In this document: positions 1 through 64,000 of the stretch, piece after piece
Layout of the letters: each line of letters opens with the position of its first letter
How positions within the stretch are numbered: the stretch's first letter is position 1
The notes under the pieces: model-generated
What the model was told of the DNA's origin: nothing
The model's input: the letters and a program-made list of their open reading frames with translations, nothing else
Database searches by the model: none
Source: an uncultured delta proteobacterium
GTDB taxonomy: Bacteria > Myxococcota > Myxococcia > Myxococcales > Anaeromyxobacteraceae
NCBI GenBank assembly: GCA_963766715.1
Contig: CAVYBH010000012.1
Coordinates: forward strand, 384,001 to 448,000
Length of the DNA: 64,000 bases
Reading direction: 5' to 3'
Position numbers and translations under genes: made by a program

Positions 1-813
1 GCGTCCCGACCGGACTCTGGCTCGCACAGGCGGGAGGGTGGCGCCTTCCCTTCCTGGCGGTGGCGGGGCTCGGGGCGGTCGTCGGGGCCCTGGCGCTGTT
101 CCTGATGCCGTCGCATGCGGGGCCATCTCGAGCACGCGGCCAGCGCGGCGCTCCGCGGCTACGCCTTTCTCCGGGAGCCCGCCGCGCTCCTGTCGCTGGC
201 CGCCACCGGCACGACCATGGCCGCCACCTTCGCCCTGGTCCCGAACCTGGCCGCCTTCCTCCAGTTCAACGCCGGGTGGCCCCGGGAGCGGCTCGGGCTC
301 CTCTACATGGTGGGCGGGGTGCTCTCCTTCGCCGTCCTGCGGGGCGTGGGCCGGGCCGTCGACCGCTACGGGGCGCCCCGGACCGCGGCGGTGGGGACCG
401 CCGTCCTGCTCGCCAACCTGGGACTCGACTTCGTTCCGCCCGTCCCGCTCCTGCCGGCCTGGGGGCTCTTCCTGCTCTTCATCCTCGCCAACTCGATCCG
501 GAATCCCGCGCTCAGCGCGCTCGCCTCCCGCGTTCCGCGCGCCGACGAGCGGGCCCGCTTCCAGTCCACCCAGTCTGCGGTGCAGCACCTCGCCTCCGCG
601 GCGGGCGCGCTGCTCTCCTCGGCGCTGCTCGCCACGGGGGAGGGGGGACGCCTCGAGGGGATGTGGAAGGTGGCGCTCTTCAGCGGAACCCTGGCGCTGG
701 CGCTGCCGCTCCTGCTCGCGAGGGTCCACCCGCGCGTCCTTCGACGCGAGAAGGAGGAGCGAGGGTCCGTGGCGCGGGCGGAGGCGATGGCGCTGACCGC
801 CATCGAGCCGTGA
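1..813 (+). CDS. MFS transporter, C-terminal half (5' part outside window; apparent frameshift near 110)
   Basis: Multiple hydrophobic helices and MFS motif-like GRAVDRYG in ORF 115..813; upstream hydrophobic segment lies in another frame. Confidence 0.75.
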
Positions 814-825
814 CGGGAGTCCGAC

Positions 826-1095
826 TCAGGGAGCCGGGATCTCGCCGCGCAGGATGGGGTCGAGCTTGCCCTGCTGGTCGAGCGCGTCGATGTCGGTGAA
901 TCCGCCCAGCGGCCGCCCGTCGACGAAGATCTGGGGAACCGTCTTCTGCCCCGAGGCCTCGGCCAGCCAGGTCCGGAGCTCGTCGTTGCCTTCCGCGTCG
1001 ATCTCCTCGTACGCCACGCCCTTGCGGTCGAGGAGCGCCTTGGCGCGCACGCAGTAGGCGCAGTTCTTCTTGGAATACACCTGGACCTTGGCCAT
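826..1095 (-). CDS. grxC: Glutaredoxin 3
   Basis: CAYC active site, TVPQIF and GGFTD motifs, 89 aa. Confidence 0.92.
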   Translation of the reverse strand: MAKVQVYSKKNCAYCVRAKALLDRKGVAYEEIDAEGNDELRTWLAEASGQKTVPQIFVDGRPLGGFTDIDALDQQGKLDPILRGEIPAP

Positions 1096-1107
1096 CCTGG
1101 GATCCTA

Positions 1108-2035
1108 ATGACGCGCAAGCCAGCCGTCACGTCCCGCCGGAGGACGTTGCACGTTCCGCGGGAGCTCGCTGGCGAGCGGCTCGATCGCTTCCTCGCGCGT
1201 GCGCTGCCGGCCAGCCCGGAGCGCACCCGGGCCCTCATCGCGGGTGGCCACGTCCGCATCCGCGGGAAGACCTGCTCTCCCCATCCGCAAGCTGTTCGGG
1301 GGCGAGGCGATCGAGCTCGATCTCCCGGCCCCGGTCCCGGCGGCGGTCTCCGCGCAGGACCCGGACCTGCCGGTCCTGTACGAGGACGCCGACGTGCTCG
1401 TGGTGGACAAGCCGCACGGGCTCGCGGTCGAGCCCTCCTCGCCGGGCGCGGCCTCCGCGGTCGGCGCGGCCAGCCGGCGCGGCGGGTTCGACGTGGACGG
1501 CAGGGCGCTCCCGGGCCTTCCCCACCGGATCGACAGGGACACCACCGGGTGCCTGCTGCTCGCCCGCTCCGACGCCGGCCCTGGCGGCGCTGCGCCGGGC
1601 GTTCGAGGAGGGGCAGGTGGACAAGGAGTACCTGGCGCTCGTCGCCGGGGAGCCACCCGACGAGGGCCGGATCGACACCCCGTACGGCCGCGACCCGGCC
1701 AATCCGCGGAAGTTCACCACCCGGCGGGAGTCGCCGCGGCGCGCCCGGCTGGCCTTCCGGGTGGAGCGCCGCCTCGCCGGGGGGGCGCTCCTCCGGGTGA
1801 CGCTCGAGACCGGGCGCACCCACCAGATCCGCGTGCAGCTCGCCGAGGCGGGCTGGCCGATCCTGGGAGACGCGGTCTACGGCCGTCCGTCGCCCCTCAT
1901 CGGCCGGCAGGCGCCTCCACGCCTGGCGGCTCTCCTTCCCGACGGCCGTCCGACGGCGCGCGGGTGCAGGTCGAGGCGCCCGTGCCCGCGGATCTCGCCG
2001 GGGCCGCGGAGGTCATGGCCCGATCGGCACCGTGA
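1108..2035 (+). CDS. RluA/RluD-family pseudouridine synthase (split over several frames by indels)
   Basis: S4-like RLDRFL, VVDKPHG, HRIDRDTTG catalytic motif, TGRTHQIR, ILGDAVYG in successive frames. Confidence 0.85.
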
Positions 2036-2855
2036 ACGGGCCAGCCACGGCCTGGCCGCCCCGCAGGTCGAGGGCGACGATCCAGATCTCGGCCGACGTC
2101 TGGCCGGGGAGGAGGTCCGTGCCCTCGAGGTTCACCGTGGTGTCGGTGCCGGTGGCGAGGCCGTCCGAGAAGCGTCCCGCGGTCGAGTAGTAGTAGCCGG
2201 TCATGGTCTCGGTCTGCTGGACGCCGGCGGCGTCCACGTAGGTCTGCACGCTGGACGGGTCGATGAGGAGCCGCACCGGCAGCTTGCCGTTCACGGCGAG
2301 CGGGGGGGTGGGCACGCCCACCTGGGCCGGGACGCCGCCGATCTCGACGCCGGTGATGACGGGCGGGAGGTTCGGGTCGGCCGGGGCCTGCCGGGTCCAC
2401 TGGGGGATCTGCAGCACCGCGTCCCGCGACGCGCCGTCGGCCGTCGCCACGCGGTAGCGGAAGACGGTGAGGATCTGCGCCGGGAGGTCGGCCGGGATCG
2501 TGCCGCCCGCCGCGCCCAGGCACTGCGTGACGAGCTGGGTGGGGTTGGCGGTCACGGAGCCGTCCGCCGCCGGGGCGAGGTCCACCTCGCACTGCGGCAC
2601 GGCGCAGGCGTAGGCCGAGACCGAGCCGGCGGAGAGGGGGCAGAAGGTCCACCGCTGCGAGGCGATGGACGAGCCGGGCGGAAGGTAGTCGCGCGGCTGG
2701 ATGGTCACCGACTGTCCGGGTGCGAGCTCCAGCGGGTCGGCCACGAGCGCGAGGACCCGGAGCCCCAGCAGGTCGCTCTGCGGGGCGAAATCGTTCGTGC
2801 AGCCGGTCACGACGAGCAGGGCCCCGAGGAGCGCCGGCGCGAGAGCGCGGTTCAT
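2013..2855 (-). CDS. Lipoprotein downstream of TonB-dependent receptor
   Basis: MNRALAPALLGALLVVTGC lipobox; start overlaps receptor stop codon; LRVLALVADP N-terminal motif. Confidence 0.75.
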   Translation of the reverse strand: MNRALAPALLGALLVVTGCTNDFAPQSDLLGLRVLALVADPLELAPGQSVTIQPRDYLPPGSSIASQRWTFCPLSAGSVSAYACAVPQCEVDLAPAADGSVTANPTQLVTQCLGAAGGTIPADLPAQILTVFRYRVATADGASRDAVLQIPQWTRQAPADPNLPPVITGVEIGGVPAQVGVPTPPLAVNGKLPVRLLIDPSSVQTYVDAAGVQQTETMTGYYYSTAGRFSDGLATGTDTTVNLEGTDLLPGQTSAEIWIVALDLRGGQAVAGPFTVPIGP

Positions 2856-5429
2856 CACCACTCTCCCTTCAGCCCGAGGATGGGCAGGATGGGCAGGCCG
2901 GTCGTGGCCGTGCGATCCGTGTAGTCGTAGTTGTACGTCCAGCCTTCCTGGTTCTTCCGGTTGGTCACGTTCTGGGTGTCGAGGTAGAGGGTCAGGGTCC
3001 AGTCCTTGAAGGTCCAGATCTTGTCGATGCGCAGGTCGAGGGCCCAGAAGCTGGCCAGCCGATCGGAGTTGGTGTCGCCGTAGACGGGGACGAAGACCCC
3101 GGTGGCGGAGTCGAAGACCGAGCCGACGACGGGCGTGGAGGGGTTTCCCGAGACGTAGCGGAAGCGCGCCCCCGCCGACCAGCCCCTCCCGAGCTGGTAG
3201 GTCCCGAGCACGGTCAGGTTGCTCGGCTGGTCGAAGTCGAAGGGGCGCTCCCCGTCGGGCGGGTCGGTGCGCAGCGAGCGCTGGTAGGTGTAGGCGAGCC
3301 ATCCCGCGAACCGATCCCCGATGGCCACCTTGAGCAGGGTCTCCACGCCGTAGATGGTGCCGGTTCCGGTGCTGGTGTACCGCGGCGCGTTCGGGTCGTA
3401 GTTCGAGCTCGAGTTCGCGATGGCCTGCCGGGTGAGCGACTTGTAGAAGGGGGTCACGTCGAGGGTGATGCCGTCGACGATCCGCTGTCCCAGGCCGAGG
3501 GAGACCTGGAGGCTGCGCTCGGGCAGGAGGAACGGGTTGCCGGTCACCGTGTTGCTCTTCTGGGCGGCGGGCGCCTGCTGGTACATGCCGACGCCCGCCC
3601 GGAGGACGGTTCCCGGGACGACCTCCCACCGGGCCAGGAGGCGCGGGTCGACGGCCCACTCGTTGATCTCGGAGAACCAGTTCGCGCGGACGCCGGGCAG
3701 GATCGAGAGGTTCGGGATCGGGGCCCAGCGCAGCTCGGCGAAGGCCGCGGGGGACTGGATCCAGGTGGTGAGCTGGGCGCCGATCTGCGGCAGCGACGAG
3801 GGCGGCAGGGGATTGGGCCCCGTGGAGCTGGGCAGGTTCACGGAGATCCTGGCCCGGTCGAACTCGAGGTCGAGGCCGCCGCGCAGCTGCCACTGCGCGT
3901 CGAAGTCGTAGCTCCAGGTGCTGCGCAGGGCCAGCCGCTGCAGGTTGAGGTCGAAGAAGTACTGGGGCCCGAGCTGGGTGCTGATCTCCTGCAGGCCGAT
4001 CACCATCGACGTGTCCTGCCGGAAGCGGGGCGAGAACGTCTTCGAGTACTCCGCCTGCAGGTTGTAGAAGGAGACCCGCGCGTCGATCTGGCCGGTGATG
4101 GTGGGGTCGTTCATCGGCTTGTCGAAGAGGCCGACCAGCCGGTCCATCGATCCGTAGAAGATGATGCGAAGGTGCTGGCTCGCGTCGGGGTTCCAGGCGG
4201 CGATGAACTGGAAGTCGTAGAAGCGCGGGGCGGTGCTGAAGGAGAGGTTCGAGTCCTTGGGCAGGAAGAGCGGGAGCACGGTGTCGATCCAGGAGCGCCG
4301 GAACGCTCCTCCGAGGGACCAGCCCTTGCCGAGGCCGCCCTCCATCTCCACGCCCACGTCGTAGACGTTCACGTCGGCCTGGCCGTGGAAGCCGTCCTGG
4401 CGCGGGTCGCGGACCCGGACGTCGATGATGCCGCCCTGGGCGCGTCCGTAGTCGACCGAGAAGTTTCCCGGGACGAACTCGACCGACTGGAGGAAGGCCG
4501 GGGCGAACGTGCTCCGGATCCCGCCGAAGTGATAGAGCTGCGGAATCTGCTGGGACTCGAGGAAGACCTTGCTGTCCCCCGGGGCCGAGCCGCGCAGCAC
4601 GAGGAGCCCCGCGCCGAAGGGAGCGCGCGCCGCGCCCGGCAGGTTGAGGACCGCCTTCAGCGTGTCCCCGGCCGACCCGGGCACCGTGGCCACCTGCTGC
4701 GCGGTGAGCACGTCCTTCATCACCTCCCGCTGGATCGCGGCGGCGCTCACCACGGTCTCGTTCGCGCCCCCCACGGTCTCGAGCAGGTAGTTCTCCTCCC
4801 GGGTCTCGCCGGACCGGGCCTTCACGAACAGGTCGAGCTTCTGGTGATCGGGCGGAAACGCCAGGAGCTGGAACTCCGCGTCCGGCACCTCGATCTGGAA
4901 GCGGCCCGAGCCGTCGGTGGTGGCGCGGGCGGCCACCCGGTCGCCGACCTTCGCCTCGACCGGAACGTTGGCGAGCGGGAGCCGCGAGCCCCGCTCCAGG
5001 ATGAAGCCGGTGAGCTTCACGGGGGCGGGCGCGGGGGGCGGAGGCGGCTCCTGGATCCGCAGCCGGAAGGTGACCGTGACCGGGACCGCCTCGCCGGTGG
5101 AGAGGCGCCCCGGCTCGAAGTCGAACCGGCGAGCCGCCGCCAGCGCGGCCCCGTCGAAGGGCTCGCCGGCGCCGCTCTCGACGGCGGCCTTCTCCACCTT
5201 GCCGTCGGCGCCGACGTCGAGCGAGAGGACGACGACCACCTCGGGGGAGGGGAACCTCGTGCCGGCCGGGACGTCGGCCGGGACGAGCTCCTTCAGCCGG
5301 GGCGGGCTGGCGAGCGTCGGCTCCTCGGGAGCGGCGGGTCGCCGCGGGCTGCTGCGCGAGGGCCGCGGCCGGGACGCCGAGGAAGGCGAGGAGCGCGAGG
5401 AGACGCACGGGGTGGACGGCTCGCTTCAT
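2855..5429 (-). CDS. TonB-dependent receptor with N-terminal TonB-C and carboxypeptidase-regulatory-like domains (indel near 5300-5340)
   Basis: Signal peptide at 5429, FDGAALAAARRFDFEPG TonB-C segment, plug (LNLPG..LRGS), beta-barrel pattern, C-terminal GLKGEW. Confidence 0.85.
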
Positions 5430-5433
5430 CGGT

Positions 5434-6176
5434 TCATCCCTCGAGGCGGAACTTGTAGGTCCAGGGAACGGTGGCGGGAACGGCCTTTCCCCCCCGGGTG
5501 GCCGGCCGGAAACGGAAGCGGCGGACCAGCTTCTGGGCCACCTCGTCGAAGCCGCTGCCGGCGGAGCGTATCACGCGCGATCCGGTCACCTCGCCGGTGG
5601 CCGAGACCGTGAGCTCGAGACGGACGTCCCCCTCGAGCCCGGCGCGGCGGGCCGACTCGGGGTAGAGCGCGCGCATCTCCGAGAGGTCGGGCTGGGCGAT
5701 CAGGCTCGGCGCCGAGTCCGGCTCCACGGCGTAGGCCGGGGCGTCGGGGCTCGTGCTCGTCCCGCCGGGCGTGGCGCGAAGCGCGGGGGCCGTTCCCGGG
5801 GGCGCGGTGGGAACCGCGATGCCGCCGCCGGGGACGGTGGCCTCGAGCGACACGGCGAAGCGGCGCGGGGCCGCGGGGGGAGGCGGGGTCGGGCTCGCGG
5901 GCGTGGGCAGGAGCGGCGCCGGCGCGACCGGCTGCTTCGCGGGGGCGCTCCGGGCTGGCTCCATCCGCTTCGGAGGGGGCTCCTTGGGCGGCGGAGGAGG
6001 CGGAGGGGGCTCGGGCTCGGCGGGGCGGCTCTCCACGAGGCGAACCCGCGTCGGGGGCCGGGCGCTCCGACGCACGGCGCACCGGCGGCGAGAGCAACGC
6101 CCAGGCGAGGAGGGCCGCCGTAGAGGGCGAGCGCGAGGGCCCAGCCCTGCGCTCCGGTGTGCCCGACCCGCTTCAC
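5434..6176 (-). CDS. tonB: Energy transducer TonB (N-terminal TM in shifted frame)
   Basis: Pro-rich linker, YPESARRAGLEGDV, FRPATRGG. Confidence 0.85.
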
Positions 6177-6610
6177 TTCTCGGGAGCCTCGACCGGCTTG
6201 GTGTCGAGCGCGATGTCGGTCACGCCCTCCTGGCGGAGGCGGTCGACCACCTGCGCGAACCGCCCGTACGGGGCGGCGACGTCGGCCGAGACGAAGCCGG
6301 TGAGCTTCTGCCCCTGCTGGAGCCGGCTCCGGGCCTCGCCCACGGCGCGGGGGATGTCCTCCAGGCGGGCAGGCTGGCCGTTCACGTAGAGATCGCCGGT
6401 GCGGGTGACGACGAAGGCGAGGAGGCCCACCGCCGTCTCCGACCCGGTGGCGGCCCGCGGCACCTCGACCTGGATGCTCTTCGACACGATGAGCGAGGAG
6501 GTCACCAGGAAGACCACGAGCAGCACCAGCGCCACGTCGACGATGGGCGTGATGTTCACGCCGGTGACGAGCTCGTCGGCGGGGTCGGTGCCGAAGCCGC
6601 CGGTGTTCAC
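6173..6610 (-). CDS. exbD: Biopolymer transport protein ExbD/TolR
   Basis: NITPIVDVALVLLVVF and ADVAAPYG motifs. Confidence 0.88.
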   Translation of the reverse strand: MNTGGFGTDPADELVTGVNITPIVDVALVLLVVFLVTSSLIVSKSIQVEVPRAATGSETAVGLLAFVVTRTGDLYVNGQPARLEDIPRAVGEARSRLQQGQKLTGFVSADVAAPYGRFAQVVDRLRQEGVTDIALDTKPVEAPEK

Positions 6611-7271
6611 GGCGACTCCTCCCCGTCCTGCCGCTCCACCGATCCCAGGTTGGCCAGCAGCTCGCGCATGACCGCCTCGGCCTGGCGCAGGCGGACGCGC
6701 CATGTGCGCGCGCAGGAGGTTGTAGGAGATCACGCCCGGGACGGCGACGAAGATGCCGAAGGCGGTCGAGGCGAGCGCCTCGGCGATGGAGACCATCACC
6801 TGGGGATTCCCGGCCGACTGGGTGCTCCCCGCCTGGCCGAGGCCGTAGAAGGCGCCGACGATCCCGATGATGGTCCCGAGGAGGCCGACGAGCGGCGCGA
6901 TGTTGGCGATGGTGGTGAGCCAGGCCACGCGCGCGTCGTACCGGGACCGCTCGGCGGCCAGCGAGGCCAGCATCTCCTCCTCGACGGCCTTCGGATCGCG
7001 CTCGCCGCGCTGCACGGAGTCGAGCCCGGAACGCAGGACGTTCCGGATGAGCGTGTCCCGCTGCACGAGCGCCAGGGCCCCGCCGAGGTCCCGCCGGCGC
7101 AGCGCCTCCTGGAAGGCGGCCTGCAGGGCGGCGAAGCCCTCGCGGGTCCGGAAGTACAGGAGGACGCCGGTCGGCGGTGATGGCGACGCCGATGAGGGAG
7201 AAGGTCACCAGGACCCAGTTCACCCATTCGGCACCGAGGAGGTTCAGCTGGAGGAATCTCTGCGTCAGCAT
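6607..7271 (-). CDS. exbB: MotA/TolQ/ExbB proton channel (two indels)
   Basis: APLVGLLGTIIGI and IAEALASTAFG motifs; corrected frame ends at TGA overlapping the exbD start. Confidence 0.85.
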
Positions 7272-7315
7272 CCGTGCACCCCGTCGAGGTCGCAGATATA
7301 ATGAATCACGTGACC

Positions 7316-7334
7316 GATACTAATTCGCATTCTA
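7316..7334. promoter_or_regulatory. Possible Fur-like box between divergent exbB and tetR
   Basis: GATACTAATTCGCATTCTA, 12/19 match to the classic Fur consensus, in an AT-rich intergenic region upstream of a TonB operon. Confidence 0.3.
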
Positions 7335-7365
7335 CCGCGCCGGCCAGCGGAAGGAGGGCGTCTGA

Positions 7366-8065
7366 ATGGGGCGCAGGGCGGGCTCGAGGAACCTGGACTA
7401 CGCCTCGACAAGGGAGCAGATCGTGGCCCGCCTGGCGACCGGAATATTGGCGAGCAATCGGTCGCATCTGAGCTTCCGCGAGCTGGCCCACGCCGCCGGC
7501 GGTTCCGCCGTCCACCCTCCGGCACTACTTCCCGGATCGCGGACGGGTGCTCGAGGCCGTGCTCGAGCGGGTGCACGACCTCGGGCTCCGCTACGTGGCC
7601 GAGGGAGCGACCGCCGAGCGCGGCGACGTCCGCGCGTCCCTGCGCTGGTTCCTCGGATTCCTGGTGGAGGGCTGGAGCCACGGCGTGGGACGCGCCCACG
7701 CGCTCGGGCTGACCGAGGGCATCGGGGACGAGGCGATCGGTCCGGCCTACCTGCGCACCCTGCTCGAGCCCACCCTCCACTCGGCCGAGGCGCGGATCGC
7801 GCTTCACATGGCGCGCGGGGAGCTCGGTCCCTGCGACGCCCGGCTGGCCGCGGTCGAGCTGGTGGCGCCGCTCGTCCTCGTCCTGCTCCACCAGCGCGCG
7901 CTGGGGGGCGCCTCGGTCCGGCAGCTCGACGTGGACGCGTTCCTCGACGAGCACGTCGCTCGGTTCCTGCGGGCCTTCGCGCCCACCGCGGTCGCGAGGG
8001 AGACCCCGCCCGCGCACGCAGGGCGAGGGGGCCCGGCGCCGCTCGACGCGATGAGTGGTATGTAG
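7366..8065 (+). CDS. TetR/AcrR-family regulator (indel in HTH near 7505)
   Basis: SFRELAHAAG..STLRHYF HTH across frames; helical C-terminal domain. Confidence 0.7.
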
Positions 8066-8077
8066 CAACGGGAACGA

Positions 8078-9043
8078 ATGCACTCCGTCGGCACGCCAGC
8101 GCTCTGGATCGGCTTCCTGGTCTTCGTCCTGGGCATGCTCGCCCTCGACCTCGGCGTGTTCCATCGCAGCGATCGGATCCTCGGCCTGCGCGAGGCCCTG
8201 GGCTGGAGCCTCGCCTGGGTGACGCTCTCGCTCCTCTTCGGGGCGGGGGTCTTCCTCTTCCTGGGGCACGGCGCCGGCCAGGAGTTCCTCACCGCCTACG
8301 TCGTCGAGAAGTCGCTGTCGGTCGACAACCTCTTCGTCTTCGTCGTGCTCTTCGGGGCGCTGGGAATCCCGCGCGCGCTCCAGCACCGGGTCCTCTTCTG
8401 GGGAATCCTCTCGGCGCTCGTCCTGCGGGCGGCCATGATCCTGGGCGGGGTGGCGCTGCTCGCCCGCTTCCACTGGCTCACCTACGTCTTCGGCGCCTTC
8501 CTGGTCTTCACCGGCTGGAAGCTGTGGGCCCAGGAGGAGGACACGGGCTCCGGGGCGACGCGGATCCTCGACGCGGTCCGGCGCGTCCTCCCCACGACGA
8601 ACGACCTCCGGGGCCATGCCTTCTTCGTCCGCGAGGACGGGAGGATCCGCGGCACGCCGCTCCTCCTGGCGCTCGTCGCCATCGAGATCGCCGACGTCGC
8701 CTTCGCCGTGGACTCGATCCCGGCGGTCTTCGCCGTCAGCACCGATCCCTTCATCGTCTTCACGTCCAACATCTTCGCCATCCTCGGCCTGCGCTCCCTC
8801 TACTTCCTGCTGGCCGACCTGGTGGGACGCTTCGTGTACCTCCGGCCGGGGCTCTCGGCCGTGCTGATCTACGTGGGCGTGAAGATGTTGATCGTCAGCT
8901 GGGTGAAGATCCCGCCGTCCATCTCGCTGGCCATCATCCTGGGAATCCTCTCCGTCGCGGTGCTGGCGTCCTGGCTCGTCACCGGACGCACCCGGAAGGC
9001 GGAGCCCGAGGGCGAGGACGAAGGCGTGAACCCGCCGCCGTAG
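8078..9043 (+). CDS. TerC/Alx-family membrane protein
   Basis: EKSLSVDNLFVF, QHRVLFWG, DSIPA, FTSNIFAILGLR motifs. Confidence 0.92.
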   Translation: MHSVGTPALWIGFLVFVLGMLALDLGVFHRSDRILGLREALGWSLAWVTLSLLFGAGVFLFLGHGAGQEFLTAYVVEKSLSVDNLFVFVVLFGALGIPRALQHRVLFWGILSALVLRAAMILGGVALLARFHWLTYVFGAFLVFTGWKLWAQEEDTGSGATRILDAVRRVLPTTNDLRGHAFFVREDGRIRGTPLLLALVAIEIADVAFAVDSIPAVFAVSTDPFIVFTSNIFAILGLRSLYFLLADLVGRFVYLRPGLSAVLIYVGVKMLIVSWVKIPPSISLAIILGILSVAVLASWLVTGRTRKAEPEGEDEGVNPPP

Positions 9044-9065
9044 GACCGGCGCCGGAGCGGACGCC

Positions 9066-9953
9066 TCAGGCCCAGTCGCGAGGCGTCCGGATCACCTCGA
9101 GCAACCGCGCCTCCGGGCTGCCGGGCTCCGGCTGGTGGTCGTAGCGCCAGCGCACCACCGGGGGAAGCGACATCAGGATCGACTCGGTCCGGCCGCCGGT
9201 CTCGAGCCCGAACACGGTGCCCCGGTCGTGGAGGAGGTTGAACTCGACGTACCGCCCGCGCCGGATCTCCTGCCAGATCCGCTCCGGCTCGCCGAACGGG
9301 AGGTCCCGTCGCCGCTCCACGATGGGCAGGTAGGCCCGCGAGAAGCTGCGCCCGACGTCCTCCACGAAGGCCAGCTCCCTCCACGGGTCGCCGCCCAGGT
9401 CCTCGAAGAAGATCCCGCCCACGCCCCGGTGCTCGGCCCGGTGGGGCAGGTAGAAGTACTCGTCGCAGGTGCGCTTGAAGCCCGCGTAGCTGCCCGGCCG
9501 GTAGCGCTCGCAGGCCCCCCGGAGCTCGGAGTGGAAGTGGGCCGCGTCCTCCTCGAAGAGGTAGTAGGGGGTCAGGTCGGCGCCCCCGCCGAACCAGGCC
9601 TTCGAGCCGCGGGCCAGGAGCCGGACGTTGGCGTGCGTGGTCGGCACCCAGGGATTCCGGGGGTGGAGCACCAGCGAGATCCCCACGGCGGCGAACTCGT
9701 CGCCGTCGCCGGGGAGGCGAGCCGCCATCCGGGGAGGGACCTTGCCGTGGACGCGGGACACGTTGACGCCGGCCTTCTCGAGCAGGGCGCCGTCGGCCAG
9801 CACGCGGGTGAGTCCGCCTCCGCCTCCGGGGCGCTCCCAGGCGTCCCGCAGGAACCGGGCGCCGCCGTCGATCGCCTCGAGCTCGGCGGTGATCCGCTCC
9901 TGGAGGGCGCGGACCATGACCTCCATCTCGTCCACCAGTCGCGCGTGCTCCAT
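9066..9953 (-). CDS. hemF: Oxygen-dependent coproporphyrinogen III oxidase
   Basis: EKAGVN, HPRNP..PTTHANVR, WFGGGADLTP, RGVGGIFF, RRGRYVEFNL. Confidence 0.95.
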   Translation of the reverse strand: MEHARLVDEMEVMVRALQERITAELEAIDGGARFLRDAWERPGGGGGLTRVLADGALLEKAGVNVSRVHGKVPPRMAARLPGDGDEFAAVGISLVLHPRNPWVPTTHANVRLLARGSKAWFGGGADLTPYYLFEEDAAHFHSELRGACERYRPGSYAGFKRTCDEYFYLPHRAEHRGVGGIFFEDLGGDPWRELAFVEDVGRSFSRAYLPIVERRRDLPFGEPERIWQEIRRGRYVEFNLLHDRGTVFGLETGGRTESILMSLPPVVRWRYDHQPEPGSPEARLLEVIRTPRDWA

Positions 9954-9967
9954 GTTCCTCCCCGGAC

Positions 9968-10819
9968 TCAGGCAAAGACGATGGTCTTGTTCCCGTGCAC
10001 GAGCACCCGGTCCTCGCAGTGCCAGCGGACGGCCCGGAAGAGCACCCGGCGCTCCAGGTCGCGGCCGAGCGCCCGCAGATCCTCGACCGAGTCGCGGTGG
10101 CTGACGCGGGCCACGTCCTGATCGATGATCGGCCCGGCGTCGAGCTCGGCGGTGACGTAGTGGGCCGTGGCCCCCACGATCTTCACCCCGCGGTCGTAGG
10201 CCTGGCGATACGGGTCGGCGCCGGCGAAGGCCGGGAGGAAGGAGTGGTGGATGTTGATGATCCTCCCGGCGAAGCGCTCCACGAACGAGGCCGAGAGCAC
10301 CTGCATGTAGCGCGCGAGCACGACCAGGTCGGCCTTCTCCTCGAGCACCGCGAGCATCCGGGCCTCGGCCTCCGCGCGGATGGCGGGCGCGTTGGGCACG
10401 TGGAGGAAGGGGACGCCGAAGGACTCGACCGACGGACCCAGGTCCGGGTGGTTGGAGAGGACGAGCGGGATGTCGGCGCGGAGATCCCCCCGGCGCCAGT
10501 TCCAGAGCAGGTCGAGCAGCGCGTGATCGTGGCGCGAGACCAGCACGGCCACGCGACGGCGGTCGCCGTGGCTGGCGAGCCGCCACGCCATGCCCATCCG
10601 CTCCCCCACCTCCGCGGCGAAGAGCCGTCCCAGCTCGTCCAGGGGCACGTCGAGCCCGCCGGTCTGGAACTCCAGCCTCATGAAGTAGCTGCCAGGCGCC
10701 TCCTCGGTGGAGTGCTGGTCCAGGTCCACCACGTTGGCGCCGTGGCGGAAGAGGAAGGTGGAGACGGCCGCGACGATTCCGGGCCGGTCGGGACAGCGGA
10801 TGAGGAGGACCGCGTGCAT
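9968..10819 (-). CDS. purU: Formyltetrahydrofolate deformylase
   Basis: ACT domain CPDRPGIV, LARYMQ, INIHHSFLP, GATAHYVT. Confidence 0.95.
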   Translation of the reverse strand: MHAVLLIRCPDRPGIVAAVSTFLFRHGANVVDLDQHSTEEAPGSYFMRLEFQTGGLDVPLDELGRLFAAEVGERMGMAWRLASHGDRRRVAVLVSRHDHALLDLLWNWRRGDLRADIPLVLSNHPDLGPSVESFGVPFLHVPNAPAIRAEAEARMLAVLEEKADLVVLARYMQVLSASFVERFAGRIINIHHSFLPAFAGADPYRQAYDRGVKIVGATAHYVTAELDAGPIIDQDVARVSHRDSVEDLRALGRDLERRVLFRAVRWHCEDRVLVHGNKTIVFA

Positions 10820-11103
10820 GCCGCCCTCTCTACCGCGCCCGGGCGCTCCGGGGAACCTGCTGGGTCGGGTTGATTCGGGACAATGGACGTTTACGGCGAG
10901 GGGAGTAGGGTGACCCGAAGTTTCACACGCGGGGAGGTCAGGGGTGCGGGAGGGGTCGTCGAGCGATTCGGGCGGAGGCGGGGAGTCGTCGCCTTCCGTG
11001 CCGGCGAGAGTCGGGTCCGGGGAACGGGCAGCCGAGGCGGCACGACCACGCCGCGCTCGACTCGATCCCGTGGCGCGACCGGCTCTCCACCCAGCTCCTG
11101 GCC

Positions 11104-12644
11104 GTGGCCGGCGCCCTGATGCTGGCCGCGATCGCGGCCTTCGCCTTCGTGGAGATGGCCATCGCCCGGCAGCGCCTGGCCGGGGTGAACGCCTCCACCG
11201 CGCTCCTCAGCGAGACCATCTCGGCCTCGGTTCGCCACGCCATGATGCGGGACGAGCGCGGCGAGGCCTACGCCATCATCGACAACATCGGGCGCCAGTC
11301 CCAGATCGCCCACATCCGCATCATCAACAAGGAGGGGCGGATCACCTTCTCCACCGTCCCGGGCGAGAAGGGGACGCTCGTCGACAAGCGGGCCGAGGGG
11401 TGCCGCGCCTGCCACGAGGGGGAGAACGAGAGCCTCACGGTCCCGGTCGACGCCCTTCGCGCCCGGATCTACGAAGGGCGGGGCGGGCGGGTGCTCTCCA
11501 CGGTGACGCCCTTCCGGACCAGTCCCGATTGCACGACGAGCGCCTGCCACGTGCACCCCAGGGAGAAGACGGTGCTCGGGGTCCTCGACGTGGGCGTCTC
11601 GCTCGCCCCGGTCGACCGCGACCTGGCGTCCTTCCGGCGGGTCAGCCTCATCGTCACCGCCATCCTCGCCCTGCTGCTCGGTGCGTTCTTCTGGTACGTG
11701 GCCAACCACCGGGTGGTCCGTCCGGTGGAGGCGCTCGTGCAGGCCACGCGCCGGGTGGCCCACGACGAGCTCGACACCGAGATCCACATCGACGCCAAGG
11801 GCGAGCTGGGCCTGCTGGCGGCCTCGTTCAACGAGATGATCCGCTCGCTGCGGCGGGTGGAGGGAGAGCTCCGCCTGCTCACCGAGCAGCTGGAGGAGAA
11901 GGTCGAGGAGCGCACCGGCGAGCTCCGGGCCGCCCAGGACACGCTCGTGCGCACCGAGAAGCTCTCCTCCTGGGCAAGCTCTCCGCCTCCATCGCCCACG
12001 AGATCAACAACCCGCTGGCGGGCATCCTCACCTTCGCGAAGCTCATGATCCGGACCATCGAGCACGGACCGGTGGGCGAGGCCGAGCGGCGCACGCTGGT
12101 GAAGCAGCTGGCGCTGGTGCAGCGGGAGACCGAGCGCTGCACGGCCATCGTCCGCAACCTCCTCGACTTCGCGCGGGAGCGTCCGCTGCAGCTCAAGGAC
12201 GTGGACGTGAACCAGGTGGTGGACGAGGTCTTCTCCCTGGTGGCGAACCAGACCGCCATCCTCGGGGTGCAGGTGGAGAAGGACCTGGCCAAGGTCCCGA
12301 TGGTGGACGCCGACTTCGGGCAGCTCCGCCAGGCCTTCATCAACATCGTGATCAACGGCATCGAGGCCATGGGCAAGGGGGGGCACCTCCGGGTCGCCAC
12401 CCGGCCCCTGCCCGAGGAGGACGCCGTCGAGATCACCTTCCAGGACGACGGGCCCGGCATCCCGCCCGAGCTGATGCAGAAGATCTTCGATCCCTTCTTC
12501 ACGACGAAGGAGAAGGGCACCGGGCTGGGACTGTCGGTCGTCTACGGCATCGTCGACCGCCACAAGGGACGCGTTTCGGTGGAGAGCGAGCCGGGCAAGG
12601 GCACACGCTTCACCATCCAGCTCCCGGCGGCGCGCGGGTCGTGA
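11104..12644 (+). CDS. Sensor histidine kinase with periplasmic c-heme motifs and HAMP (true start probably slightly upstream; indel near 11970)
   Basis: TM-periplasmic(CRACH, CTTSACH)-TM-HAMP; AHEINNPL H-box, FTTKEKGTGLGL G-box. Confidence 0.88.
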
Positions 12645-12645
12645 C

Positions 12646-13175
12646 GTGGAGGCCATACACCTTTGGTGGATCGGTGAGAAGGATCCCGGCCTCAGGACGC
12701 TCGAGCACGTCCGCCTGCACCTGGAGCGCGCCCTGGGCGCGCCGGCGCGCATCTGGGACGACCCCGAGCGGCCGCCCGACGCCTACGACCACCGGCGGAA
12801 GCAGTGGTCCACGGCGCGGATCCTGGCATGGCTCGGGAAGGCCGGGCCTCCCGGCAAGGTGCTCGCCGTGACCGACCAGGACCTCTTCATCCCCATCCTC
12901 ACGTTCGTCTTCGGCGAGGCCCAGCTCAACGGAAGGGCGGCGGTGGTCTCCACCGCCCGGCTCGGGGAGCCCGGGCTTCCCGATCCCCGCGTGGCGCTCG
13001 AGCGGCTCGCCAAGGAGAGCGTCCACGAGATGGGGCATTGCTTCGGGCTCGTCCACTGCGACAGCCCGGGGTGCGTCATGGGGCGCTCGCCGAGCGCCCG
13101 GGACGTCGACAAGAAGCGCGGAGAGTTCTGCACCCGGTGTCGAGGCCGCATCATGCGGAGCGGGGGAGAGGGTCA

Positions 13176-13179
<4 letters not shown>
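12646..13179 (+). CDS. Archaemetzincin-family Zn metalloprotease
   Basis: FVFGEA, HEMGHCFGLVHC, CVM Met-turn and C-terminal FCxxC. Confidence 0.88.
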
Positions 13180-14561
<1,382 letters not shown>

Positions 14562-14876
14562 CCTCCGGGCCTCGCGGTTTCCGTGCGGCGCGGCCGGCAT
14601 CGGCCCGCGCCGCTCTCCCTTTTTGCTCCGTGAAGTCGGGCGGCACCCTGCCGGGTGCCGAGAATTTCGACGCATGGTGAGATTCCAAACAACCCCGAAG
14701 GATCGACACAAAACCCTGCGATACCGGCCCGTTGAGCTTCCCGGCGGCGCGTCCGGGGCCGTTGAGGAATTCTTCGAGCGACCCATTCGGGACGAAGGGC
14801 GCGATTTCGCCGGGGCCTCTCGTAACCCTCGGTGAACTGCGGGGAAATCCGGGCCTCCAGCCGCGGCCGCCCACTC

Positions 14877-14891
14877 TGGCCCACCCCTTGC
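14877..14891 (+). promoter_or_regulatory. Sigma54 (-24/-12) promoter
   Basis: TGGCCCACCCCTTGC = GG-N10-GC, 24 nt before the ATG at 14916, which has a strong GGAGGAGG RBS. Confidence 0.75.
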
Positions 14892-14915
14892 GAAGGGAGA
14901 AGGGGAGGAGGCCGC

Positions 14916-15140
14916 ATGACTTGCCCGTACCTCACCGAAGTGACGATGGTCTTCTGCCAGGCATCTCCGCAGAAGAAGCTCATCCCCAGCGACCGGATCA
15001 GCACGGCGTCGGCCTGCGAGGGAGACGCCTTCAACGGCTGCGCCCTGTACCGCGAGGCCCTGGCCCGAGCCCTCCACACCATCGAAGAGCTCGAGACCGA
15101 GATCAAGGCCTCGACGGAGAAGAAGGGGGCGCACTCGTGA
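14916..15140 (+). CDS. Small four-cysteine protein (74 aa)
   Basis: MTCPYL..FC..KLIP..AC..GCALY; strong RBS; GC-rich codon usage. Confidence 0.75.
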   Translation: MTCPYLTEVTMVFCQASPQKKLIPSDRISTASACEGDAFNGCALYREALARALHTIEELETEIKASTEKKGAHS

Positions 15141-15205
15141 TCGCCGCCACCGCCCTCGCAGCCGCTGGACTGGTCGTCGTCGGATTCATCAACTGCATCC
15201 CCTGA
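15137..15205 (+). CDS. Possible 22-aa hydrophobic peptide
   Basis: GTGA start/stop overlap; VIAATALAAAGLVVVGFINCIP. Confidence 0.35.
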   Translation: MIAATALAAAGLVVVGFINCIP

Positions 15206-15231
15206 CCAAAGCGAAGCACGGAGAGAACACC

Positions 15232-16146
15232 ATGAAGCTCGGCAGACGAACCTTCCTGCAGATCGCCGGCGCAACGGGAACCGCGGCACTCGTCACCCTC
15301 CCGGGGCGGGCGCAGGCGAACGGCACCATTCCCATCGCCGGCGAGGACGAGAGCTCCGTCCTCGTCGACACCACCAAGTGCGTCGGCTGCCGCGGCTGCG
15401 AGGCCGCCTGCGCCGAGGCCAACAAGCTGCCCGACCCGCCCACCGACGGCGCGGCCTTCGCGGCCATGCGCCCCACCGGTCCCGACTGCTTCACCGTCGT
15501 GAACCGGACCGAGAAGCGGGACGGCACGCCGCGGTACGTGAAGCGCCAGTGCATGCACTGCGTCGAGCCGGCCTGCGCCTCGGCCTGCCCGGTCCGCGCG
15601 CTCGACAAGCAGGCCACCGGCCCGGTGTCCTACGACGGCAGCAAGTGCATGGGCTGCCGCTACTGCATGGTCGCCTGCCCGTTCTCGGTGCCCAAGTACG
15701 AGTACAACTCGGCGCTGCCGGTGGTCCGCAAGTGCACGTTCTGTGCGGGCCGCCAGGCCGAGGGCAAGCGCCCCGCCTGCATCGGCGTCTGCCCGAGCGG
15801 CGCGCTCACCTACGGGACGCGCGGCCGGATGGTCGAGGAGGCGCGGCGCCGGGTGTACGGCAACCCGGACAAGTACACGCAGCACATCTACGGCGAGCAC
15901 GAGGCCGGCGGGACGAACTGGCTCTACATCACGGACGTCCCGTTCGAGAAGCTCGGGTTCGAGGTCGCCGTCAACGACAACTCCTACCCGAAGCTGGTCA
16001 AGGGCGCGCTCGGCGTGCCGCCGGTGGTCATGACGCTGTGGCCGCCGCTCCTGATGGGGCTCTGGGCGTTCTCACACCGCGACAAGAGCAAGTCGCACGA
16101 CACCGATCACGGCGGCGGCAAGGCCGACGGAGGCAACCATGTCTAG
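15232..16146 (+). CDS. Tat-exported 4x[4Fe-4S] protein, HybA/HmcB/NrfC-like
   Basis: RRTFL Tat motif, four Cys cluster motifs, IYGEHEAGGT, C-terminal TM. Confidence 0.9.
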   Translation: MKLGRRTFLQIAGATGTAALVTLPGRAQANGTIPIAGEDESSVLVDTTKCVGCRGCEAACAEANKLPDPPTDGAAFAAMRPTGPDCFTVVNRTEKRDGTPRYVKRQCMHCVEPACASACPVRALDKQATGPVSYDGSKCMGCRYCMVACPFSVPKYEYNSALPVVRKCTFCAGRQAEGKRPACIGVCPSGALTYGTRGRMVEEARRRVYGNPDKYTQHIYGEHEAGGTNWLYITDVPFEKLGFEVAVNDNSYPKLVKGALGVPPVVMTLWPPLLMGLWAFSHRDKSKSHDTDHGGGKADGGNHV

Positions 16147-17363
16147 CATCGTGACCACGACCACCCCCGAGCGCTCGGGCGGTTGGGTCCAGGAGCGCAT
16201 CTTCCTCGGCATGACGTTCCGGGAGTACCTGAAGTCCCTCTGGACGCCCTTCAACATCGTCTGCGCGGCCATCCTCGCCGTGGGCCTGCCGGTGATCTTC
16301 TTCCGGTTCTACCTGGGGCTGGGCGCCACCACGAACCTCTCCCAGACCCAGCCGTGGGGTCTCTGGATCGGGTTCGACATGATGACCGGCATCGCGCTGG
16401 CCGCCGGCGGGTTCACCATCGGTGCGACGGTGGAGATCTTCGGGCTCGAGGAGTACCACGCCATCGAGCGGCCGGCGATCCTGACCGGCTTCCTCGGCTA
16501 CATGATGGCGGTCATCGGCCTCATCGCCGACCTGGGCAAGCCCTGGAACATGGTCGGCATCTTCTCCAACAACGGGACGCAGTCGGTCCTCTTCGAGGTC
16601 GCCTGGTGCGTGTGCTGCTACACCACCGTCCTCATGCTGGAGTTCGCCGTGCCGTTCTTCGAGTGGCTGGGCTGGGAGCGCTTCTACCGCCCGCTCAAGA
16701 AGGCGCTGCTCGCCCTCACCGTGCTGTCCGTCATGTTCTCGACCATGCACCAGTCGGCGCTCGGCTCGCTCTTCATCATCGCCCCGGGCAAGCTCCACCC
16801 GCTCTGGTACTCCAGCCAGATCTTCCTGTTCTTCTTCATCAGCGCCATGATCGCCGGCATCTGCATGGTCATCGTGGAGAGCACCATCTCCCACAAGGTC
16901 TTCTCCGAGCAGTTCAAGGGGCAGCACATCGACGTGGAGAAGCTCTCCATCGGCCTGGCCAAGGCCGGCGCGGTGGTGATGTTCGCCTACTTCTTCCTGA
17001 AGCTGCAGGGCGTCATCGACAACCACGCGCTCGGGCTCATCGGAGTCGGCTTCTACGGCAAGTGGTTCCTGGTGGAGATGCTGGGCTTCGTGCTGCTCCC
17101 CTCGCTGCATGTTCGCCTGGGGCGCCCGGAACGAGAAGATCCTCCCGGTGCGCATCGCCGCCATCCTGGGCGTGCTCGGAATCGTCCTCAACCGGCTCAA
17201 CGTCTCGCTCATCGCCTACAACTACAACCAGCCGGTCCGCTACTGGCCCAGCTGGATGGAGGTGTCGGTCTCCCTGATGCTGGTGGTGGTCGGCATCCTG
17301 GCCTTCCGCTGGATCGTGAACCGCATGCCCGTGCTCCGGCCGCTCCCTGGCGCGGAGCACTGA
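16139..17363 (+). CDS. NrfD-family integral membrane subunit, HybB/HmcC-like (indel near 17105)
   Basis: TNLS..PWGLWIGFD, DLGKPW, STMHQSALGSL, KLHPLW, YWPSWME. Confidence 0.9.
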
Positions 17364-17370
17364 GGACGCC

Positions 17371-18060
17371 ATGCACGGCAACGAATTCCTGAGCGGGTAC
17401 GCCGCCAAGCTGGTCGAGTACGGGCTGGCGGTCACCTACCTGGTCCTGTTCGTGGGCTTCTGGCGCTACGTGCAGGGCGGCAAGGGGGCCGAGCGGGCGG
17501 TCGAGGTGGCCGAGCCGGAGCAGGCCGTGGCGACCGGGTGGTTCTCGGTGCCCACCGGCGTGGCGCTCCACCCGGGTCACACCTGGGCGCGGATGGAGGC
17601 CGACGGCTCGGTGGCCGTCGGGCTCGACGACCTCGGTCACCGCCTCGTCGGCGACGTGGACCGGGTGACGCTCCCGGCCCGGGGAGCCCGGGTGGAGCAG
17701 GGAGAGCCCGCGGTCTCGCTCGCCGCAGGGGGACGGAGCGTGAAGGTCGTGTCCCCGGTGGACGGGGAGGTCATCGCCTACAACTCCGCCCCGGACACGC
17801 ACGACGACCCGTACGGCCAGGGCTGGCTCTTCCGGGTCCGCCCGGAGAACTGGAAGCGCAGCCGCGCGCAGCTCCTGGAGGGAGCGGCGGCGCGCGAGTG
17901 GCTCGAGGAGCAGGGGCGGCTGCTCGCCTCCCGCCTGGGCTCCGAGCCGGTGCCCGTCCTCCAGGACGGCGGCGCCCCGGTTCACGGCATCGCCCGCGAG
18001 ATCGACCCGGAGCACTGGGACGCCATCGCGCGAGAGTTCTTCCGCACGCAGGAAACCTAG
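17371..18060 (+). CDS. Membrane-anchored glycine-cleavage-H-like protein without lipoyl Lys
   Basis: N-terminal TM; HPGHTW, VGLDD, SPVDGEV, DPYGQGWLF; C-terminal QDGG extension. Confidence 0.85.
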   Translation: MHGNEFLSGYAAKLVEYGLAVTYLVLFVGFWRYVQGGKGAERAVEVAEPEQAVATGWFSVPTGVALHPGHTWARMEADGSVAVGLDDLGHRLVGDVDRVTLPARGARVEQGEPAVSLAAGGRSVKVVSPVDGEVIAYNSAPDTHDDPYGQGWLFRVRPENWKRSRAQLLEGAAAREWLEEQGRLLASRLGSEPVPVLQDGGAPVHGIAREIDPEHWDAIAREFFRTQET

Positions 18061-18069
18061 GGGACAGAC

Positions 18070-18415
18070 ATGACCATCCAGGGAAAGACGTTCCGCCTCC
18101 TCGCCGTCCTCGCCTCCGCGGTGCTGGCCACCGCGGCGGCCGCCGACGGGCTCGAGAAGCTGCCGCCCGACTACACCTTGCCGCAGTCGGAGGGCAGCCC
18201 GGGCAAGGTGATCTTCAGCCACTCGAGCCACGTCGACGTGAAGGCGCCGGGCTGCACCCGGTGCCACCCCAAGCTCTTCAAGACCCTCGAGAAGGGCGCC
18301 ACGGCCGACGGGCAGCGGATCACGCCACAAGGTCATGGAGGCTGGCGGCCAGTGCGGAGCCTGCCACGGGAAGGCCGCCTTCAACTTCGAGAGCTGCGAC
18401 CTCTGTCACCGGTAG
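18070..18415 (+). CDS. Triheme c7-type cytochrome c (one extra C near 18325)
   Basis: Signal peptide, VIFSHSSH, CTRCH; removing one base gives HKVME..CGACH..CDLCHR-stop. Confidence 0.8.
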
Positions 18416-18419
18416 TGTC

Positions 18420-19118
18420 ATGGCCCCGGCGCTCGACCTGCTGACCGCGATGGGCGTCTTCCTGGCCGGGCTCCTCGCCCGGCTGGGAATCGTGGTGGGG
18501 GTCCTGCTCCTCCTGGCGGTGCCGGTGGCCTTGCTGGGCGGCGGCGTGCGGGCCTTCCGCGCGCTGCGGCTCCGGGCGATGGGCTACCGGAGCGCCGGGG
18601 CGCTCCGCTTCCGGGATGGCCTGCGCTACGCGCCGGGCCACACCTGGATCCGGCCGGACGGGCAGCGCTTCCGCGTCGGGCTCGACGACCTCGCCCAGAA
18701 GCTCCTGCCCTGGGCGGTCGCCGTGGAGTTGCCGCGCCCGGGCCAGCCGGTGCAGGCGGGGGAAGCCGTGGCGCGGATCTCCTGCGGTGGCCAGGAGGCG
18801 CGGGTCGCCGCCCCGTTCTCGGGCCGGATCGTCGCGATCAACACCGACGTCCTGGGCGAGCCGACGCTCGTGAAGAGCGAGAGCTACGGCCGGGGCTGGC
18901 TGTTCGCGATCGAGCCGGTCGACGGGGCCTGGAGAGGGTTGCCCGACGGCGAGCGCGCGCGCGGCTGGATGCGCGAGGAGGGCGAGCGGCTGGCGCGCTT
19001 CTACGAGCAGCACCTCGGGTACGCGGCGGCGGACGGGGGCGATCTCGTCGGCCCGCCCGCGTCGCTCCTCGGGGAGTCGGGGTGGAGGGCGCTGACGCGG
19101 GCCTTCCTCCGGACCTGA
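18420..19118 (+). CDS. Second membrane-anchored GcvH-like protein without lipoyl Lys
   Basis: Hydrophobic N-terminus; YAPGHTW, VGLDD, APFSGRIVAIN, YGRGWLF; ADGG extension. Confidence 0.85.
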   Translation: MAPALDLLTAMGVFLAGLLARLGIVVGVLLLLAVPVALLGGGVRAFRALRLRAMGYRSAGALRFRDGLRYAPGHTWIRPDGQRFRVGLDDLAQKLLPWAVAVELPRPGQPVQAGEAVARISCGGQEARVAAPFSGRIVAINTDVLGEPTLVKSESYGRGWLFAIEPVDGAWRGLPDGERARGWMREEGERLARFYEQHLGYAAADGGDLVGPPASLLGESGWRALTRAFLRT

Positions 19119-19141
19119 AGACGTTGTGGTGCGGGAGGGGT

Positions 19142-19175
19142 GGGGCGCTCCCGAAAGGGAGCGCCCCTGTTTCTT
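19142..19175 (+). terminator. Intrinsic terminator
   Basis: GGGGCGCTCCC-GAAA-GGGAGCGCCCC followed by TGTTTCTT. Confidence 0.75.
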
Positions 19176-19433
19176 GCGCAAGCTCGCGCGAATTCCTTGC
19201 GTCGCCGGGCCCGTTCCAGGGTTCCGGCGCGCGGTTCGTGCGTCTTGGGGCACCAGGCCCAAGTCGACTGGATGGGTCCATGAAGAAAACCGAATTTGCT
19301 CGGCAAAATCATGGCTGTCGACGATCGTTACCCTGGCTTGGCGCCGAGGGATCTGCTACAGGCGTCGAGGCCGAACCGACGGTCCGTCGTCCATGCATCC
19401 CGGATGGGCGTGCGAGACCAGGGGGTAATCGTG

Positions 19434-20474
19434 ATGAAGAGGTTCTTGCTGGCGCTCGTGGTCGCTCTCGTGGCCACCGCGGGGCGCGCAGAGATCCCTG
19501 CCGAGCAGGACAGCTGCCTGGGCTGCCACGGCAGCGACCCGTCCATGTCGATGGACCTGCCGAGCGGCGAGAAGCTCCCGCTCTACGTGGACCAGGCGCA
19601 CTTCGGCAAGTCCGTGCACGGCGACATGCTTCGCTGCACCGACTGCCACACCGACAAGGGCGACTACCCGCACGAGTCGAAGCCCTTCAAGACCCGCCGC
19701 GACGTCACGGTGGCCTATTACGAGCAGTGCAAGAAGTGCCACTTCTCGAACTACACGAAGACGCTCGACGGCGTTCACTACCAGCTCGCGCAGAAGGGCA
19801 ATCGCCAGGCCGCGCTCTGCGTCGACTGCCACGGGTCGCACGGCATCGGCCGGCCGGGCGAGCCCCGCACGCGGGTCTCCGAGACCTGCTCGACCTGCCA
19901 CAAGGAAGTGTTCGAGGTCTACAAGGGCAGCGTGCACGGCAAGGCCGTCACCCAGGGCAACGGCGACGTCCCGGTCTGCACCGACTGCCACCGCGCGCAC
20001 GACGTGGCCGACCCGCGGGCCGGCGCGCTGTCGCTGCGCACCGCCGAGATCTGCGGCCGCTGCCACACCGACCAGAAGCTCATGAAGCGCTACGGGCTCT
20101 CCACCAACGTGGTCGACAGCTACCTCTCCGACTTCCACGGCATGGCGGCGTCCCTGCAGAAGGGCAAGAAGGGCAAGGGCGATCGCCTCGCGGCAGGCTG
20201 CACCGACTGCCACGGGGTGCACGACATCCAGCGCCCCAACGACCCGCGCTCGTCGGTCATGCAGGCGAACCTCGTGAAGACCTGCGGCAAGTGCCACGTG
20301 GGCGCCACCGCCGACTTCCCCAAGGCCTGGATGTCCCACTACGAGCCCAGCCTGAAGAAGTCGCCGCTCGTGTGGAGCGTCCAGCTCTTCTATTACATCC
20401 TCATCCCGTTCATCCTCGTCAGCCTCGCCATCCAGATCGCGCTGCACCTCTGGCGCGTCGTGGTGAACCGATGA
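19434..20474 (+). CDS. Nonaheme cytochrome c with C-terminal membrane anchor
   Basis: Signal peptide; nine CxxCH (CLGCH, CTDCH, CKKCH, CVDCH, CSTCH, CTDCH, CGRCH, CTDCH, CGKCH); SVHG repeats. Confidence 0.92.
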   Translation: MKRFLLALVVALVATAGRAEIPAEQDSCLGCHGSDPSMSMDLPSGEKLPLYVDQAHFGKSVHGDMLRCTDCHTDKGDYPHESKPFKTRRDVTVAYYEQCKKCHFSNYTKTLDGVHYQLAQKGNRQAALCVDCHGSHGIGRPGEPRTRVSETCSTCHKEVFEVYKGSVHGKAVTQGNGDVPVCTDCHRAHDVADPRAGALSLRTAEICGRCHTDQKLMKRYGLSTNVVDSYLSDFHGMAASLQKGKKGKGDRLAAGCTDCHGVHDIQRPNDPRSSVMQANLVKTCGKCHVGATADFPKAWMSHYEPSLKKSPLVWSVQLFYYILIPFILVSLAIQIALHLWRVVVNR

Positions 20475-21233
20475 GCGGCGACTCGGCAGGGGTGGGAGAA
20501 TCCGGCGTGAGGAGCGCGACGATGAGCGACGAGGCGGTGAAGGAGCGGGCGTCCTACCTGATGCGCTTCACGGCGGCGCAGCGCGTGGAGCACTTCATCA
20601 CCATGATCGACTTCGTGGGGCTCGTGGCCACCGGCCTGCCCCAGAAGTTCTACACGGCCAAGTGGGCGCAGTGGGTCATCGGCCTGATGGGCGGGATCGA
20701 CAGCGTCCGGTGGGTCCACCGCTTCTTCGGCGTGGTCCTCATCTTCGCGGTCGTCTGGCACGGCATCGGGGCCCTGCGGGCCATCCTCTCCCGCAAGGTC
20801 GGCTTCAGCATGGCCGTGAACAAGCGCGACTTCAGCGACGCGGTCCAGACGCTCCGCTACTACCTGGGCCTCGAGGATCACCCGGCCGCCTTCGACCGCT
20901 ACGACTACAAGCAGAAGTGGGAGTACTGGAGCCTCATGATCGGCAACGTGATCGATGATCCTCTCCGGTCTCACGCTGATGTACCCGACCATCGTGGCCC
21001 GCCTGGGGCCGGGCGAGATCATCCCGGCCGCCAAGGTCGCGCACTCGAACGAGGGGCTGATGGCCTTCCTCGTCATCACGGTCTGGCACGTCTTCAACGC
21101 CCACCTGCACCCGGACGTCTTCCCGTTCGACGCGTCGATCTTCACCGGGAAGATCAGCCGCGAGCGCATGGAGCACGAGCACCCGCTCGAGCTGGCGCGC
21201 GCCGAGGGACGGGAGCCCTCCGGCCACCACTAG
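20471..21233 (+). CDS. FdnI/HydC-type cytochrome b subunit (indel near 20955)
   Basis: RFTAAQRVEH, TGLPQKF, WVHR, YDYKQKWEYW, HSNEG, WHVFNAH, EHPLE. Confidence 0.85.
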
Positions 21234-21245
21234 GCCGGGCCGCGC

Positions 21246-22238
21246 ATGACCGGCCAGAGGTGGATGGACTTCGCCGGCCAGGCGATCTTCCACACGCTGG
21301 TCGCGGCGCTGGTGATCGAGGCGCTGGTGCGCCTGTGGGGCGTCCGGGAGCCGCTGCAGCGGACCGGCTTCCGCCTGCTCGCGCTGGCCTGGCCGCTGAT
21401 CGTGGTCCCGGCGCTCTTCCTCCTCTTCCCCGGCCGGGAGGGCGAGGCCTTCCGGGACGCCCGGTCCCTCTTCGCGGGGCACCACTGGAACGACCTGTCG
21501 TTCCTGGGCATCGGCCTCTACGCCTGGTGGATCGCGGGGATGGCGGCGATGGGGCTCGCCCTCTTCCTCCTCGACCTCGTCCCCTGGCTCCGGGCGCGCA
21601 GCGCGGAGCCGCCTCCCTGGCTGGCGCGGAGCGCGGAGGGCGAGCGGGCCCTCGAGGCGCTCGCGCGCGCCGCCGCCTCCCTGGGCATGGAGGCGCCGCC
21701 GCTCGTCTTCGTTCCCGATGGGCCGCCGGTGCTCTACTGCACCGGGACGCGCCGCCCGTCGGTGGTCATCTCCCGCGGGGCGGTCGACCTGCTCGACCCC
21801 GCCGAGCTGACCTGCGCGCTGGCCCACGAGCTGGCCCACCTGGAGCGCCGGGACCCGGCGCTCTCCTGGGCGCTCATGGGGGCTCGCGCGCTCATGTGGT
21901 TCAACCCCGGCGTGCAGGTCCTCGTCCGGGCGCTGGCCCGCGACGCCGAGCGGGTGGCCGACGAGCGCGCCGCCGCTGCGAGCGGGGACCGGCTGGCGCT
22001 GGCGAGCGGCCTGCTCCAGCTCTACCGGGCCACGGAGGGGCGCATCCCGTCCCGCGCGGCCGAGCCCTTTCCGCTCTCGGCCTCGCTCGCCGAGCCCATC
22101 GCCCGGGCCCGGGCCCACGACATCGAGCAGCGCTGCAGGGCCCTCCTCATCCCCCCGCCCGAGCCGGTGCGCCTGGCGGGCCTGCGGTTCGCCGCCGCGG
22201 CGGGCGGCCTCGGCCTGCTGCTGTTCTTCGTGGTATGA
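21246..22238 (+). CDS. M56 (BlaR1-like)/M48 membrane Zn metallopeptidase
   Basis: Several TMs, LAHELAHL, WFNP, ERVAD. Confidence 0.8.
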   Translation: MTGQRWMDFAGQAIFHTLVAALVIEALVRLWGVREPLQRTGFRLLALAWPLIVVPALFLLFPGREGEAFRDARSLFAGHHWNDLSFLGIGLYAWWIAGMAAMGLALFLLDLVPWLRARSAEPPPWLARSAEGERALEALARAAASLGMEAPPLVFVPDGPPVLYCTGTRRPSVVISRGAVDLLDPAELTCALAHELAHLERRDPALSWALMGARALMWFNPGVQVLVRALARDAERVADERAAAASGDRLALASGLLQLYRATEGRIPSRAAEPFPLSASLAEPIARARAHDIEQRCRALLIPPPEPVRLAGLRFAAAAGGLGLLLFFVV

Positions 22239-22807
22239 CGGCCGCCGGGGCCGCGGCCATGGGAAGCACGGTGAGCGAGGGCGCACGCGCGCTCTGGACC
22301 TTGACCCTCGTCCTGGGGGGAGCAGCGCTCGCCCTCGCGACGCTCGACTCCGTGCCGACCTGGCTCCACGGCGAGCCGCGCGGCGTCCGGCGCGCCGCGA
22401 GCGTCGAGGACGCCGAGCGCCGCCTGCAGGCCAAGGTGCTCCTGCCCTCGTATTTCCCCGACACCTTCCGCTGGCCGCCGTCGGTGGTGCGCTTCACCCG
22501 CGACGAGGGCGGGGCGGTGGGGCTCTCCTTCCTCGGCACGGACGGCGCTCCCGCGCTCTTCCTGGCGCAGACCGCAGGCCCGGGAGGCACGCTCCCGCCG
22601 GCGCTGCTCGGCCGGCTCGCGGTGATCCAGCAGCAGAGCGCCCCGCTCGGCGACGGCGCCCAGCTGGCCCGCGTGGTCGCGGAGGACGGGACGCTCTGGA
22701 ACCAGCTGGAGTGGAACGCCGCGGGCCGTCGCTTCCTCCTGCGCGGGCGGGGTTCGCTCGAGGACCTGATCCGCATGGCGCGCAGCGTTCACGGAGGGGC
22801 GAGATGA
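22235..22807 (+). CDS. Hypothetical membrane-anchored protein
   Basis: ATGA overlaps at both ends; N-terminal TM then LLPSYFP..WP domain. Confidence 0.65.
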   Translation: MTAAGAAAMGSTVSEGARALWTLTLVLGGAALALATLDSVPTWLHGEPRGVRRAASVEDAERRLQAKVLLPSYFPDTFRWPPSVVRFTRDEGGAVGLSFLGTDGAPALFLAQTAGPGGTLPPALLGRLAVIQQQSAPLGDGAQLARVVAEDGTLWNQLEWNAAGRRFLLRGRGSLEDLIRMARSVHGGAR

Positions 22808-24657
22808 ACGAGGGTTCACTCCGGGAGCGCCTGCGCGGATCGCTGCAGACGCGGGTCTACCTGCTGCTCGTCTTCTCCGCGGTCCTCCCGGTGGCCCTGC
22901 TCTCGTGGGCCTTCAGCGCGCGGGTCGCGCAGCTCGACCAGCAGCTCGTCGCCGCGCGGCAGTGGTCGGCGCGAACCGTGGCCGGACAGGTCGAGGAGGA
23001 GCTGAACCAGGGATTCGAGGTCCTGCAGCGGGCGGCCACGGCCGCCCACGTGAACCTCGACGACCCGGAGGTCGGGCCGGAGCGGGAGGCGCTTCGCGAT
23101 CCGCGGGTCCACCTCCAGTACCCGGGAGGCGCCTTCTTCCTCGACACGCGAGGGAAGGTGGTGGCCGAGGAGCCGGAGCGCGGGTCGCGATCCATCGCGC
23201 CCGCGCCCGACCTGCCCGAGGTGCGCAGCGCGATCGAGACCGGTCGCCCGGTGGTGACCCCCTTCGTCCGGGGCCTCTCCGGCGAGCACGTCTACGCGCT
23301 CGTGCCGGTCCGCAACTGGGAGGGGAAGATCACCGGCATCGTCGGCGGGGTGATCGACACGAGCCAGCACCACCTGCTCGTGATGCTCCGCTACCTTCGC
23401 CAGAGCTCCGGGGGCTCCGCGGAGATCGTCGACCGCGGCGCGCGGGTGGTGGCCACGACCGATCCCGGGCGCCCGGCCACCTCGACCGCCTGCACCGGCA
23501 TCCGGAAGCGAGATCGCCGAGGGGAAGGGGCGGCTCGCGGATGTGCCGCGACTGCCACGCCGGACGGGCGGAGGACGCCAAGGGCCGCTCGGTGGTCACC
23601 ACGGCCTCGATCGCCAATGCGCCCTGGATGATCCTGGCCCGCGTGCCGGCGACCGAGGTCCTGGGGGCGTCGGGGGCCTTCCCCACCTGGCTGGCCGGGA
23701 TCATCCTGGCCGCCCTGGGCGCCGGCGCGCTGCTCGCCTGGGGAGCCGCCCGCAGCATCGCCAAGCCGGTGGTGGCCCTGACCGGGGCGGCCGAGAACAT
23801 CGCGGCCGGCGACCTCTCCGGCGCCCATCCCGCAGACCGGGGAGGACGAGGTGGGGCGCCTGGCCATGGCGCTCGAGAAGATGCGGGAGTCGCTCGCCTC
23901 CCTCATCGGGGCCGTGGCCCACGGCCAACGCGGAGCTGGAGCAGCGGGTGGTCGAGCGGACGGCGCAGCTGGCCGACGCGAACGAGCAGCTCCGGGACCG
24001 GGAGGCCGCGCTCGGCCGGCTCTACGAGAAGGTGGTGTCGGCGCAGGAGGACGAGCGCAAGCGCATCGCGCGGGAGCTGCACGACGACACCAGCCAGAGC
24101 CTGGCGGTGCTGGTGATGGCGCTCGACGGCGCCCTGACCGCCCTCAAGGCCGGGCTTCCCCCCGCCTGGAGGAGGCGAAGGCGCTCGCGGTCCGGACCAT
24201 CGAGGAGGTCCACCGCATGATCCTCGACCTCCGCCCGTCGGTGCTCGACGACCTGGGCCTCCAGTCGGCCGTCCGCTGGTACGCCGAGCGGCACCTGGTG
24301 TCCCGGGGGCTCTCGGTGCGGTGCGAGTTCGAGTCCGAGGACCGGCGCTTCCCGGCCGCCTTCGAGACCGCGCTCTTCCGCATCTGCCAGGAGGCCATGA
24401 GCAACATCGCCCGGCACGCCCAGGCCGAGTCCGTGCTCATCCAGATGGGCGAGTCGGATGGTGTGATCCGCATCGAGATCGAGGATGATGGCCGCGGCTT
24501 CGACCCCGGGAACGTCTCGCACGCCGAGCGGCGCCATTTCGGGCTCATGGGGATCGAGGAACGGGTGGAGATCCTGGGCGGCAAGGTCCGCATCATCTCC
24601 GCACCGGGGCAGGGGACCCGGATCGAGCTCGAAGTCCCGCTCCCCAAGGAAGGGTAG
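22804..24657 (+). CDS. Cache/HAMP sensor histidine kinase, HisKA_3 type, with CRDCH (several indels)
   Basis: TM-Cache-TM-HAMP; ERKRIARELHD, LRPSVLDDLGL, DDGRGF, FGLMGIEER. Confidence 0.85.
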
Positions 24658-24660
24658 GCG

Positions 24661-25314
24661 ATGTCGAAGATCCGCGTGCTCCTGGCCGACGACCACGCCA
24701 TCCTCCGGGAAGGGGTCCGGGCGCTGCTCGCCCTCTCCGACGACATCGAGGTCGTGGGCGAGGCGGTGGACGGCCAGCGCGCCGTCGAGGCCACCCGGCA
24801 GCTCGATCCGGACGTGGTCGTCATGGACATCGCCATGCCGGGGCTCGGCGGGCTCGAGGCCACGCTCGAGATCAAGAAGGCGGGGCTGCGCTCCAAGATC
24901 CTCATCCTCTCCCAGTACGAGGACCGGGAGTACGTGCGGCGCCTGCTCAAGGCGGGCGTGTCCGGCTACCTCCTGAAGAAGTCGGCGGGCGCCGAGCTCG
25001 CGAACGCCATCCGGGCCGTCCACCGCGGCGGCCTGGTCCTCGACCCCGAGGTGGCCCGGACCGCGATGGAGGACTCCGGGCCGGCGTCGCCCGGCGGCGC
25101 GGATCCCTACGAGACGCTCACCGACCGGGAGAAGCAGGTGCTGAAGCTGGTCGCGGAAGGGCTCGCCAACAAGGAAGTGGCCGAGGTGCTGGGCATCAGC
25201 GTCAAGACCGCCATGTCCCATCGCGAGAAGGTGATGGAGAAGCTCGGCCTGCACAACCGGACCGAGCTCGTGCGCTTTGCGCTGCGGCGCGGCGTGATTC
25301 GCGTCGATCCTTGA
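24661..25314 (+). CDS. NarL/LuxR-family response regulator
   Basis: ADDH, MDIAMP receiver; [11 protein letters not shown]. Confidence 0.95.
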
Positions 25315-25447
25315 CGTTGGGCCATATCCCCCGTTTCCCGATGGACTGCGCGGGATCCCCCACCCACCCGGTGGAGGGAGGCGCCGCGATCGTCGAAACA
25401 CGGCCCATTTCGTCGGGTCCGCGCGCTCCCGGCGCCCGGACCGATTC

Positions 25448-27020
25448 TTGCTGCTGGAGCGGCTCGCCGTGATCCATGGGGATCGGGATCGTTCACGGCC
25501 CGAGGGCGGGGAGAGATTGCGGGTTCTGTTCACGAGTGCGCCGGAACCGAGCTGTGCGGCCGAGTCCGCGGGGGCCTGGCTCCCGCTCGCGCTCGTCCAC
25601 CTGGCCGGTGCGGTCCGGGCCGCCGGGCACGAGGCCGAGCTCGTCGACGCGCTCTCCCTGGGGCTGACCGCTGCCGACCTGGGCCGCATCATCCAGGCCA
25701 GCGCGCCCGACGTGGTCTGCGTCTCGTCGGCGACCGCCGGCTTCCCGGCCGCCCTGGATACCTGCCGGCGCGCCCGCGGGCTCGGCTGCACCACCGTGGT
25801 CGGCGGCATTCACGCCTCGTTCATGTATTCCGAGTTCCTGCCCACCGGTTCCGTGGACTTCGCCGTCGTCGGGGAGGGGGAGGAGACGCTTCCGGAGCTC
25901 CTGGCCTGCCTCGAGGCAGGCGACGACCCGGCGCGGGTGGCCGGGATCGCCTTCTCCCTGGGCGGGCGGGTCGTCCGGACCGCGCCGCGCCCCCGGATGT
26001 CGGTGCTCGACCCGATGCCCAAGGCCTGGGACCTCCTCGACTGGTCCCAGTACACGTGGGCGGGCCGGCCTGGCTCCCGCATGGGCGCCATCACCACGTC
26101 CCGCGGATGCCCGCGGAGCTGTGCGAGCTGCTCCCAGGCGACGCAGTTCGAGGGAACCTGGCGCTCCCGGACCCCGGGGTGCGTGGCCTACGAGCTGGCC
26201 GGCCTTCGCCGCGACCACGGCGTGGACGTGGTCGGCTTCTTCGACCACGCCCCCACCGCCGACGCCGGCCGGTTCGCCGAGCTGATCACCCGGGTGACCG
26301 AGGCGGAGCTCGGGCTCGACCTGGTGCTCTGGTCGAGCGTCCAGGACGTCCTCCGGGACGAGGCCGCGCTCGCTCGCTGGCGCGCGGCCGGGGTGGTCCA
26401 CGTCGGGACTCTGCCGCGATCCGTCCGAGGATCGGCTCGACGGACTGGAGGCGGACCGGTCGCTCGTCGCCGGAAGGCGCGCGGTGAAGGCGCTGCGGGA
26501 CCACGGCATCACCTCCGAGACGTCCTACTGGATGGGGTTTCCCGACGAGACGTCCCGCCGGGTCGAGGAGTTGCTGGAGCGGGCCCGGGCCTGGGACCCG
26601 GACGTCGCCCACTTCTCCCTGCTCGCGCCGCTTCCGTACACGCCGGCCTGGCGGGTTCACGGCACGCACGTGGCGACCCGGGACTACCGGCGCTTCAACC
26701 ACCGCGACCCGGTGGTGAAGCCGCGGGAGATGTCGCTCGACGAGGTCGGCCTCGAGGCGGCGCGCTGCTACCGCCGGTTCTACGCGGAGCGCGCCCGCCG
26801 GGAGTCGGTGCGCGACGGGCGGCAATCCGGCCCGTGGCACGTGCACCTCGGAGCCCCGGCGCTCCGGGCCCGGATCCTGGCAGGTGCGACGGACGAGGAG
26901 TTGCGCGCGCTCGCCCCCGTGGCTGCGATTCCCCCGGGCCTGAGGGCCGGCCGCATCCCTTTCGCGGGGGGGCCCGGCCGGGGCGCTTCGGGCGCAACCG
27001 CTGCGCGAGGCACGGAATAG
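25448..27020 (+). CDS. B12-binding-domain radical SAM protein, BchE-like (indel near 26410; start uncertain)
   Basis: [44 protein letters not shown]. Confidence 0.75.
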
Positions 27021-27048
27021 AAACTGTAGTAAATACAGTATGTTGTGT

Positions 27049-27063
27049 AGGCACGCGCATTGC
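27049..27063 (+). promoter_or_regulatory. Sigma54 promoter of hemA
   Basis: AGGCACGCGCATTGC = GG-N10-GC, 25 nt upstream of the hemA ATG. Confidence 0.7.
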
Positions 27064-27088
27064 TAAGGTCACGGAGCCGGAGGGGTCG

Positions 27089-28363
27089 ATGCTCGTCGCC
27101 ATCGGGGTGGACAGGAAAAGGGCTTCGGTTGCTTCGCGGGAGAGGCTCGCCGCCGGCGGCGACGACCTCGCCGACGTCATCCGGTCGTACGGCGCGCTCG
27201 ACGGCGTCGACGAGGCGTTCGTGCTCTCCACCTGCTACCGGGTCGAGGTCTACGCCGCGTCGTCCTGCCCTGCCGCCGCCGCCGCCAGCCTCACCGAGGC
27301 GCTCCGGGCCCGCGCCGGCGACGCCGAGCTTCCCGTCTTCGACCTCCGGGGCGAGGAGGCGTTCCGCCACCTCTCGCGCGTGGCCTCCAGCCTCGAGTCC
27401 GGGGTGGTCGGGGAGCCGCAGGTCCTCGGCCAGGTGAAGGAGGCCTTCGGCCGTTCCGCCGAGGCCGGCACCGTCGGCAAGGAGCTCTCGGCCGTCATCG
27501 CGCGCGTCCTCCAGGTCGCGAAGCGGGTCCGGACCGAGACCGCCATCGGCCGGGCCGGCGTCTCGTGGGGACACGCCTCGGCCGATCTCGCCGAGAAGGT
27601 CCTCGGTCCGCTCGAGGGGCGTCGCGCCGTGGTGGTGGGCGCCGGCGAGATGGCGCGCCTCTCGGCCCAGCACCTGCGCGAGGGCGGGATGGAGGTGGCG
27701 GTCGTCAACCGCACCTTCGCCAACGCCGAGGCGCTCGCCCGGGAGATCGGCGGCACCGCGCACCCCATCGAGGCGCTCGCCGAGGAGCTGGTCCGCGCCG
27801 ACGTGGCCGTGGTCGCCGCCCCGGTCGCGCTCGCGGCGCTCGAGCCCTCCGGGGCGCCGGCGCTCATGAAGCGGCGCCGGCACCGGCGCCTGCTCCTCAT
27901 CGACCTCGCCGTCCCTCGCGCCGTTCCTCCCGCGCTCGGCGACGTCGACGGCATCTACGTCTGCGACGTGGACGACCTGGCGCGCATCCAGCGCCAGGCG
28001 CAGGAGGCCCGGGTCGGCGCCATCCAGGACGCCGAGCGGGTCATCGACGAGGAGGTCACCCGCTTCGCCCGCGACCTCGCCGAGCGGCGCGCCGCGCCCC
28101 TCATCGCCGCGGTCCGGACCCGGGCCAGCGCGATCGCCCGGGAGGAGGTCGAGCGCACCGTCCGCCGCCTGGGAGGCGATCCGGAGCTCGAGCGGCGGCT
28201 CGACGCCCTCGCGGGCGCGATCGTCGCGAAGCTCCTTCACCAGCCCAGCGTCTGCCTTCGCCGGGCGGGGCACGACGCCGAGGGGGGCGACGAGCTGATG
28301 GCCGCCGCGGCCCGGATCTTCGACGTCGGCGCCGACGCCGGGCCGGCCTCGCTGGCGGGCTGA
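27089..28363 (+). CDS. hemA: Glutamyl-tRNA reductase
   Basis: STCYRVE (catalytic Cys), [25 protein letters not shown]. Confidence 0.92.
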
Positions 28364-28438
28364 GGCCCGGGCAGGGACGCCGCGCGCGGCAAACCTTGCG
28401 TTCCGGCCAGCAAGGGCGCAGAACGAGCGAGAAACGAC

Positions 28439-28462
28439 CCCTCCGAGAGGCCTCTCGGAGGG
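28439..28462. repeat. Perfect 24-bp palindrome
   Basis: CCCTCCGAGAGG|CCTCTCGGAGGG. Confidence 0.85.
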
Positions 28463-28527
28463 TCTCCTTGACCCGGCCGTCCGAAAAGTCACCCTTTTAC
28501 CGGTGACTTGGCGCCAGGTGGGTGATA

Positions 28528-28542
28528 TGGCGCGCTCCTTGC
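28528..28542 (+). promoter_or_regulatory. Sigma54 promoter
   Basis: TGGCGCGCTCCTTGC = GG-N10-GC upstream of the kinase ATG at 28577. Confidence 0.75.
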
Positions 28543-28576
28543 GAAACGACCCACCCGGCAGGACCGGGACCGGCCC

Positions 28577-30082
28577 ATGAACCAGATCGCCAATCTATGG
28601 AGCAAGCTGGCCCGGAGCGTTCGCGCCCGGATCATCCTGCCCACGGCGGTGCTCTTCGCGGCCGTCCTCGGGACCATGGTCTACGTGGCCGTCAGCGCCT
28701 ACGGGAGCGACATCGAGAAGGTGCAGCGGGAGCGGGCCGAGATCTTCGCCGCCAACGTGGCCTCCGGTGTCACCCAGACGATGATGGAGGGGCAGCCGAA
28801 CCAGGTGCCGGACCTCCTCGAGCTGGCCCGCAGCCACCGCGCCGACCTGGAATCCATCAGCCTGCTCCGGCCGGACGGGCAGGTGGCCTACTCGACGGAT
28901 CGGCGCCTCATCGGCAACCAGCTCTGGAACGGGATGTCGAGCTTCAGCCAGGCCCGCGTCGTGTCCGCGCCGGGCGGCGTGGAGTCGCAGTACGCGGTGG
29001 TCCGGCCGATCGCGAACGTGGAGAAGTGCGCCTCCTGCCACGGGCGGGAGTCGCGCATCAACGGCTGGGTCGACCTGCGCTTCACGCGCGCCCCTGCCAT
29101 GGCGGCCCAGGGAGAGCTGGCGCGCACGCTCGGAATCAGCACGGGGGTGGCCCTGCTCATCCTGCTCGCCATCGCCTGGTGGCTCATCGGCCGCGAGGCC
29201 GTGACACCGCTCAAGCGACTGGTGGCGGCCATGAGCCGCGCCGAGGCCGGGGATCTCTCGGTCCGGGCCGACGAGGGGCGCCCCGACGAGCTGGGCGTGG
29301 CGGCTCGCGGCTTCGACGCCACGCTGGCCGCCTTGCGCCGGAGCCAGGCCGAGCTCGAGGCCTTCTACCGGGAGCGCATGGTGCGGGCCGACCGCTTCGC
29401 CACCGTGGGCGAGATGGCCACAGGCCTGGCGCACGAGATCAAGAACCCCCTGGCCGGCCTCTCGGGCGCGCTCGAGCTCCTCGCCGAGGACCTGAGCGGG
29501 AACCCGCGCCAGGCGGACGTGGTCGGAGAGATGCGCCACCAGGTCGCGCGGCTCACGAACACGATGGAGAGCCTGCTCTCCTTCGCCCGGCCGCCCAAGG
29601 CCCGGCTGCGGGACACCGATCTCAACGCGGCCCTGGAGAAGGTCCTCTTCCTGGTGCGGCAGCAGCGGCGGCTCGCCGCCGTCCACGTCGAGTCCGAGCT
29701 CGGGGAGATCCCCCACGTCCTCGCGGATCCCAGCCAGCTCGAGCAGGTCTTCCTCAACATCTGCCTGAACGCCTGCCAGGCCATGGGACCGGCCGGCGGG
29801 CGGCTCACCGTCCGCTCCCGGGCGACCGAGGGGCGGGTCGTCGTGGACGTCGAGGACACCGGGCCGGGCATCCCCGAGAACGTCCGCCCCAACCTCTTCA
29901 AGCCGTTCTTCACGACCAAGCGCGAGGGGAACGGGCTCGGTCTCGCCATCTCCGCGCGCATCGTCGCCGAGCACGGCGGAAACATCGGATACCGGTGCCC
30001 GCCCGGCGGGGGGACGATCTTCACCGTCGCCCTCCAGCCCTCGAGGAGCCCGGCGGAGCGCCCCTCGGAGATGACGGCATGA
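28577..30082 (+). CDS. Sensor histidine kinase with periplasmic CASCH and HAMP
   Basis: TM-periplasmic(CASCH)-TM-HAMP, AHEIKNPL, FTTKREGNGLGL. Confidence 0.92.
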   Translation: MNQIANLWSKLARSVRARIILPTAVLFAAVLGTMVYVAVSAYGSDIEKVQRERAEIFAANVASGVTQTMMEGQPNQVPDLLELARSHRADLESISLLRPDGQVAYSTDRRLIGNQLWNGMSSFSQARVVSAPGGVESQYAVVRPIANVEKCASCHGRESRINGWVDLRFTRAPAMAAQGELARTLGISTGVALLILLAIAWWLIGREAVTPLKRLVAAMSRAEAGDLSVRADEGRPDELGVAARGFDATLAALRRSQAELEAFYRERMVRADRFATVGEMATGLAHEIKNPLAGLSGALELLAEDLSGNPRQADVVGEMRHQVARLTNTMESLLSFARPPKARLRDTDLNAALEKVLFLVRQQRRLAAVHVESELGEIPHVLADPSQLEQVFLNICLNACQAMGPAGGRLTVRSRATEGRVVVDVEDTGPGIPENVRPNLFKPFFTTKREGNGLGLAISARIVAEHGGNIGYRCPPGGGTIFTVALQPSRSPAERPSEMTA

Positions 30083-31471
30083 CGAACAACCCGGCACGCA
30101 TCCTGGTCGTCGACGACGAGAAGCTCGATCCGCTGGTCCGTGGGAGAGCGGCTCCAGCGCGGCGGGTACGAGGTGCTCTCGGCGGAGTCCGGCGAGGAGG
30201 CCCTCGAGGTCCTGGCCGCCCAGTCGCCCGACCTCATGCTGCTCGACGTCCGGCTGCCCGGCATCGACGGCCTCGAGGCGCTGCAGCGGGCGCTCACCCA
30301 GTCGCCGGAGCTGGCGGTGCTCATGATGTCCGCCCACAGCACGGTCGACATCGCCGTCGAGGCCATGAAGCACGGCGCCATCGACTTCCTCGTGAAGCCC
30401 TTTCCGTTCCAGGCCCTCGACGCCGCCGTGGAGCGCGCGCTGGCCGCGGCCCGGACCCGCCGCCAGATCCAGGCGCTCACCCAGGAGCGTCGAGGGGGAG
30501 CCGAGGCCCTCTCCGCGCTGGTGGGGCAATCGTCGGCGGTGGAGCAGGTCCGCGCCATCGCCTCCCGGCTGGCCGGAAACGAGGCCACCACGGTGCTCAT
30601 CGAGGGGGAGAGCGGGGCGGGGAAGGAGGTGGTGGCGCGTGCCATCCACTTCTCCGGCGCCCGCGCCGACCGGCCCTTCCTGCAGGTGAACTGCGCCGCA
30701 CTCCCGGAGCACCTCCTCGAGAGCGAGCTCTTCGGCCACGAGCGCGGAGCCTTCACCGACGCCCACGCCCAGAAGCGCGGCCTCTTCGAGAGCGCCGAGG
30801 GCGGCACCGTGATGCTCGACGAGATCGGCGACCTCCACGCCGGCGGCCAGGCCAAGCTCCTGCGCCTGCTGGAGAACAAGACCTTCCGGCGCGTCGGCGG
30901 CGTGACCGAGCTGCGCGCCGACGTGCGGGTCCTCGCCGCCACCAACGTGAACCTGGAGGAGCGGGTCTCGGAGGGGCGCTTCCGCGCCGACCTCTTCTTC
31001 CGCCTCAACGTGGTCCGCATCCTGATGCCGGCGCTGCGGGAGCATCCGGAGGACATCCCCACGCTCTGCGCCCACTTCATCGCCCGCTTCAACCAGGAGA
31101 TGAAGCGGCACGTGAAGGGCGTGAGCGCCAACGCACTCCAGATGCTGCAGGCCTACCACTGGCCGGGCAACGTCCGCGAGCTCCGCAACGTGGTGGAGCG
31201 GGCCTTCATCCTCCACGCCGGTGCGGAGGAGTTTCGCCCCGAGCACCTGCCGCCCGAGCTCCGGGGTGCGGCCGCAGCGGCCGCCGCGAGGCGCACGGAG
31301 AGGCCGGCCGCTGTGGCTCCGCCCGAAGGGCTGGTCCTCGAGGACGTGGAGAAGAAGCTCATCCAGGAGGCGCTCGACCGGTCGAGCGGCAACCAGTCGC
31401 GGGCGGCGCGCCTGCTCGGCGTCAGCCGGGACACGCTCCGCTACCGCCTGAAGAAGCACGGGATGGCCTGA
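30079..31471 (+). CDS. Sigma54-dependent response regulator (indel near 30125)
   Basis: ILVVDDE, DVRLPG, GESGAGKE, GAFTDA, WPGNVREL, HTH. Confidence 0.92.
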
Positions 31472-31495
31472 CCGAGCTCCCCGGCCCGGCGAAGC

Positions 31496-32362
31496 TCAGC
31501 CGGCCGCGAGCAGTGCCTGGGGCTCCTCGTCCCGCTCGCCGTGCGGGGCGAACCCCTGGAGCGCGGCGCGGAGCTTGCCGCGGGCGCGGATCTCGATCTG
31601 CCGTGCCCGCTCGCGCGAGAAGCCGAAGCGGCTTCCCAGCTCCTGGAGCGAGGTCGGCTCGTCCGCCATCAGCCGCTGCTCGATGATGTGCCGCTCCCGC
31701 TCGTCGAGGAGGGACAGGGCGAGGCTCACGCGGCTCTCCCGGTCGGCTGCCTCGCGGGCCGCTCCGAGCTGCTCGTCGGCCGGCATGGCGGAGGAGGGGA
31801 CGCGGTCGAGCTGGGTGCTGCCGCCGTCGAGGTCGGGTGCGTCGAGCGACACGTCGCGCCCCTCGATGCGCCGGGACACCTCGCGCAGGGCGTCGGGGGC
31901 CACGTGGAGGACGCGCGCGACGTTCTCGTCGACGTCGCCTTCCTCGCCCGAGCGCTCGATCTCCCGGCGCGTCCTGGCCAGGGCGAAGAAGAGCCGCCGC
32001 TGGGTCTGTGTGGTCCCGAGCTTCACGAGGGACCAGGACTGCATGACGTAGCTCTGGATGTACGCGCGAATCCACCAGACCGCGTAGGAGACGAGCCGGA
32101 TGCCCTGGTCGGGGTCGAACTTCTCCACCCCGCGCATGAGTCCCAGGTTCCCCTCCTGGATCAGGTCGGCGACCCGGAGCCCGTAGCCCCGGTAGCCGTT
32201 CGCGATCTTGACGACGAACCTCAGGTTCGCGGTCACGAGCTTCTTGGCGGCCTTCCGGTCGCCGGTGTCGCGGAACGCGCGGGCGAGGGCCAGTTCCTCC
32301 TCCGGGGAGAGGAGAGGGTGGCGGCTGACCTCGGCAAGGTACTGTTCCAGGTGTCGGTGCAT
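31496..32362 (-). CDS. RpoH (sigma32)-family sigma factor
   Basis: [24 protein letters not shown], RpoH-box-like [17 protein letters not shown]. Confidence 0.9.
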
Positions 32363-32388
32363 GCGGACCCCCTTCGCTCTCTTGCAGA

Positions 32389-32403
32389 GCAACTCGGATG
32401 CCA
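32389..32403 (-). promoter_or_regulatory. Sigma54 promoter of the RpoH-like gene
   Basis: Minus strand TGGCATCCGAGTTGC = GG-N10-GC. Confidence 0.75.
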
Positions 32404-32581
32404 CTCTCGGTGAGGGGAAACGCAACGGGTCGCGGACGGAGCCGCGCCGCCACAGGCGAAGGGAATGGCCTGATCAGGGCAGCTTGGCCGCCTGGGACGG
32501 CGATGACCTCCCCGATGGAGGGGCCGGAAGATAGGGGGATCCCCAAATGGTCGGCGGTGTGGGTTCTGACCCATCCGGGTG

Positions 32582-32596
32582 CGGCATAACCCTTGC
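32582..32596 (+). promoter_or_regulatory. Sigma54 promoter (divergent)
   Basis: CGGCATAACCCTTGC = GG-N10-GC upstream of ATG 32638. Confidence 0.6.
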
Positions 32597-32637
32597 GCAG
32601 CGGGGAATTGCACCGCATCGTGAGGGTTACATCGGCC

Positions 32638-33325
32638 ATGAGCGACCTTCATCCACATCCATCATCCACTGCCGAGAGCCATCCGGACCCCGAGGAGAAG
32701 GCGAGCCACCTCGCCTTCGTTGCCCACGAGAATCCGCAATCCCCTCTCGACCGCCCTGTGGAGCGTGGAGTTGCTCGCCCGGATGACGCCCGAGGAGCGC
32801 GGAGGTGCTCGCGGCGAGAAGCTCTCGCGCATGTCCCTCCGGGCGCTCAGCCGGCTCCGCAGGCTGGTGGAGGACCACCTCCTCGCTGCCCGCCTGGACG
32901 TCGGCGGCATCCCGGTCGAGGTCGAGGAGATCCCGGCCCGGGAGATCTTCCCCGGGGCGGCCGTCCTCGGAGCCGCCTCCCTCGAGCTGGAGCTCGAGTC
33001 CGGCCTCTCGGTCGTCGCCGACCCCGGGCTGGCCCGGCGCGCCGTGGAGGGGCTGCTGCTCTCGGCTGCCCGGGACGGGGCGGACGTTCGGGTGGTCGGA
33101 ACGCGGCGGGGAAGGATGGCGCGATTCCGGGTCACCGGTTCGCCCGCCTCGGCGGGAGAGCTCGCCGACCCGCTTCGCGGCCACCCGGGCGACACCCGGG
33201 GCGCGGCGCTCGCCCCCTCCGTCTCCCGGCGCGCCTGTGCGCTCCTGGGCGGGTCGATCCGCGTCGAGGGGGAGGCCTGGGTCCTCGAGCTTCCCGCACC
33301 GGACGCGCCGAAGAGCCAGAGCTAG
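32638..33325 (+). CDS. Sensorless HisKA protein with degenerate HATPase domain (indel near 32730)
   Basis: LAFVAHE/IRNPL H-box across a frameshift; N, G1 and G2 boxes not recognisable. Confidence 0.65.
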
Positions 33326-33341
33326 CCGCGGCCCGGAAGTC

Positions 33342-33370
33342 TTGACAGGGAGGGGGCCCTCCGCTACAAG
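33342..33370 (+). promoter_or_regulatory. Sigma70 promoter of rplC
   Basis: TTGACA-N17-TACAAG. Confidence 0.65.
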
Positions 33371-33445
33371 TCCGCGCTCCCAATCCGTTTTTCTGCACGT
33401 CCTCTCCGGCCAGCCGTCGCGGGGCGGACCAATGCGAGGTGTCAC

Positions 33446-34156
33446 ATGGCTACTGGTCTCCTGGGTCGCAAGGTCGGCATGACCCACATCTTCACCCCCG
33501 ACGGCGACTGCGTTCCCGTCACCGTTCTCGAGATGGGCCCCTGCACCGTCATCCGTCGCAAGACGGCCGACAAGGACGGCTACGACGCCGTGGTGCTCGG
33601 CTTCGGCGAGGTCCCCGAGAAGAAGGAGAAGCGGCTCTCCAAGGCCGAGGTCGGCGTCTTCAAGAAGGCCGGCACGCCGGTCTTCCGCCACCTGAAGGAA
33701 GTCCGCCCCCGCGACCCGAAGCTCCTCGGCGAGCTCAAGACGGGCGACGTCGTGAAGGTCGACCAGGTCTTCAAGATCGACCAGCGCGTCGACGTGACCG
33801 GCACCAGCAAGGGGCGCGGCTTCGCCGGCGTCTTCAAGCGCTGGGGAATGAAGGGCGCCGCCCGCGACTCGTCCACGGCCCACGAGCACCACCGGCACCC
33901 GGGCGCGATCGGTCAGCGCAAGACGCCCGGCAAGGTGTGGAAGGGCAAGCACCTCCCCGGCCAGTACGGCGTCGACAACATCACCACCCAGAACCTGACG
34001 GTCGCCGGCATCGAGGCCGAGGGGAACCTCCTCCTCGTGAAGGGCGCAGTGGCCGGCCACGCCGACGGGCTCGTCTTCGTCGACACCGCCTCCAAGGGAC
34101 AGCCCCGCCCCAAGAAGAAGCAGGAAGTCCGCGAGCGCGCCAAGCCGAAGGTCTAG
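33446..34156 (+). CDS. rplC: 50S ribosomal protein L3
   Basis: GRKVGMT, DGYDAV, VDVTGTSKGRGFAGV, HRHPGAIG. Confidence 0.95.
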   Translation: MATGLLGRKVGMTHIFTPDGDCVPVTVLEMGPCTVIRRKTADKDGYDAVVLGFGEVPEKKEKRLSKAEVGVFKKAGTPVFRHLKEVRPRDPKLLGELKTGDVVKVDQVFKIDQRVDVTGTSKGRGFAGVFKRWGMKGAARDSSTAHEHHRHPGAIGQRKTPGKVWKGKHLPGQYGVDNITTQNLTVAGIEAEGNLLLVKGAVAGHADGLVFVDTASKGQPRPKKKQEVRERAKPKV

Positions 34157-34188
34157 CCAGGCGGCCCGGACGTCCGGACCTCCGGACG

Positions 34189-34227
34189 AAAAAAGGGGTG
34201 GCGAGCGATCGCCACCCCTTTTCCTTT
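34189..34227. terminator. Bidirectional intrinsic terminator between rplC and typA
   Basis: AAAAAA-GGGGTGGCGA-GCGA-TCGCCACCCC-TTTT. Confidence 0.85.
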
Positions 34228-34250
34228 CCGGGAACCGGTCCGGACTTCGG

Positions 34251-36113
<1,863 letters not shown>

Positions 36114-36199
36114 GGGAGGGGGGAGCGGCGCGTCTCATATACGCGCTGCGTCGAACGGGCAAGGGAAAACCCCCGGCGGGTGGCCGGCAGGAGGCAAGG

Positions 36200-36589
36200 A
36201 TGGAGGGCGTGAAGGGGCTTCACCACGTCGCGCTTCGCTGCGTCGATCTGGAGAAAAGCGTCGACTTCTACGGCGGCGTCCTCGGGCTGGAGGTGCTGCG
36301 CCGGTGGCCCGGGGAGGGCGGAGCGGAGCGGAGCGTCTGGCTGTCCACGGGTCCGGGATTCCTCGCCCTGGAGCGGGCGACGGGACCGGCGGGGGCGGGC
36401 GCGTTCGAGGACACCCCGGCGGGGTGGCAGGTGGTGGCGCTCCAGATCGCGCGCGCCGACCGGGGGGCCTGGGAGGAGCGACTGGGCGGCAAGGGCGTGG
36501 CGCTCGCCCGGCGCACGCCGTTCTCGCTCTTCTTCCAGGACCCGGAGGGAAACCGCGTGGCGCTCTCCCACTGGCCGGAGGAGGCGTGA
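36200..36589 (+). CDS. VOC/glyoxalase-family protein
   Basis: [21 protein letters not shown]. Confidence 0.85.
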
Positions 36590-37297
36590 CCTTCGACCGC
36601 CGGCGCTTCGCCCGGGACAATTATCTCTACCTGCTGACCGAGGGCGAGGACGCGGCCCTGGTCGATCCCGCCGACCCGGAGGTCGCCCTGGAACTCGCCC
36701 GGAGCCGGGGGGTTCGCCCGCGATGGATCCTGCACACCCACGGCCACGCCGACCACTCGGGCGGGAGCGCCCGGCTTCGCGGCGAGCTCGGGGCGGAGGT
36801 GCTCGGGCACGGTGGGGATGCCGACAGGTTCGCTCCGGACCGGGACCTCGCCGGGGTGGCCGAGCTCGAGCTCGGGCGCCTCCGCCTCCGGGTTCACCCC
36901 GCGCCCGGGACACACCCCCGGGTCGGTGCTGCTGGAGTGGCAGGGGAAGCTCCTCACCGGCGACACGCTCTTCTGGGGCGGATGCGGCAACTGCCGGAGC
37001 GGCGGCGACCCCGTACGGCTGGCCGAGACCTTCCGCACGGTCTTCCCGCGGCTCGACCCCCGGCTGGAGGTGCACCCGGGGCACGACTACGCGGAGGCCA
37101 ACCTCGGCTTCGTCATCGACCGGGAGCCGGGAAACCTGGCGGCCGTCGGCCGCCTCGCCGCGGTCCGGGGTGCGCGAAGCGCGGGGGTCGAGCCGGAGGC
37201 GAGCGACCTCTCGGAGGAGGTGCTCGTGAACCCCTTCCTGAGGGCCCCGGACGAGGCGGCCTTCCTGAGGCTGCGCGGACTGCGCGATTGGTGGTGA
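36586..37297 (+). CDS. Hydroxyacylglutathione hydrolase (glyoxalase II)-like MBL (indel near 36915)
   Basis: [38 protein letters not shown]. Confidence 0.85.
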
Positions 37298-37339
37298 TGG
37301 GACGCGTCCGGGCCTGCTAGGATCCCGCTCGCGGGAGGT

Positions 37340-38050
<711 letters not shown>

Positions 38051-38054
38051 GTAC

Positions 38055-38090
38055 AAAGAGGGGTTAGCCGAGCGGCTAGCCCCTCTTTTC
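38055..38090 (+). terminator. Terminator after tRNA
   Basis: AAAGAGGGGTTAGCCG-AG-CGGCTAGCCCCTCTTTT. Confidence 0.8.
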
Positions 38091-38104
38091 TTGCCCGGAA
38101 TCGG

Positions 38105-38126
38105 CTGCGGGCACGTCTGCGGGCAC
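38105..38126. repeat. Direct repeat CTGCGGGCAC x2, integrase arm-site-like
   Basis: Two 10-mers with 12-bp period, 55 bp downstream of the tRNA 3' end. Confidence 0.5.
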
Positions 38127-38330
38127 ACGCTTCCGGTTCCCGGTGACTCCTGGGGAACTCCAGCCCTACCGGAGTCCCACCCGACGACGCACGCTCCCTG
38201 ACCTGACGCGCCTCACGAGAGCCGACTCCACGTCCGCGGGGCGGGAAGGCCTACCTGGAGTGCAAGGTCGATGGCGATTGCGGCAAGGATCCCACCTGCC
38301 GGGATGCCGGCACGGCGTACCGGACCACCC

Positions 38331-38573
38331 CTACCGCCCCGCGATCCATCCCGCCACTCCGACTGGGTGACCTGCATCCGCGCCATCTACGAATGAGCAC
38401 GCCGTGCCAGCGTCGAGGCGCAACGCCTCTGTGACGCCAGCGGTCCAGGCATCTGCCAACGACATGAACCAACAGTTCAGGGCGACGCCATCCAAGTCCG
38501 CCGTCCACCGATTGTGGGTGGCGGTCACTTCGAGCGTGTGCGCTCCGACCGCGTAGGCCCATTTCGTCATCAT
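38331..38573 (-). CDS. Small hypothetical protein
   Basis: AGAGGG RBS; Trp-rich 80-aa ORF (RWTADLDG..AWTAGV). Confidence 0.5.
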   Translation of the reverse strand: MMTKWAYAVGAHTLEVTATHNRWTADLDGVALNCWFMSLADAWTAGVTEALRLDAGTACSFVDGADAGHPVGVAGWIAGR

Positions 38574-38846
38574 CACCACCCCCTCTACCCTCAGTTGAGT
38601 CGAAATCTGCGGCTCGCCAAAGACCATGAGCGCCCGTCGAGTGACCTGGGGATGAGTGCCGCGCCTACAGTCCCGTACCTGCTCTGTTTCGCTCGGATCA
38701 GCGGGCAAGAATGCCGACGCGGGCGCTCGCACTGGTAGCGAACGGATCGCCGGCCCGCCTGTCGTCCAGTCTGCGCGAAGCTCGTCGTCGAAGGAGTCCG
38801 TGAAGACGCTTCGAGGTCCCTCGCGGCGGGTGCTACGCTTCTGGGT

Positions 38847-39434
38847 GTGCCCGTCCCTATCTCCGTCCGCGGCTATCTGGTCGCCAGCCTGTTCACCCTC
38901 ACGGCCTGCGCGACGGTCCCCGTCAAGGACCCGGCACCCACCGTTGCTGCTGTCCAGGCGGAGAGGCCGGTCGTGAAGGCGGCCCCTGCTCCTTCGGCGA
39001 AGGAGCAGGTTGCGTTCGGCTTCTCGAAGGGCATGACGCTGACGCAGGCGAACGCCCTCGTGTCGCTCCGGCTGCTGCCCAGGAACTCAGCCACCTTCGC
39101 GACGAGGAGGATGCCGGTCCCGCACCCTCCGTTCTCCGAGGTGCTGGTCGAAATCTCCCCGACCGTTGGCCTGTGTCGAGTCGTGGCGTCGACCCTGGCC
39201 ACGGAGGCAGAGCGGGCGGCACCCCAGCTCGAGGCCGTACTTCGTGAACTCGTCGGGCGGCATGGCACCCCCGAGGCGGATGTCGGGAGGGACCCCACCG
39301 CGCGCGCCGTGTGGGCGGAGCCCTTCGGCCCGGGAAGCGCGGTCTGGGTCTATGAGACGAAGGATTCAAAGGGCTCCTCCACGGTCGTCGTCGACTACCT
39401 CTTCACCAACTACCAGACGTGCCGCGACGAATGA
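38847..39434 (+). CDS. Hypothetical lipoprotein
   Basis: LTAC lipobox after a hydrophobic segment. Confidence 0.65.
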   Translation: MPVPISVRGYLVASLFTLTACATVPVKDPAPTVAAVQAERPVVKAAPAPSAKEQVAFGFSKGMTLTQANALVSLRLLPRNSATFATRRMPVPHPPFSEVLVEISPTVGLCRVVASTLATEAERAAPQLEAVLRELVGRHGTPEADVGRDPTARAVWAEPFGPGSAVWVYETKDSKGSSTVVVDYLFTNYQTCRDE

Positions 39435-39791
39435 GAGTGGGGGCACTTCACCCCGCGTGCCACATCTTCGTTGTGCCCATTCCCCTCGACTGCCCCGACT
39501 CGCTGATGCCGACCCCCGTGCGACGTTCCCGGCGTGAACTAAGCGATGGGCACGCAGATTGGCGTGACCTATTCTCCAACGTCGCCGCGGGGGTTGATTC
39601 GGGGCAGAGGGGACCATGCCGAAGTTGAATGAAGGGATGACGATGGACCAAGTGAAGGGCCTCCTGGGCCTCCCCGAGAGCATCGCGATGACGGGGGGCA
39701 CGCGCGTCGGGGCTCCGGGGCAGGACCCCTTCGTCCACCGCGACATGAACGGTTTCCTCGACGCCTCCCCTGGCAGTGCCCCCCGGGACAC

Positions 39792-40955
39792 GTGAGGGTC
39801 CTCGCGCTGGCGGTGCTGCTCGGCTTCAGCTGGGCCAACCGGGCCGGCTGCTGCTGGCTGGCCGGCCACACGCCGTACACGGTCCGCCCGTCCCCACCCG
39901 GGCAGGGCGCGCCCCCTCCGGCGGAGCCGCCGGCGCTTCGCGCGCTCCTCTTCGCCGACTTCGGCGACGACACGTGCCAGCAGGCCGCCGTGGCGAAGGC
40001 GATGGCGGGGTCCAACGCGCGCGCGCCCTTCAATCTCGCCTTCTCGGCGGGCGACAACATCTACGAATGTGGACCGGATCCGCGCCTCCCGGGTGCGGCC
40101 GCATGCGCCTTCGCGGCGGACGGGAACACGGTGACGCCCGGCTATCGCGCGCCGGAGGATCCCCGCTTCAGGAAGCTCTTCGAGGCGCCGCTGACGCCGG
40201 TCGCCACCGGCGGCCGGCCCGTTCCCGTGTATCTCGCACTGGGCAACCACGACCAGAACACCGGCGCGAACTGCCGGGAGGGTGACCTCGATCCCCGGTC
40301 ACTCGGCCGCGTGCGCGCCTGCCTGGAGGTGGCGCACGAGGGGCCTCGGTGGCGGATGCCGGGGCGCCACTACACCGTGGACGAGGGAGGCGCCCGGTTC
40401 GTGGTCCTCGACTCGAACCTGCTCGTCGCGGACTACGGCGGCTTCACGCTCGACGGCGAGGCGGCGTTCCTTCGCGAGGCCACGAAGGGCTGCGAGCAGC
40501 GCCCGTGCTTCGTGGTGGCTCACCATCCTCCGGCGAGCGCCGCCCACGGCGACGGCGATGCATCCCCGGCCGACGACCAGTTCGCCGATCGGGTGCGGCG
40601 CCTCCAGGGAGCGATGAGCGCCCCCGTCGCCGCCTGGCTCTCCGGGCACGACCACGACCTCCAGCACCTGCGAAGCCCGGCGGGCTTCGACGTGTTCGTC
40701 TCCGGCAACGGATCTCGCTGGCGGGACGAGAAGTTCGAGAAGATTCGCCCCCCCGGCACCGAGCTCTTCTTCGCCTCCACCGCATGGGGCTTCGCCGTGC
40801 TGGAGGTGTGGCCCGCCGGCTGGTCGGTCCGCTTCGAGGACGTGAACGGCGAGCCCCTGCATTGCTGCCAGGCCACGTTCCCCGGGAACTGCAAGCCGGT
40901 CACCTGTGGACGGATGCCACAGGGTCCGAGCCGGCGCGGCTCGTCGTCGCCCTAG
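39792..40955 (+). CDS. Secreted metallophosphoesterase (purple acid phosphatase-like)
   Basis: DFGD, GDNIY, GNHD, AHH, GHDH motifs; signal peptide. Confidence 0.88.
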   Translation: MRVLALAVLLGFSWANRAGCCWLAGHTPYTVRPSPPGQGAPPPAEPPALRALLFADFGDDTCQQAAVAKAMAGSNARAPFNLAFSAGDNIYECGPDPRLPGAAACAFAADGNTVTPGYRAPEDPRFRKLFEAPLTPVATGGRPVPVYLALGNHDQNTGANCREGDLDPRSLGRVRACLEVAHEGPRWRMPGRHYTVDEGGARFVVLDSNLLVADYGGFTLDGEAAFLREATKGCEQRPCFVVAHHPPASAAHGDGDASPADDQFADRVRRLQGAMSAPVAAWLSGHDHDLQHLRSPAGFDVFVSGNGSRWRDEKFEKIRPPGTELFFASTAWGFAVLEVWPAGWSVRFEDVNGEPLHCCQATFPGNCKPVTCGRMPQGPSRRGSSSP

Positions 40956-40957
40956 CA

Positions 40958-41770
40958 TCACGCCAGGGCCTTGCGGCGTCCCTTCCTCACCTTGATGGCG
41001 AAGGACCACAGCCGGTCGGCGCGGCGGACGCCGATGCGGGTGATCTCGAAGTCGGTGGCCAGCGGCAGCGGGTTCACCCGGTTCCCGATGCGGAAGGCCA
41101 GCTGGATTCCGCTCCGGCGCAGCGTCGCGAAGAACGCCTCCCTCTGCGCGGGTTGCTTGCGCGGGTAGGCGCCGAACGGGTACGCCAGGACGGGCTGCAC
41201 CGGGATGCCGTGCCCGGCGAAGAAGGCGAAGGATTCCGCGATCTCCTTCTCCACCTCGATCGGGGCCAGCGTCGCGAAGCTCCGGTGGGTGGACGAGTGG
41301 AGCCCGATCTGCACGCCGGCGCGGACGAGCGCGCCGAGCATGGCCGCGTCCAGGAACGGCGTGAGGCGCCCCGCGTATTCCATCTCGCGACCGACGAAGG
41401 AGGAGACGACGAAGAGGCCCGCCGGGACCTGGTGGCGTTGCAGCACCGGGAGGAGATGCTCGAAGTGGTCCCGTGTCCCGTCGTCGAAGGTGAGCAGGAC
41501 GGGCCGGTCCGGCAACGGCGTCCCGTGCGCACGGTGGGCCAGGAGGTCCGAGAAGGCGACGAAGGAGTGGCCCTGGGCCTTCAGCCACCCGATCTGCCTG
41601 TCCAGCTCGGCCACCGCCACGGAGTCCCGCGCCGGGTACTCCCCGATCCGGTGGTACATCAGCACGCGAAGGCCCCCTCGCGGCGCGGGCGCGAGGAGAT
41701 TGAGCTCGAGGTGGAGCACGACGACCGCGATGGCCGCGGCGCAGAGGGCGAGGACGACGGGGACGCTCAC
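40958..41770 (-). CDS. Polysaccharide deacetylase
   Basis: LMYH, LTFDDG, HSSTH, AYPFG. Confidence 0.9.
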   Translation of the reverse strand: MSVPVVLALCAAAIAVVVLHLELNLLAPAPRGGLRVLMYHRIGEYPARDSVAVAELDRQIGWLKAQGHSFVAFSDLLAHRAHGTPLPDRPVLLTFDDGTRDHFEHLLPVLQRHQVPAGLFVVSSFVGREMEYAGRLTPFLDAAMLGALVRAGVQIGLHSSTHRSFATLAPIEVEKEIAESFAFFAGHGIPVQPVLAYPFGAYPRKQPAQREAFFATLRRSGIQLAFRIGNRVNPLPLATDFEITRIGVRRADRLWSFAIKVRKGRRKALA

Positions 41771-42528
41771 TCCGCGCGCCTCATCTCGTCGAGCTTCAGG
41801 TACTTCATCACCGCGGAGGTCGCGTGGAGGAAGGACCAGGTGAGACCCGGGGCGCCATTGAGGACGTTGCGCTGCATCACGTAGCTCTTGAGGAAGTAGA
41901 TCGGCCAGGCGAGGACCGCCAGCGATCGCGAGCGGCGCACGCCGGAGGCGTGAAGGGCCCTGGCTCCACGGGTGGTGTAATCGTTCATCTTCGCGAGGCC
42001 GTGCGACAGGTCGCGGATGCTGTGGTGGAAGAGCGGGTGTTGCAGCAAGCCCGACCGGACCCCGGGCGGTGATTCCCTCGTGAAGCGTGCCGGTCGTTGT
42101 ACGCGGCTCGCCTCCGGTCGAAGAGCCGGACGTGCCGATCCCTCGCGTGCTTCCCGTGCCGGAAGGCATGGCCCTGGAAGACGAGCGTCATCTGCACCAG
42201 GAACGCGGCCTCGGGGACCTCTTCCCGGGCCATCACCGCCCGGATCTCCTCGTTCAGGGCCGGGGTGAGCACCTCGTCGGCGTCCAGGGCGAGCACCCAG
42301 TCGTTCGCGGCCAGTCCCGCCGCGAAGCGCTTCTGGGTGCTGAAGTCGTCGAACCGGCGGGCGGTCACCCGGCAGCCCCTGGCCTGGCAGAATCTCGACG
42401 GTGCGGTCGTCGCTGCCGCCGTCGACCACGAGGATCTCGTCGGCGCACGAGATGGCGTCGAGCGTACGGCCAATCCGCGCCTCCTCGTTCAGCGTGATGA
42501 TGGCCACCGAGAGCTTCCGCGGAACCAT
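41767..42528 (-). CDS. GT2 glycosyltransferase, WaaE/KdtX-like (two indels)
   Basis: ITLNEE, VDGGSDD, WVLALDADE, RLFDR, KYLKL across frames. Confidence 0.85.
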   Translation of the reverse strand: MVPRKLSVAIITLNEEARIGRTLDAISCADEILVVDGGSDDRTVEILPGQGLPGDRPPVRRLQHPEALRGGTGRERLGARPGRRRGAHPGPERGDPGGDGPGRGPRGRVPGADDARLPGPCLPAREAREGSARPALRPEASRVQRPARFTRESPPGVRSGLLQHPLFHHSIRDLSHGLAKMNDYTTRGARALHASGVRRSRSLAVLAWPIYFLKSYVMQRNVLNGAPGLTWSFLHATSAVMKYLKLDEMRRAE

Positions 42529-42692
42529 GTCGCTCCTCTGGGCGCAACTGTACCCTGACCGTGTCCTGGTTTCCTGGTAGCCCGATCGTGGGGCTACGAA
42601 GGCGAGGCAAAAGGCGTCTGATGGCTTCGACGCCGGAGTGAGGGGGGCGATCGTCCTGCCGAGGCGGGACAATCGCACCGGCGGGTCCCAGG

Positions 42693-43166
42693 TCAGCCGG
42701 CGCCTCCACCTTCCTCGCCTGACGAGTTGGCCGCCCGTTCCCGCCTGCCGAAGAGCCAGTAGCCCGTCCAGGCGCCGGCCGCGGTCCCCGTGAGGGCGAC
42801 GGTCCCGGCCACGACCCCGGCGATCCACTCGGCGCCGGGATCCCCGCTCATCAACCGGCTCAGCACCAGGGCGGCGACGACGGCCACCACGAGCCCGAGG
42901 ACCATCCCCACGCCGCCCCCGTCGACGACCGCTGCCGCCCGGGGGTTGCGCTGCCTCAGGCGGCTCCGCAGCAGCAGCGCGAAGAGGAAGACGGCGACCA
43001 GGGCGAACGGGACGATCAGGAGCCTGGACTCGGGATCGAGGGCGGCGAAGGCGACGACCAGCACCGCCGCGATGCCCATCGCCACGAGGGCCATCAGGCC
43101 CTTCAGGTTGGTGAGGATGAGGACGGCCAGGACAATCGCCACCGCCATCTCGAGGACCCGGATCAC
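42693..43166 (-). CDS. Hypothetical membrane protein
   Basis: Several hydrophobic helices. Confidence 0.6.
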   Translation of the reverse strand: MIRVLEMAVAIVLAVLILTNLKGLMALVAMGIAAVLVVAFAALDPESRLLIVPFALVAVFLFALLLRSRLRQRNPRAAAVVDGGGVGMVLGLVVAVVAALVLSRLMSGDPGAEWIAGVVAGTVALTGTAAGAWTGYWLFGRRERAANSSGEEGGGAG

Positions 43167-43208
43167 GGTGTGTCTCCCGCCGTGGGCATGGAGCTCACCT
43201 TACCCCGA

Positions 43209-43691
43209 TCAGTGAAGCGTGCAGGCCCCGTACTCCGCCGTCGGCGTGGCCCGGGCGCAGAGGAGCGCGCCGCACTCGCCGTCGGTCCGGCACTTGCGCC
43301 CCACGATGTCGACGCTGGCCATCTCGATGACCGACTCGTTCAGGGCCGTGCTCTGGGGCTGACGGCACAGGTAGGTGACGCTCGTGGCGAAGACGGGGGA
43401 GGAGCCCGACGAGGCCACCGCGATCGGCCCGATGGAGTAGCCGATCCCCGTGGAGGTGGTCTGGCCGGTCTGGACCTGCGCGATCTCGACCACCTCGTAG
43501 ACGCCGCGGCAGTGCTGCTCGATGGCGGACACCGCCTGTCGCATGGCCGCCGGGGCGCCCGAGCCGTCTCCGACGAGGATCGTCCCGCCGTCGGTGGCCT
43601 TCCTGACCTGCCGTGCCGTCGCGGCCTGGACGCAGCCGGCCGCGAGCATCGCGATGGCCAGTGCGGAGCACGAGCCGAGGAATCTCGTCAT
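43209..43691 (-). CDS. Hypothetical lipoprotein with C-terminal CxxDxxC motif
   Basis: LAAGC lipobox; CRTDGECGALLC..C. Confidence 0.65.
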   Translation of the reverse strand: MTRFLGSCSALAIAMLAAGCVQAATARQVRKATDGGTILVGDGSGAPAAMRQAVSAIEQHCRGVYEVVEIAQVQTGQTTSTGIGYSIGPIAVASSGSSPVFATSVTYLCRQPQSTALNESVIEMASVDIVGRKCRTDGECGALLCARATPTAEYGACTLH

Positions 43692-43954
43692 GGACGGAGC
43701 CTAACCCAACCTACCTTTGCCACCACCAGTTCGGCTGCTCCGGCTCGGCGACGGGGCGAGGGGCACGGCCTCGAGGCAACCCAGGAATCGGGGAGGGGCG
43801 GCGCGCCATCTCGGACCGCAGCCGCTTCAGCCGCTCGGCCAGCCGCGCTCTCGCCTCGATCTCCCTGTCCTTGAGGTCCTTCATGGCGTCGTCTCCGTGA
43901 AGCCATTCCAGCACGGGGGTCTGTCATCCGGGGGAGGTGGTCTAGGATGTCCGG

Positions 43955-44597
43955 GTGACCCGGTACGCGTTCCTCCTCCTCGCCGGACTGGCGACCGCCC
44001 TGGCGGGGAGTCCGGCGCGCGGGCGACGACGGGATGGGATGCCCGGGCGGTGTGGTCTCGGTCGGCGACTCCCGGCTCGACCTCCTGGGCAAGTGCGGGG
44101 AGCCCACCTTCACGGAGTCCCGCCAGGCCCAGCGCCAGGAGTGGGTGGGCGACCGGGTGCAGGGTGCTTCCCGGACGGTCACCATCACGCTCGAGACCTG
44201 GACCTACGACCTCGGGCCCGGGCGGCTCGTCCAGTACGCGAGGATCGAGGCCGGCAGGGTCGTCGACGTCCGCAGCGGCGGGTACGGGCGCGCCGCCGAG
44301 GTCCGGCGGAGGGAGGGCGCCGTGCCGCGCGCTCCGTGCGAGCCCACCGCGATCCGGGCCGGCGACACGACCTACGATCTGCTGTCCCAGTGCGGCGAGC
44401 CGGTGTTCCGGGACGTCCGGGAGGAGCAGGTCTCGGTCGCCGAGAGCAACGGGCAGGTGGCCGCCGGAAGCACGATGTGGGTGGTGAAGGAGACCTGGAC
44501 CTACGACTTCGGGCCGCGCGCCTTCGTGCGCTACGTCCTCCTGCGGGACGGGCGCGTCACGGGGGTCCGGACCGGGAGCTACGGTTACTCGAAGTGA
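43955..44597 (+). CDS. Secreted tandem DUF2845-like protein (indel near 44030)
   Basis: Two repeats of GD..DLL..CGEP...ETWTYD(L/F)GP; signal peptide in shifted frame. Confidence 0.75.
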
Positions 44598-44648
44598 ACA
44601 ACGGCGCGAGGTTGCGACCCCCGTCCTCGCGTGCTACGAGACCTCGCC

Positions 44649-46601
44649 ATGTCCGAAATCGTGAAGGTCACGCTCCCCGACGGCTCGCAGAAGGAAGCCG
44701 TCCGCGGCACCCGCGTCATCGACTTCGTCCGCGAGAAGATCGGCGCCGGCCTGGCCAAGGCGGCCTACGTCGCCCGCCTCGACGGCGAGCCGGTCGACCT
44801 GAGCCGCCCCATCGATCGGGACGTCCGCCTGGAGGTCGTCACCACGCGGAACCCGGAAGCGCTCGAGGTGGCGCGCCACGACGCCGCCCACGTGATGGCG
44901 AGCGTGGTGCAGAAGCTCTACCCGGGGACGCAGGTCACCATCGGGCCCTCGATCGAGGACGGCTTCTACTACGACTTCGCCCGCGAGACGCCGTTCACGC
45001 CCGACGACCTGGCGGCCATCGAGAAGGCCACCAACGAGGCCATCGCCGCCGACCAGCCCTTCGTGCGCGAGGAGGTCTCGATGGCGGAGGCGCTCGCGCT
45101 CTTCGAGAAGCTGGGCGAGGGCTACAAGGTGGAGATCGTGAAGGACATCGCCTCCCGGGGGACGGGGACGCTCACGCTCTACCGGCACGGCGACTGGGTC
45201 GACTTCTGCCTGGGGCCCCACGGGCCGTCCACCGGCCGCATCGGCGTGGTGAAGCTGACCTCGGTGGCCGGAGCCTACTGGCGCGGCGATCCCAAGAACC
45301 CGATGCTCCAGCGCATCTACGGGACCTCCTTCTTCAGCAAGAAGGAGCTCGAGGAGTGGGTCACCCGGATGGAGGAGGCGCGCAAGCGCGACCACCGGAA
45401 GCTCGGTCCCCAGCTCGGCCTGTTCACCTTCCACCCGTACGCTCCGGGCGCGGCCTTCTGGCTCCAGAACGGCACCACGGTGTACCACCTGCTCGGGGAC
45501 GCCATGCGGCGGCTCACCCGGAAGAACGGCTACGTCGAGGTCAAGACGCCGCTGCTCTTCAACAAGAAGCTCTGGGAGACCTCGGGCCACTGGGGGAAGT
45601 ACCGCGAGAACATGTTCCTCGTGGTGGACAGCGAGACCGACGAGAGCCTGCCGCTCGAGGACCGCTGCACCCAGTCGCTCAAGCCCATGAACTGCCCGTC
45701 GCACCACCTGCTCTACGCGATGCAGAAGCGGAGCTACCGCGAGCTGCCCATCCGGTACCACACGCAGGACGTGCTCCACCGCAACGAGGCCTCGGGCACG
45801 CTCTCGGGGCTCACCCGGGTGCGCCAGTTCCAGCAGGACGACGCCCACATCTACCTGGCCGAGTCGCAGATCGTCGACGAGGTCCGCTCCCTCGTCCGGC
45901 AGATCGACACCGTCTACAAGGCGATGGGGCTCGAGTACACCGCCAAGTTCTCCACGCGACCCGCGGTGAAGCTGGGCGAGGAGGCCACCTGGGACCGCGC
46001 CGAGGCCGCGCTCAAGGGCGCGCTCGAGGCGGTGGGCCTTCCCTTCGAGGTCAAGCCGGGGGAGGGGGCCTTCTACGGCCCGAAGATCGACTTCGACGTC
46101 ACCGACTCGATCGGCCGGAAGTGGCAGCTCGCCACCATCCAGCTCGACTACCTCGCCCCGGAGCGCTTCGACCTCGGCTACGTCGGGGACGACAACGCCG
46201 AGCACCGGCCGGTGGTGATCCACCGGGCCATCTACGGCTCGTTCGAGCGCTTCATGGCCATCCTCACCGAGCACTTCGCCGGGGCGTTCCCGACCTGGCT
46301 CGCGCCGGTCCAGGCCCGGGTCGTCACCGTCTCCGACCGGTTCAACGACTGGGCGGCCGAGGTGGCGGCGCGGCTCGACCAGGAGGGGTTCCGGGTCGAG
46401 CTCGATCACACCAACGAGAAGCTCGGCGCCAAGATCCGCGACGCGCAGCTCCAGAAGATCCCCTTCACGCTGGTGGTGGGCGAGAAGGAGGTCGAGGCGA
46501 AGGGGGTCTCCCCCCGGCGGCGCGGCGGAGAGGACCTCAAGACGATGCCGCTCGACGCCTTCGTGGAGCTCCTCCGGAAGGAGGGGGCGCCCCCGTACTG
46601 A
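44649..46601 (+). CDS. thrS: Threonyl-tRNA synthetase
   Basis: TGS domain, [28 protein letters not shown]. Confidence 0.97.
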
Positions 46602-46625
46602 GCCCCGGGGCCTGGCCGCATCTCG

Positions 46626-46654
46626 TTGACAGGGCACGGCCGTTTCCGTAATGT
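46626..46654 (+). promoter_or_regulatory. Sigma70 promoter of the leu/ilv operon
   Basis: TTGACA-N17-TAATGT. Confidence 0.6.
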
Positions 46655-46827
46655 CCTTGGTCCGTGTCTTTCGTACGCAGAGAGCAGCGACTTCTTCGCC
46701 CGGCGGGAGAGGACTCCCGGCGAGGCTGATCCCTCTGCCGCGACCTCTTCCGCCGAACCGGCTGGAGGGGTCAATCTCGATGGCGAGTTCGCTCCTCTGG
46801 CCCCGAACCGGAGCCCGAGAAACCGCC

Positions 46828-48431
46828 ATGTCGAGTGACAAGACGAAGCCCGCCCCCACCACCGGAAGTTCCCCCGATCGCGTGATCGTGTTCGACACGA
46901 CGCTTCGCGACGGGGAGCAGAGCCCCGGGTTCTCCATGAACCTCGGGCAGAAGCTCCGCGTGGCCAAGGCCCTCCAGGAGCTGGGCGTGGACGTCATCGA
47001 GGCGGGCTTCGCCGCCGCCTCCCCGGGCGACCTCGAGGCCATCCAGGGCGTGAGCCGGCAGATCGAGGGGCCGATCATCTGCAGCCTGTCCCGCTGCACC
47101 CGGGGCGACATCGAGGCCTCCTGGAAGGCGCTCCAGGACGCGCCCCGCAGGCGCTGCCACGTCTTCCTCGCCACGAGCCCCATCCACCGCGACTTCAAGC
47201 TCAAGATGGCCAAGGAGGAGATCGTCCGCCGGGCCGTCGAGGGCGTGAAGATGGCCCGCGAGAAGTTCGACGACGTCGAGTTCTCCACGGAGGACGCCGC
47301 CCGCACCGAGCTGGAGTTCCTGGCCCAGGTGGTCGAGGGGGCCATCGAGGCCGGCGCCACGACCCTGAACATCCCCGACACCGTGGGCTACGCGCTGCCG
47401 TCCACCTACGCCGAGACCCTCTCCTACCTCTTCAGGAACGTCCGGGGCATCGACAAGGTCGTCATCTCGGTGCACTGCCACAACGACCTGGGCCTGGCGG
47501 TCGCGAACAGCCTGGCCGGCGTCCAGGTGGGCGCCCGGCAGGTGGAGTGCACGCTGAACGGCATCGGCGAGCGGGCCGGCAACGCCTCCCTGGAGGAGGT
47601 GGTCATGGCCATCAAGACCCGCGCCGACGTCTTCGGGGTCCGCACCGGCATCCACACCGAGAAGCTCTACCCGGCCAGCAAGATGGTCCAGCAGGTCACC
47701 GGGAATCCCGTGCAGCGGAACAAGGCCATCGTCGGGCAGAACGCCTTCGCCCACGAGGCGGGCATCCACCAGCACGGGATGCTCACGCACCGGGAGACCT
47801 ACGAGATCATGCGCCCCGAGGAGGTCGGCTTCACCAAGTCCCAGCTGGTCCTCGGCAAGCACTCCGGGCGGCACGCGCTGAAGGAGCGGCTCACCGAGCT
47901 GGGCTACCGGCTCTCCGACGAGCAGCTCGACCGGGTCTTCGCCGACTTCAAGCTGCTGGCGGACAAGAAGAAGGAGATCTACGACGCCGACCTGGAGGCG
48001 CTCGTGATCCACGGCCAGCTCCTCAAGGGGCAGGTGATGTGGGAGCTCTCCGCGCTCTCCACCACGTCGGGCACCGGGACGCTGCCGGCGGCCTCCATCG
48101 CGCTCGTCAAGTCGGGCGGCGGGCACTTCCAGGACGCCGCCGCCGGCGACGGACCGGTGGACGCGGTGTTCAAGGCCATCGAGAAGATCACCGGCATCGA
48201 GGTCCGCCTGCGCGACTACCGCATCCAGTCGGTCACCGTGGGCGAGGACGCCCAGGGCGAGGTGAGCCTGGAGGTGGAGCACGCGACCGGCGTCTACCGC
48301 GGCCGCGCGCTCTCCACCGACGTCATCGAGGGCAGCGCCCAGGCCTTCCTCGACGTGGTGAACCGGATCGCCCTCAGATCCGGCCCGAGGAAGCGGAGCA
48401 GGAGGCGAAGAATGCCCTCGGATCCGTCTAG
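46828..48431 (+). CDS. leuA: 2-isopropylmalate synthase (indel near 48375 causes apparent fusion to ilvB)
   Basis: [36 protein letters not shown] regulatory domain. Confidence 0.93.
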
Positions 48432-48471
48432 CACCGCTGCGGTCGCAACGACCCGAACGTCGAGAGGAACA

Positions 48472-50178
48472 ATGGCCAAGGAAAAGACCACCGGAGCGAA
48501 GGCAGTCGTGAAGGCGCTGGAGGCCGAGGGCGTCGAGTGGGTCTTCGGCGTGCCGGGCGGGGCCATCCTGCCCATCTACGACGCCCTCTTCGACTCGAAG
48601 AAGGTGAAGCACGTGCTGGTGCGCCACGAGCAGACCGGCGCCCACGCGGCCGAGGGCTATGCGCACGCCACCGGCAAGGTCGGGGTGTGCTTCGGCACCT
48701 CCGGTCCGGGGGCGACCAACCTCGTCACCGGCATCGCCGACGCCTACCTGGACTCGGTCCCGATGGTGGCCATCACCGGGAACGTCTCCTCCGCGCTCAT
48801 CGGGAGCGACGCCTTCCAGGAGGCCGACATCACCGGCATCACCATGCCCATCACCAAGCACAACTGGCTGGTGACCGACGTGAAGGACCTCCCGCGCATC
48901 CTCAAGGAGGCCTTCTACATCGCCCGCACCGGGCGCCCCGGGCCGGTCCTCGTCGACATCCCCAAGGACGTCCAGAACGCCGAGCTGGAGTTCGAGTACC
49001 CGGAGACGGTGAACATCCCGGGCTACCACCCGCCGGTGCGCGAGGAGCCACGGCTCAAGGACGCGGCGGCGCTCATCCGGGGCTCCAGCCGGCCGGTCAT
49101 CTACCTGGGCGGCGGCGTCCGGACCTCCAGCGCCTACGACGAGGTGAAGGACTTCGTCGAGCTGGTGGGTGCGCCGGTGGTGACCACCGTCCACGGCAAG
49201 GGGGCGCTCCCCGAGACGCACCCGCAGTGCCTGGGCATGTTCGGCATGCACGGCGCCAAGTTCGCGAACTACACGGTCCAGGAGTCGGACCTGATCGTCG
49301 CGCTGGGAGCCCGCTTCGACGACCGGGTGACCGGGAAGCTCTCGACCTTCGCGCCCGAGGCCAAGATCGTCCACCTCGACATCGACCCGGCCGAGATCTC
49401 CAAGCTGGTGACCGCCACCGTCCCGCTGGTCGGAGATCTCAAGCTCCTGCTCCCCCAGCTCACCGAGGCCACCCGCAAGGCCTTCGCCGCCTCCGGGCGG
49501 GCCGACATCGCGCCCTGGGTGAAGAAGGTCGCCGACTGGCGGGAGAAGCACCCGCTCCACTACGCGGCCCAGGGCGACGAGTTCATCGAGCCGCAGCACG
49601 TCATCCAGCGGATCTGGGAGAAGACCGGGGGCAAGGCGCTCGTCACCACCGGCGTGGGCAAGCACCAGATGTTCGCGGCCCAGTACTGGAAGACCATCTG
49701 GCCCCGCCAGTTCATCACCTCGGGGGGGCTGGGAACCATGGGGTTCTGCCTGCCCGCCGCCATCGGCATCCAGCTCGGCAAGCCCGATGCGCTCGTCATC
49801 GGCATCGACGGCGACGGGTCCTTCCAGATGACGCTCCAGGACCTGGCCACCGCGGTGGACCTCAAGCTGAACATCAAGATCTTCATCCTCAACAACCTGT
49901 TCCTGGGGATGGTCCACCAGTGGCAGGACCTCTTCTACGAGAAGCGGCTCGCCGAGACCCCGCTCAGCGACCTTCCCGACCTGGTGAAGCTGGCCGACGC
50001 GTACTCCTGCCTGGGGCTGCGCGCCCGCAAGCCGGCCGAGCTGGAGGACGTCCTCGACCGGGCGCTCGCCCACACGGGCGGTCCGGTCATCGTCGACATC
50101 CGGACCCGACCCGACGCGCACGTCTACCCCATGGTCCCCGCCGGGGCCCCGCTCAACGACATGATCGACGGCGAGTGA
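48472..50178 (+). CDS. ilvB: Acetolactate synthase large subunit
   Basis: RHEQ, TSGPGATN, GDGSFQM..NN ThDP motif; own RBS. Confidence 0.95.
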   Translation: MAKEKTTGAKAVVKALEAEGVEWVFGVPGGAILPIYDALFDSKKVKHVLVRHEQTGAHAAEGYAHATGKVGVCFGTSGPGATNLVTGIADAYLDSVPMVAITGNVSSALIGSDAFQEADITGITMPITKHNWLVTDVKDLPRILKEAFYIARTGRPGPVLVDIPKDVQNAELEFEYPETVNIPGYHPPVREEPRLKDAAALIRGSSRPVIYLGGGVRTSSAYDEVKDFVELVGAPVVTTVHGKGALPETHPQCLGMFGMHGAKFANYTVQESDLIVALGARFDDRVTGKLSTFAPEAKIVHLDIDPAEISKLVTATVPLVGDLKLLLPQLTEATRKAFAASGRADIAPWVKKVADWREKHPLHYAAQGDEFIEPQHVIQRIWEKTGGKALVTTGVGKHQMFAAQYWKTIWPRQFITSGGLGTMGFCLPAAIGIQLGKPDALVIGIDGDGSFQMTLQDLATAVDLKLNIKIFILNNLFLGMVHQWQDLFYEKRLAETPLSDLPDLVKLADAYSCLGLRARKPAELEDVLDRALAHTGGPVIVDIRTRPDAHVYPMVPAGAPLNDMIDGE

Positions 50179-50188
50179 GAGGACATAC

Positions 50189-50722
50189 ATGGAACGCAAC
50201 GAGACGATGCCCAGCTCGAGCACCCACACCGTCAGCCTGCTCGTCGAGAACAAGCCCGGCGTGCTGCACCGCATCGCCGGACTGTTCTCCCGGCGCGGCT
50301 ACAACATCGCCAGCCTCACCGTGGGGCCGACCGAGCGCCCCGAGTACTCGCGCATGACCATCGTGGTCCGCCTCTCCTCCAAGACCGTGGAGCAGGTGGT
50401 CCGCCAGGTGCAGAAGCTGGTGCCGGTGGTCGAGGTCCGGGAGCTCTCGCCGGTCGACCTGATCGAGCGCGAGCTCCTGCTCGTGAAGATCCGGACCCCG
50501 GAGAAGAACCACGCCGAGCTCCGCGCGCTCGCCGAGACGTACGAGGCGAGCATCGTCGACGTCTCCCCGGACGCGCTGATCATCGAGGCCAGCGGCAACG
50601 CCGGGAAGCTCGACGCGCTGGAGGATCGGCTGGCGCCGTACGGCATCCAGGAGATCTGCCGCTCCGGGCGCATCGCCCTCGAGCGCGGCTTCAAGACCCT
50701 CGCACCCCCCAACCTCAAGTGA
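50189..50722 (+). CDS. ilvN: Acetolactate synthase small subunit
   Basis: ENKPGVL, FSRRGYNIASLTV, RELLLVKI. Confidence 0.95.
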   Translation: MERNETMPSSSTHTVSLLVENKPGVLHRIAGLFSRRGYNIASLTVGPTERPEYSRMTIVVRLSSKTVEQVVRQVQKLVPVVEVRELSPVDLIERELLLVKIRTPEKNHAELRALAETYEASIVDVSPDALIIEASGNAGKLDALEDRLAPYGIQEICRSGRIALERGFKTLAPPNLK

Positions 50723-50733
50723 ACGGATAGACC

Positions 50734-51759
50734 ATGGCGACCATCTACTACGACAAGGACGCGAAGCCGGAGCTGCTGAAGGCGAAGAAGGTGGCCGTCA
50801 TCGGCTACGGCAGCCAGGGGCATGCGCACGCCCTCAACCTCAAGGACTCCGGCGTGGACGTGCGCGTCGGCCTGCACGCCGGCTCCAAGTCGCGGGCCAA
50901 GGCCGAAGGGGCCGGACTGCGCGTGACGAGCGTCGCGGAGGCCGCCCGCGAGGCGGACGTGATCATGGTGCTCCTCCCCGACCAGACCCAGAAGAAGGTC
51001 TACGAGGAGGAGATCAAGCCGCACCTCACCAAGGGCAAGGCGCTCCTCTTCGCCCACGGCTTCAACATCCACTTCGGGCAGGTGAAGCCCCCGCCCGACG
51101 TGGACGTCCTCCTCATCGCCCCCAAGGGGCCGGGGCACCTCGTCCGCCGCCAGTTCCAGGACGGCCGGGGCATTCCCTGCCTGATCGCCGTCCACCAGGA
51201 CGCGACGGGCCAGGCGAAGGACATCGGCCTCGCCTACGCCCGGGCGGTCGGCGGCGGCCGGGCCGGCATCCTCGAGACCACCTTCAAGGAGGAGACCGAG
51301 ACCGATCTCTTCGGCGAGCAGGCGGTGCTCTGCGGAGGAGCCGCCGCCCTGGTGAAGACCGGGTTCGAGGTCCTGGTGGAGGCGGGCTACCAGCCGGAGA
51401 GCGCCTACTTCGAGTGCCTCCACGAGCTGAAGCTCATCGTCGACCTCATGTACGAAGGCGGCCTGGCCTGGATGCGTCACTCAATCAGCGACACGGCCGA
51501 GTACGGGGACTTCACCCGCGGCCCGCGCGTGGTGAACGCCCAGACCAAGGACGAAATGCGCAAGATTCTCAAGGAGATCCAGGACGGGACCTTCGCGCGG
51601 GAGTTCATCGGCGAGCTCAACTCGGGCGGGAAGAACTTCGAGGCGATGCGCGTGAAGGAGAAGGCGCACCCCATCGAGGCCGTCGGCAAGGAGCTCCGCG
51701 GCATGATGAGCTGGATCCGGGATGCCCGAAAGGACTCCTCCGATCCGAACGCGCGTTGA
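50734..51759 (+). CDS. ilvC: Ketol-acid reductoisomerase
   Basis: [26 protein letters not shown]. Confidence 0.97.
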
Positions 51760-51828
51760 CATTCAGCCGAATATCCTTATCCTTACGCGATTTTTCGGCC
51801 CCCCACCGGGGACCACAGGAGACCGCCC

Positions 51829-52485
51829 ATCAACGGCAAAGACCAGAGGAACACGAGCCGCGACGCGCGCACCAACCGGCGCATCAAGGCCCGCGAGGTG
51901 CGCGTCATCGGCGCCGAGGGTGAGCAGCTCGGAATCCTCCCGATCGAGCAGGCACTGCGCACGGCCCAGGAGGGCGGCTTCGACCTCGTCGAGGTCAGCC
52001 CCCTCGCCAAGCCGCCCGTCTGCAAGATCATGGATTACGGGAAGTTCAAGTACACGGAGAAGAAGAAGCAGAGCGAGGCCAAGAAGAAGCAGGTGGTGGT
52101 GCAGCTGAAGGAGGTCAAGCTGCGCCCGCGGACCGAGGAGCACGACTACGAGGTCAAGATCCGGAAGATCCGCGAGTTCCTCGAGGACTCGAACAAGGCG
52201 CGCGTCACGGTGATGTTCCGCGGACGCGAGCTCAGCCACCGTGAGCTCGGGCACAAGGTCCTCGAGCGGGTGGTCGGCGACCTGAAGGAGACGGCGGTCA
52301 TCGAGTCGTCCGCGAGGATGGAAGGGCGGCAGATGTTCATGATCCTCGCCCCCAACCCGCGCATGCTGCAGTCGCAGCGCGACCGGGCCAAGTCGCAGGG
52401 TGCCGCGGCGGCAGCCGCGGGACCGGCAGCACCCACGCCGGCCCCCGAGGGCGGCGGAAACGACACCGGCGGCGGCGCCCCGTAG
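51829..52485 (+). CDS. infC: Translation initiation factor IF-3 (ATC start)
   Basis: AGGAG RBS then in-frame ATC; NRRI, DLVEV, PPVCKIMDYGKF, FRGRE; upstream TTGACA-N16-TATCCT at 51756-51783. Confidence 0.93.
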   Translation: MNGKDQRNTSRDARTNRRIKAREVRVIGAEGEQLGILPIEQALRTAQEGGFDLVEVSPLAKPPVCKIMDYGKFKYTEKKKQSEAKKKQVVVQLKEVKLRPRTEEHDYEVKIRKIREFLEDSNKARVTVMFRGRELSHRELGHKVLERVVGDLKETAVIESSARMEGRQMFMILAPNPRMLQSQRDRAKSQGAAAAAAGPAAPTPAPEGGGNDTGGGAP

Positions 52486-52520
52486 CGCCGTCCCACAGAG
52501 AGACAGAGAGAAGGAAGAAG

Positions 52521-52724
52521 ATGCCGAAGCTCAAGACCAAGAGCGCTGCCAAGAAGCGCTTCCAGGTGAAGAAGAGCGGCGAGGTGAAGTTCCGCCGCGC
52601 CGGCTCCCGTCACCTCGCCACGTTCGGGAAGACCCCGAAGCAGAAGCGGGGACTCCGCGGCACCGACCACCTGTCGGCCAGTGACGCGAAGAAGGTGAAG
52701 GAAAACTTCCCGTACGCCCGCTAG
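52521..52724 (+). CDS. rpmI: 50S ribosomal protein L35
   Basis: MPKLKTKSAAKKRF. Confidence 0.95.
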   Translation: MPKLKTKSAAKKRFQVKKSGEVKFRRAGSRHLATFGKTPKQKRGLRGTDHLSASDAKKVKENFPYAR

Positions 52725-52815
52725 GGCCGAAGGGAACCAACGCCCAAGCGGGGCTCTCGAAGCGCTCGGGAGGCAACGTCCTCCCGGCCCCCCGCCGGCA
52801 CAGCAGGAGTGAAAC

Positions 52816-53160
52816 ATGCGCGTCAAGAGGGGTGTAAAGGCTCGTCGTCGTCGCAATCGCGTCCTGAAGCTCGCCAAGGGCTTCCGGGGCCGCCGCAAGA
52901 ACGCATACCGCCGCGCCAACCAGGCCGTCGAGCGCGCGCTGGACTACAGCACCCGCGACCGCCGCCGCCGCCGCCGGGAGTTCCGCTCCCTCTGGATCGT
53001 GCGCATCAACGCCGCGGCCCGCCTGAACGGAACGACCTACTCGCGCCTGGTGGGGGCCATGCACACGGCAGGGGTGGCGCTCGACCGCAAGGTCCTCGCC
53101 GAGATCGCCCTGGCGCTGCCGGCCGACTTCGCGGCCGTGGTCCGGGCCGCCCAGGCCTAG
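52816..53160 (+). CDS. rplT: 50S ribosomal protein L20
   Basis: [25 protein letters not shown]. Confidence 0.97.
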
Positions 53161-53170
53161 GCCAGGGCAC

Positions 53171-54247
53171 GTGGACCTGGTCCGAGACCTGGAGGCCCTG
53201 GCAGAAGGGGCCCGGCAGTCCATCTCGTCTGCGGCAGACGAACGCGCGCTCGAGGAGCTGCGGGTCCGTTTCCTCGGCAAGAAGGGCGAGCTGTCCGTCG
53301 TGCTTCGCGGAATGGGCCAGCTCGCCGCCGGGGAACGCCCCCGCGTCGGCGAGGTGGCCAATCGCGTCCGGGACGAGGTCGAGAACCTGCTCACCCGGGC
53401 GCGCCAGCGCATCGAGGACGCACGCCTGGAGCGCGAGCTCCAGGGATCGCGCATCGACGTGACGTTGCCGGGCCGGCGGCTCCTGCCGCGCGGGCACCGG
53501 CATCCGGTCACGCGGGCCACCGAGGAGATCGTCGGCGTCTTCGGGCGCCTGGGATACGAGGTCGCGAGCGGCCCGGAGATCGAGCTCGACTGGTACAACT
53601 TCGAGGCGCTCAACATCCCGAAGGATCATCCCGCCCGGGACATGCAGGACACCTTCTACGTCGACCGGGCCACGCTGGGCGCGGGCGTCGGGGACGGGGC
53701 CGTGCTGCTGCGGACCCACACCTCGCCCATCCAGATCCGGGCCATGAAGCGGGCCGGTGCTCCGCCCATCCGGGTGGTGGCTCCGGGGCGCGTCTACCGA
53801 AGCGACTACGACCAGACCCACTCGCCCATGTTCCACCAGGTCGAGGGGATCTGCGTCGGCCCGGGCATCACCTTCGCCGACCTGAAGGGCACGCTGGCCG
53901 CCTTCGCGCGGGCCTACTTCGGCCCGGGCACCGCCACGCGCGTCCGTCCCAGCTACTTCCCCTTCGTGGAGCCGGGCGCCGAGATCGACGTCTCCTGCAC
54001 CATCTGCGGCGGCTCGGGAACCCGGGCCGAGGTCCGCTGCGGCACCTGCAAGGGCACCGGTTGGCTGGAGGTCCTCGGGTCGGGCATGGTCCACCCCAAG
54101 GTCCTCGAGAACGTCGGCTTCGATCCGGCGGCCGTGACCGGGTTCGCCTTCGGCATGGGCGTCGAGCGGATGGCGATGCTCAAGTACGGCATCGCCGATC
54201 TCCGGCTCTTCTACGAGAACGACCTCCGCTTCCTCGAGCAGTTCTGA
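53171..54247 (+). CDS. pheS: Phenylalanyl-tRNA synthetase alpha subunit
   Basis: HPARDMQDTF, LRTHTSP, FHQVEG, GFAFGMG. Confidence 0.97.
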   Translation: MDLVRDLEALAEGARQSISSAADERALEELRVRFLGKKGELSVVLRGMGQLAAGERPRVGEVANRVRDEVENLLTRARQRIEDARLERELQGSRIDVTLPGRRLLPRGHRHPVTRATEEIVGVFGRLGYEVASGPEIELDWYNFEALNIPKDHPARDMQDTFYVDRATLGAGVGDGAVLLRTHTSPIQIRAMKRAGAPPIRVVAPGRVYRSDYDQTHSPMFHQVEGICVGPGITFADLKGTLAAFARAYFGPGTATRVRPSYFPFVEPGAEIDVSCTICGGSGTRAEVRCGTCKGTGWLEVLGSGMVHPKVLENVGFDPAAVTGFAFGMGVERMAMLKYGIADLRLFYENDLRFLEQF

Positions 54248-54253
54248 GCCGAC

Positions 54254-56668
54254 ATGCGCATCTCCCTCTCCTGGCTCGCCGACTACGTCCCGCTCCCCGA
54301 CCCCGCCGAGGTGGCCCGGCGCCTGACCGCCGTCGGACTGGAGGTCGAGGCCGTGGAGCGCGTCGGCGCGGCCCTCGACGGCGTCGTCGCGGCCCGCATC
54401 CTCTCCTCCGCCCGTCACCCGCAGGCGGACAAGCTCTCGGTCTGCCAGGTGGAGGCCGGGTCGGGGCCGGTGCAGATCGTCTGCGGCGCCACCAACTGGA
54501 AGGTGGGAGACGTCGTCCCGCTGGCCACCCCGGGCACGCGGATGCCGGCCGGGCACCGGATCGACGCCGCCAAGCTCCGGGGCGTCGACTCGCACGGCAT
54601 GCTCTGCTCCGCCAAGGAGCTGGGGCTCTCCGAGGAGGCATCCGGCCTCCTGATCCTCCCGCCGGACGCCACCCCGGGCACGCCGCTGGCGCGGGTGCTC
54701 GGCATCGAGGACGTCGTCCTCGAGGTGAACGTCACCCCGAACCGCGCCGACGCGCTCTCCCACCTCGGCATCGCCCGCGAGGTCGCCGCGGCGACCGGAG
54801 CCCGCGTCGCCGTCCCGGCCCACGGGCTGAAGGAGCAGGCCCCCCCGGCCGATGCTTCACTCAAGGTCACCATCGAGGCGCCGGGGCGATGCTTCCGCTA
54901 CTCGGCGCGGGTGATCGACGGCGTCCGGATCGGCCCGTCCCCGGCCTGGCTCGCGCGCCGGCTCGAGGCCTGCGGGGTCCGCTCCATCTCGAACGTGGTC
55001 GACGCCACGAACTTCGTGCTCCTGGAGCGGGGGCAGCCGCTCCACGCCTTCGACCTCGAGAAGGTGGCGGGCGCGGAGATCGTGGTTCGCACCGCGCGCC
55101 CCGGGGAGAAGCTCGTGACGCTCGACGGCGTCGAGCGCACGCTCTCGCCCGACGACCTGGTGATCGCCGACCGGGATCACGCCAGCGCGCTCGCCGGCGT
55201 GATGGGCGGAGGCACCTCGGAAATCTCGGCCGGAACCAGCCGGGTGCTGCTCGAGTCGGCCTGGTTCGAGCCCACCGGCGTGCGCCGGACGGCTCGCCGC
55301 CACGGCCTCCACACCGAGGCCTCCCATCGCTTCGAGCGGGGCGTCGACCCGGAGGGCGTCGTCGCCGCGCTCGACCGCTGCGCCGCCCTGATCGCCGAGC
55401 TCTCCGGTGGCACGGTCCGCCAGGGCGCGGTCGATGCCCATCCGCGGGCGAACCGGCCCGTGGACGTGGTCCTGCCCTGGAAGCGCCCCGGCGAGATCCT
55501 GGGCATGACGATCACGCCGGACGAGGCACGCGGCGCGCTCGTGGCCCTCGGCTTCGACCTCGTCGTCGACGGCCCGGAGGCCGGTACCTTCCGCGTCCCC
55601 AGCTGGCGGCTCGACGTCTCCCGCGAGGAGGACCTGGTCGAGGAGATCATCCGCCTGCGCGGGTACGACGCCATCCCCGAGACCCTTCCTCCGTTCTCCA
55701 CGGTCACCCCGGCCCCGGCCAGGTCCGCGGTGGTGACCGAGCGCGCCCGGCAGGCGCTCGAGGGCGCGGGGTACTCCGAGGCGGTGAACTTCTCGTTCGT
55801 GGCCCCGGCCGATCTCGAGCCGATGGTGAAGGGCGGCGTTCCCGGGGGGATCGCCCTCCAGAACCCGATCAGCGCCGACCTGGCGGTGATGCGGTCGAGC
55901 CTGGTGCCGTCCCTGCTGAAGGGGCTCGCCTACAACCGCAGGCAGCGGGTCGAGGACGTCCGGCTCTACGAGCTCGCGGCCGTCTACCAGCCGCGGCGGC
56001 CCGACGCCGACGGCGACGCGCCGGCGCACGAGGAGCTCCGCCTGGCGGGCATCGCGAGCGGGCGGCGCCACCCGGTGGGCTGGTCGGCGAGCGGCGACCC
56101 GGTCGACTTCTCCGACCTGAAGGGCGCGCTCGAGGCCTTGCTCGAGGGGCTGGGAATCGACGGCGTCCACTGGGCGCACGGCGGCCCCTCGTGGCTCCAC
56201 CCGCGCTCGGCCGCCACCATCGAGTGGAAGGACGCGGCCGGGGCCACGCATGCCCTGGGCGTCGCCGGGGAGGTGCACCCGAGGGTCGCCTCCGCCTTCA
56301 ATCTCCCGCGCGGCGTCTTCGTCTTCAATCTCTCCTTCGAGAACCTGCTCCGGGCCGCGGTCCTGGTCCGTGGACACGCCGACGTTCCCCGGTTCCCGGC
56401 CGTCCTCCGCGACCTCGCGGTGGTGGTCTCGGACGGCGTCGATGCGCGCACCGTGCTCGACGCGGTCCGGGCCGAGCCGCTGGTCGAGGACGTGACGCTC
56501 TTCGACGTGTACCGGGGCGCGCCAATCCCGGAAGGGAAGAAGAACCTGGCCATGGCCATCCGGTACCGGGCGGTGGAACGTACGCTGACCGACGGCGAGG
56601 CCGACGCGGCCCACGGCCGGATCGTGGAGCGCCTCCGGGGCGAGGTGGCGGCCGAATTGCGGGGATAG
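54254..56668 (+). CDS. pheT: Phenylalanyl-tRNA synthetase beta subunit
   Basis: HPQADKL, TPNRAD, RFERG, FPAVLRDLA. Confidence 0.97.
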   Translation: MRISLSWLADYVPLPDPAEVARRLTAVGLEVEAVERVGAALDGVVAARILSSARHPQADKLSVCQVEAGSGPVQIVCGATNWKVGDVVPLATPGTRMPAGHRIDAAKLRGVDSHGMLCSAKELGLSEEASGLLILPPDATPGTPLARVLGIEDVVLEVNVTPNRADALSHLGIAREVAAATGARVAVPAHGLKEQAPPADASLKVTIEAPGRCFRYSARVIDGVRIGPSPAWLARRLEACGVRSISNVVDATNFVLLERGQPLHAFDLEKVAGAEIVVRTARPGEKLVTLDGVERTLSPDDLVIADRDHASALAGVMGGGTSEISAGTSRVLLESAWFEPTGVRRTARRHGLHTEASHRFERGVDPEGVVAALDRCAALIAELSGGTVRQGAVDAHPRANRPVDVVLPWKRPGEILGMTITPDEARGALVALGFDLVVDGPEAGTFRVPSWRLDVSREEDLVEEIIRLRGYDAIPETLPPFSTVTPAPARSAVVTERARQALEGAGYSEAVNFSFVAPADLEPMVKGGVPGGIALQNPISADLAVMRSSLVPSLLKGLAYNRRQRVEDVRLYELAAVYQPRRPDADGDAPAHEELRLAGIASGRRHPVGWSASGDPVDFSDLKGALEALLEGLGIDGVHWAHGGPSWLHPRSAATIEWKDAAGATHALGVAGEVHPRVASAFNLPRGVFVFNLSFENLLRAAVLVRGHADVPRFPAVLRDLAVVVSDGVDARTVLDAVRAEPLVEDVTLFDVYRGAPIPEGKKNLAMAIRYRAVERTLTDGEADAAHGRIVERLRGEVAAELRG

Positions 56669-56758
56669 CGGGGCGGATTGCACCATGAGTTTGACAGTGC
56701 CCGCCGAATCAGCTAACGAAGACGAGGACTTGGGCGCCTTCGCGCCCGCAGGGGTGAG

Positions 56759-57080
56759 GTGAGCGTGACCAAGGCCGACATCATCGAGAGCGTCTACGAG
56801 AAGGTGGGCTTCTCCAAGAAGGAAGCGGCCGACGTCGTGGAGATGGTGTTCGACACCATCAAGGAAACCCTGGAGCGCGGCGAGAAGATCAGAATCAGCG
56901 GCTTCGGGAACTTCATCGTCCGCGACAAGAAGTCCAGGGTCGGACGGAATCCCCAGACGGGCGAGGAGATCGAGAATCTCGGCCCGACGGGTGCTGACCT
57001 TCCGCCCGAGCCAGGTTCTCAAGAACGCACTGAACGGCATGCCCGACGAGCCGCAGGCTGGCTCGCCGCCGGCGCCCTGA
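56759..57080 (+). CDS. ihfA: Integration host factor alpha (extra A near 56975)
   Basis: TKADI, SGFGNF, GRNPQTGEEI; corrected frame continues ARRVLTFRPSQVLK; follows pheT. Confidence 0.9.
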
Positions 57081-57101
57081 GAATCGCCACCCGTCCCGGC
57101 G

Positions 57102-58457
<1,356 letters not shown>

Positions 58458-58465
58458 GGACGCTC

Positions 58466-59992
58466 CTACGCGACGGCTGGAGGGGGAGACGGGGGGGCGG
58501 GGAAGAGCAGGGTGAAGGTGGCTCCCGCCCCCGGAGCGGTCTCCACCTCGATGCGGCCCCGGAGGGCGCCGGCAATCTCGCGCGAGATGGCCAGGCCGAG
58601 TCCCGTGCCCTTGCCCGCCTCCTTGGTGGTGAAGAAGGGCTCGAAGATGTGCTTCCGGGTCTCGGAGGCGATCCCGCCGCCGGTGTCCGTCACCGAGAGG
58701 GCGAGCTGATCGCCGGCGCGCCGGGCCCGGACCGTGAGATAGCCCCCGGCCGGCATGGCGTCGACGGCGTTCGAGATGAAGTTCCCGAGCACGTGGCGGA
58801 CCAGCGAGGGATCGATGCTCGCGGGCCCCAGGTCGTCGGGGACCTCGCGCCGGACCTCGATCCGCTGGCGCGCCTCGGCCGAGACGTTCAGGGAGAGCGC
58901 CTCGTCCACCAGCGACGCCAGCTTCACCGGCTCCGGCCGGGGGACGAGCGCCCGCGCCGAGTCGAGGAAGCGACGGATGATGGCGGTCATCCGCTGCACC
59001 TCGCGCTCGATGACCCGGAGCTGCTCGCGCATGTCCGGCGGGCAGGCGGCGTCGCGGGCGAGCAGCTGGACGTGGCCGCTGATGGCGTTCAGCGGGTTGC
59101 CCAGCTCGTGGGCGATGGTCCCGGACAGCTGCCCGAGCGCGGCGAGCCGTTCCTGCGCCGAGCGCTCCCGGCGGGCCTCCATCAAGAGCTCGTTCAGCTC
59201 GGCGAGCTCCCGGTTCTTCCGGGCCAGGTCGGCGGTGGCCTCCTCGACCCGGTCCTGCAGCTCGAGGTTGAACCCGCGCACCCGGGCGAGCATCGCGTCG
59301 AGGCCCCGGGCCAGCGTGCCAATCTCGTCCCGCCGCGCCGTTCCCGGGATCGAAGCGGCGTCCAGCGCTCCCGACTCGATTCCCTCCACCGTCCCGGCCA
59401 GGGCGGAGAGCGGGCGAACCAGCACCCGGTTCAGGACGAAGGTGAAGGCCAGGAAGACCAGGATCGCCGCGAGCATCGTGGACGCCACGAAGATCCGCCC
59501 CTGGCCGCGCCCCAGCTTCTCGGCCTCGGACAGGCTCGTCTCCAGCCGGATGGCGGCCACGGTGTGCGAGAACGAGTCCTTCACCGGGAGCTCGACGCGC
59601 ACGACCCGGTCGTCGCCGTCGCCGGCGACGAGCGAGGTGGTCTGGGAGGGGAAGGGGTAGTCGACCTCCTCGAAGCTGGTCTCCGGGCCGTTCGGGCCGT
59701 ACTGCATCCGGACCACGTCGTCCTTGCCCGGCTTCCGGATGATCAGCTCGATGGTGCGCACGCCGCGGTGCTGCCGGAGGACGGCGGCCAGGCGATCGGC
59801 GGCGCGGGCGGGGTCGAGGTCGCGGGAGAGATCGAGGTCGGCGCGGACGGCGCGCGCCATCTCCACCGCGCGGTCCTGGATGGCGGACTCCACCGCGCGT
59901 GCAGCGGCGCCGGCGCCAAGGGCGGCCGCGGTCCCCATGGAGAGCACGAGGATGACCGTGAAGAGGGCGATGATTTGTGCGCGGATCGACAC
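58466..59992 (-). CDS. HAMP sensor histidine kinase
   Basis: Two TMs, HAMP, AHELGNPL, FTTK..GTGLGL. Confidence 0.92.
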   Translation of the reverse strand: MSIRAQIIALFTVILVLSMGTAAALGAGAAARAVESAIQDRAVEMARAVRADLDLSRDLDPARAADRLAAVLRQHRGVRTIELIIRKPGKDDVVRMQYGPNGPETSFEEVDYPFPSQTTSLVAGDGDDRVVRVELPVKDSFSHTVAAIRLETSLSEAEKLGRGQGRIFVASTMLAAILVFLAFTFVLNRVLVRPLSALAGTVEGIESGALDAASIPGTARRDEIGTLARGLDAMLARVRGFNLELQDRVEEATADLARKNRELAELNELLMEARRERSAQERLAALGQLSGTIAHELGNPLNAISGHVQLLARDAACPPDMREQLRVIEREVQRMTAIIRRFLDSARALVPRPEPVKLASLVDEALSLNVSAEARQRIEVRREVPDDLGPASIDPSLVRHVLGNFISNAVDAMPAGGYLTVRARRAGDQLALSVTDTGGGIASETRKHIFEPFFTTKEAGKGTGLGLAISREIAGALRGRIEVETAPGAGATFTLLFPAPPSPPPAVA

Positions 59993-60064
59993 GGGGACCG
60001 GACAAAGAAAGGGCCGGCCGCGACGAGCGCGGCCGGCCCAGAAGCTACCAGAAACCGGTTCGCG

Positions 60065-60394
60065 TTACTTCGCGGCCGGGGCAGTCGGGGCAGCCGGCTT
60101 CGCGGCAGGAGCCGGAGCGGCGGCGGGGGCGGCCGCAGGCGCGGCGAGCCGGGGCAGCGGCGGGGGCGGCGGCCGGCTTGGTGGACTTCTTCGACTTCTT
60201 GCTGGACTTCGCGGGGGCAGCGGCCGGCTTGGCGGCAGGAGCCGGGGCAGCGGGGGCAGCGGCGGCGGGAGCGGCGGGGCGGCCGGGGCAGCAGCGGCCG
60301 GCTTGGCGGCCGGGGCCGGGGCGGCCGCAGGGGCCTGGGCGAGGACAGGGAGGGCGAAGGCAACGGCGACGAGGGCGCTGAGGATCTTCTTCAT
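60065..60394 (-). CDS. Small secreted Ala/Pro/Lys-rich low-complexity protein (internal compensating indels)
   Basis: MKKILSALVAVAFALPVLAQ signal peptide; APAAKPAA repeats; GGAGA RBS. Confidence 0.75.
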   Translation of the reverse strand: MKKILSALVAVAFALPVLAQAPAAAPAPAAKPAAAAPAAPPLPPPLPPLPRLLPPSRPLPPRSPARSRRSPPSRPPPPPLPRLAAPAAAPAAAPAPAAKPAAPTAPAAK

Positions 60395-60456
60395 TTGGGT
60401 GCTTCTCCTTGGAGAGGTGTTCGGAAAGGCGGGTGAACCGTCCGAGGGAACCAATA

Positions 60457-60471
60457 GCAGCCGATGTGCCA
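60457..60471 (-). promoter_or_regulatory. Sigma54 promoter
   Basis: Minus strand TGGCACATCGGCTGC = GG-N10-GC. Confidence 0.75.
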
Positions 60472-60614
60472 AGGGCGGGCTCGGCGCGACCATTGGAAAA
60501 ACGGTTGGTTGCGCCGGTGTCCGGGACGGGCGCGCAACCCGGTCGGGGAGATACGGGACGGCCCCGAGCGGGTGTGGGTAGGAGTTCCCCGCGTGCCGGC
60601 GCTATAAGCGGCGG

Positions 60615-61002
60615 ATGGCCATCGACTACACGGACTCGAGGCGGATGCGCCTCGACGTCGAGTTCTACTTCGCCGCGGCCCATCGACTTCCCCGCTACGA
60701 GGGGCCCTGCTTCCGCCTGCACGGCCACAACTACAAGTTCTTCGTGACCGTGGAGGGGGACGTCGACCCTGCCACCGGAATGATCGCCGACTTCGGCGTG
60801 ATCAAGGAGCGTGGTGGGCGAGGAGGTCCTGGCCCGGGTCGACCACCGGAACCTGAACGACATCCTCGAGAACCCCACCGCCGAGAACATCGCCCGCTGG
60901 ATCTGGGAGGTGCTGAAGCCGCGGATGGCCGACCTCGTCGAGGTGCGCCTCTTCGAGATCCCGGACAGCTGCGTCACCTACCGGGGGGCGGGTGGGCGCT
61001 AG
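60615..61002 (+). CDS. queD: 6-carboxytetrahydropterin synthase (indel near 60810)
   Basis: FAAAHRLP, CFRLHGHNY (CX3HGH), DHRNLND, PTAENIA. Confidence 0.88.
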
Positions 61003-61609
61003 CTCGCGTCGCGGGGCGCGGGCCGCCGCGCAGGCGGTCGAGCGATTCCTCGAGTCGCTCGTCCCGGAGGCTGCGCTGCGCCAGGCCGACGTGAAGGGAA
61101 CGCCGCGGCGGGTCGCGGAGGCCTTCCGGAACGACCTGCTCGACGGGTATCGCTGCGACCCGGCGGCCATCCTGCGCGGGGCCATCCCGAACGCCGGCCA
61201 CGACCTCGTGGCGGTGACCGGGATCGACTTCCACGCCGTCTGTCCGCACCACCTCCTGCCGTACCGGGGAACGGCCTGCATCGCCTACGTCCCGGGCGGA
61301 CGCGTGCTCGGCTTCGGCGTGCTGGCCCGCCTCCTCGACTGCTTCGCGCACCGGCTGGTCATCCAGGAGGTCCTGGCCCGCCAGGTGGCCGACGCGCTGG
61401 TGGACGAGCTGGGTGCGCGCGGCGCGGCCTGCGTGCTCGACGCCGAGCAGATGTGCCTGACCGTGAGGGGGGAGCGGCGGAGGCAGGCGCGTACCCACAG
61501 TCACGCCTTCGCCGGGCACATGGACGGCGACGCGGCCTGGGAACGCCGGATCCTGCGGCTGGCCGCGGGAGAAGGGCGTACGCCCTCGCGGGCGGGGCGG
61601 CGCAGGTGA
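60992..61609 (+). CDS. folE: GTP cyclohydrolase I (divergent)
   Basis: TPRRVA, CPHHLLPY, IQE, MCLTVRG. Confidence 0.8.
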   Translation: MGASSRRGARAAAQAVERFLESLVPEAALRQADVKGTPRRVAEAFRNDLLDGYRCDPAAILRGAIPNAGHDLVAVTGIDFHAVCPHHLLPYRGTACIAYVPGGRVLGFGVLARLLDCFAHRLVIQEVLARQVADALVDELGARGAACVLDAEQMCLTVRGERRRQARTHSHAFAGHMDGDAAWERRILRLAAGEGRTPSRAGRRR

Positions 61610-62292
61610 GGGGCCGGCTCGACGGCCGCACCGCCATCGTCACCGGCGGGGGCAGGGGCATCGGCGCGGCGGTGGCGCGGGAGCTCACCGGACGCGGGGC
61701 CCGGGTCACCGTCTTCGCGAGGACCGCCGCGGAGCTGGACGAGCGGGTGCGGGCCGGCGACGCCGCCTTCGCGGTGGCGGGCGACGCGAGCCGGGAGGAG
61801 GACGTGGCCCGCCTCGTGGCCGAGCACGAGCGGCTCGCGGGCCCGTGCGACGTGCTCGTGCACGCCGCGGGCATCCTCGAGCGGGGGCGGGTCGAGTCGA
61901 TGTCACCCGAGAGCTTCCGGCGGGTGCTGGAGGTGAACCTGGTGGGAGCCTTCCTCGCCTTCCGCGCCGTGGTTCCCGGGATGCGGGCCCGGCGGCGCGG
62001 GCGGATCGTGGCCATCGCCTCCATCTCGGGTCACGTCGGCACGCCCGAGGGCTCGGCGTACAACGCCTCGAAGTGGGGGCTCATCGGCCTCGCGAAGAGC
62101 CTCGCCGAGGAGGTCAAGGCGGACGGCGTCCAGGTGATGACGGTCTCGCCCGGCTCGGTCGACACCCGCATGCTGGCGATGACCCCGTTCCCGCCCGCCA
62201 TGGCGGCGGAGGACGTGGCCCGGGTGGTGGGGTTCTGCGCCGCGGAGGCGCCGGACGCGATGACGGGGAGCGACGTGGAGGTGTTCGGGTGA
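61606..62292 (+). CDS. Short-chain dehydrogenase/reductase
   Basis: TGGGRGIG, YNASK, PGSVDT. Confidence 0.9.
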   Translation: MRGRLDGRTAIVTGGGRGIGAAVARELTGRGARVTVFARTAAELDERVRAGDAAFAVAGDASREEDVARLVAEHERLAGPCDVLVHAAGILERGRVESMSPESFRRVLEVNLVGAFLAFRAVVPGMRARRRGRIVAIASISGHVGTPEGSAYNASKWGLIGLAKSLAEEVKADGVQVMTVSPGSVDTRMLAMTPFPPAMAAEDVARVVGFCAAEAPDAMTGSDVEVFG

Positions 62293-62294
62293 CG

Positions 62295-63679
62295 ATGGGG
62301 AACGCCATGGCGGCGGCGCTGCGGGACCTGCGCGCGGCCTTTCCGGACGGCCGGCTGGTCCTCGACCCGGAGCGGCTCGCCGAGTACGGCAAGGACGAGT
62401 CGGACCTGGGGGTGTTCCCGCCCGACGTGACCGTGCTGGTGGAGTCGGCCGAGGACGTGCGGTCCGTGTTCGCGGTCGCGTCGAGGCACCGGGTCCCCGT
62501 GGTCCCGGTCGCGGCGCGGAGCGGGAAGACCGGCGGCTCGCTGGCCATCCACGGAGGCATCGCGGTCTCGGTGGAGCGCATGAACCGCATCCTCGAGATC
62601 CGGCCGGCGGACCTCACCGCCCGGCTCCAGCCGGGCGTGGTGACGGGCGTCTTCCAGGCCGAGGTGGAGAAGCACGGCCTCTTCTACCCCCCGATCCCAA
62701 CTCGCTCGACCTCTGCTCCATCGGCGGCAACGTGGCGGAGAACGCCGGAGGCCCGCGCGCGCTCAAGTACGGGGTGACGCGGGAGTACGTGCTGGGGCTC
62801 GAGGTGGTGATCCCGACCGGCGAGATCCTCCGGGTGGGGCGCCAGACCATCAAGGGCGTGGCCGGCTACGACCTGACCGCGCTCTTCGTCGGGAGCGAGG
62901 GAACGCTGGGGATCGTCACCGAGGTGACGGTGAAGCTCCTCCCGCGACCCCGCCACGTGGCCACGGCGCTGGTCTGCTTCCCCGACGTGGCGACCGCGGC
63001 GCAGGCGGTGAGCCGGGTGCTCGCCGAGGGAGTGGTCCCGCGCTGCCTCGAGCTGATCGACGACGTCTCGGTGCAGGCCATCGCCAAGGGATCGCCCTTC
63101 CAGCTGCCGCCCGGCGCGGGAGCGGCGCTGCTCGTGGAGACGGACGGCAACGACGAGGAGCAGGTCTTCGCCGAGATGGCGCGCGTCGCCGAGGTGGTCC
63201 AGGGGACCGCGTCGGGCGAGGTCATCGTGGCCCAGAACCAGGCCCAGCGCCGGGACATCTGGGAGACCCGGAAGTACCTGTCGGTGAGCCTGGGCAAGCT
63301 GGCCGCCCACAAGCTCTCCGAGGACATCGCGGTGCCCCGCTCGCGCATCCCGGAGATGGTGGCCCGCTGCCGGGAGATTGGGAAGGCGCACGGCCTGCTG
63401 GTGGCGACCTACGGCCACGCGGGCGACGGCAACCTCCACTGCAACGTCCTCTACGGGGAGCGGGAGCGGGCGACGGCCGACGCCGCCGTCGGCGAGATCC
63501 TGAGGGCCGCGGTCGACATGGGCGGGACCATCACCGGCGAGCACGGGGTCGGCCTCGCCAAGAGGGACTACCTCGAGTACGAGCAGGGAAGGGCGCTCGT
63601 CGACCTGGAGCGGAGGGTGAAGGCGACCTTCGACCCCCTCGGGATCCTGAACCCAGGGAAGATGTTCCCGGAAACCTGA
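62295..63679 (+). CDS. FAD-linked oxidase, GlcD/D-lactate dehydrogenase family (indel near 62690)
   Basis: NAGGPRALKYG, GYDL, GSEGTLG, GHAGDGNLH, GEHGVG, LNPGK. Confidence 0.9.
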
Positions 63680-63871
63680 TCCCGATCAGGAAGTTTTTCC
63701 GAATCGCGCTGTGGTTGCGGCAGGTTCGGTCGATCCGATGGGCGCCGTCCGACCTTGACAAGGACGGAACGATCCGGCATCAAGAGGGCCCCCTTGGCAC
63801 CCGGATAGGACGTTCCGGCAGCGTCCAGGGACCCCGCCCGCGAAGGCCCCCTCAAGGAGACGAAGGACGAC

Positions 63872-64000
63872 ATGCAACCCAACACTGGAAAGACCCGCCC
63901 GGTGGAGCAGGTCGACGCCGTCACGATCCGTTTCGTCGGCGACTCCGGCGACGGCATGCAGCTCGTCGGCTCGGAGTTCACGAAGGCGTCCGCGATCGCC
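63872..64000 (+). CDS. 2-oxoacid:ferredoxin oxidoreductase alpha subunit, N-terminus (truncated by window)
   Basis: [16 protein letters not shown]. Confidence 0.85.

Follow-up and report, generated by a model that had tools for sequence, protein, structure and literature searches.

The operon at positions 14877-19175 of the window (the whole 64,000-nucleotide stretch of DNA analysed here) is read as two parts driven by one sigma-54 promoter, a redox core and an accessory cassette, and we give this two-part reading a probability of roughly 55%. Three proteins would make up the core: a c7 cytochrome exported by Sec, an Fe-S protein with four clusters exported by Tat, and a membrane subunit that resembles HmcC/NrfD and has no cofactor. 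The core very probably belongs to the Hmc/Nhc/Cbc4 type of quinone:periplasmic-cytochrome oxidoreductase and would let electrons pass from the menaquinone pool to periplasmic cytochromes or back. The cassette would comprise a small protein with four cysteine residues (4-Cys protein), a micropeptide and two GcvH-fold proteins, H1 and H2. It would move no electrons across the membrane and may be a regulatory or adaptor device of the circuit of sensor kinase, M54 protease and NtrC-type activator encoded next to it. The redox core is of an already known kind, and the new part is the lipoate-free GcvH-like cassette. The earlier note knew of no characterised complex of this composition, and no published description of the cassette or the operon turned up in the literature searched.

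Operon layout and adjoining genes

The operon and its neighbours contain the following features, all on the + strand.

11104-12644, +, sensor histidine kinase with a HAMP domain and a periplasmic domain holding CxxCH and CxxxxCH; frameshift near 11970
12646-13179, +, archaemetzincin-family (M54) metalloprotease, between kinase and activator (PF07998, NF033823)
13176-14561, +, NtrC-type sigma-54 activator with receiver, AAA+ and HTH_8 domains (PF00158, E 1.4e-71; PF00072; PF02954)
14877-14891, +, predicted sigma-54 -24/-12 promoter element TGGCCC-N5-TTGC (GG-N10-GC), from the motif and a position kept in 10/10 orthologous loci
14916-15140, +, 4-Cys protein, 74 aa, without signal peptide or known family (conserved Cys)
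15137-15205, +, hydrophobic micropeptide of 22 aa forming a single helix, with a GTG start that overlaps the preceding stop codon (conserved ORF)
15232-16146, +, HmcB/HybA-like Fe-S protein of the periplasm; RR signal, four Cys groups, C-terminal membrane helix (profile matches)
16139-17363, +, HmcC/HybB/NrfD-like membrane subunit, putatively quinone-interacting (NF045714 in two pieces); +1 frameshift at about 17107
17371-18060, +, H1: N-terminal membrane helix, linker, lysine-less GcvH-fold domain and C-terminal helical extension with a DGG motif (PF01597, model, alignment)
18070-18415, +, c7-type triheme periplasmic cytochrome (three CxxCH in orthologues, TIGR04257); +1 frameshift at about 18320
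18420-19118, +, H2 (P0001): second membrane-tethered lysine-less GcvH-fold protein (PF01597, alignment)
19142-19175, +, intrinsic terminator (hairpin and T-rich tail; hairpins at the equivalent place in several orthologous loci)
19434-20474, +, nine-CxxCH cytochrome with a His-containing C-terminal membrane helix, CbcA-like; separate transcription unit (motifs, synteny)
20471-21233, +, cytochrome b of FdnI/cytochrome b561 type, CbcB-like (domain matches); +1 frameshift at about 20953
21246-22238, +, M56/M48 membrane metalloprotease of BlaR1/HtpX type (conserved 3' of the cytochrome b gene)

The earlier note had bounded the operon by a GG-N10-GC promoter at 14877 and a terminator at 19142, and both are present. 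By itself the GG-N10-GC motif is not rarer than chance, with 9 matches in the window and 4.6 expected. The sigma-54 promoter is predicted from the motif together with its positional conservation and the adjoining gene for an NtrC-type activator, a bacterial enhancer-binding protein. GG and GC lie 10 nt apart, and the element sits 25 nt 5' of the first ATG (14916). The orthologous promoters, 39-50 nt 5' of the ATG, read TGG-N8-TTGC in nine of ten loci and TGG-N8-TTGA in the tenth. At the other end, the strong terminator forms a hairpin of 11 pairs, 10 of them G-C, with a GAAA loop (19142-19167) followed by a T-rich tail, and hairpins can be read by eye at the matching place in several orthologous loci, such as L012, L020 and L021.

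The seven genes in between were all placed correctly by the earlier note except for the micropeptide, which it missed. The order NrfC-NrfD-H1-c7-H2 is repeated across genome and metagenome loci and is intact in finished single-contig genomes. The GcvH-like genes are conserved neighbours of NrfCD: among 81 H1 genes whose flanks are long enough to tell, 52 have NrfD directly 5', with gaps of a few bases; the order NrfD-H1-c7-H2 was found in 26 of 50 loci with both flanks visible. The loci were collected with H1, H2 or 4-Cys queries, which biases counts of the cassette with and without NrfCD.

Among the regulatory genes, both haem motifs of the kinase are retained in all 16 orthologues, and the kinase is likely a haem-c sensor judging by these motifs. 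The M54 gene matched PF07998 (E 6.4e-22) and NF033823 (152 bits, above the cut-off of 145), and its position is retained in orthologous loci and in loci with fused forms of the cassette proteins (see below).

On the other side of the terminator lies a CbcBA-type operon that the earlier note overlooked, and the core may work alongside its bc cytochrome. No clear sigma-54 motif was found 5' of the bc genes in the window. As in the CbcBA/BccR system (Cbc5 locus) of Geobacter sulfurreducens, a sigma-54 response regulator is encoded close to a multihaem cytochrome, which bears a C-terminal helix, and a cytochrome b. The likeness is one of domain pattern, together with a preprint's statement that Anaeromyxobacter has homologues of CbcBA in the vicinity of BccR-like regulators (10.1101/2021.04.15.440034). 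The operon in the window differs in that the NrfCD-c7-GcvH operon intervenes between regulator and bc genes, and in having nine CxxCH motifs where seven are reported for CbcA. The same preprint describes a sigma-54 promoter for the Geobacter cbcBA operon, followed by a pair of hypothetical proteins (GSU0597, GSU3489), which mirror the 4-Cys protein and micropeptide in position.

The predicted redox core and its relatives

The Fe-S protein matched PF13247 (E 6.6e-20, above cut-off) and positions 2-289 of the 307 in the HmcB model NF045715 (E 7e-101). Its RR motif is visible, and the Pfam TAT_signal match reached 17.6 bits against a cut-off of 22.7. The NrfD-like protein matched the HmcC model NF045714 in two pieces, covering positions 2-289 and 291-372 of 376 with 337.7 and 85.2 bits (E 1e-100 and 5e-24), as well as PF03916 (44.5 bits, above the cut-off of 25.8). 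The matches to the HmcB/HybA and HmcC/HybB families thus span the full length. Three CxxCH motifs are found in 15/15 c7 orthologues, an intact one of which scored 61 bits on TIGR04257, above the cut-off of 40. One genome (L029) carries a natural NrfD-c7 fusion of 520 aa.

The Hmc (HmcABCDEF) and Nhc (NhcABCD) complexes of Desulfovibrio combine, as the core probably does, a periplasmic multihaem cytochrome c, an HmcB-type four-cluster Fe-S protein and an HmcC/NrfD-type quinone subunit, without an enzyme subunit, and HmcB and HmcC are the best NCBIfam matches of the Fe-S and membrane proteins in the window. According to PMC8076601, Nhc acts as a cytochrome c3:quinone oxidoreductase. In contrast to these complexes, the scores in the window stay under the equivalog cut-offs (337 vs 420 bits for HmcB, 338 + 85 vs 550 for HmcC), and the cytochrome has 3 haems compared with 16 in HmcA and 9 in NhcA. 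The operon interior contains no CCG-domain gene and no cytochrome b gene, and hence no HmcE/HmcF-like (cytochrome b or HdrD-like) subunits. What it encodes instead, under sigma-54 control, is the 4-Cys protein, the micropeptide and the GcvH-like proteins. A similar composition is described for Cbc4 (CbcSTU) of Geobacter sulfurreducens, with a small inner-membrane-associated c-type cytochrome, an Fe-S protein and a membrane subunit predicted to transfer electrons from menaquinol to the periplasm in this metal reducer (PMC13591261). Cbc4 is likened to the core by this published description rather than by sequence; its CbcS is a tetrahaem protein whereas the c7 is triheme, and the cited passages of that source mention no GcvH-like partner.

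The earlier note had drawn attention to the lack of a catalytic subunit. None was found: hydrogenase, molybdoenzyme, GcvP/T/L and lipoate ligase are absent from the cluster genes and the 31 other ORFs scanned in the window, as that note had said, and the 84 neighbouring ORFs of 19 loci with this kind of cluster hold no hydrogenase, molybdoenzyme, gcvP/T or enzyme subunit. The enzyme-less state is not odd, however, because the c7 would be the periplasmic partner and Fe-S/NrfD/cytochrome modules without an enzyme are known from Hmc/Nhc, from Cbc4 and from PMC9386147. The family profiles and gene content make it highly probable that the core belongs to this known kind of catalytic-subunit-less quinone:periplasmic-cytochrome module. 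In this anaerobic, metal-respiring family, electrons would most likely flow from quinol to cytochrome.

The earlier note had missed a +1 frameshift in each of NrfD and c7 (at about 17107 and 18320); outside the operon, the kinase and cytochrome b genes are also frameshifted (at about 11970 and 20953). Two breaks inside the operon and two more in neighbouring genes could mean a decaying pseudogene cluster, which we regard as very improbable. The NrfD frameshift is an assembly error, since four contigs from two other runs (X1 and X2), one of them otherwise identical, are one base shorter at 17107-17109, and an unbroken NrfD frame is seen at 31 orthologous loci. The comparison with these contigs covers the NrfD site and not that of c7, which is less settled. 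Cytochrome b orthologues are in frame. The base missing from those contigs, the clean frames on either side of every break and the occurrence of four indels within about 10 kb, in an assembly of 18 contigs with a rated completeness of 84.6%, point to assembly errors rather than decay for the four frameshifts taken together.

GcvH-fold proteins and the cassette

H1 and H2 both score above the cut-off of PF01597 (63.6 and 70.6 bits) and below the cut-off of 115.85 of the NCBIfam GcvH model TIGR00527 (56.9 and 63.6 bits). The earlier note's description of them as lipoyl-less is borne out: across the alignment of 31 H1/H2 sequences the lipoyl-lysine column contains only G, E, D or A and never K, nor is a lysine conserved at or beside the hairpin tip in this alignment. 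The genome's own canonical GcvH keeps the lipoyl lysine, and its gene lies between gcvT and gcvP on another contig. A structure model of H1 (pLDDT 85) was searched with Foldseek, and the top PDB matches were the H-proteins 3a8j_E, 1onl_A and 3ab9 (E about 1e-12, target TM 0.85-0.86, rmsd 1.8-2.2 Å; for 3a8j_E, 0.86 and 1.8 Å). By this model, H1 has the H-protein fold. The cavity-forming motifs, H.W near the N-terminus and PY..GW, are kept in the GcvH-like proteins. H1 and H2 thus share fold and Pfam family with GcvH, LbpA and GcvH-L, but differ from them in the missing lysine, the sub-threshold NCBIfam scores, the membrane anchor and a conserved C-terminal extension, and from GcvH also in having no gcvT/P or ligase gene nearby. 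Lysine and arginine are more numerous on the C-terminal flank of the membrane helix in 25/28 H1 and 12/12 H2 sequences, from which we infer that the domains face the cytoplasm.

The 4-Cys protein matched no Pfam or NCBIfam family. Its residues C3, C14, C34 and C42 vary little or not at all among 62 sequences. The protein probably binds metal or an Fe-S cluster; the structure model is poor (pLDDT 65) and the site is a guess. It is not universal: among 67 genomes sampled from the family it was found in 49, and at least three genomes retain the entire locus with no detectable 4-Cys copy. In 18 of 19 loci, including one doubtful case, a comparable ORF occupies the place of the micropeptide.

The cassette is also found apart from the redox core. 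Stand-alone micropeptide-H1-H2 units occur at 15 loci, in all of which the micropeptide is directly 5' of the pair; in 14 the motif TGGC.C-N5-TTGC lies 43-82 nt 5' of the micropeptide. The genome under study has a second micropeptide-H1-H2 copy on another contig. Two further loci lack NrfCD: L088, with the order kinase-M54-NtrC-4Cys-H2-H1-H2, and L104, with NtrC-4Cys-H1-H2 on a contig that starts inside the NtrC gene. In addition, among the best 150 matches of a 4-Cys profile, 48 proteins have at least 190 aa, and 36 of these carry GCV_H at E ≤ 0.01, with 23 of the 36 reaching Pfam's cut-off. Some of these 4-Cys-GcvH fusions are soluble, having no membrane helix; a receiver domain is present as well in one protein, P0339, and a NUDIX domain in another, P0326. 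Fused forms adjoin an HdrA/HdrD-like and [NiFe]-hydrogenase set in L129 and a Qrc/ACIII-like set in L131. At L132 and L133 their neighbours are just M54, NtrC and a sensor kinase of [FeFe]-hydrogenase-like type.

Possible roles of the cassette

H1 and H2 would each be held by one anchoring helix, with lipoate-free domains in the cytoplasm, where the 4-Cys protein may be their partner. The cassette could, for example, report or gate the state of whichever redox module shares its locus. Such a regulatory or adaptor role in sigma-54-controlled respiration, as opposed to that of an electron carrier, is proposed tentatively, at just under an even chance. The cassette looks regulatory rather than structural because it also occurs without a redox module. 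The adjacency of NrfD and H1, on the other hand, is equally compatible with a regulator and with a physical subunit. In the structural view, close to the structural or signalling subunit of the earlier note, H1, H2 and the micropeptide are fixed subunits of the NrfCD-c7 complex, their helices packing on NrfD, as is thought for the small subunits HmcD/NhcD, and their cytoplasmic domains capping or gating the proton pathway of NrfD. Besides this adjacency and the recurrent NrfD-H1-c7-H2 order, the tight gene spacing in the window and the extra small membrane subunit described for Nhc and Hmc (PMC8076601) are in its favour. We nevertheless consider it unlikely that H1 and H2 are mere structural subunits, given their cytoplasmic face, the stand-alone units behind their own sigma-54 promoter, the cassettes without NrfCD in L088 and L104, the fusions to a 4-Cys or receiver domain, some of them without a membrane helix, and the association with other redox modules, including cytoplasmic Hdr/hydrogenase genes.

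Two other proposals, each improbable to a similar degree, assign the cassette a biochemical task. In one, it aids maturation: the 4-Cys protein would supply Fe-S clusters or metal to the Tat Fe-S protein or other redox proteins before export, with the GcvH-fold proteins keeping the substrate by the membrane. There are precedents in FdhE and other Cys-rich accessory proteins of Tat-exported redox enzymes, the four cysteines are conserved, the 4-Cys gene is directly 5' of the Tat Fe-S protein gene, and the cassette accompanies several different Fe-S-rich modules. Yet no Fe-S client is found near the stand-alone pairs or in L132/L133, three genomes retain the locus without the 4-Cys gene, and the receiver-domain fusion points to signalling. 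In the other, the GcvH-like proteins would still act as shuttles: a swinging group, either a modification on a different residue or a persulfide on a hairpin-proximal cysteine, would travel with them between the 4-Cys protein and an enzyme of the cytoplasm, in the manner of LbpA in Hdr-like sulfur oxidation; lipoate-binding proteins are linked to the Hdr-like system in PMC6067878. The retained fold and cavity motifs and the one fused form beside Hdr-like genes fit this proposal. Against it, a lipoate ligase or sulfur-transfer gene is missing from the window and from the neighbouring ORFs scanned, save for one rhodanese in L107, and the tip has no conserved lysine. A cysteine two residues before the hairpin tip is absent from H1 and several H2 sequences, but its presence in many H2 and fused forms leaves room for other chemistry.

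The operon, its neighbouring genes and the assembly

The operon, in a window with a G+C content of 70%, combines a redox core, made up of an HmcB/HybA-like Tat Fe-S protein, an HmcC/NrfD-like membrane subunit and a triheme cytochrome (c7), with a cassette of a 4-Cys protein, a micropeptide and H1 and H2, two membrane-tethered proteins of the GcvH fold. Its parts, which span 14877-19175, are the following.

14877-14891, plus strand: sigma-54 element TGGCCC-N5-TTGC (sequence motif)
14916-15140, plus strand: 4-Cys protein, 74 aa, with four cysteine residues
15137-15205, plus strand: hydrophobic ORF of 22 aa (micropeptide), GTG start overlapping the stop of the 4-Cys gene
15232-16146, plus strand: Fe-S protein, 304 aa, with RR signal and C-terminal membrane helix
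16139-17363, plus strand: NrfD-family membrane protein
17371-18060, plus strand: H1, 229 aa
18070-18415, plus strand: c7-type cytochrome
18420-19118, plus strand: H2, 232 aa
19142-19167, plus strand: hairpin terminator, 11 pairs (10 G-C), with T-rich tail

The Fe-S protein matches Fer4_11 in Pfam (6.6e-20) and HybA in NCBIfam (5.8e-69), and its match to the NCBIfam model HmcB (E 7e-101, 337 bits) is under the cut-off of 420. The membrane protein matches NrfD in Pfam (2.1e-11) and HybB in NCBIfam (4.6e-64), and the two pieces into which its gene is broken match HmcC with 1e-100 and 5e-24 (NCBIfam). H1 and H2 score 63.6 and 70.6 bits with the Pfam family GCV_H, both above the cut-off of 22.2. 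The 4-Cys protein did not match any family in Pfam or NCBIfam, and its AlphaFold model (pLDDT 65.5) was too poor to serve a fold search.

Taken alone, the promoter motif is not significant in the window (9 matches observed, 4.6 expected). In all ten orthologous loci compared, the element is located 39-50 nt 5' of the first ATG, with the form TGG-N8-TTGC in nine and ending in TTGA in one. Terminator-like hairpins, read by eye, are also present 3' of H2 in several orthologous loci. The promoter and terminator between which the earlier note had placed a single transcription unit stand as its boundaries. RNA runs contained no more than small shares of the sequence words.

Directly upstream of the promoter are genes for a histidine kinase, an archaemetzincin-family M54 protease (152 bits, cut-off 145) and an NtrC-type activator (Sigma54_activat, 1.4e-71). 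The periplasmic domain of the kinase carries a CxxCH and a CxxxxCH motif, which are kept in 16 of 16 orthologues. In the phylum, archaemetzincin-like M54 genes are common: of 401 sampled genomes, 283 have a match at E <= 1e-10, in most cases to a more distant paralogue; close orthologues of the window gene (12646-13179) lie about 2 kb from the 4-Cys gene.

The terminator is followed by genes for a cytochrome with nine CxxCH motifs and a histidine-bearing C-terminal helix, a cytochrome b and an M56/M48 protease. An orthologue of the cytochrome b resembles formate-dehydrogenase gamma subunits with 55.8 bits, which is below the cut-off. According to one study, CbcBA homologues occur near BccR-like sigma-54 regulators in Anaeromyxobacter (10.1101/2021.04.15.440034), and by its domain pattern the cytochrome/cytochrome b pair of the window fits that account. 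No consistent TGGC.C-N5-TTGC was found before this cytochrome operon in the 8 loci scanned. The whole series, in the order kinase, M54, NtrC, 4-Cys, micropeptide, Fe-S protein (NrfC), NrfD, H1, c7, H2, cytochrome, cytochrome b, M56, is kept in seven loci of genomes titled Anaeromyxobacteraceae or "delta proteobacterium", and is intact in two finished single-contig genomes. Loci titled Acidobacteria or Vicinamibacteria share the series up to H2. In two loci (L018 8702-9543, L022 829-1391), H2 and the multihaem cytochrome gene are separated by an additional small ORF that has a hydrophobic stretch.

Reading frames change in NrfD (~17107), c7 (~18320), the upstream kinase (~11970) and the downstream cytochrome b (~20953), which amounts to four single-base frameshifts in about 10 kb, three of them +1 and that of the kinase of opposite sign (affected spans 11104-12644, 16139-17363, 18070-18415 and 20471-21233). 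The two NrfD pieces cover positions 2-289 and 291-372 of the HmcC profile, so no part of the protein is missing. NrfD is a single frame in 31 loci in which both pieces and H1 are readable, and has a stop in one further locus (L078). The NrfD break is taken as an assembly error because at 17107-17109 four contigs from two other public sequencing runs (X1 and X2) are one base shorter, and one of these contigs has no other difference from the window. These contigs do not bridge the frameshift site of c7 (bins 18264-18385 are nearly empty); by analogy, the breaks in the kinase, c7 and cytochrome b are probably assembly errors too. Four frameshifts in about 10 kb, together with a completeness of 84.6% in only 18 contigs, suggest residual indel errors in the assembly, and other gene calls of the genome may be split. 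Elsewhere in the window, one stop-to-stop frame (46630-50175) joins a LeuA-like domain to an acetolactate-synthase large-subunit domain, and another (25298-28360) joins a B12-binding domain to glutamyl-tRNA reductase. Such domains are usually separate proteins; in both cases, adjacent genes may share a frame and be read through, or the assembly may have further errors.

The redox core compared with described modules

The c7 orthologues with a clear start have lengths of 107-116 aa, and three CxxCH motifs were present in 15 of 15 examined. An intact orthologue (homologous locus L011) scores 61 bits with the c7 triheme domain model, for which the cut-off is 40. In a KSB1 genome (L029), NrfD, an extra helix and the c7 domain follow each other in one frame of 520 aa (9410-10972), and this natural fusion argues that c7 and NrfD would work as one complex. 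Also present at this KSB1 locus are two genes for cytochrome b, genes for multihaem cytochromes and one for a 916-aa cytochrome that bears a T9SS sorting tail.

The earlier note had drawn attention to the lack of a catalytic subunit. A hydrogenase, a molybdoenzyme or gcvP/T was found neither in the window nor among 84 neighbour ORFs of 19 loci of this kind; distant fused relatives of the cassette do adjoin a hydrogenase (L129) or a molybdopterin-like protein (L131). As an anomaly the absence does not hold up, because several described modules have the same plan: Nhc and Hmc of Desulfovibrio combine a cytochrome with HmcB-like Fe-S and NrfD-like proteins and have no enzyme subunit (PMC8076601), Cbc4/CbcSTU of Geobacter likewise does without one (PMC13591261), and modules noted in iron reducers pair FeS and NrfD with a multihaem cytochrome in place of a molybdopterin subunit (PMC9386147). 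The window module scores below the HmcB and HmcC cut-offs, its cytochrome has 3 haems and not 9 or 16, and HmcE/F are lacking. By this comparison it would work like complexes of the Nhc/Hmc/Cbc4 type, yet is not a member of them. CbcC-E of Cbc5 was considered as a described homologue and rejected: GSU0592 is listed as a cytochrome with 12 CxxCH motifs, and an NrfD protein is unmentioned in the literature searched.

The GcvH-like proteins and the occurrence of the cassette

The AlphaFold model of H1 (95 sequences, pLDDT 85) has a helix of 34 residues at the N-terminus, from which a disordered linker leads to a beta-rich domain, and a helical extension at the C-terminus. The top Foldseek matches are H-proteins, among them that of E. 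coli (3a8j_E; E 1.2e-12, target TM 0.86, rmsd 1.8 A, 30% identity). When 16 H1 and 15 H2 sequences were aligned with the canonical GcvH of the same genome, which is encoded between gcvT and gcvP on another contig, none of the 31 had a lysine in the lipoyl-lysine column. Some have an unconserved lysine one position past it, and a cysteine two residues ahead of the tip is frequent in H2 without being universal. An invariant DGG is found in the C-terminal extension of both families. Because lysine and arginine are in excess behind the helix relative to the stretch before it (25 of 28 H1, 12 of 12 H2), the GcvH-like domains are predicted to face the cytoplasm. Soluble proteins in which a 4-Cys domain is fused to a GcvH-like domain fit this placing. 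No longer, fused forms of H1 appeared in the search, which is weak evidence.

That GcvH-like genes lie next to NrfCD proved to be conserved. Among the gathered loci, the shares in which are biased because all were collected with H1, H2 or 4-Cys queries, there are 99 H1-type genes. Of the 81 that show at least 400 nt, 52 are immediately preceded by NrfD, and of the 55 that show at least 1000 nt, 43 are followed by H2 within 900 nt. Both flanks can be seen in 50; NrfD, c7 and H2 are all there in 26 of these, and NrfD is missing in 15. In the sample of the order, 16 of 19 genomes belonging to the family, the source genome among them, gave a strong H2 match (E < 1e-50), as against 0 of 12 outside the family, where matches were of canonical level only. 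Of 401 genomes sampled from the phylum, 53 matched the 4-Cys profile, 49 of them among the 67 from the family; in the phylum of another genome, that of locus L026, it was 20 of 401. Judged by gene content, the 4-Cys protein is dispensable in some lineages, because three genomes with a strong M54 orthologue and no 4-Cys match keep the rest of the locus (the micropeptide is shown in one). As the earlier note had supposed, the cluster seems not to have been characterised, no paper on it having been found in open-access full texts and bioRxiv.

The cassette also occurs apart from the redox core. H1 and H2 are found without NrfCD in 15 loci, all with the micropeptide directly upstream and 14 with TGGC.C-N5-TTGC 43-82 nt ahead of it. 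Several of these loci have a rubrerythrin gene after the pair and a receiver-HATPase gene upstream. The source genome itself has a second micropeptide-H1-H2 cassette without NrfCD on another contig (G000:C15:156525-157933; L032 6523-8000, minus strand), the H1 of which appears broken or shortened in this assembly. NrfCD is likewise absent from L088, with the order kinase-M54-NtrC-4Cys-H2-H1-H2, and from L104, with NtrC-4Cys-H1-H2 on a contig that starts inside NtrC.

A search of the 4-Cys profile against 1.84 billion representative proteins gave 292 matches at E <= 0.001. The best 150 of these include 48 proteins of at least 190 aa, 36 of which match GCV_H at E <= 0.01, and 23 of the 36 reach the Pfam cut-off. 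These fused proteins are soluble; next to a GcvH-like domain and the DGG extension also seen in H1 and H2, they have a single 4-Cys domain or two, with an additional receiver domain in one protein (P0339) and a NUDIX domain in another (P0326). In the phylum of the L026 genome, fused forms occur beside different modules. In L129 the fused form is accompanied by HdrD-like and HdrA-like proteins, the small and large subunits of a [NiFe]-hydrogenase, a maturation protease and a divergent NtrC-type gene. The row (8221-16155) is headed by a fusion of two 4-Cys domains with a GcvH-like domain and includes the protease, which is of HycI type; it lies opposite the NtrC-type activator. The neighbours in L131 are a cytochrome c, a protein of 679 aa with a weak match for molybdopterin binding, an Fe-S protein, NrfD and one more GcvH-like protein. 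In L132 and L133 the fused form is found with only a kinase bearing an [FeFe]-hydrogenase-like sensor, M54 and NtrC. The sensor part of that kinase (L132 3629-5656, L133 3828-5855) is an [FeFe]-hydrogenase large-subunit-like domain with Fe-S motifs, and the order is kinase, M54, NtrC and a 381-aa 4-Cys-GcvH fusion. In these two loci the same circuit may have taken a form that senses hydrogen or redox state.

A possible regulatory role of the cassette

In the proposed working, the haem-carrying kinase would sense the periplasmic redox state and, via the NtrC-type activator, fire the sigma-54 promoter. The quinol:cytochrome module of NrfD, Fe-S protein and c7 would then be made and would exchange electrons between menaquinone and periplasmic cytochromes, operating next to the CbcBA-like unit. 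The cassette would be made together with the module, its micropeptide and the helices of H1 and H2 being embedded in the membrane and its 4-Cys protein and GcvH-like domains being on the cytoplasmic side. Since NrfD has no cofactors, no electrons can reach that side.

The GcvH-like proteins could be read simply as subunits of an NrfCD complex. The stand-alone form, the regulator-only loci, the fusions and the variety of modules, taken together, tell against this. For the cassette we prefer the role of a regulator or adaptor, which might feed back on the kinase/activator circuit or control the coupling of the module, and rank this above a structural, maturation or carrier role, because NrfD is cofactor-less and the cassette is found with other modules, with regulators alone and in fusion to a receiver. 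The step from "cytoplasmic, modular and fused to signalling domains" to "regulatory" is inferred.

A wider reading, tentative at a probability of about 0.3, would make the invariant unit a signalling cassette and not the quinone module, with kinase, M54 and NtrC and, as sigma-54 target, GcvH-fold proteins, a unit unrecognised before. Within this reading, the redox kinase would be of a haem-c type here and [FeFe]-hydrogenase-like elsewhere, and the lipoate-free GcvH-fold proteins would be either membrane-tethered with the micropeptide or fused to the 4-Cys metal domain. The GcvH fold would have been re-used as a protein-protein switch for NrfCD-c7, Qrc/ACIII-like, CbcBA-like and Hdr-hydrogenase modules, and the M54 protease may cut the H1 linker, thereby releasing or resetting the switch.

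How much energy bacteria that respire metals or electrodes retain at a given redox potential is set by inner-membrane quinone:cytochrome modules, the switching of which is poorly understood. In several phyla, a conserved and widespread protein set is associated with such modules and their sensor-regulator genes. Should this set be a regulatory device, one of the oldest cofactor-carrier folds would have gained a new function, and there would be a way into the control of anaerobic respiration in soils and wetlands. Since the locus is intact in finished genomes from the family, cultured relatives should be open to genetic work.

The window holds a second pair of a HAMP histidine kinase and a sigma-54 NtrC-type activator at 28526-31468. 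The sole exact window match to TGGYMY-N5-TTGCW is TGGCATCCGAGTTGCT (32388-32403, minus strand). It is located where the open frame of a sigma-70-family gene (minus strand, 31499-32473) has its upstream end, and this may be a sigma factor gene that is itself sigma-54-dependent.
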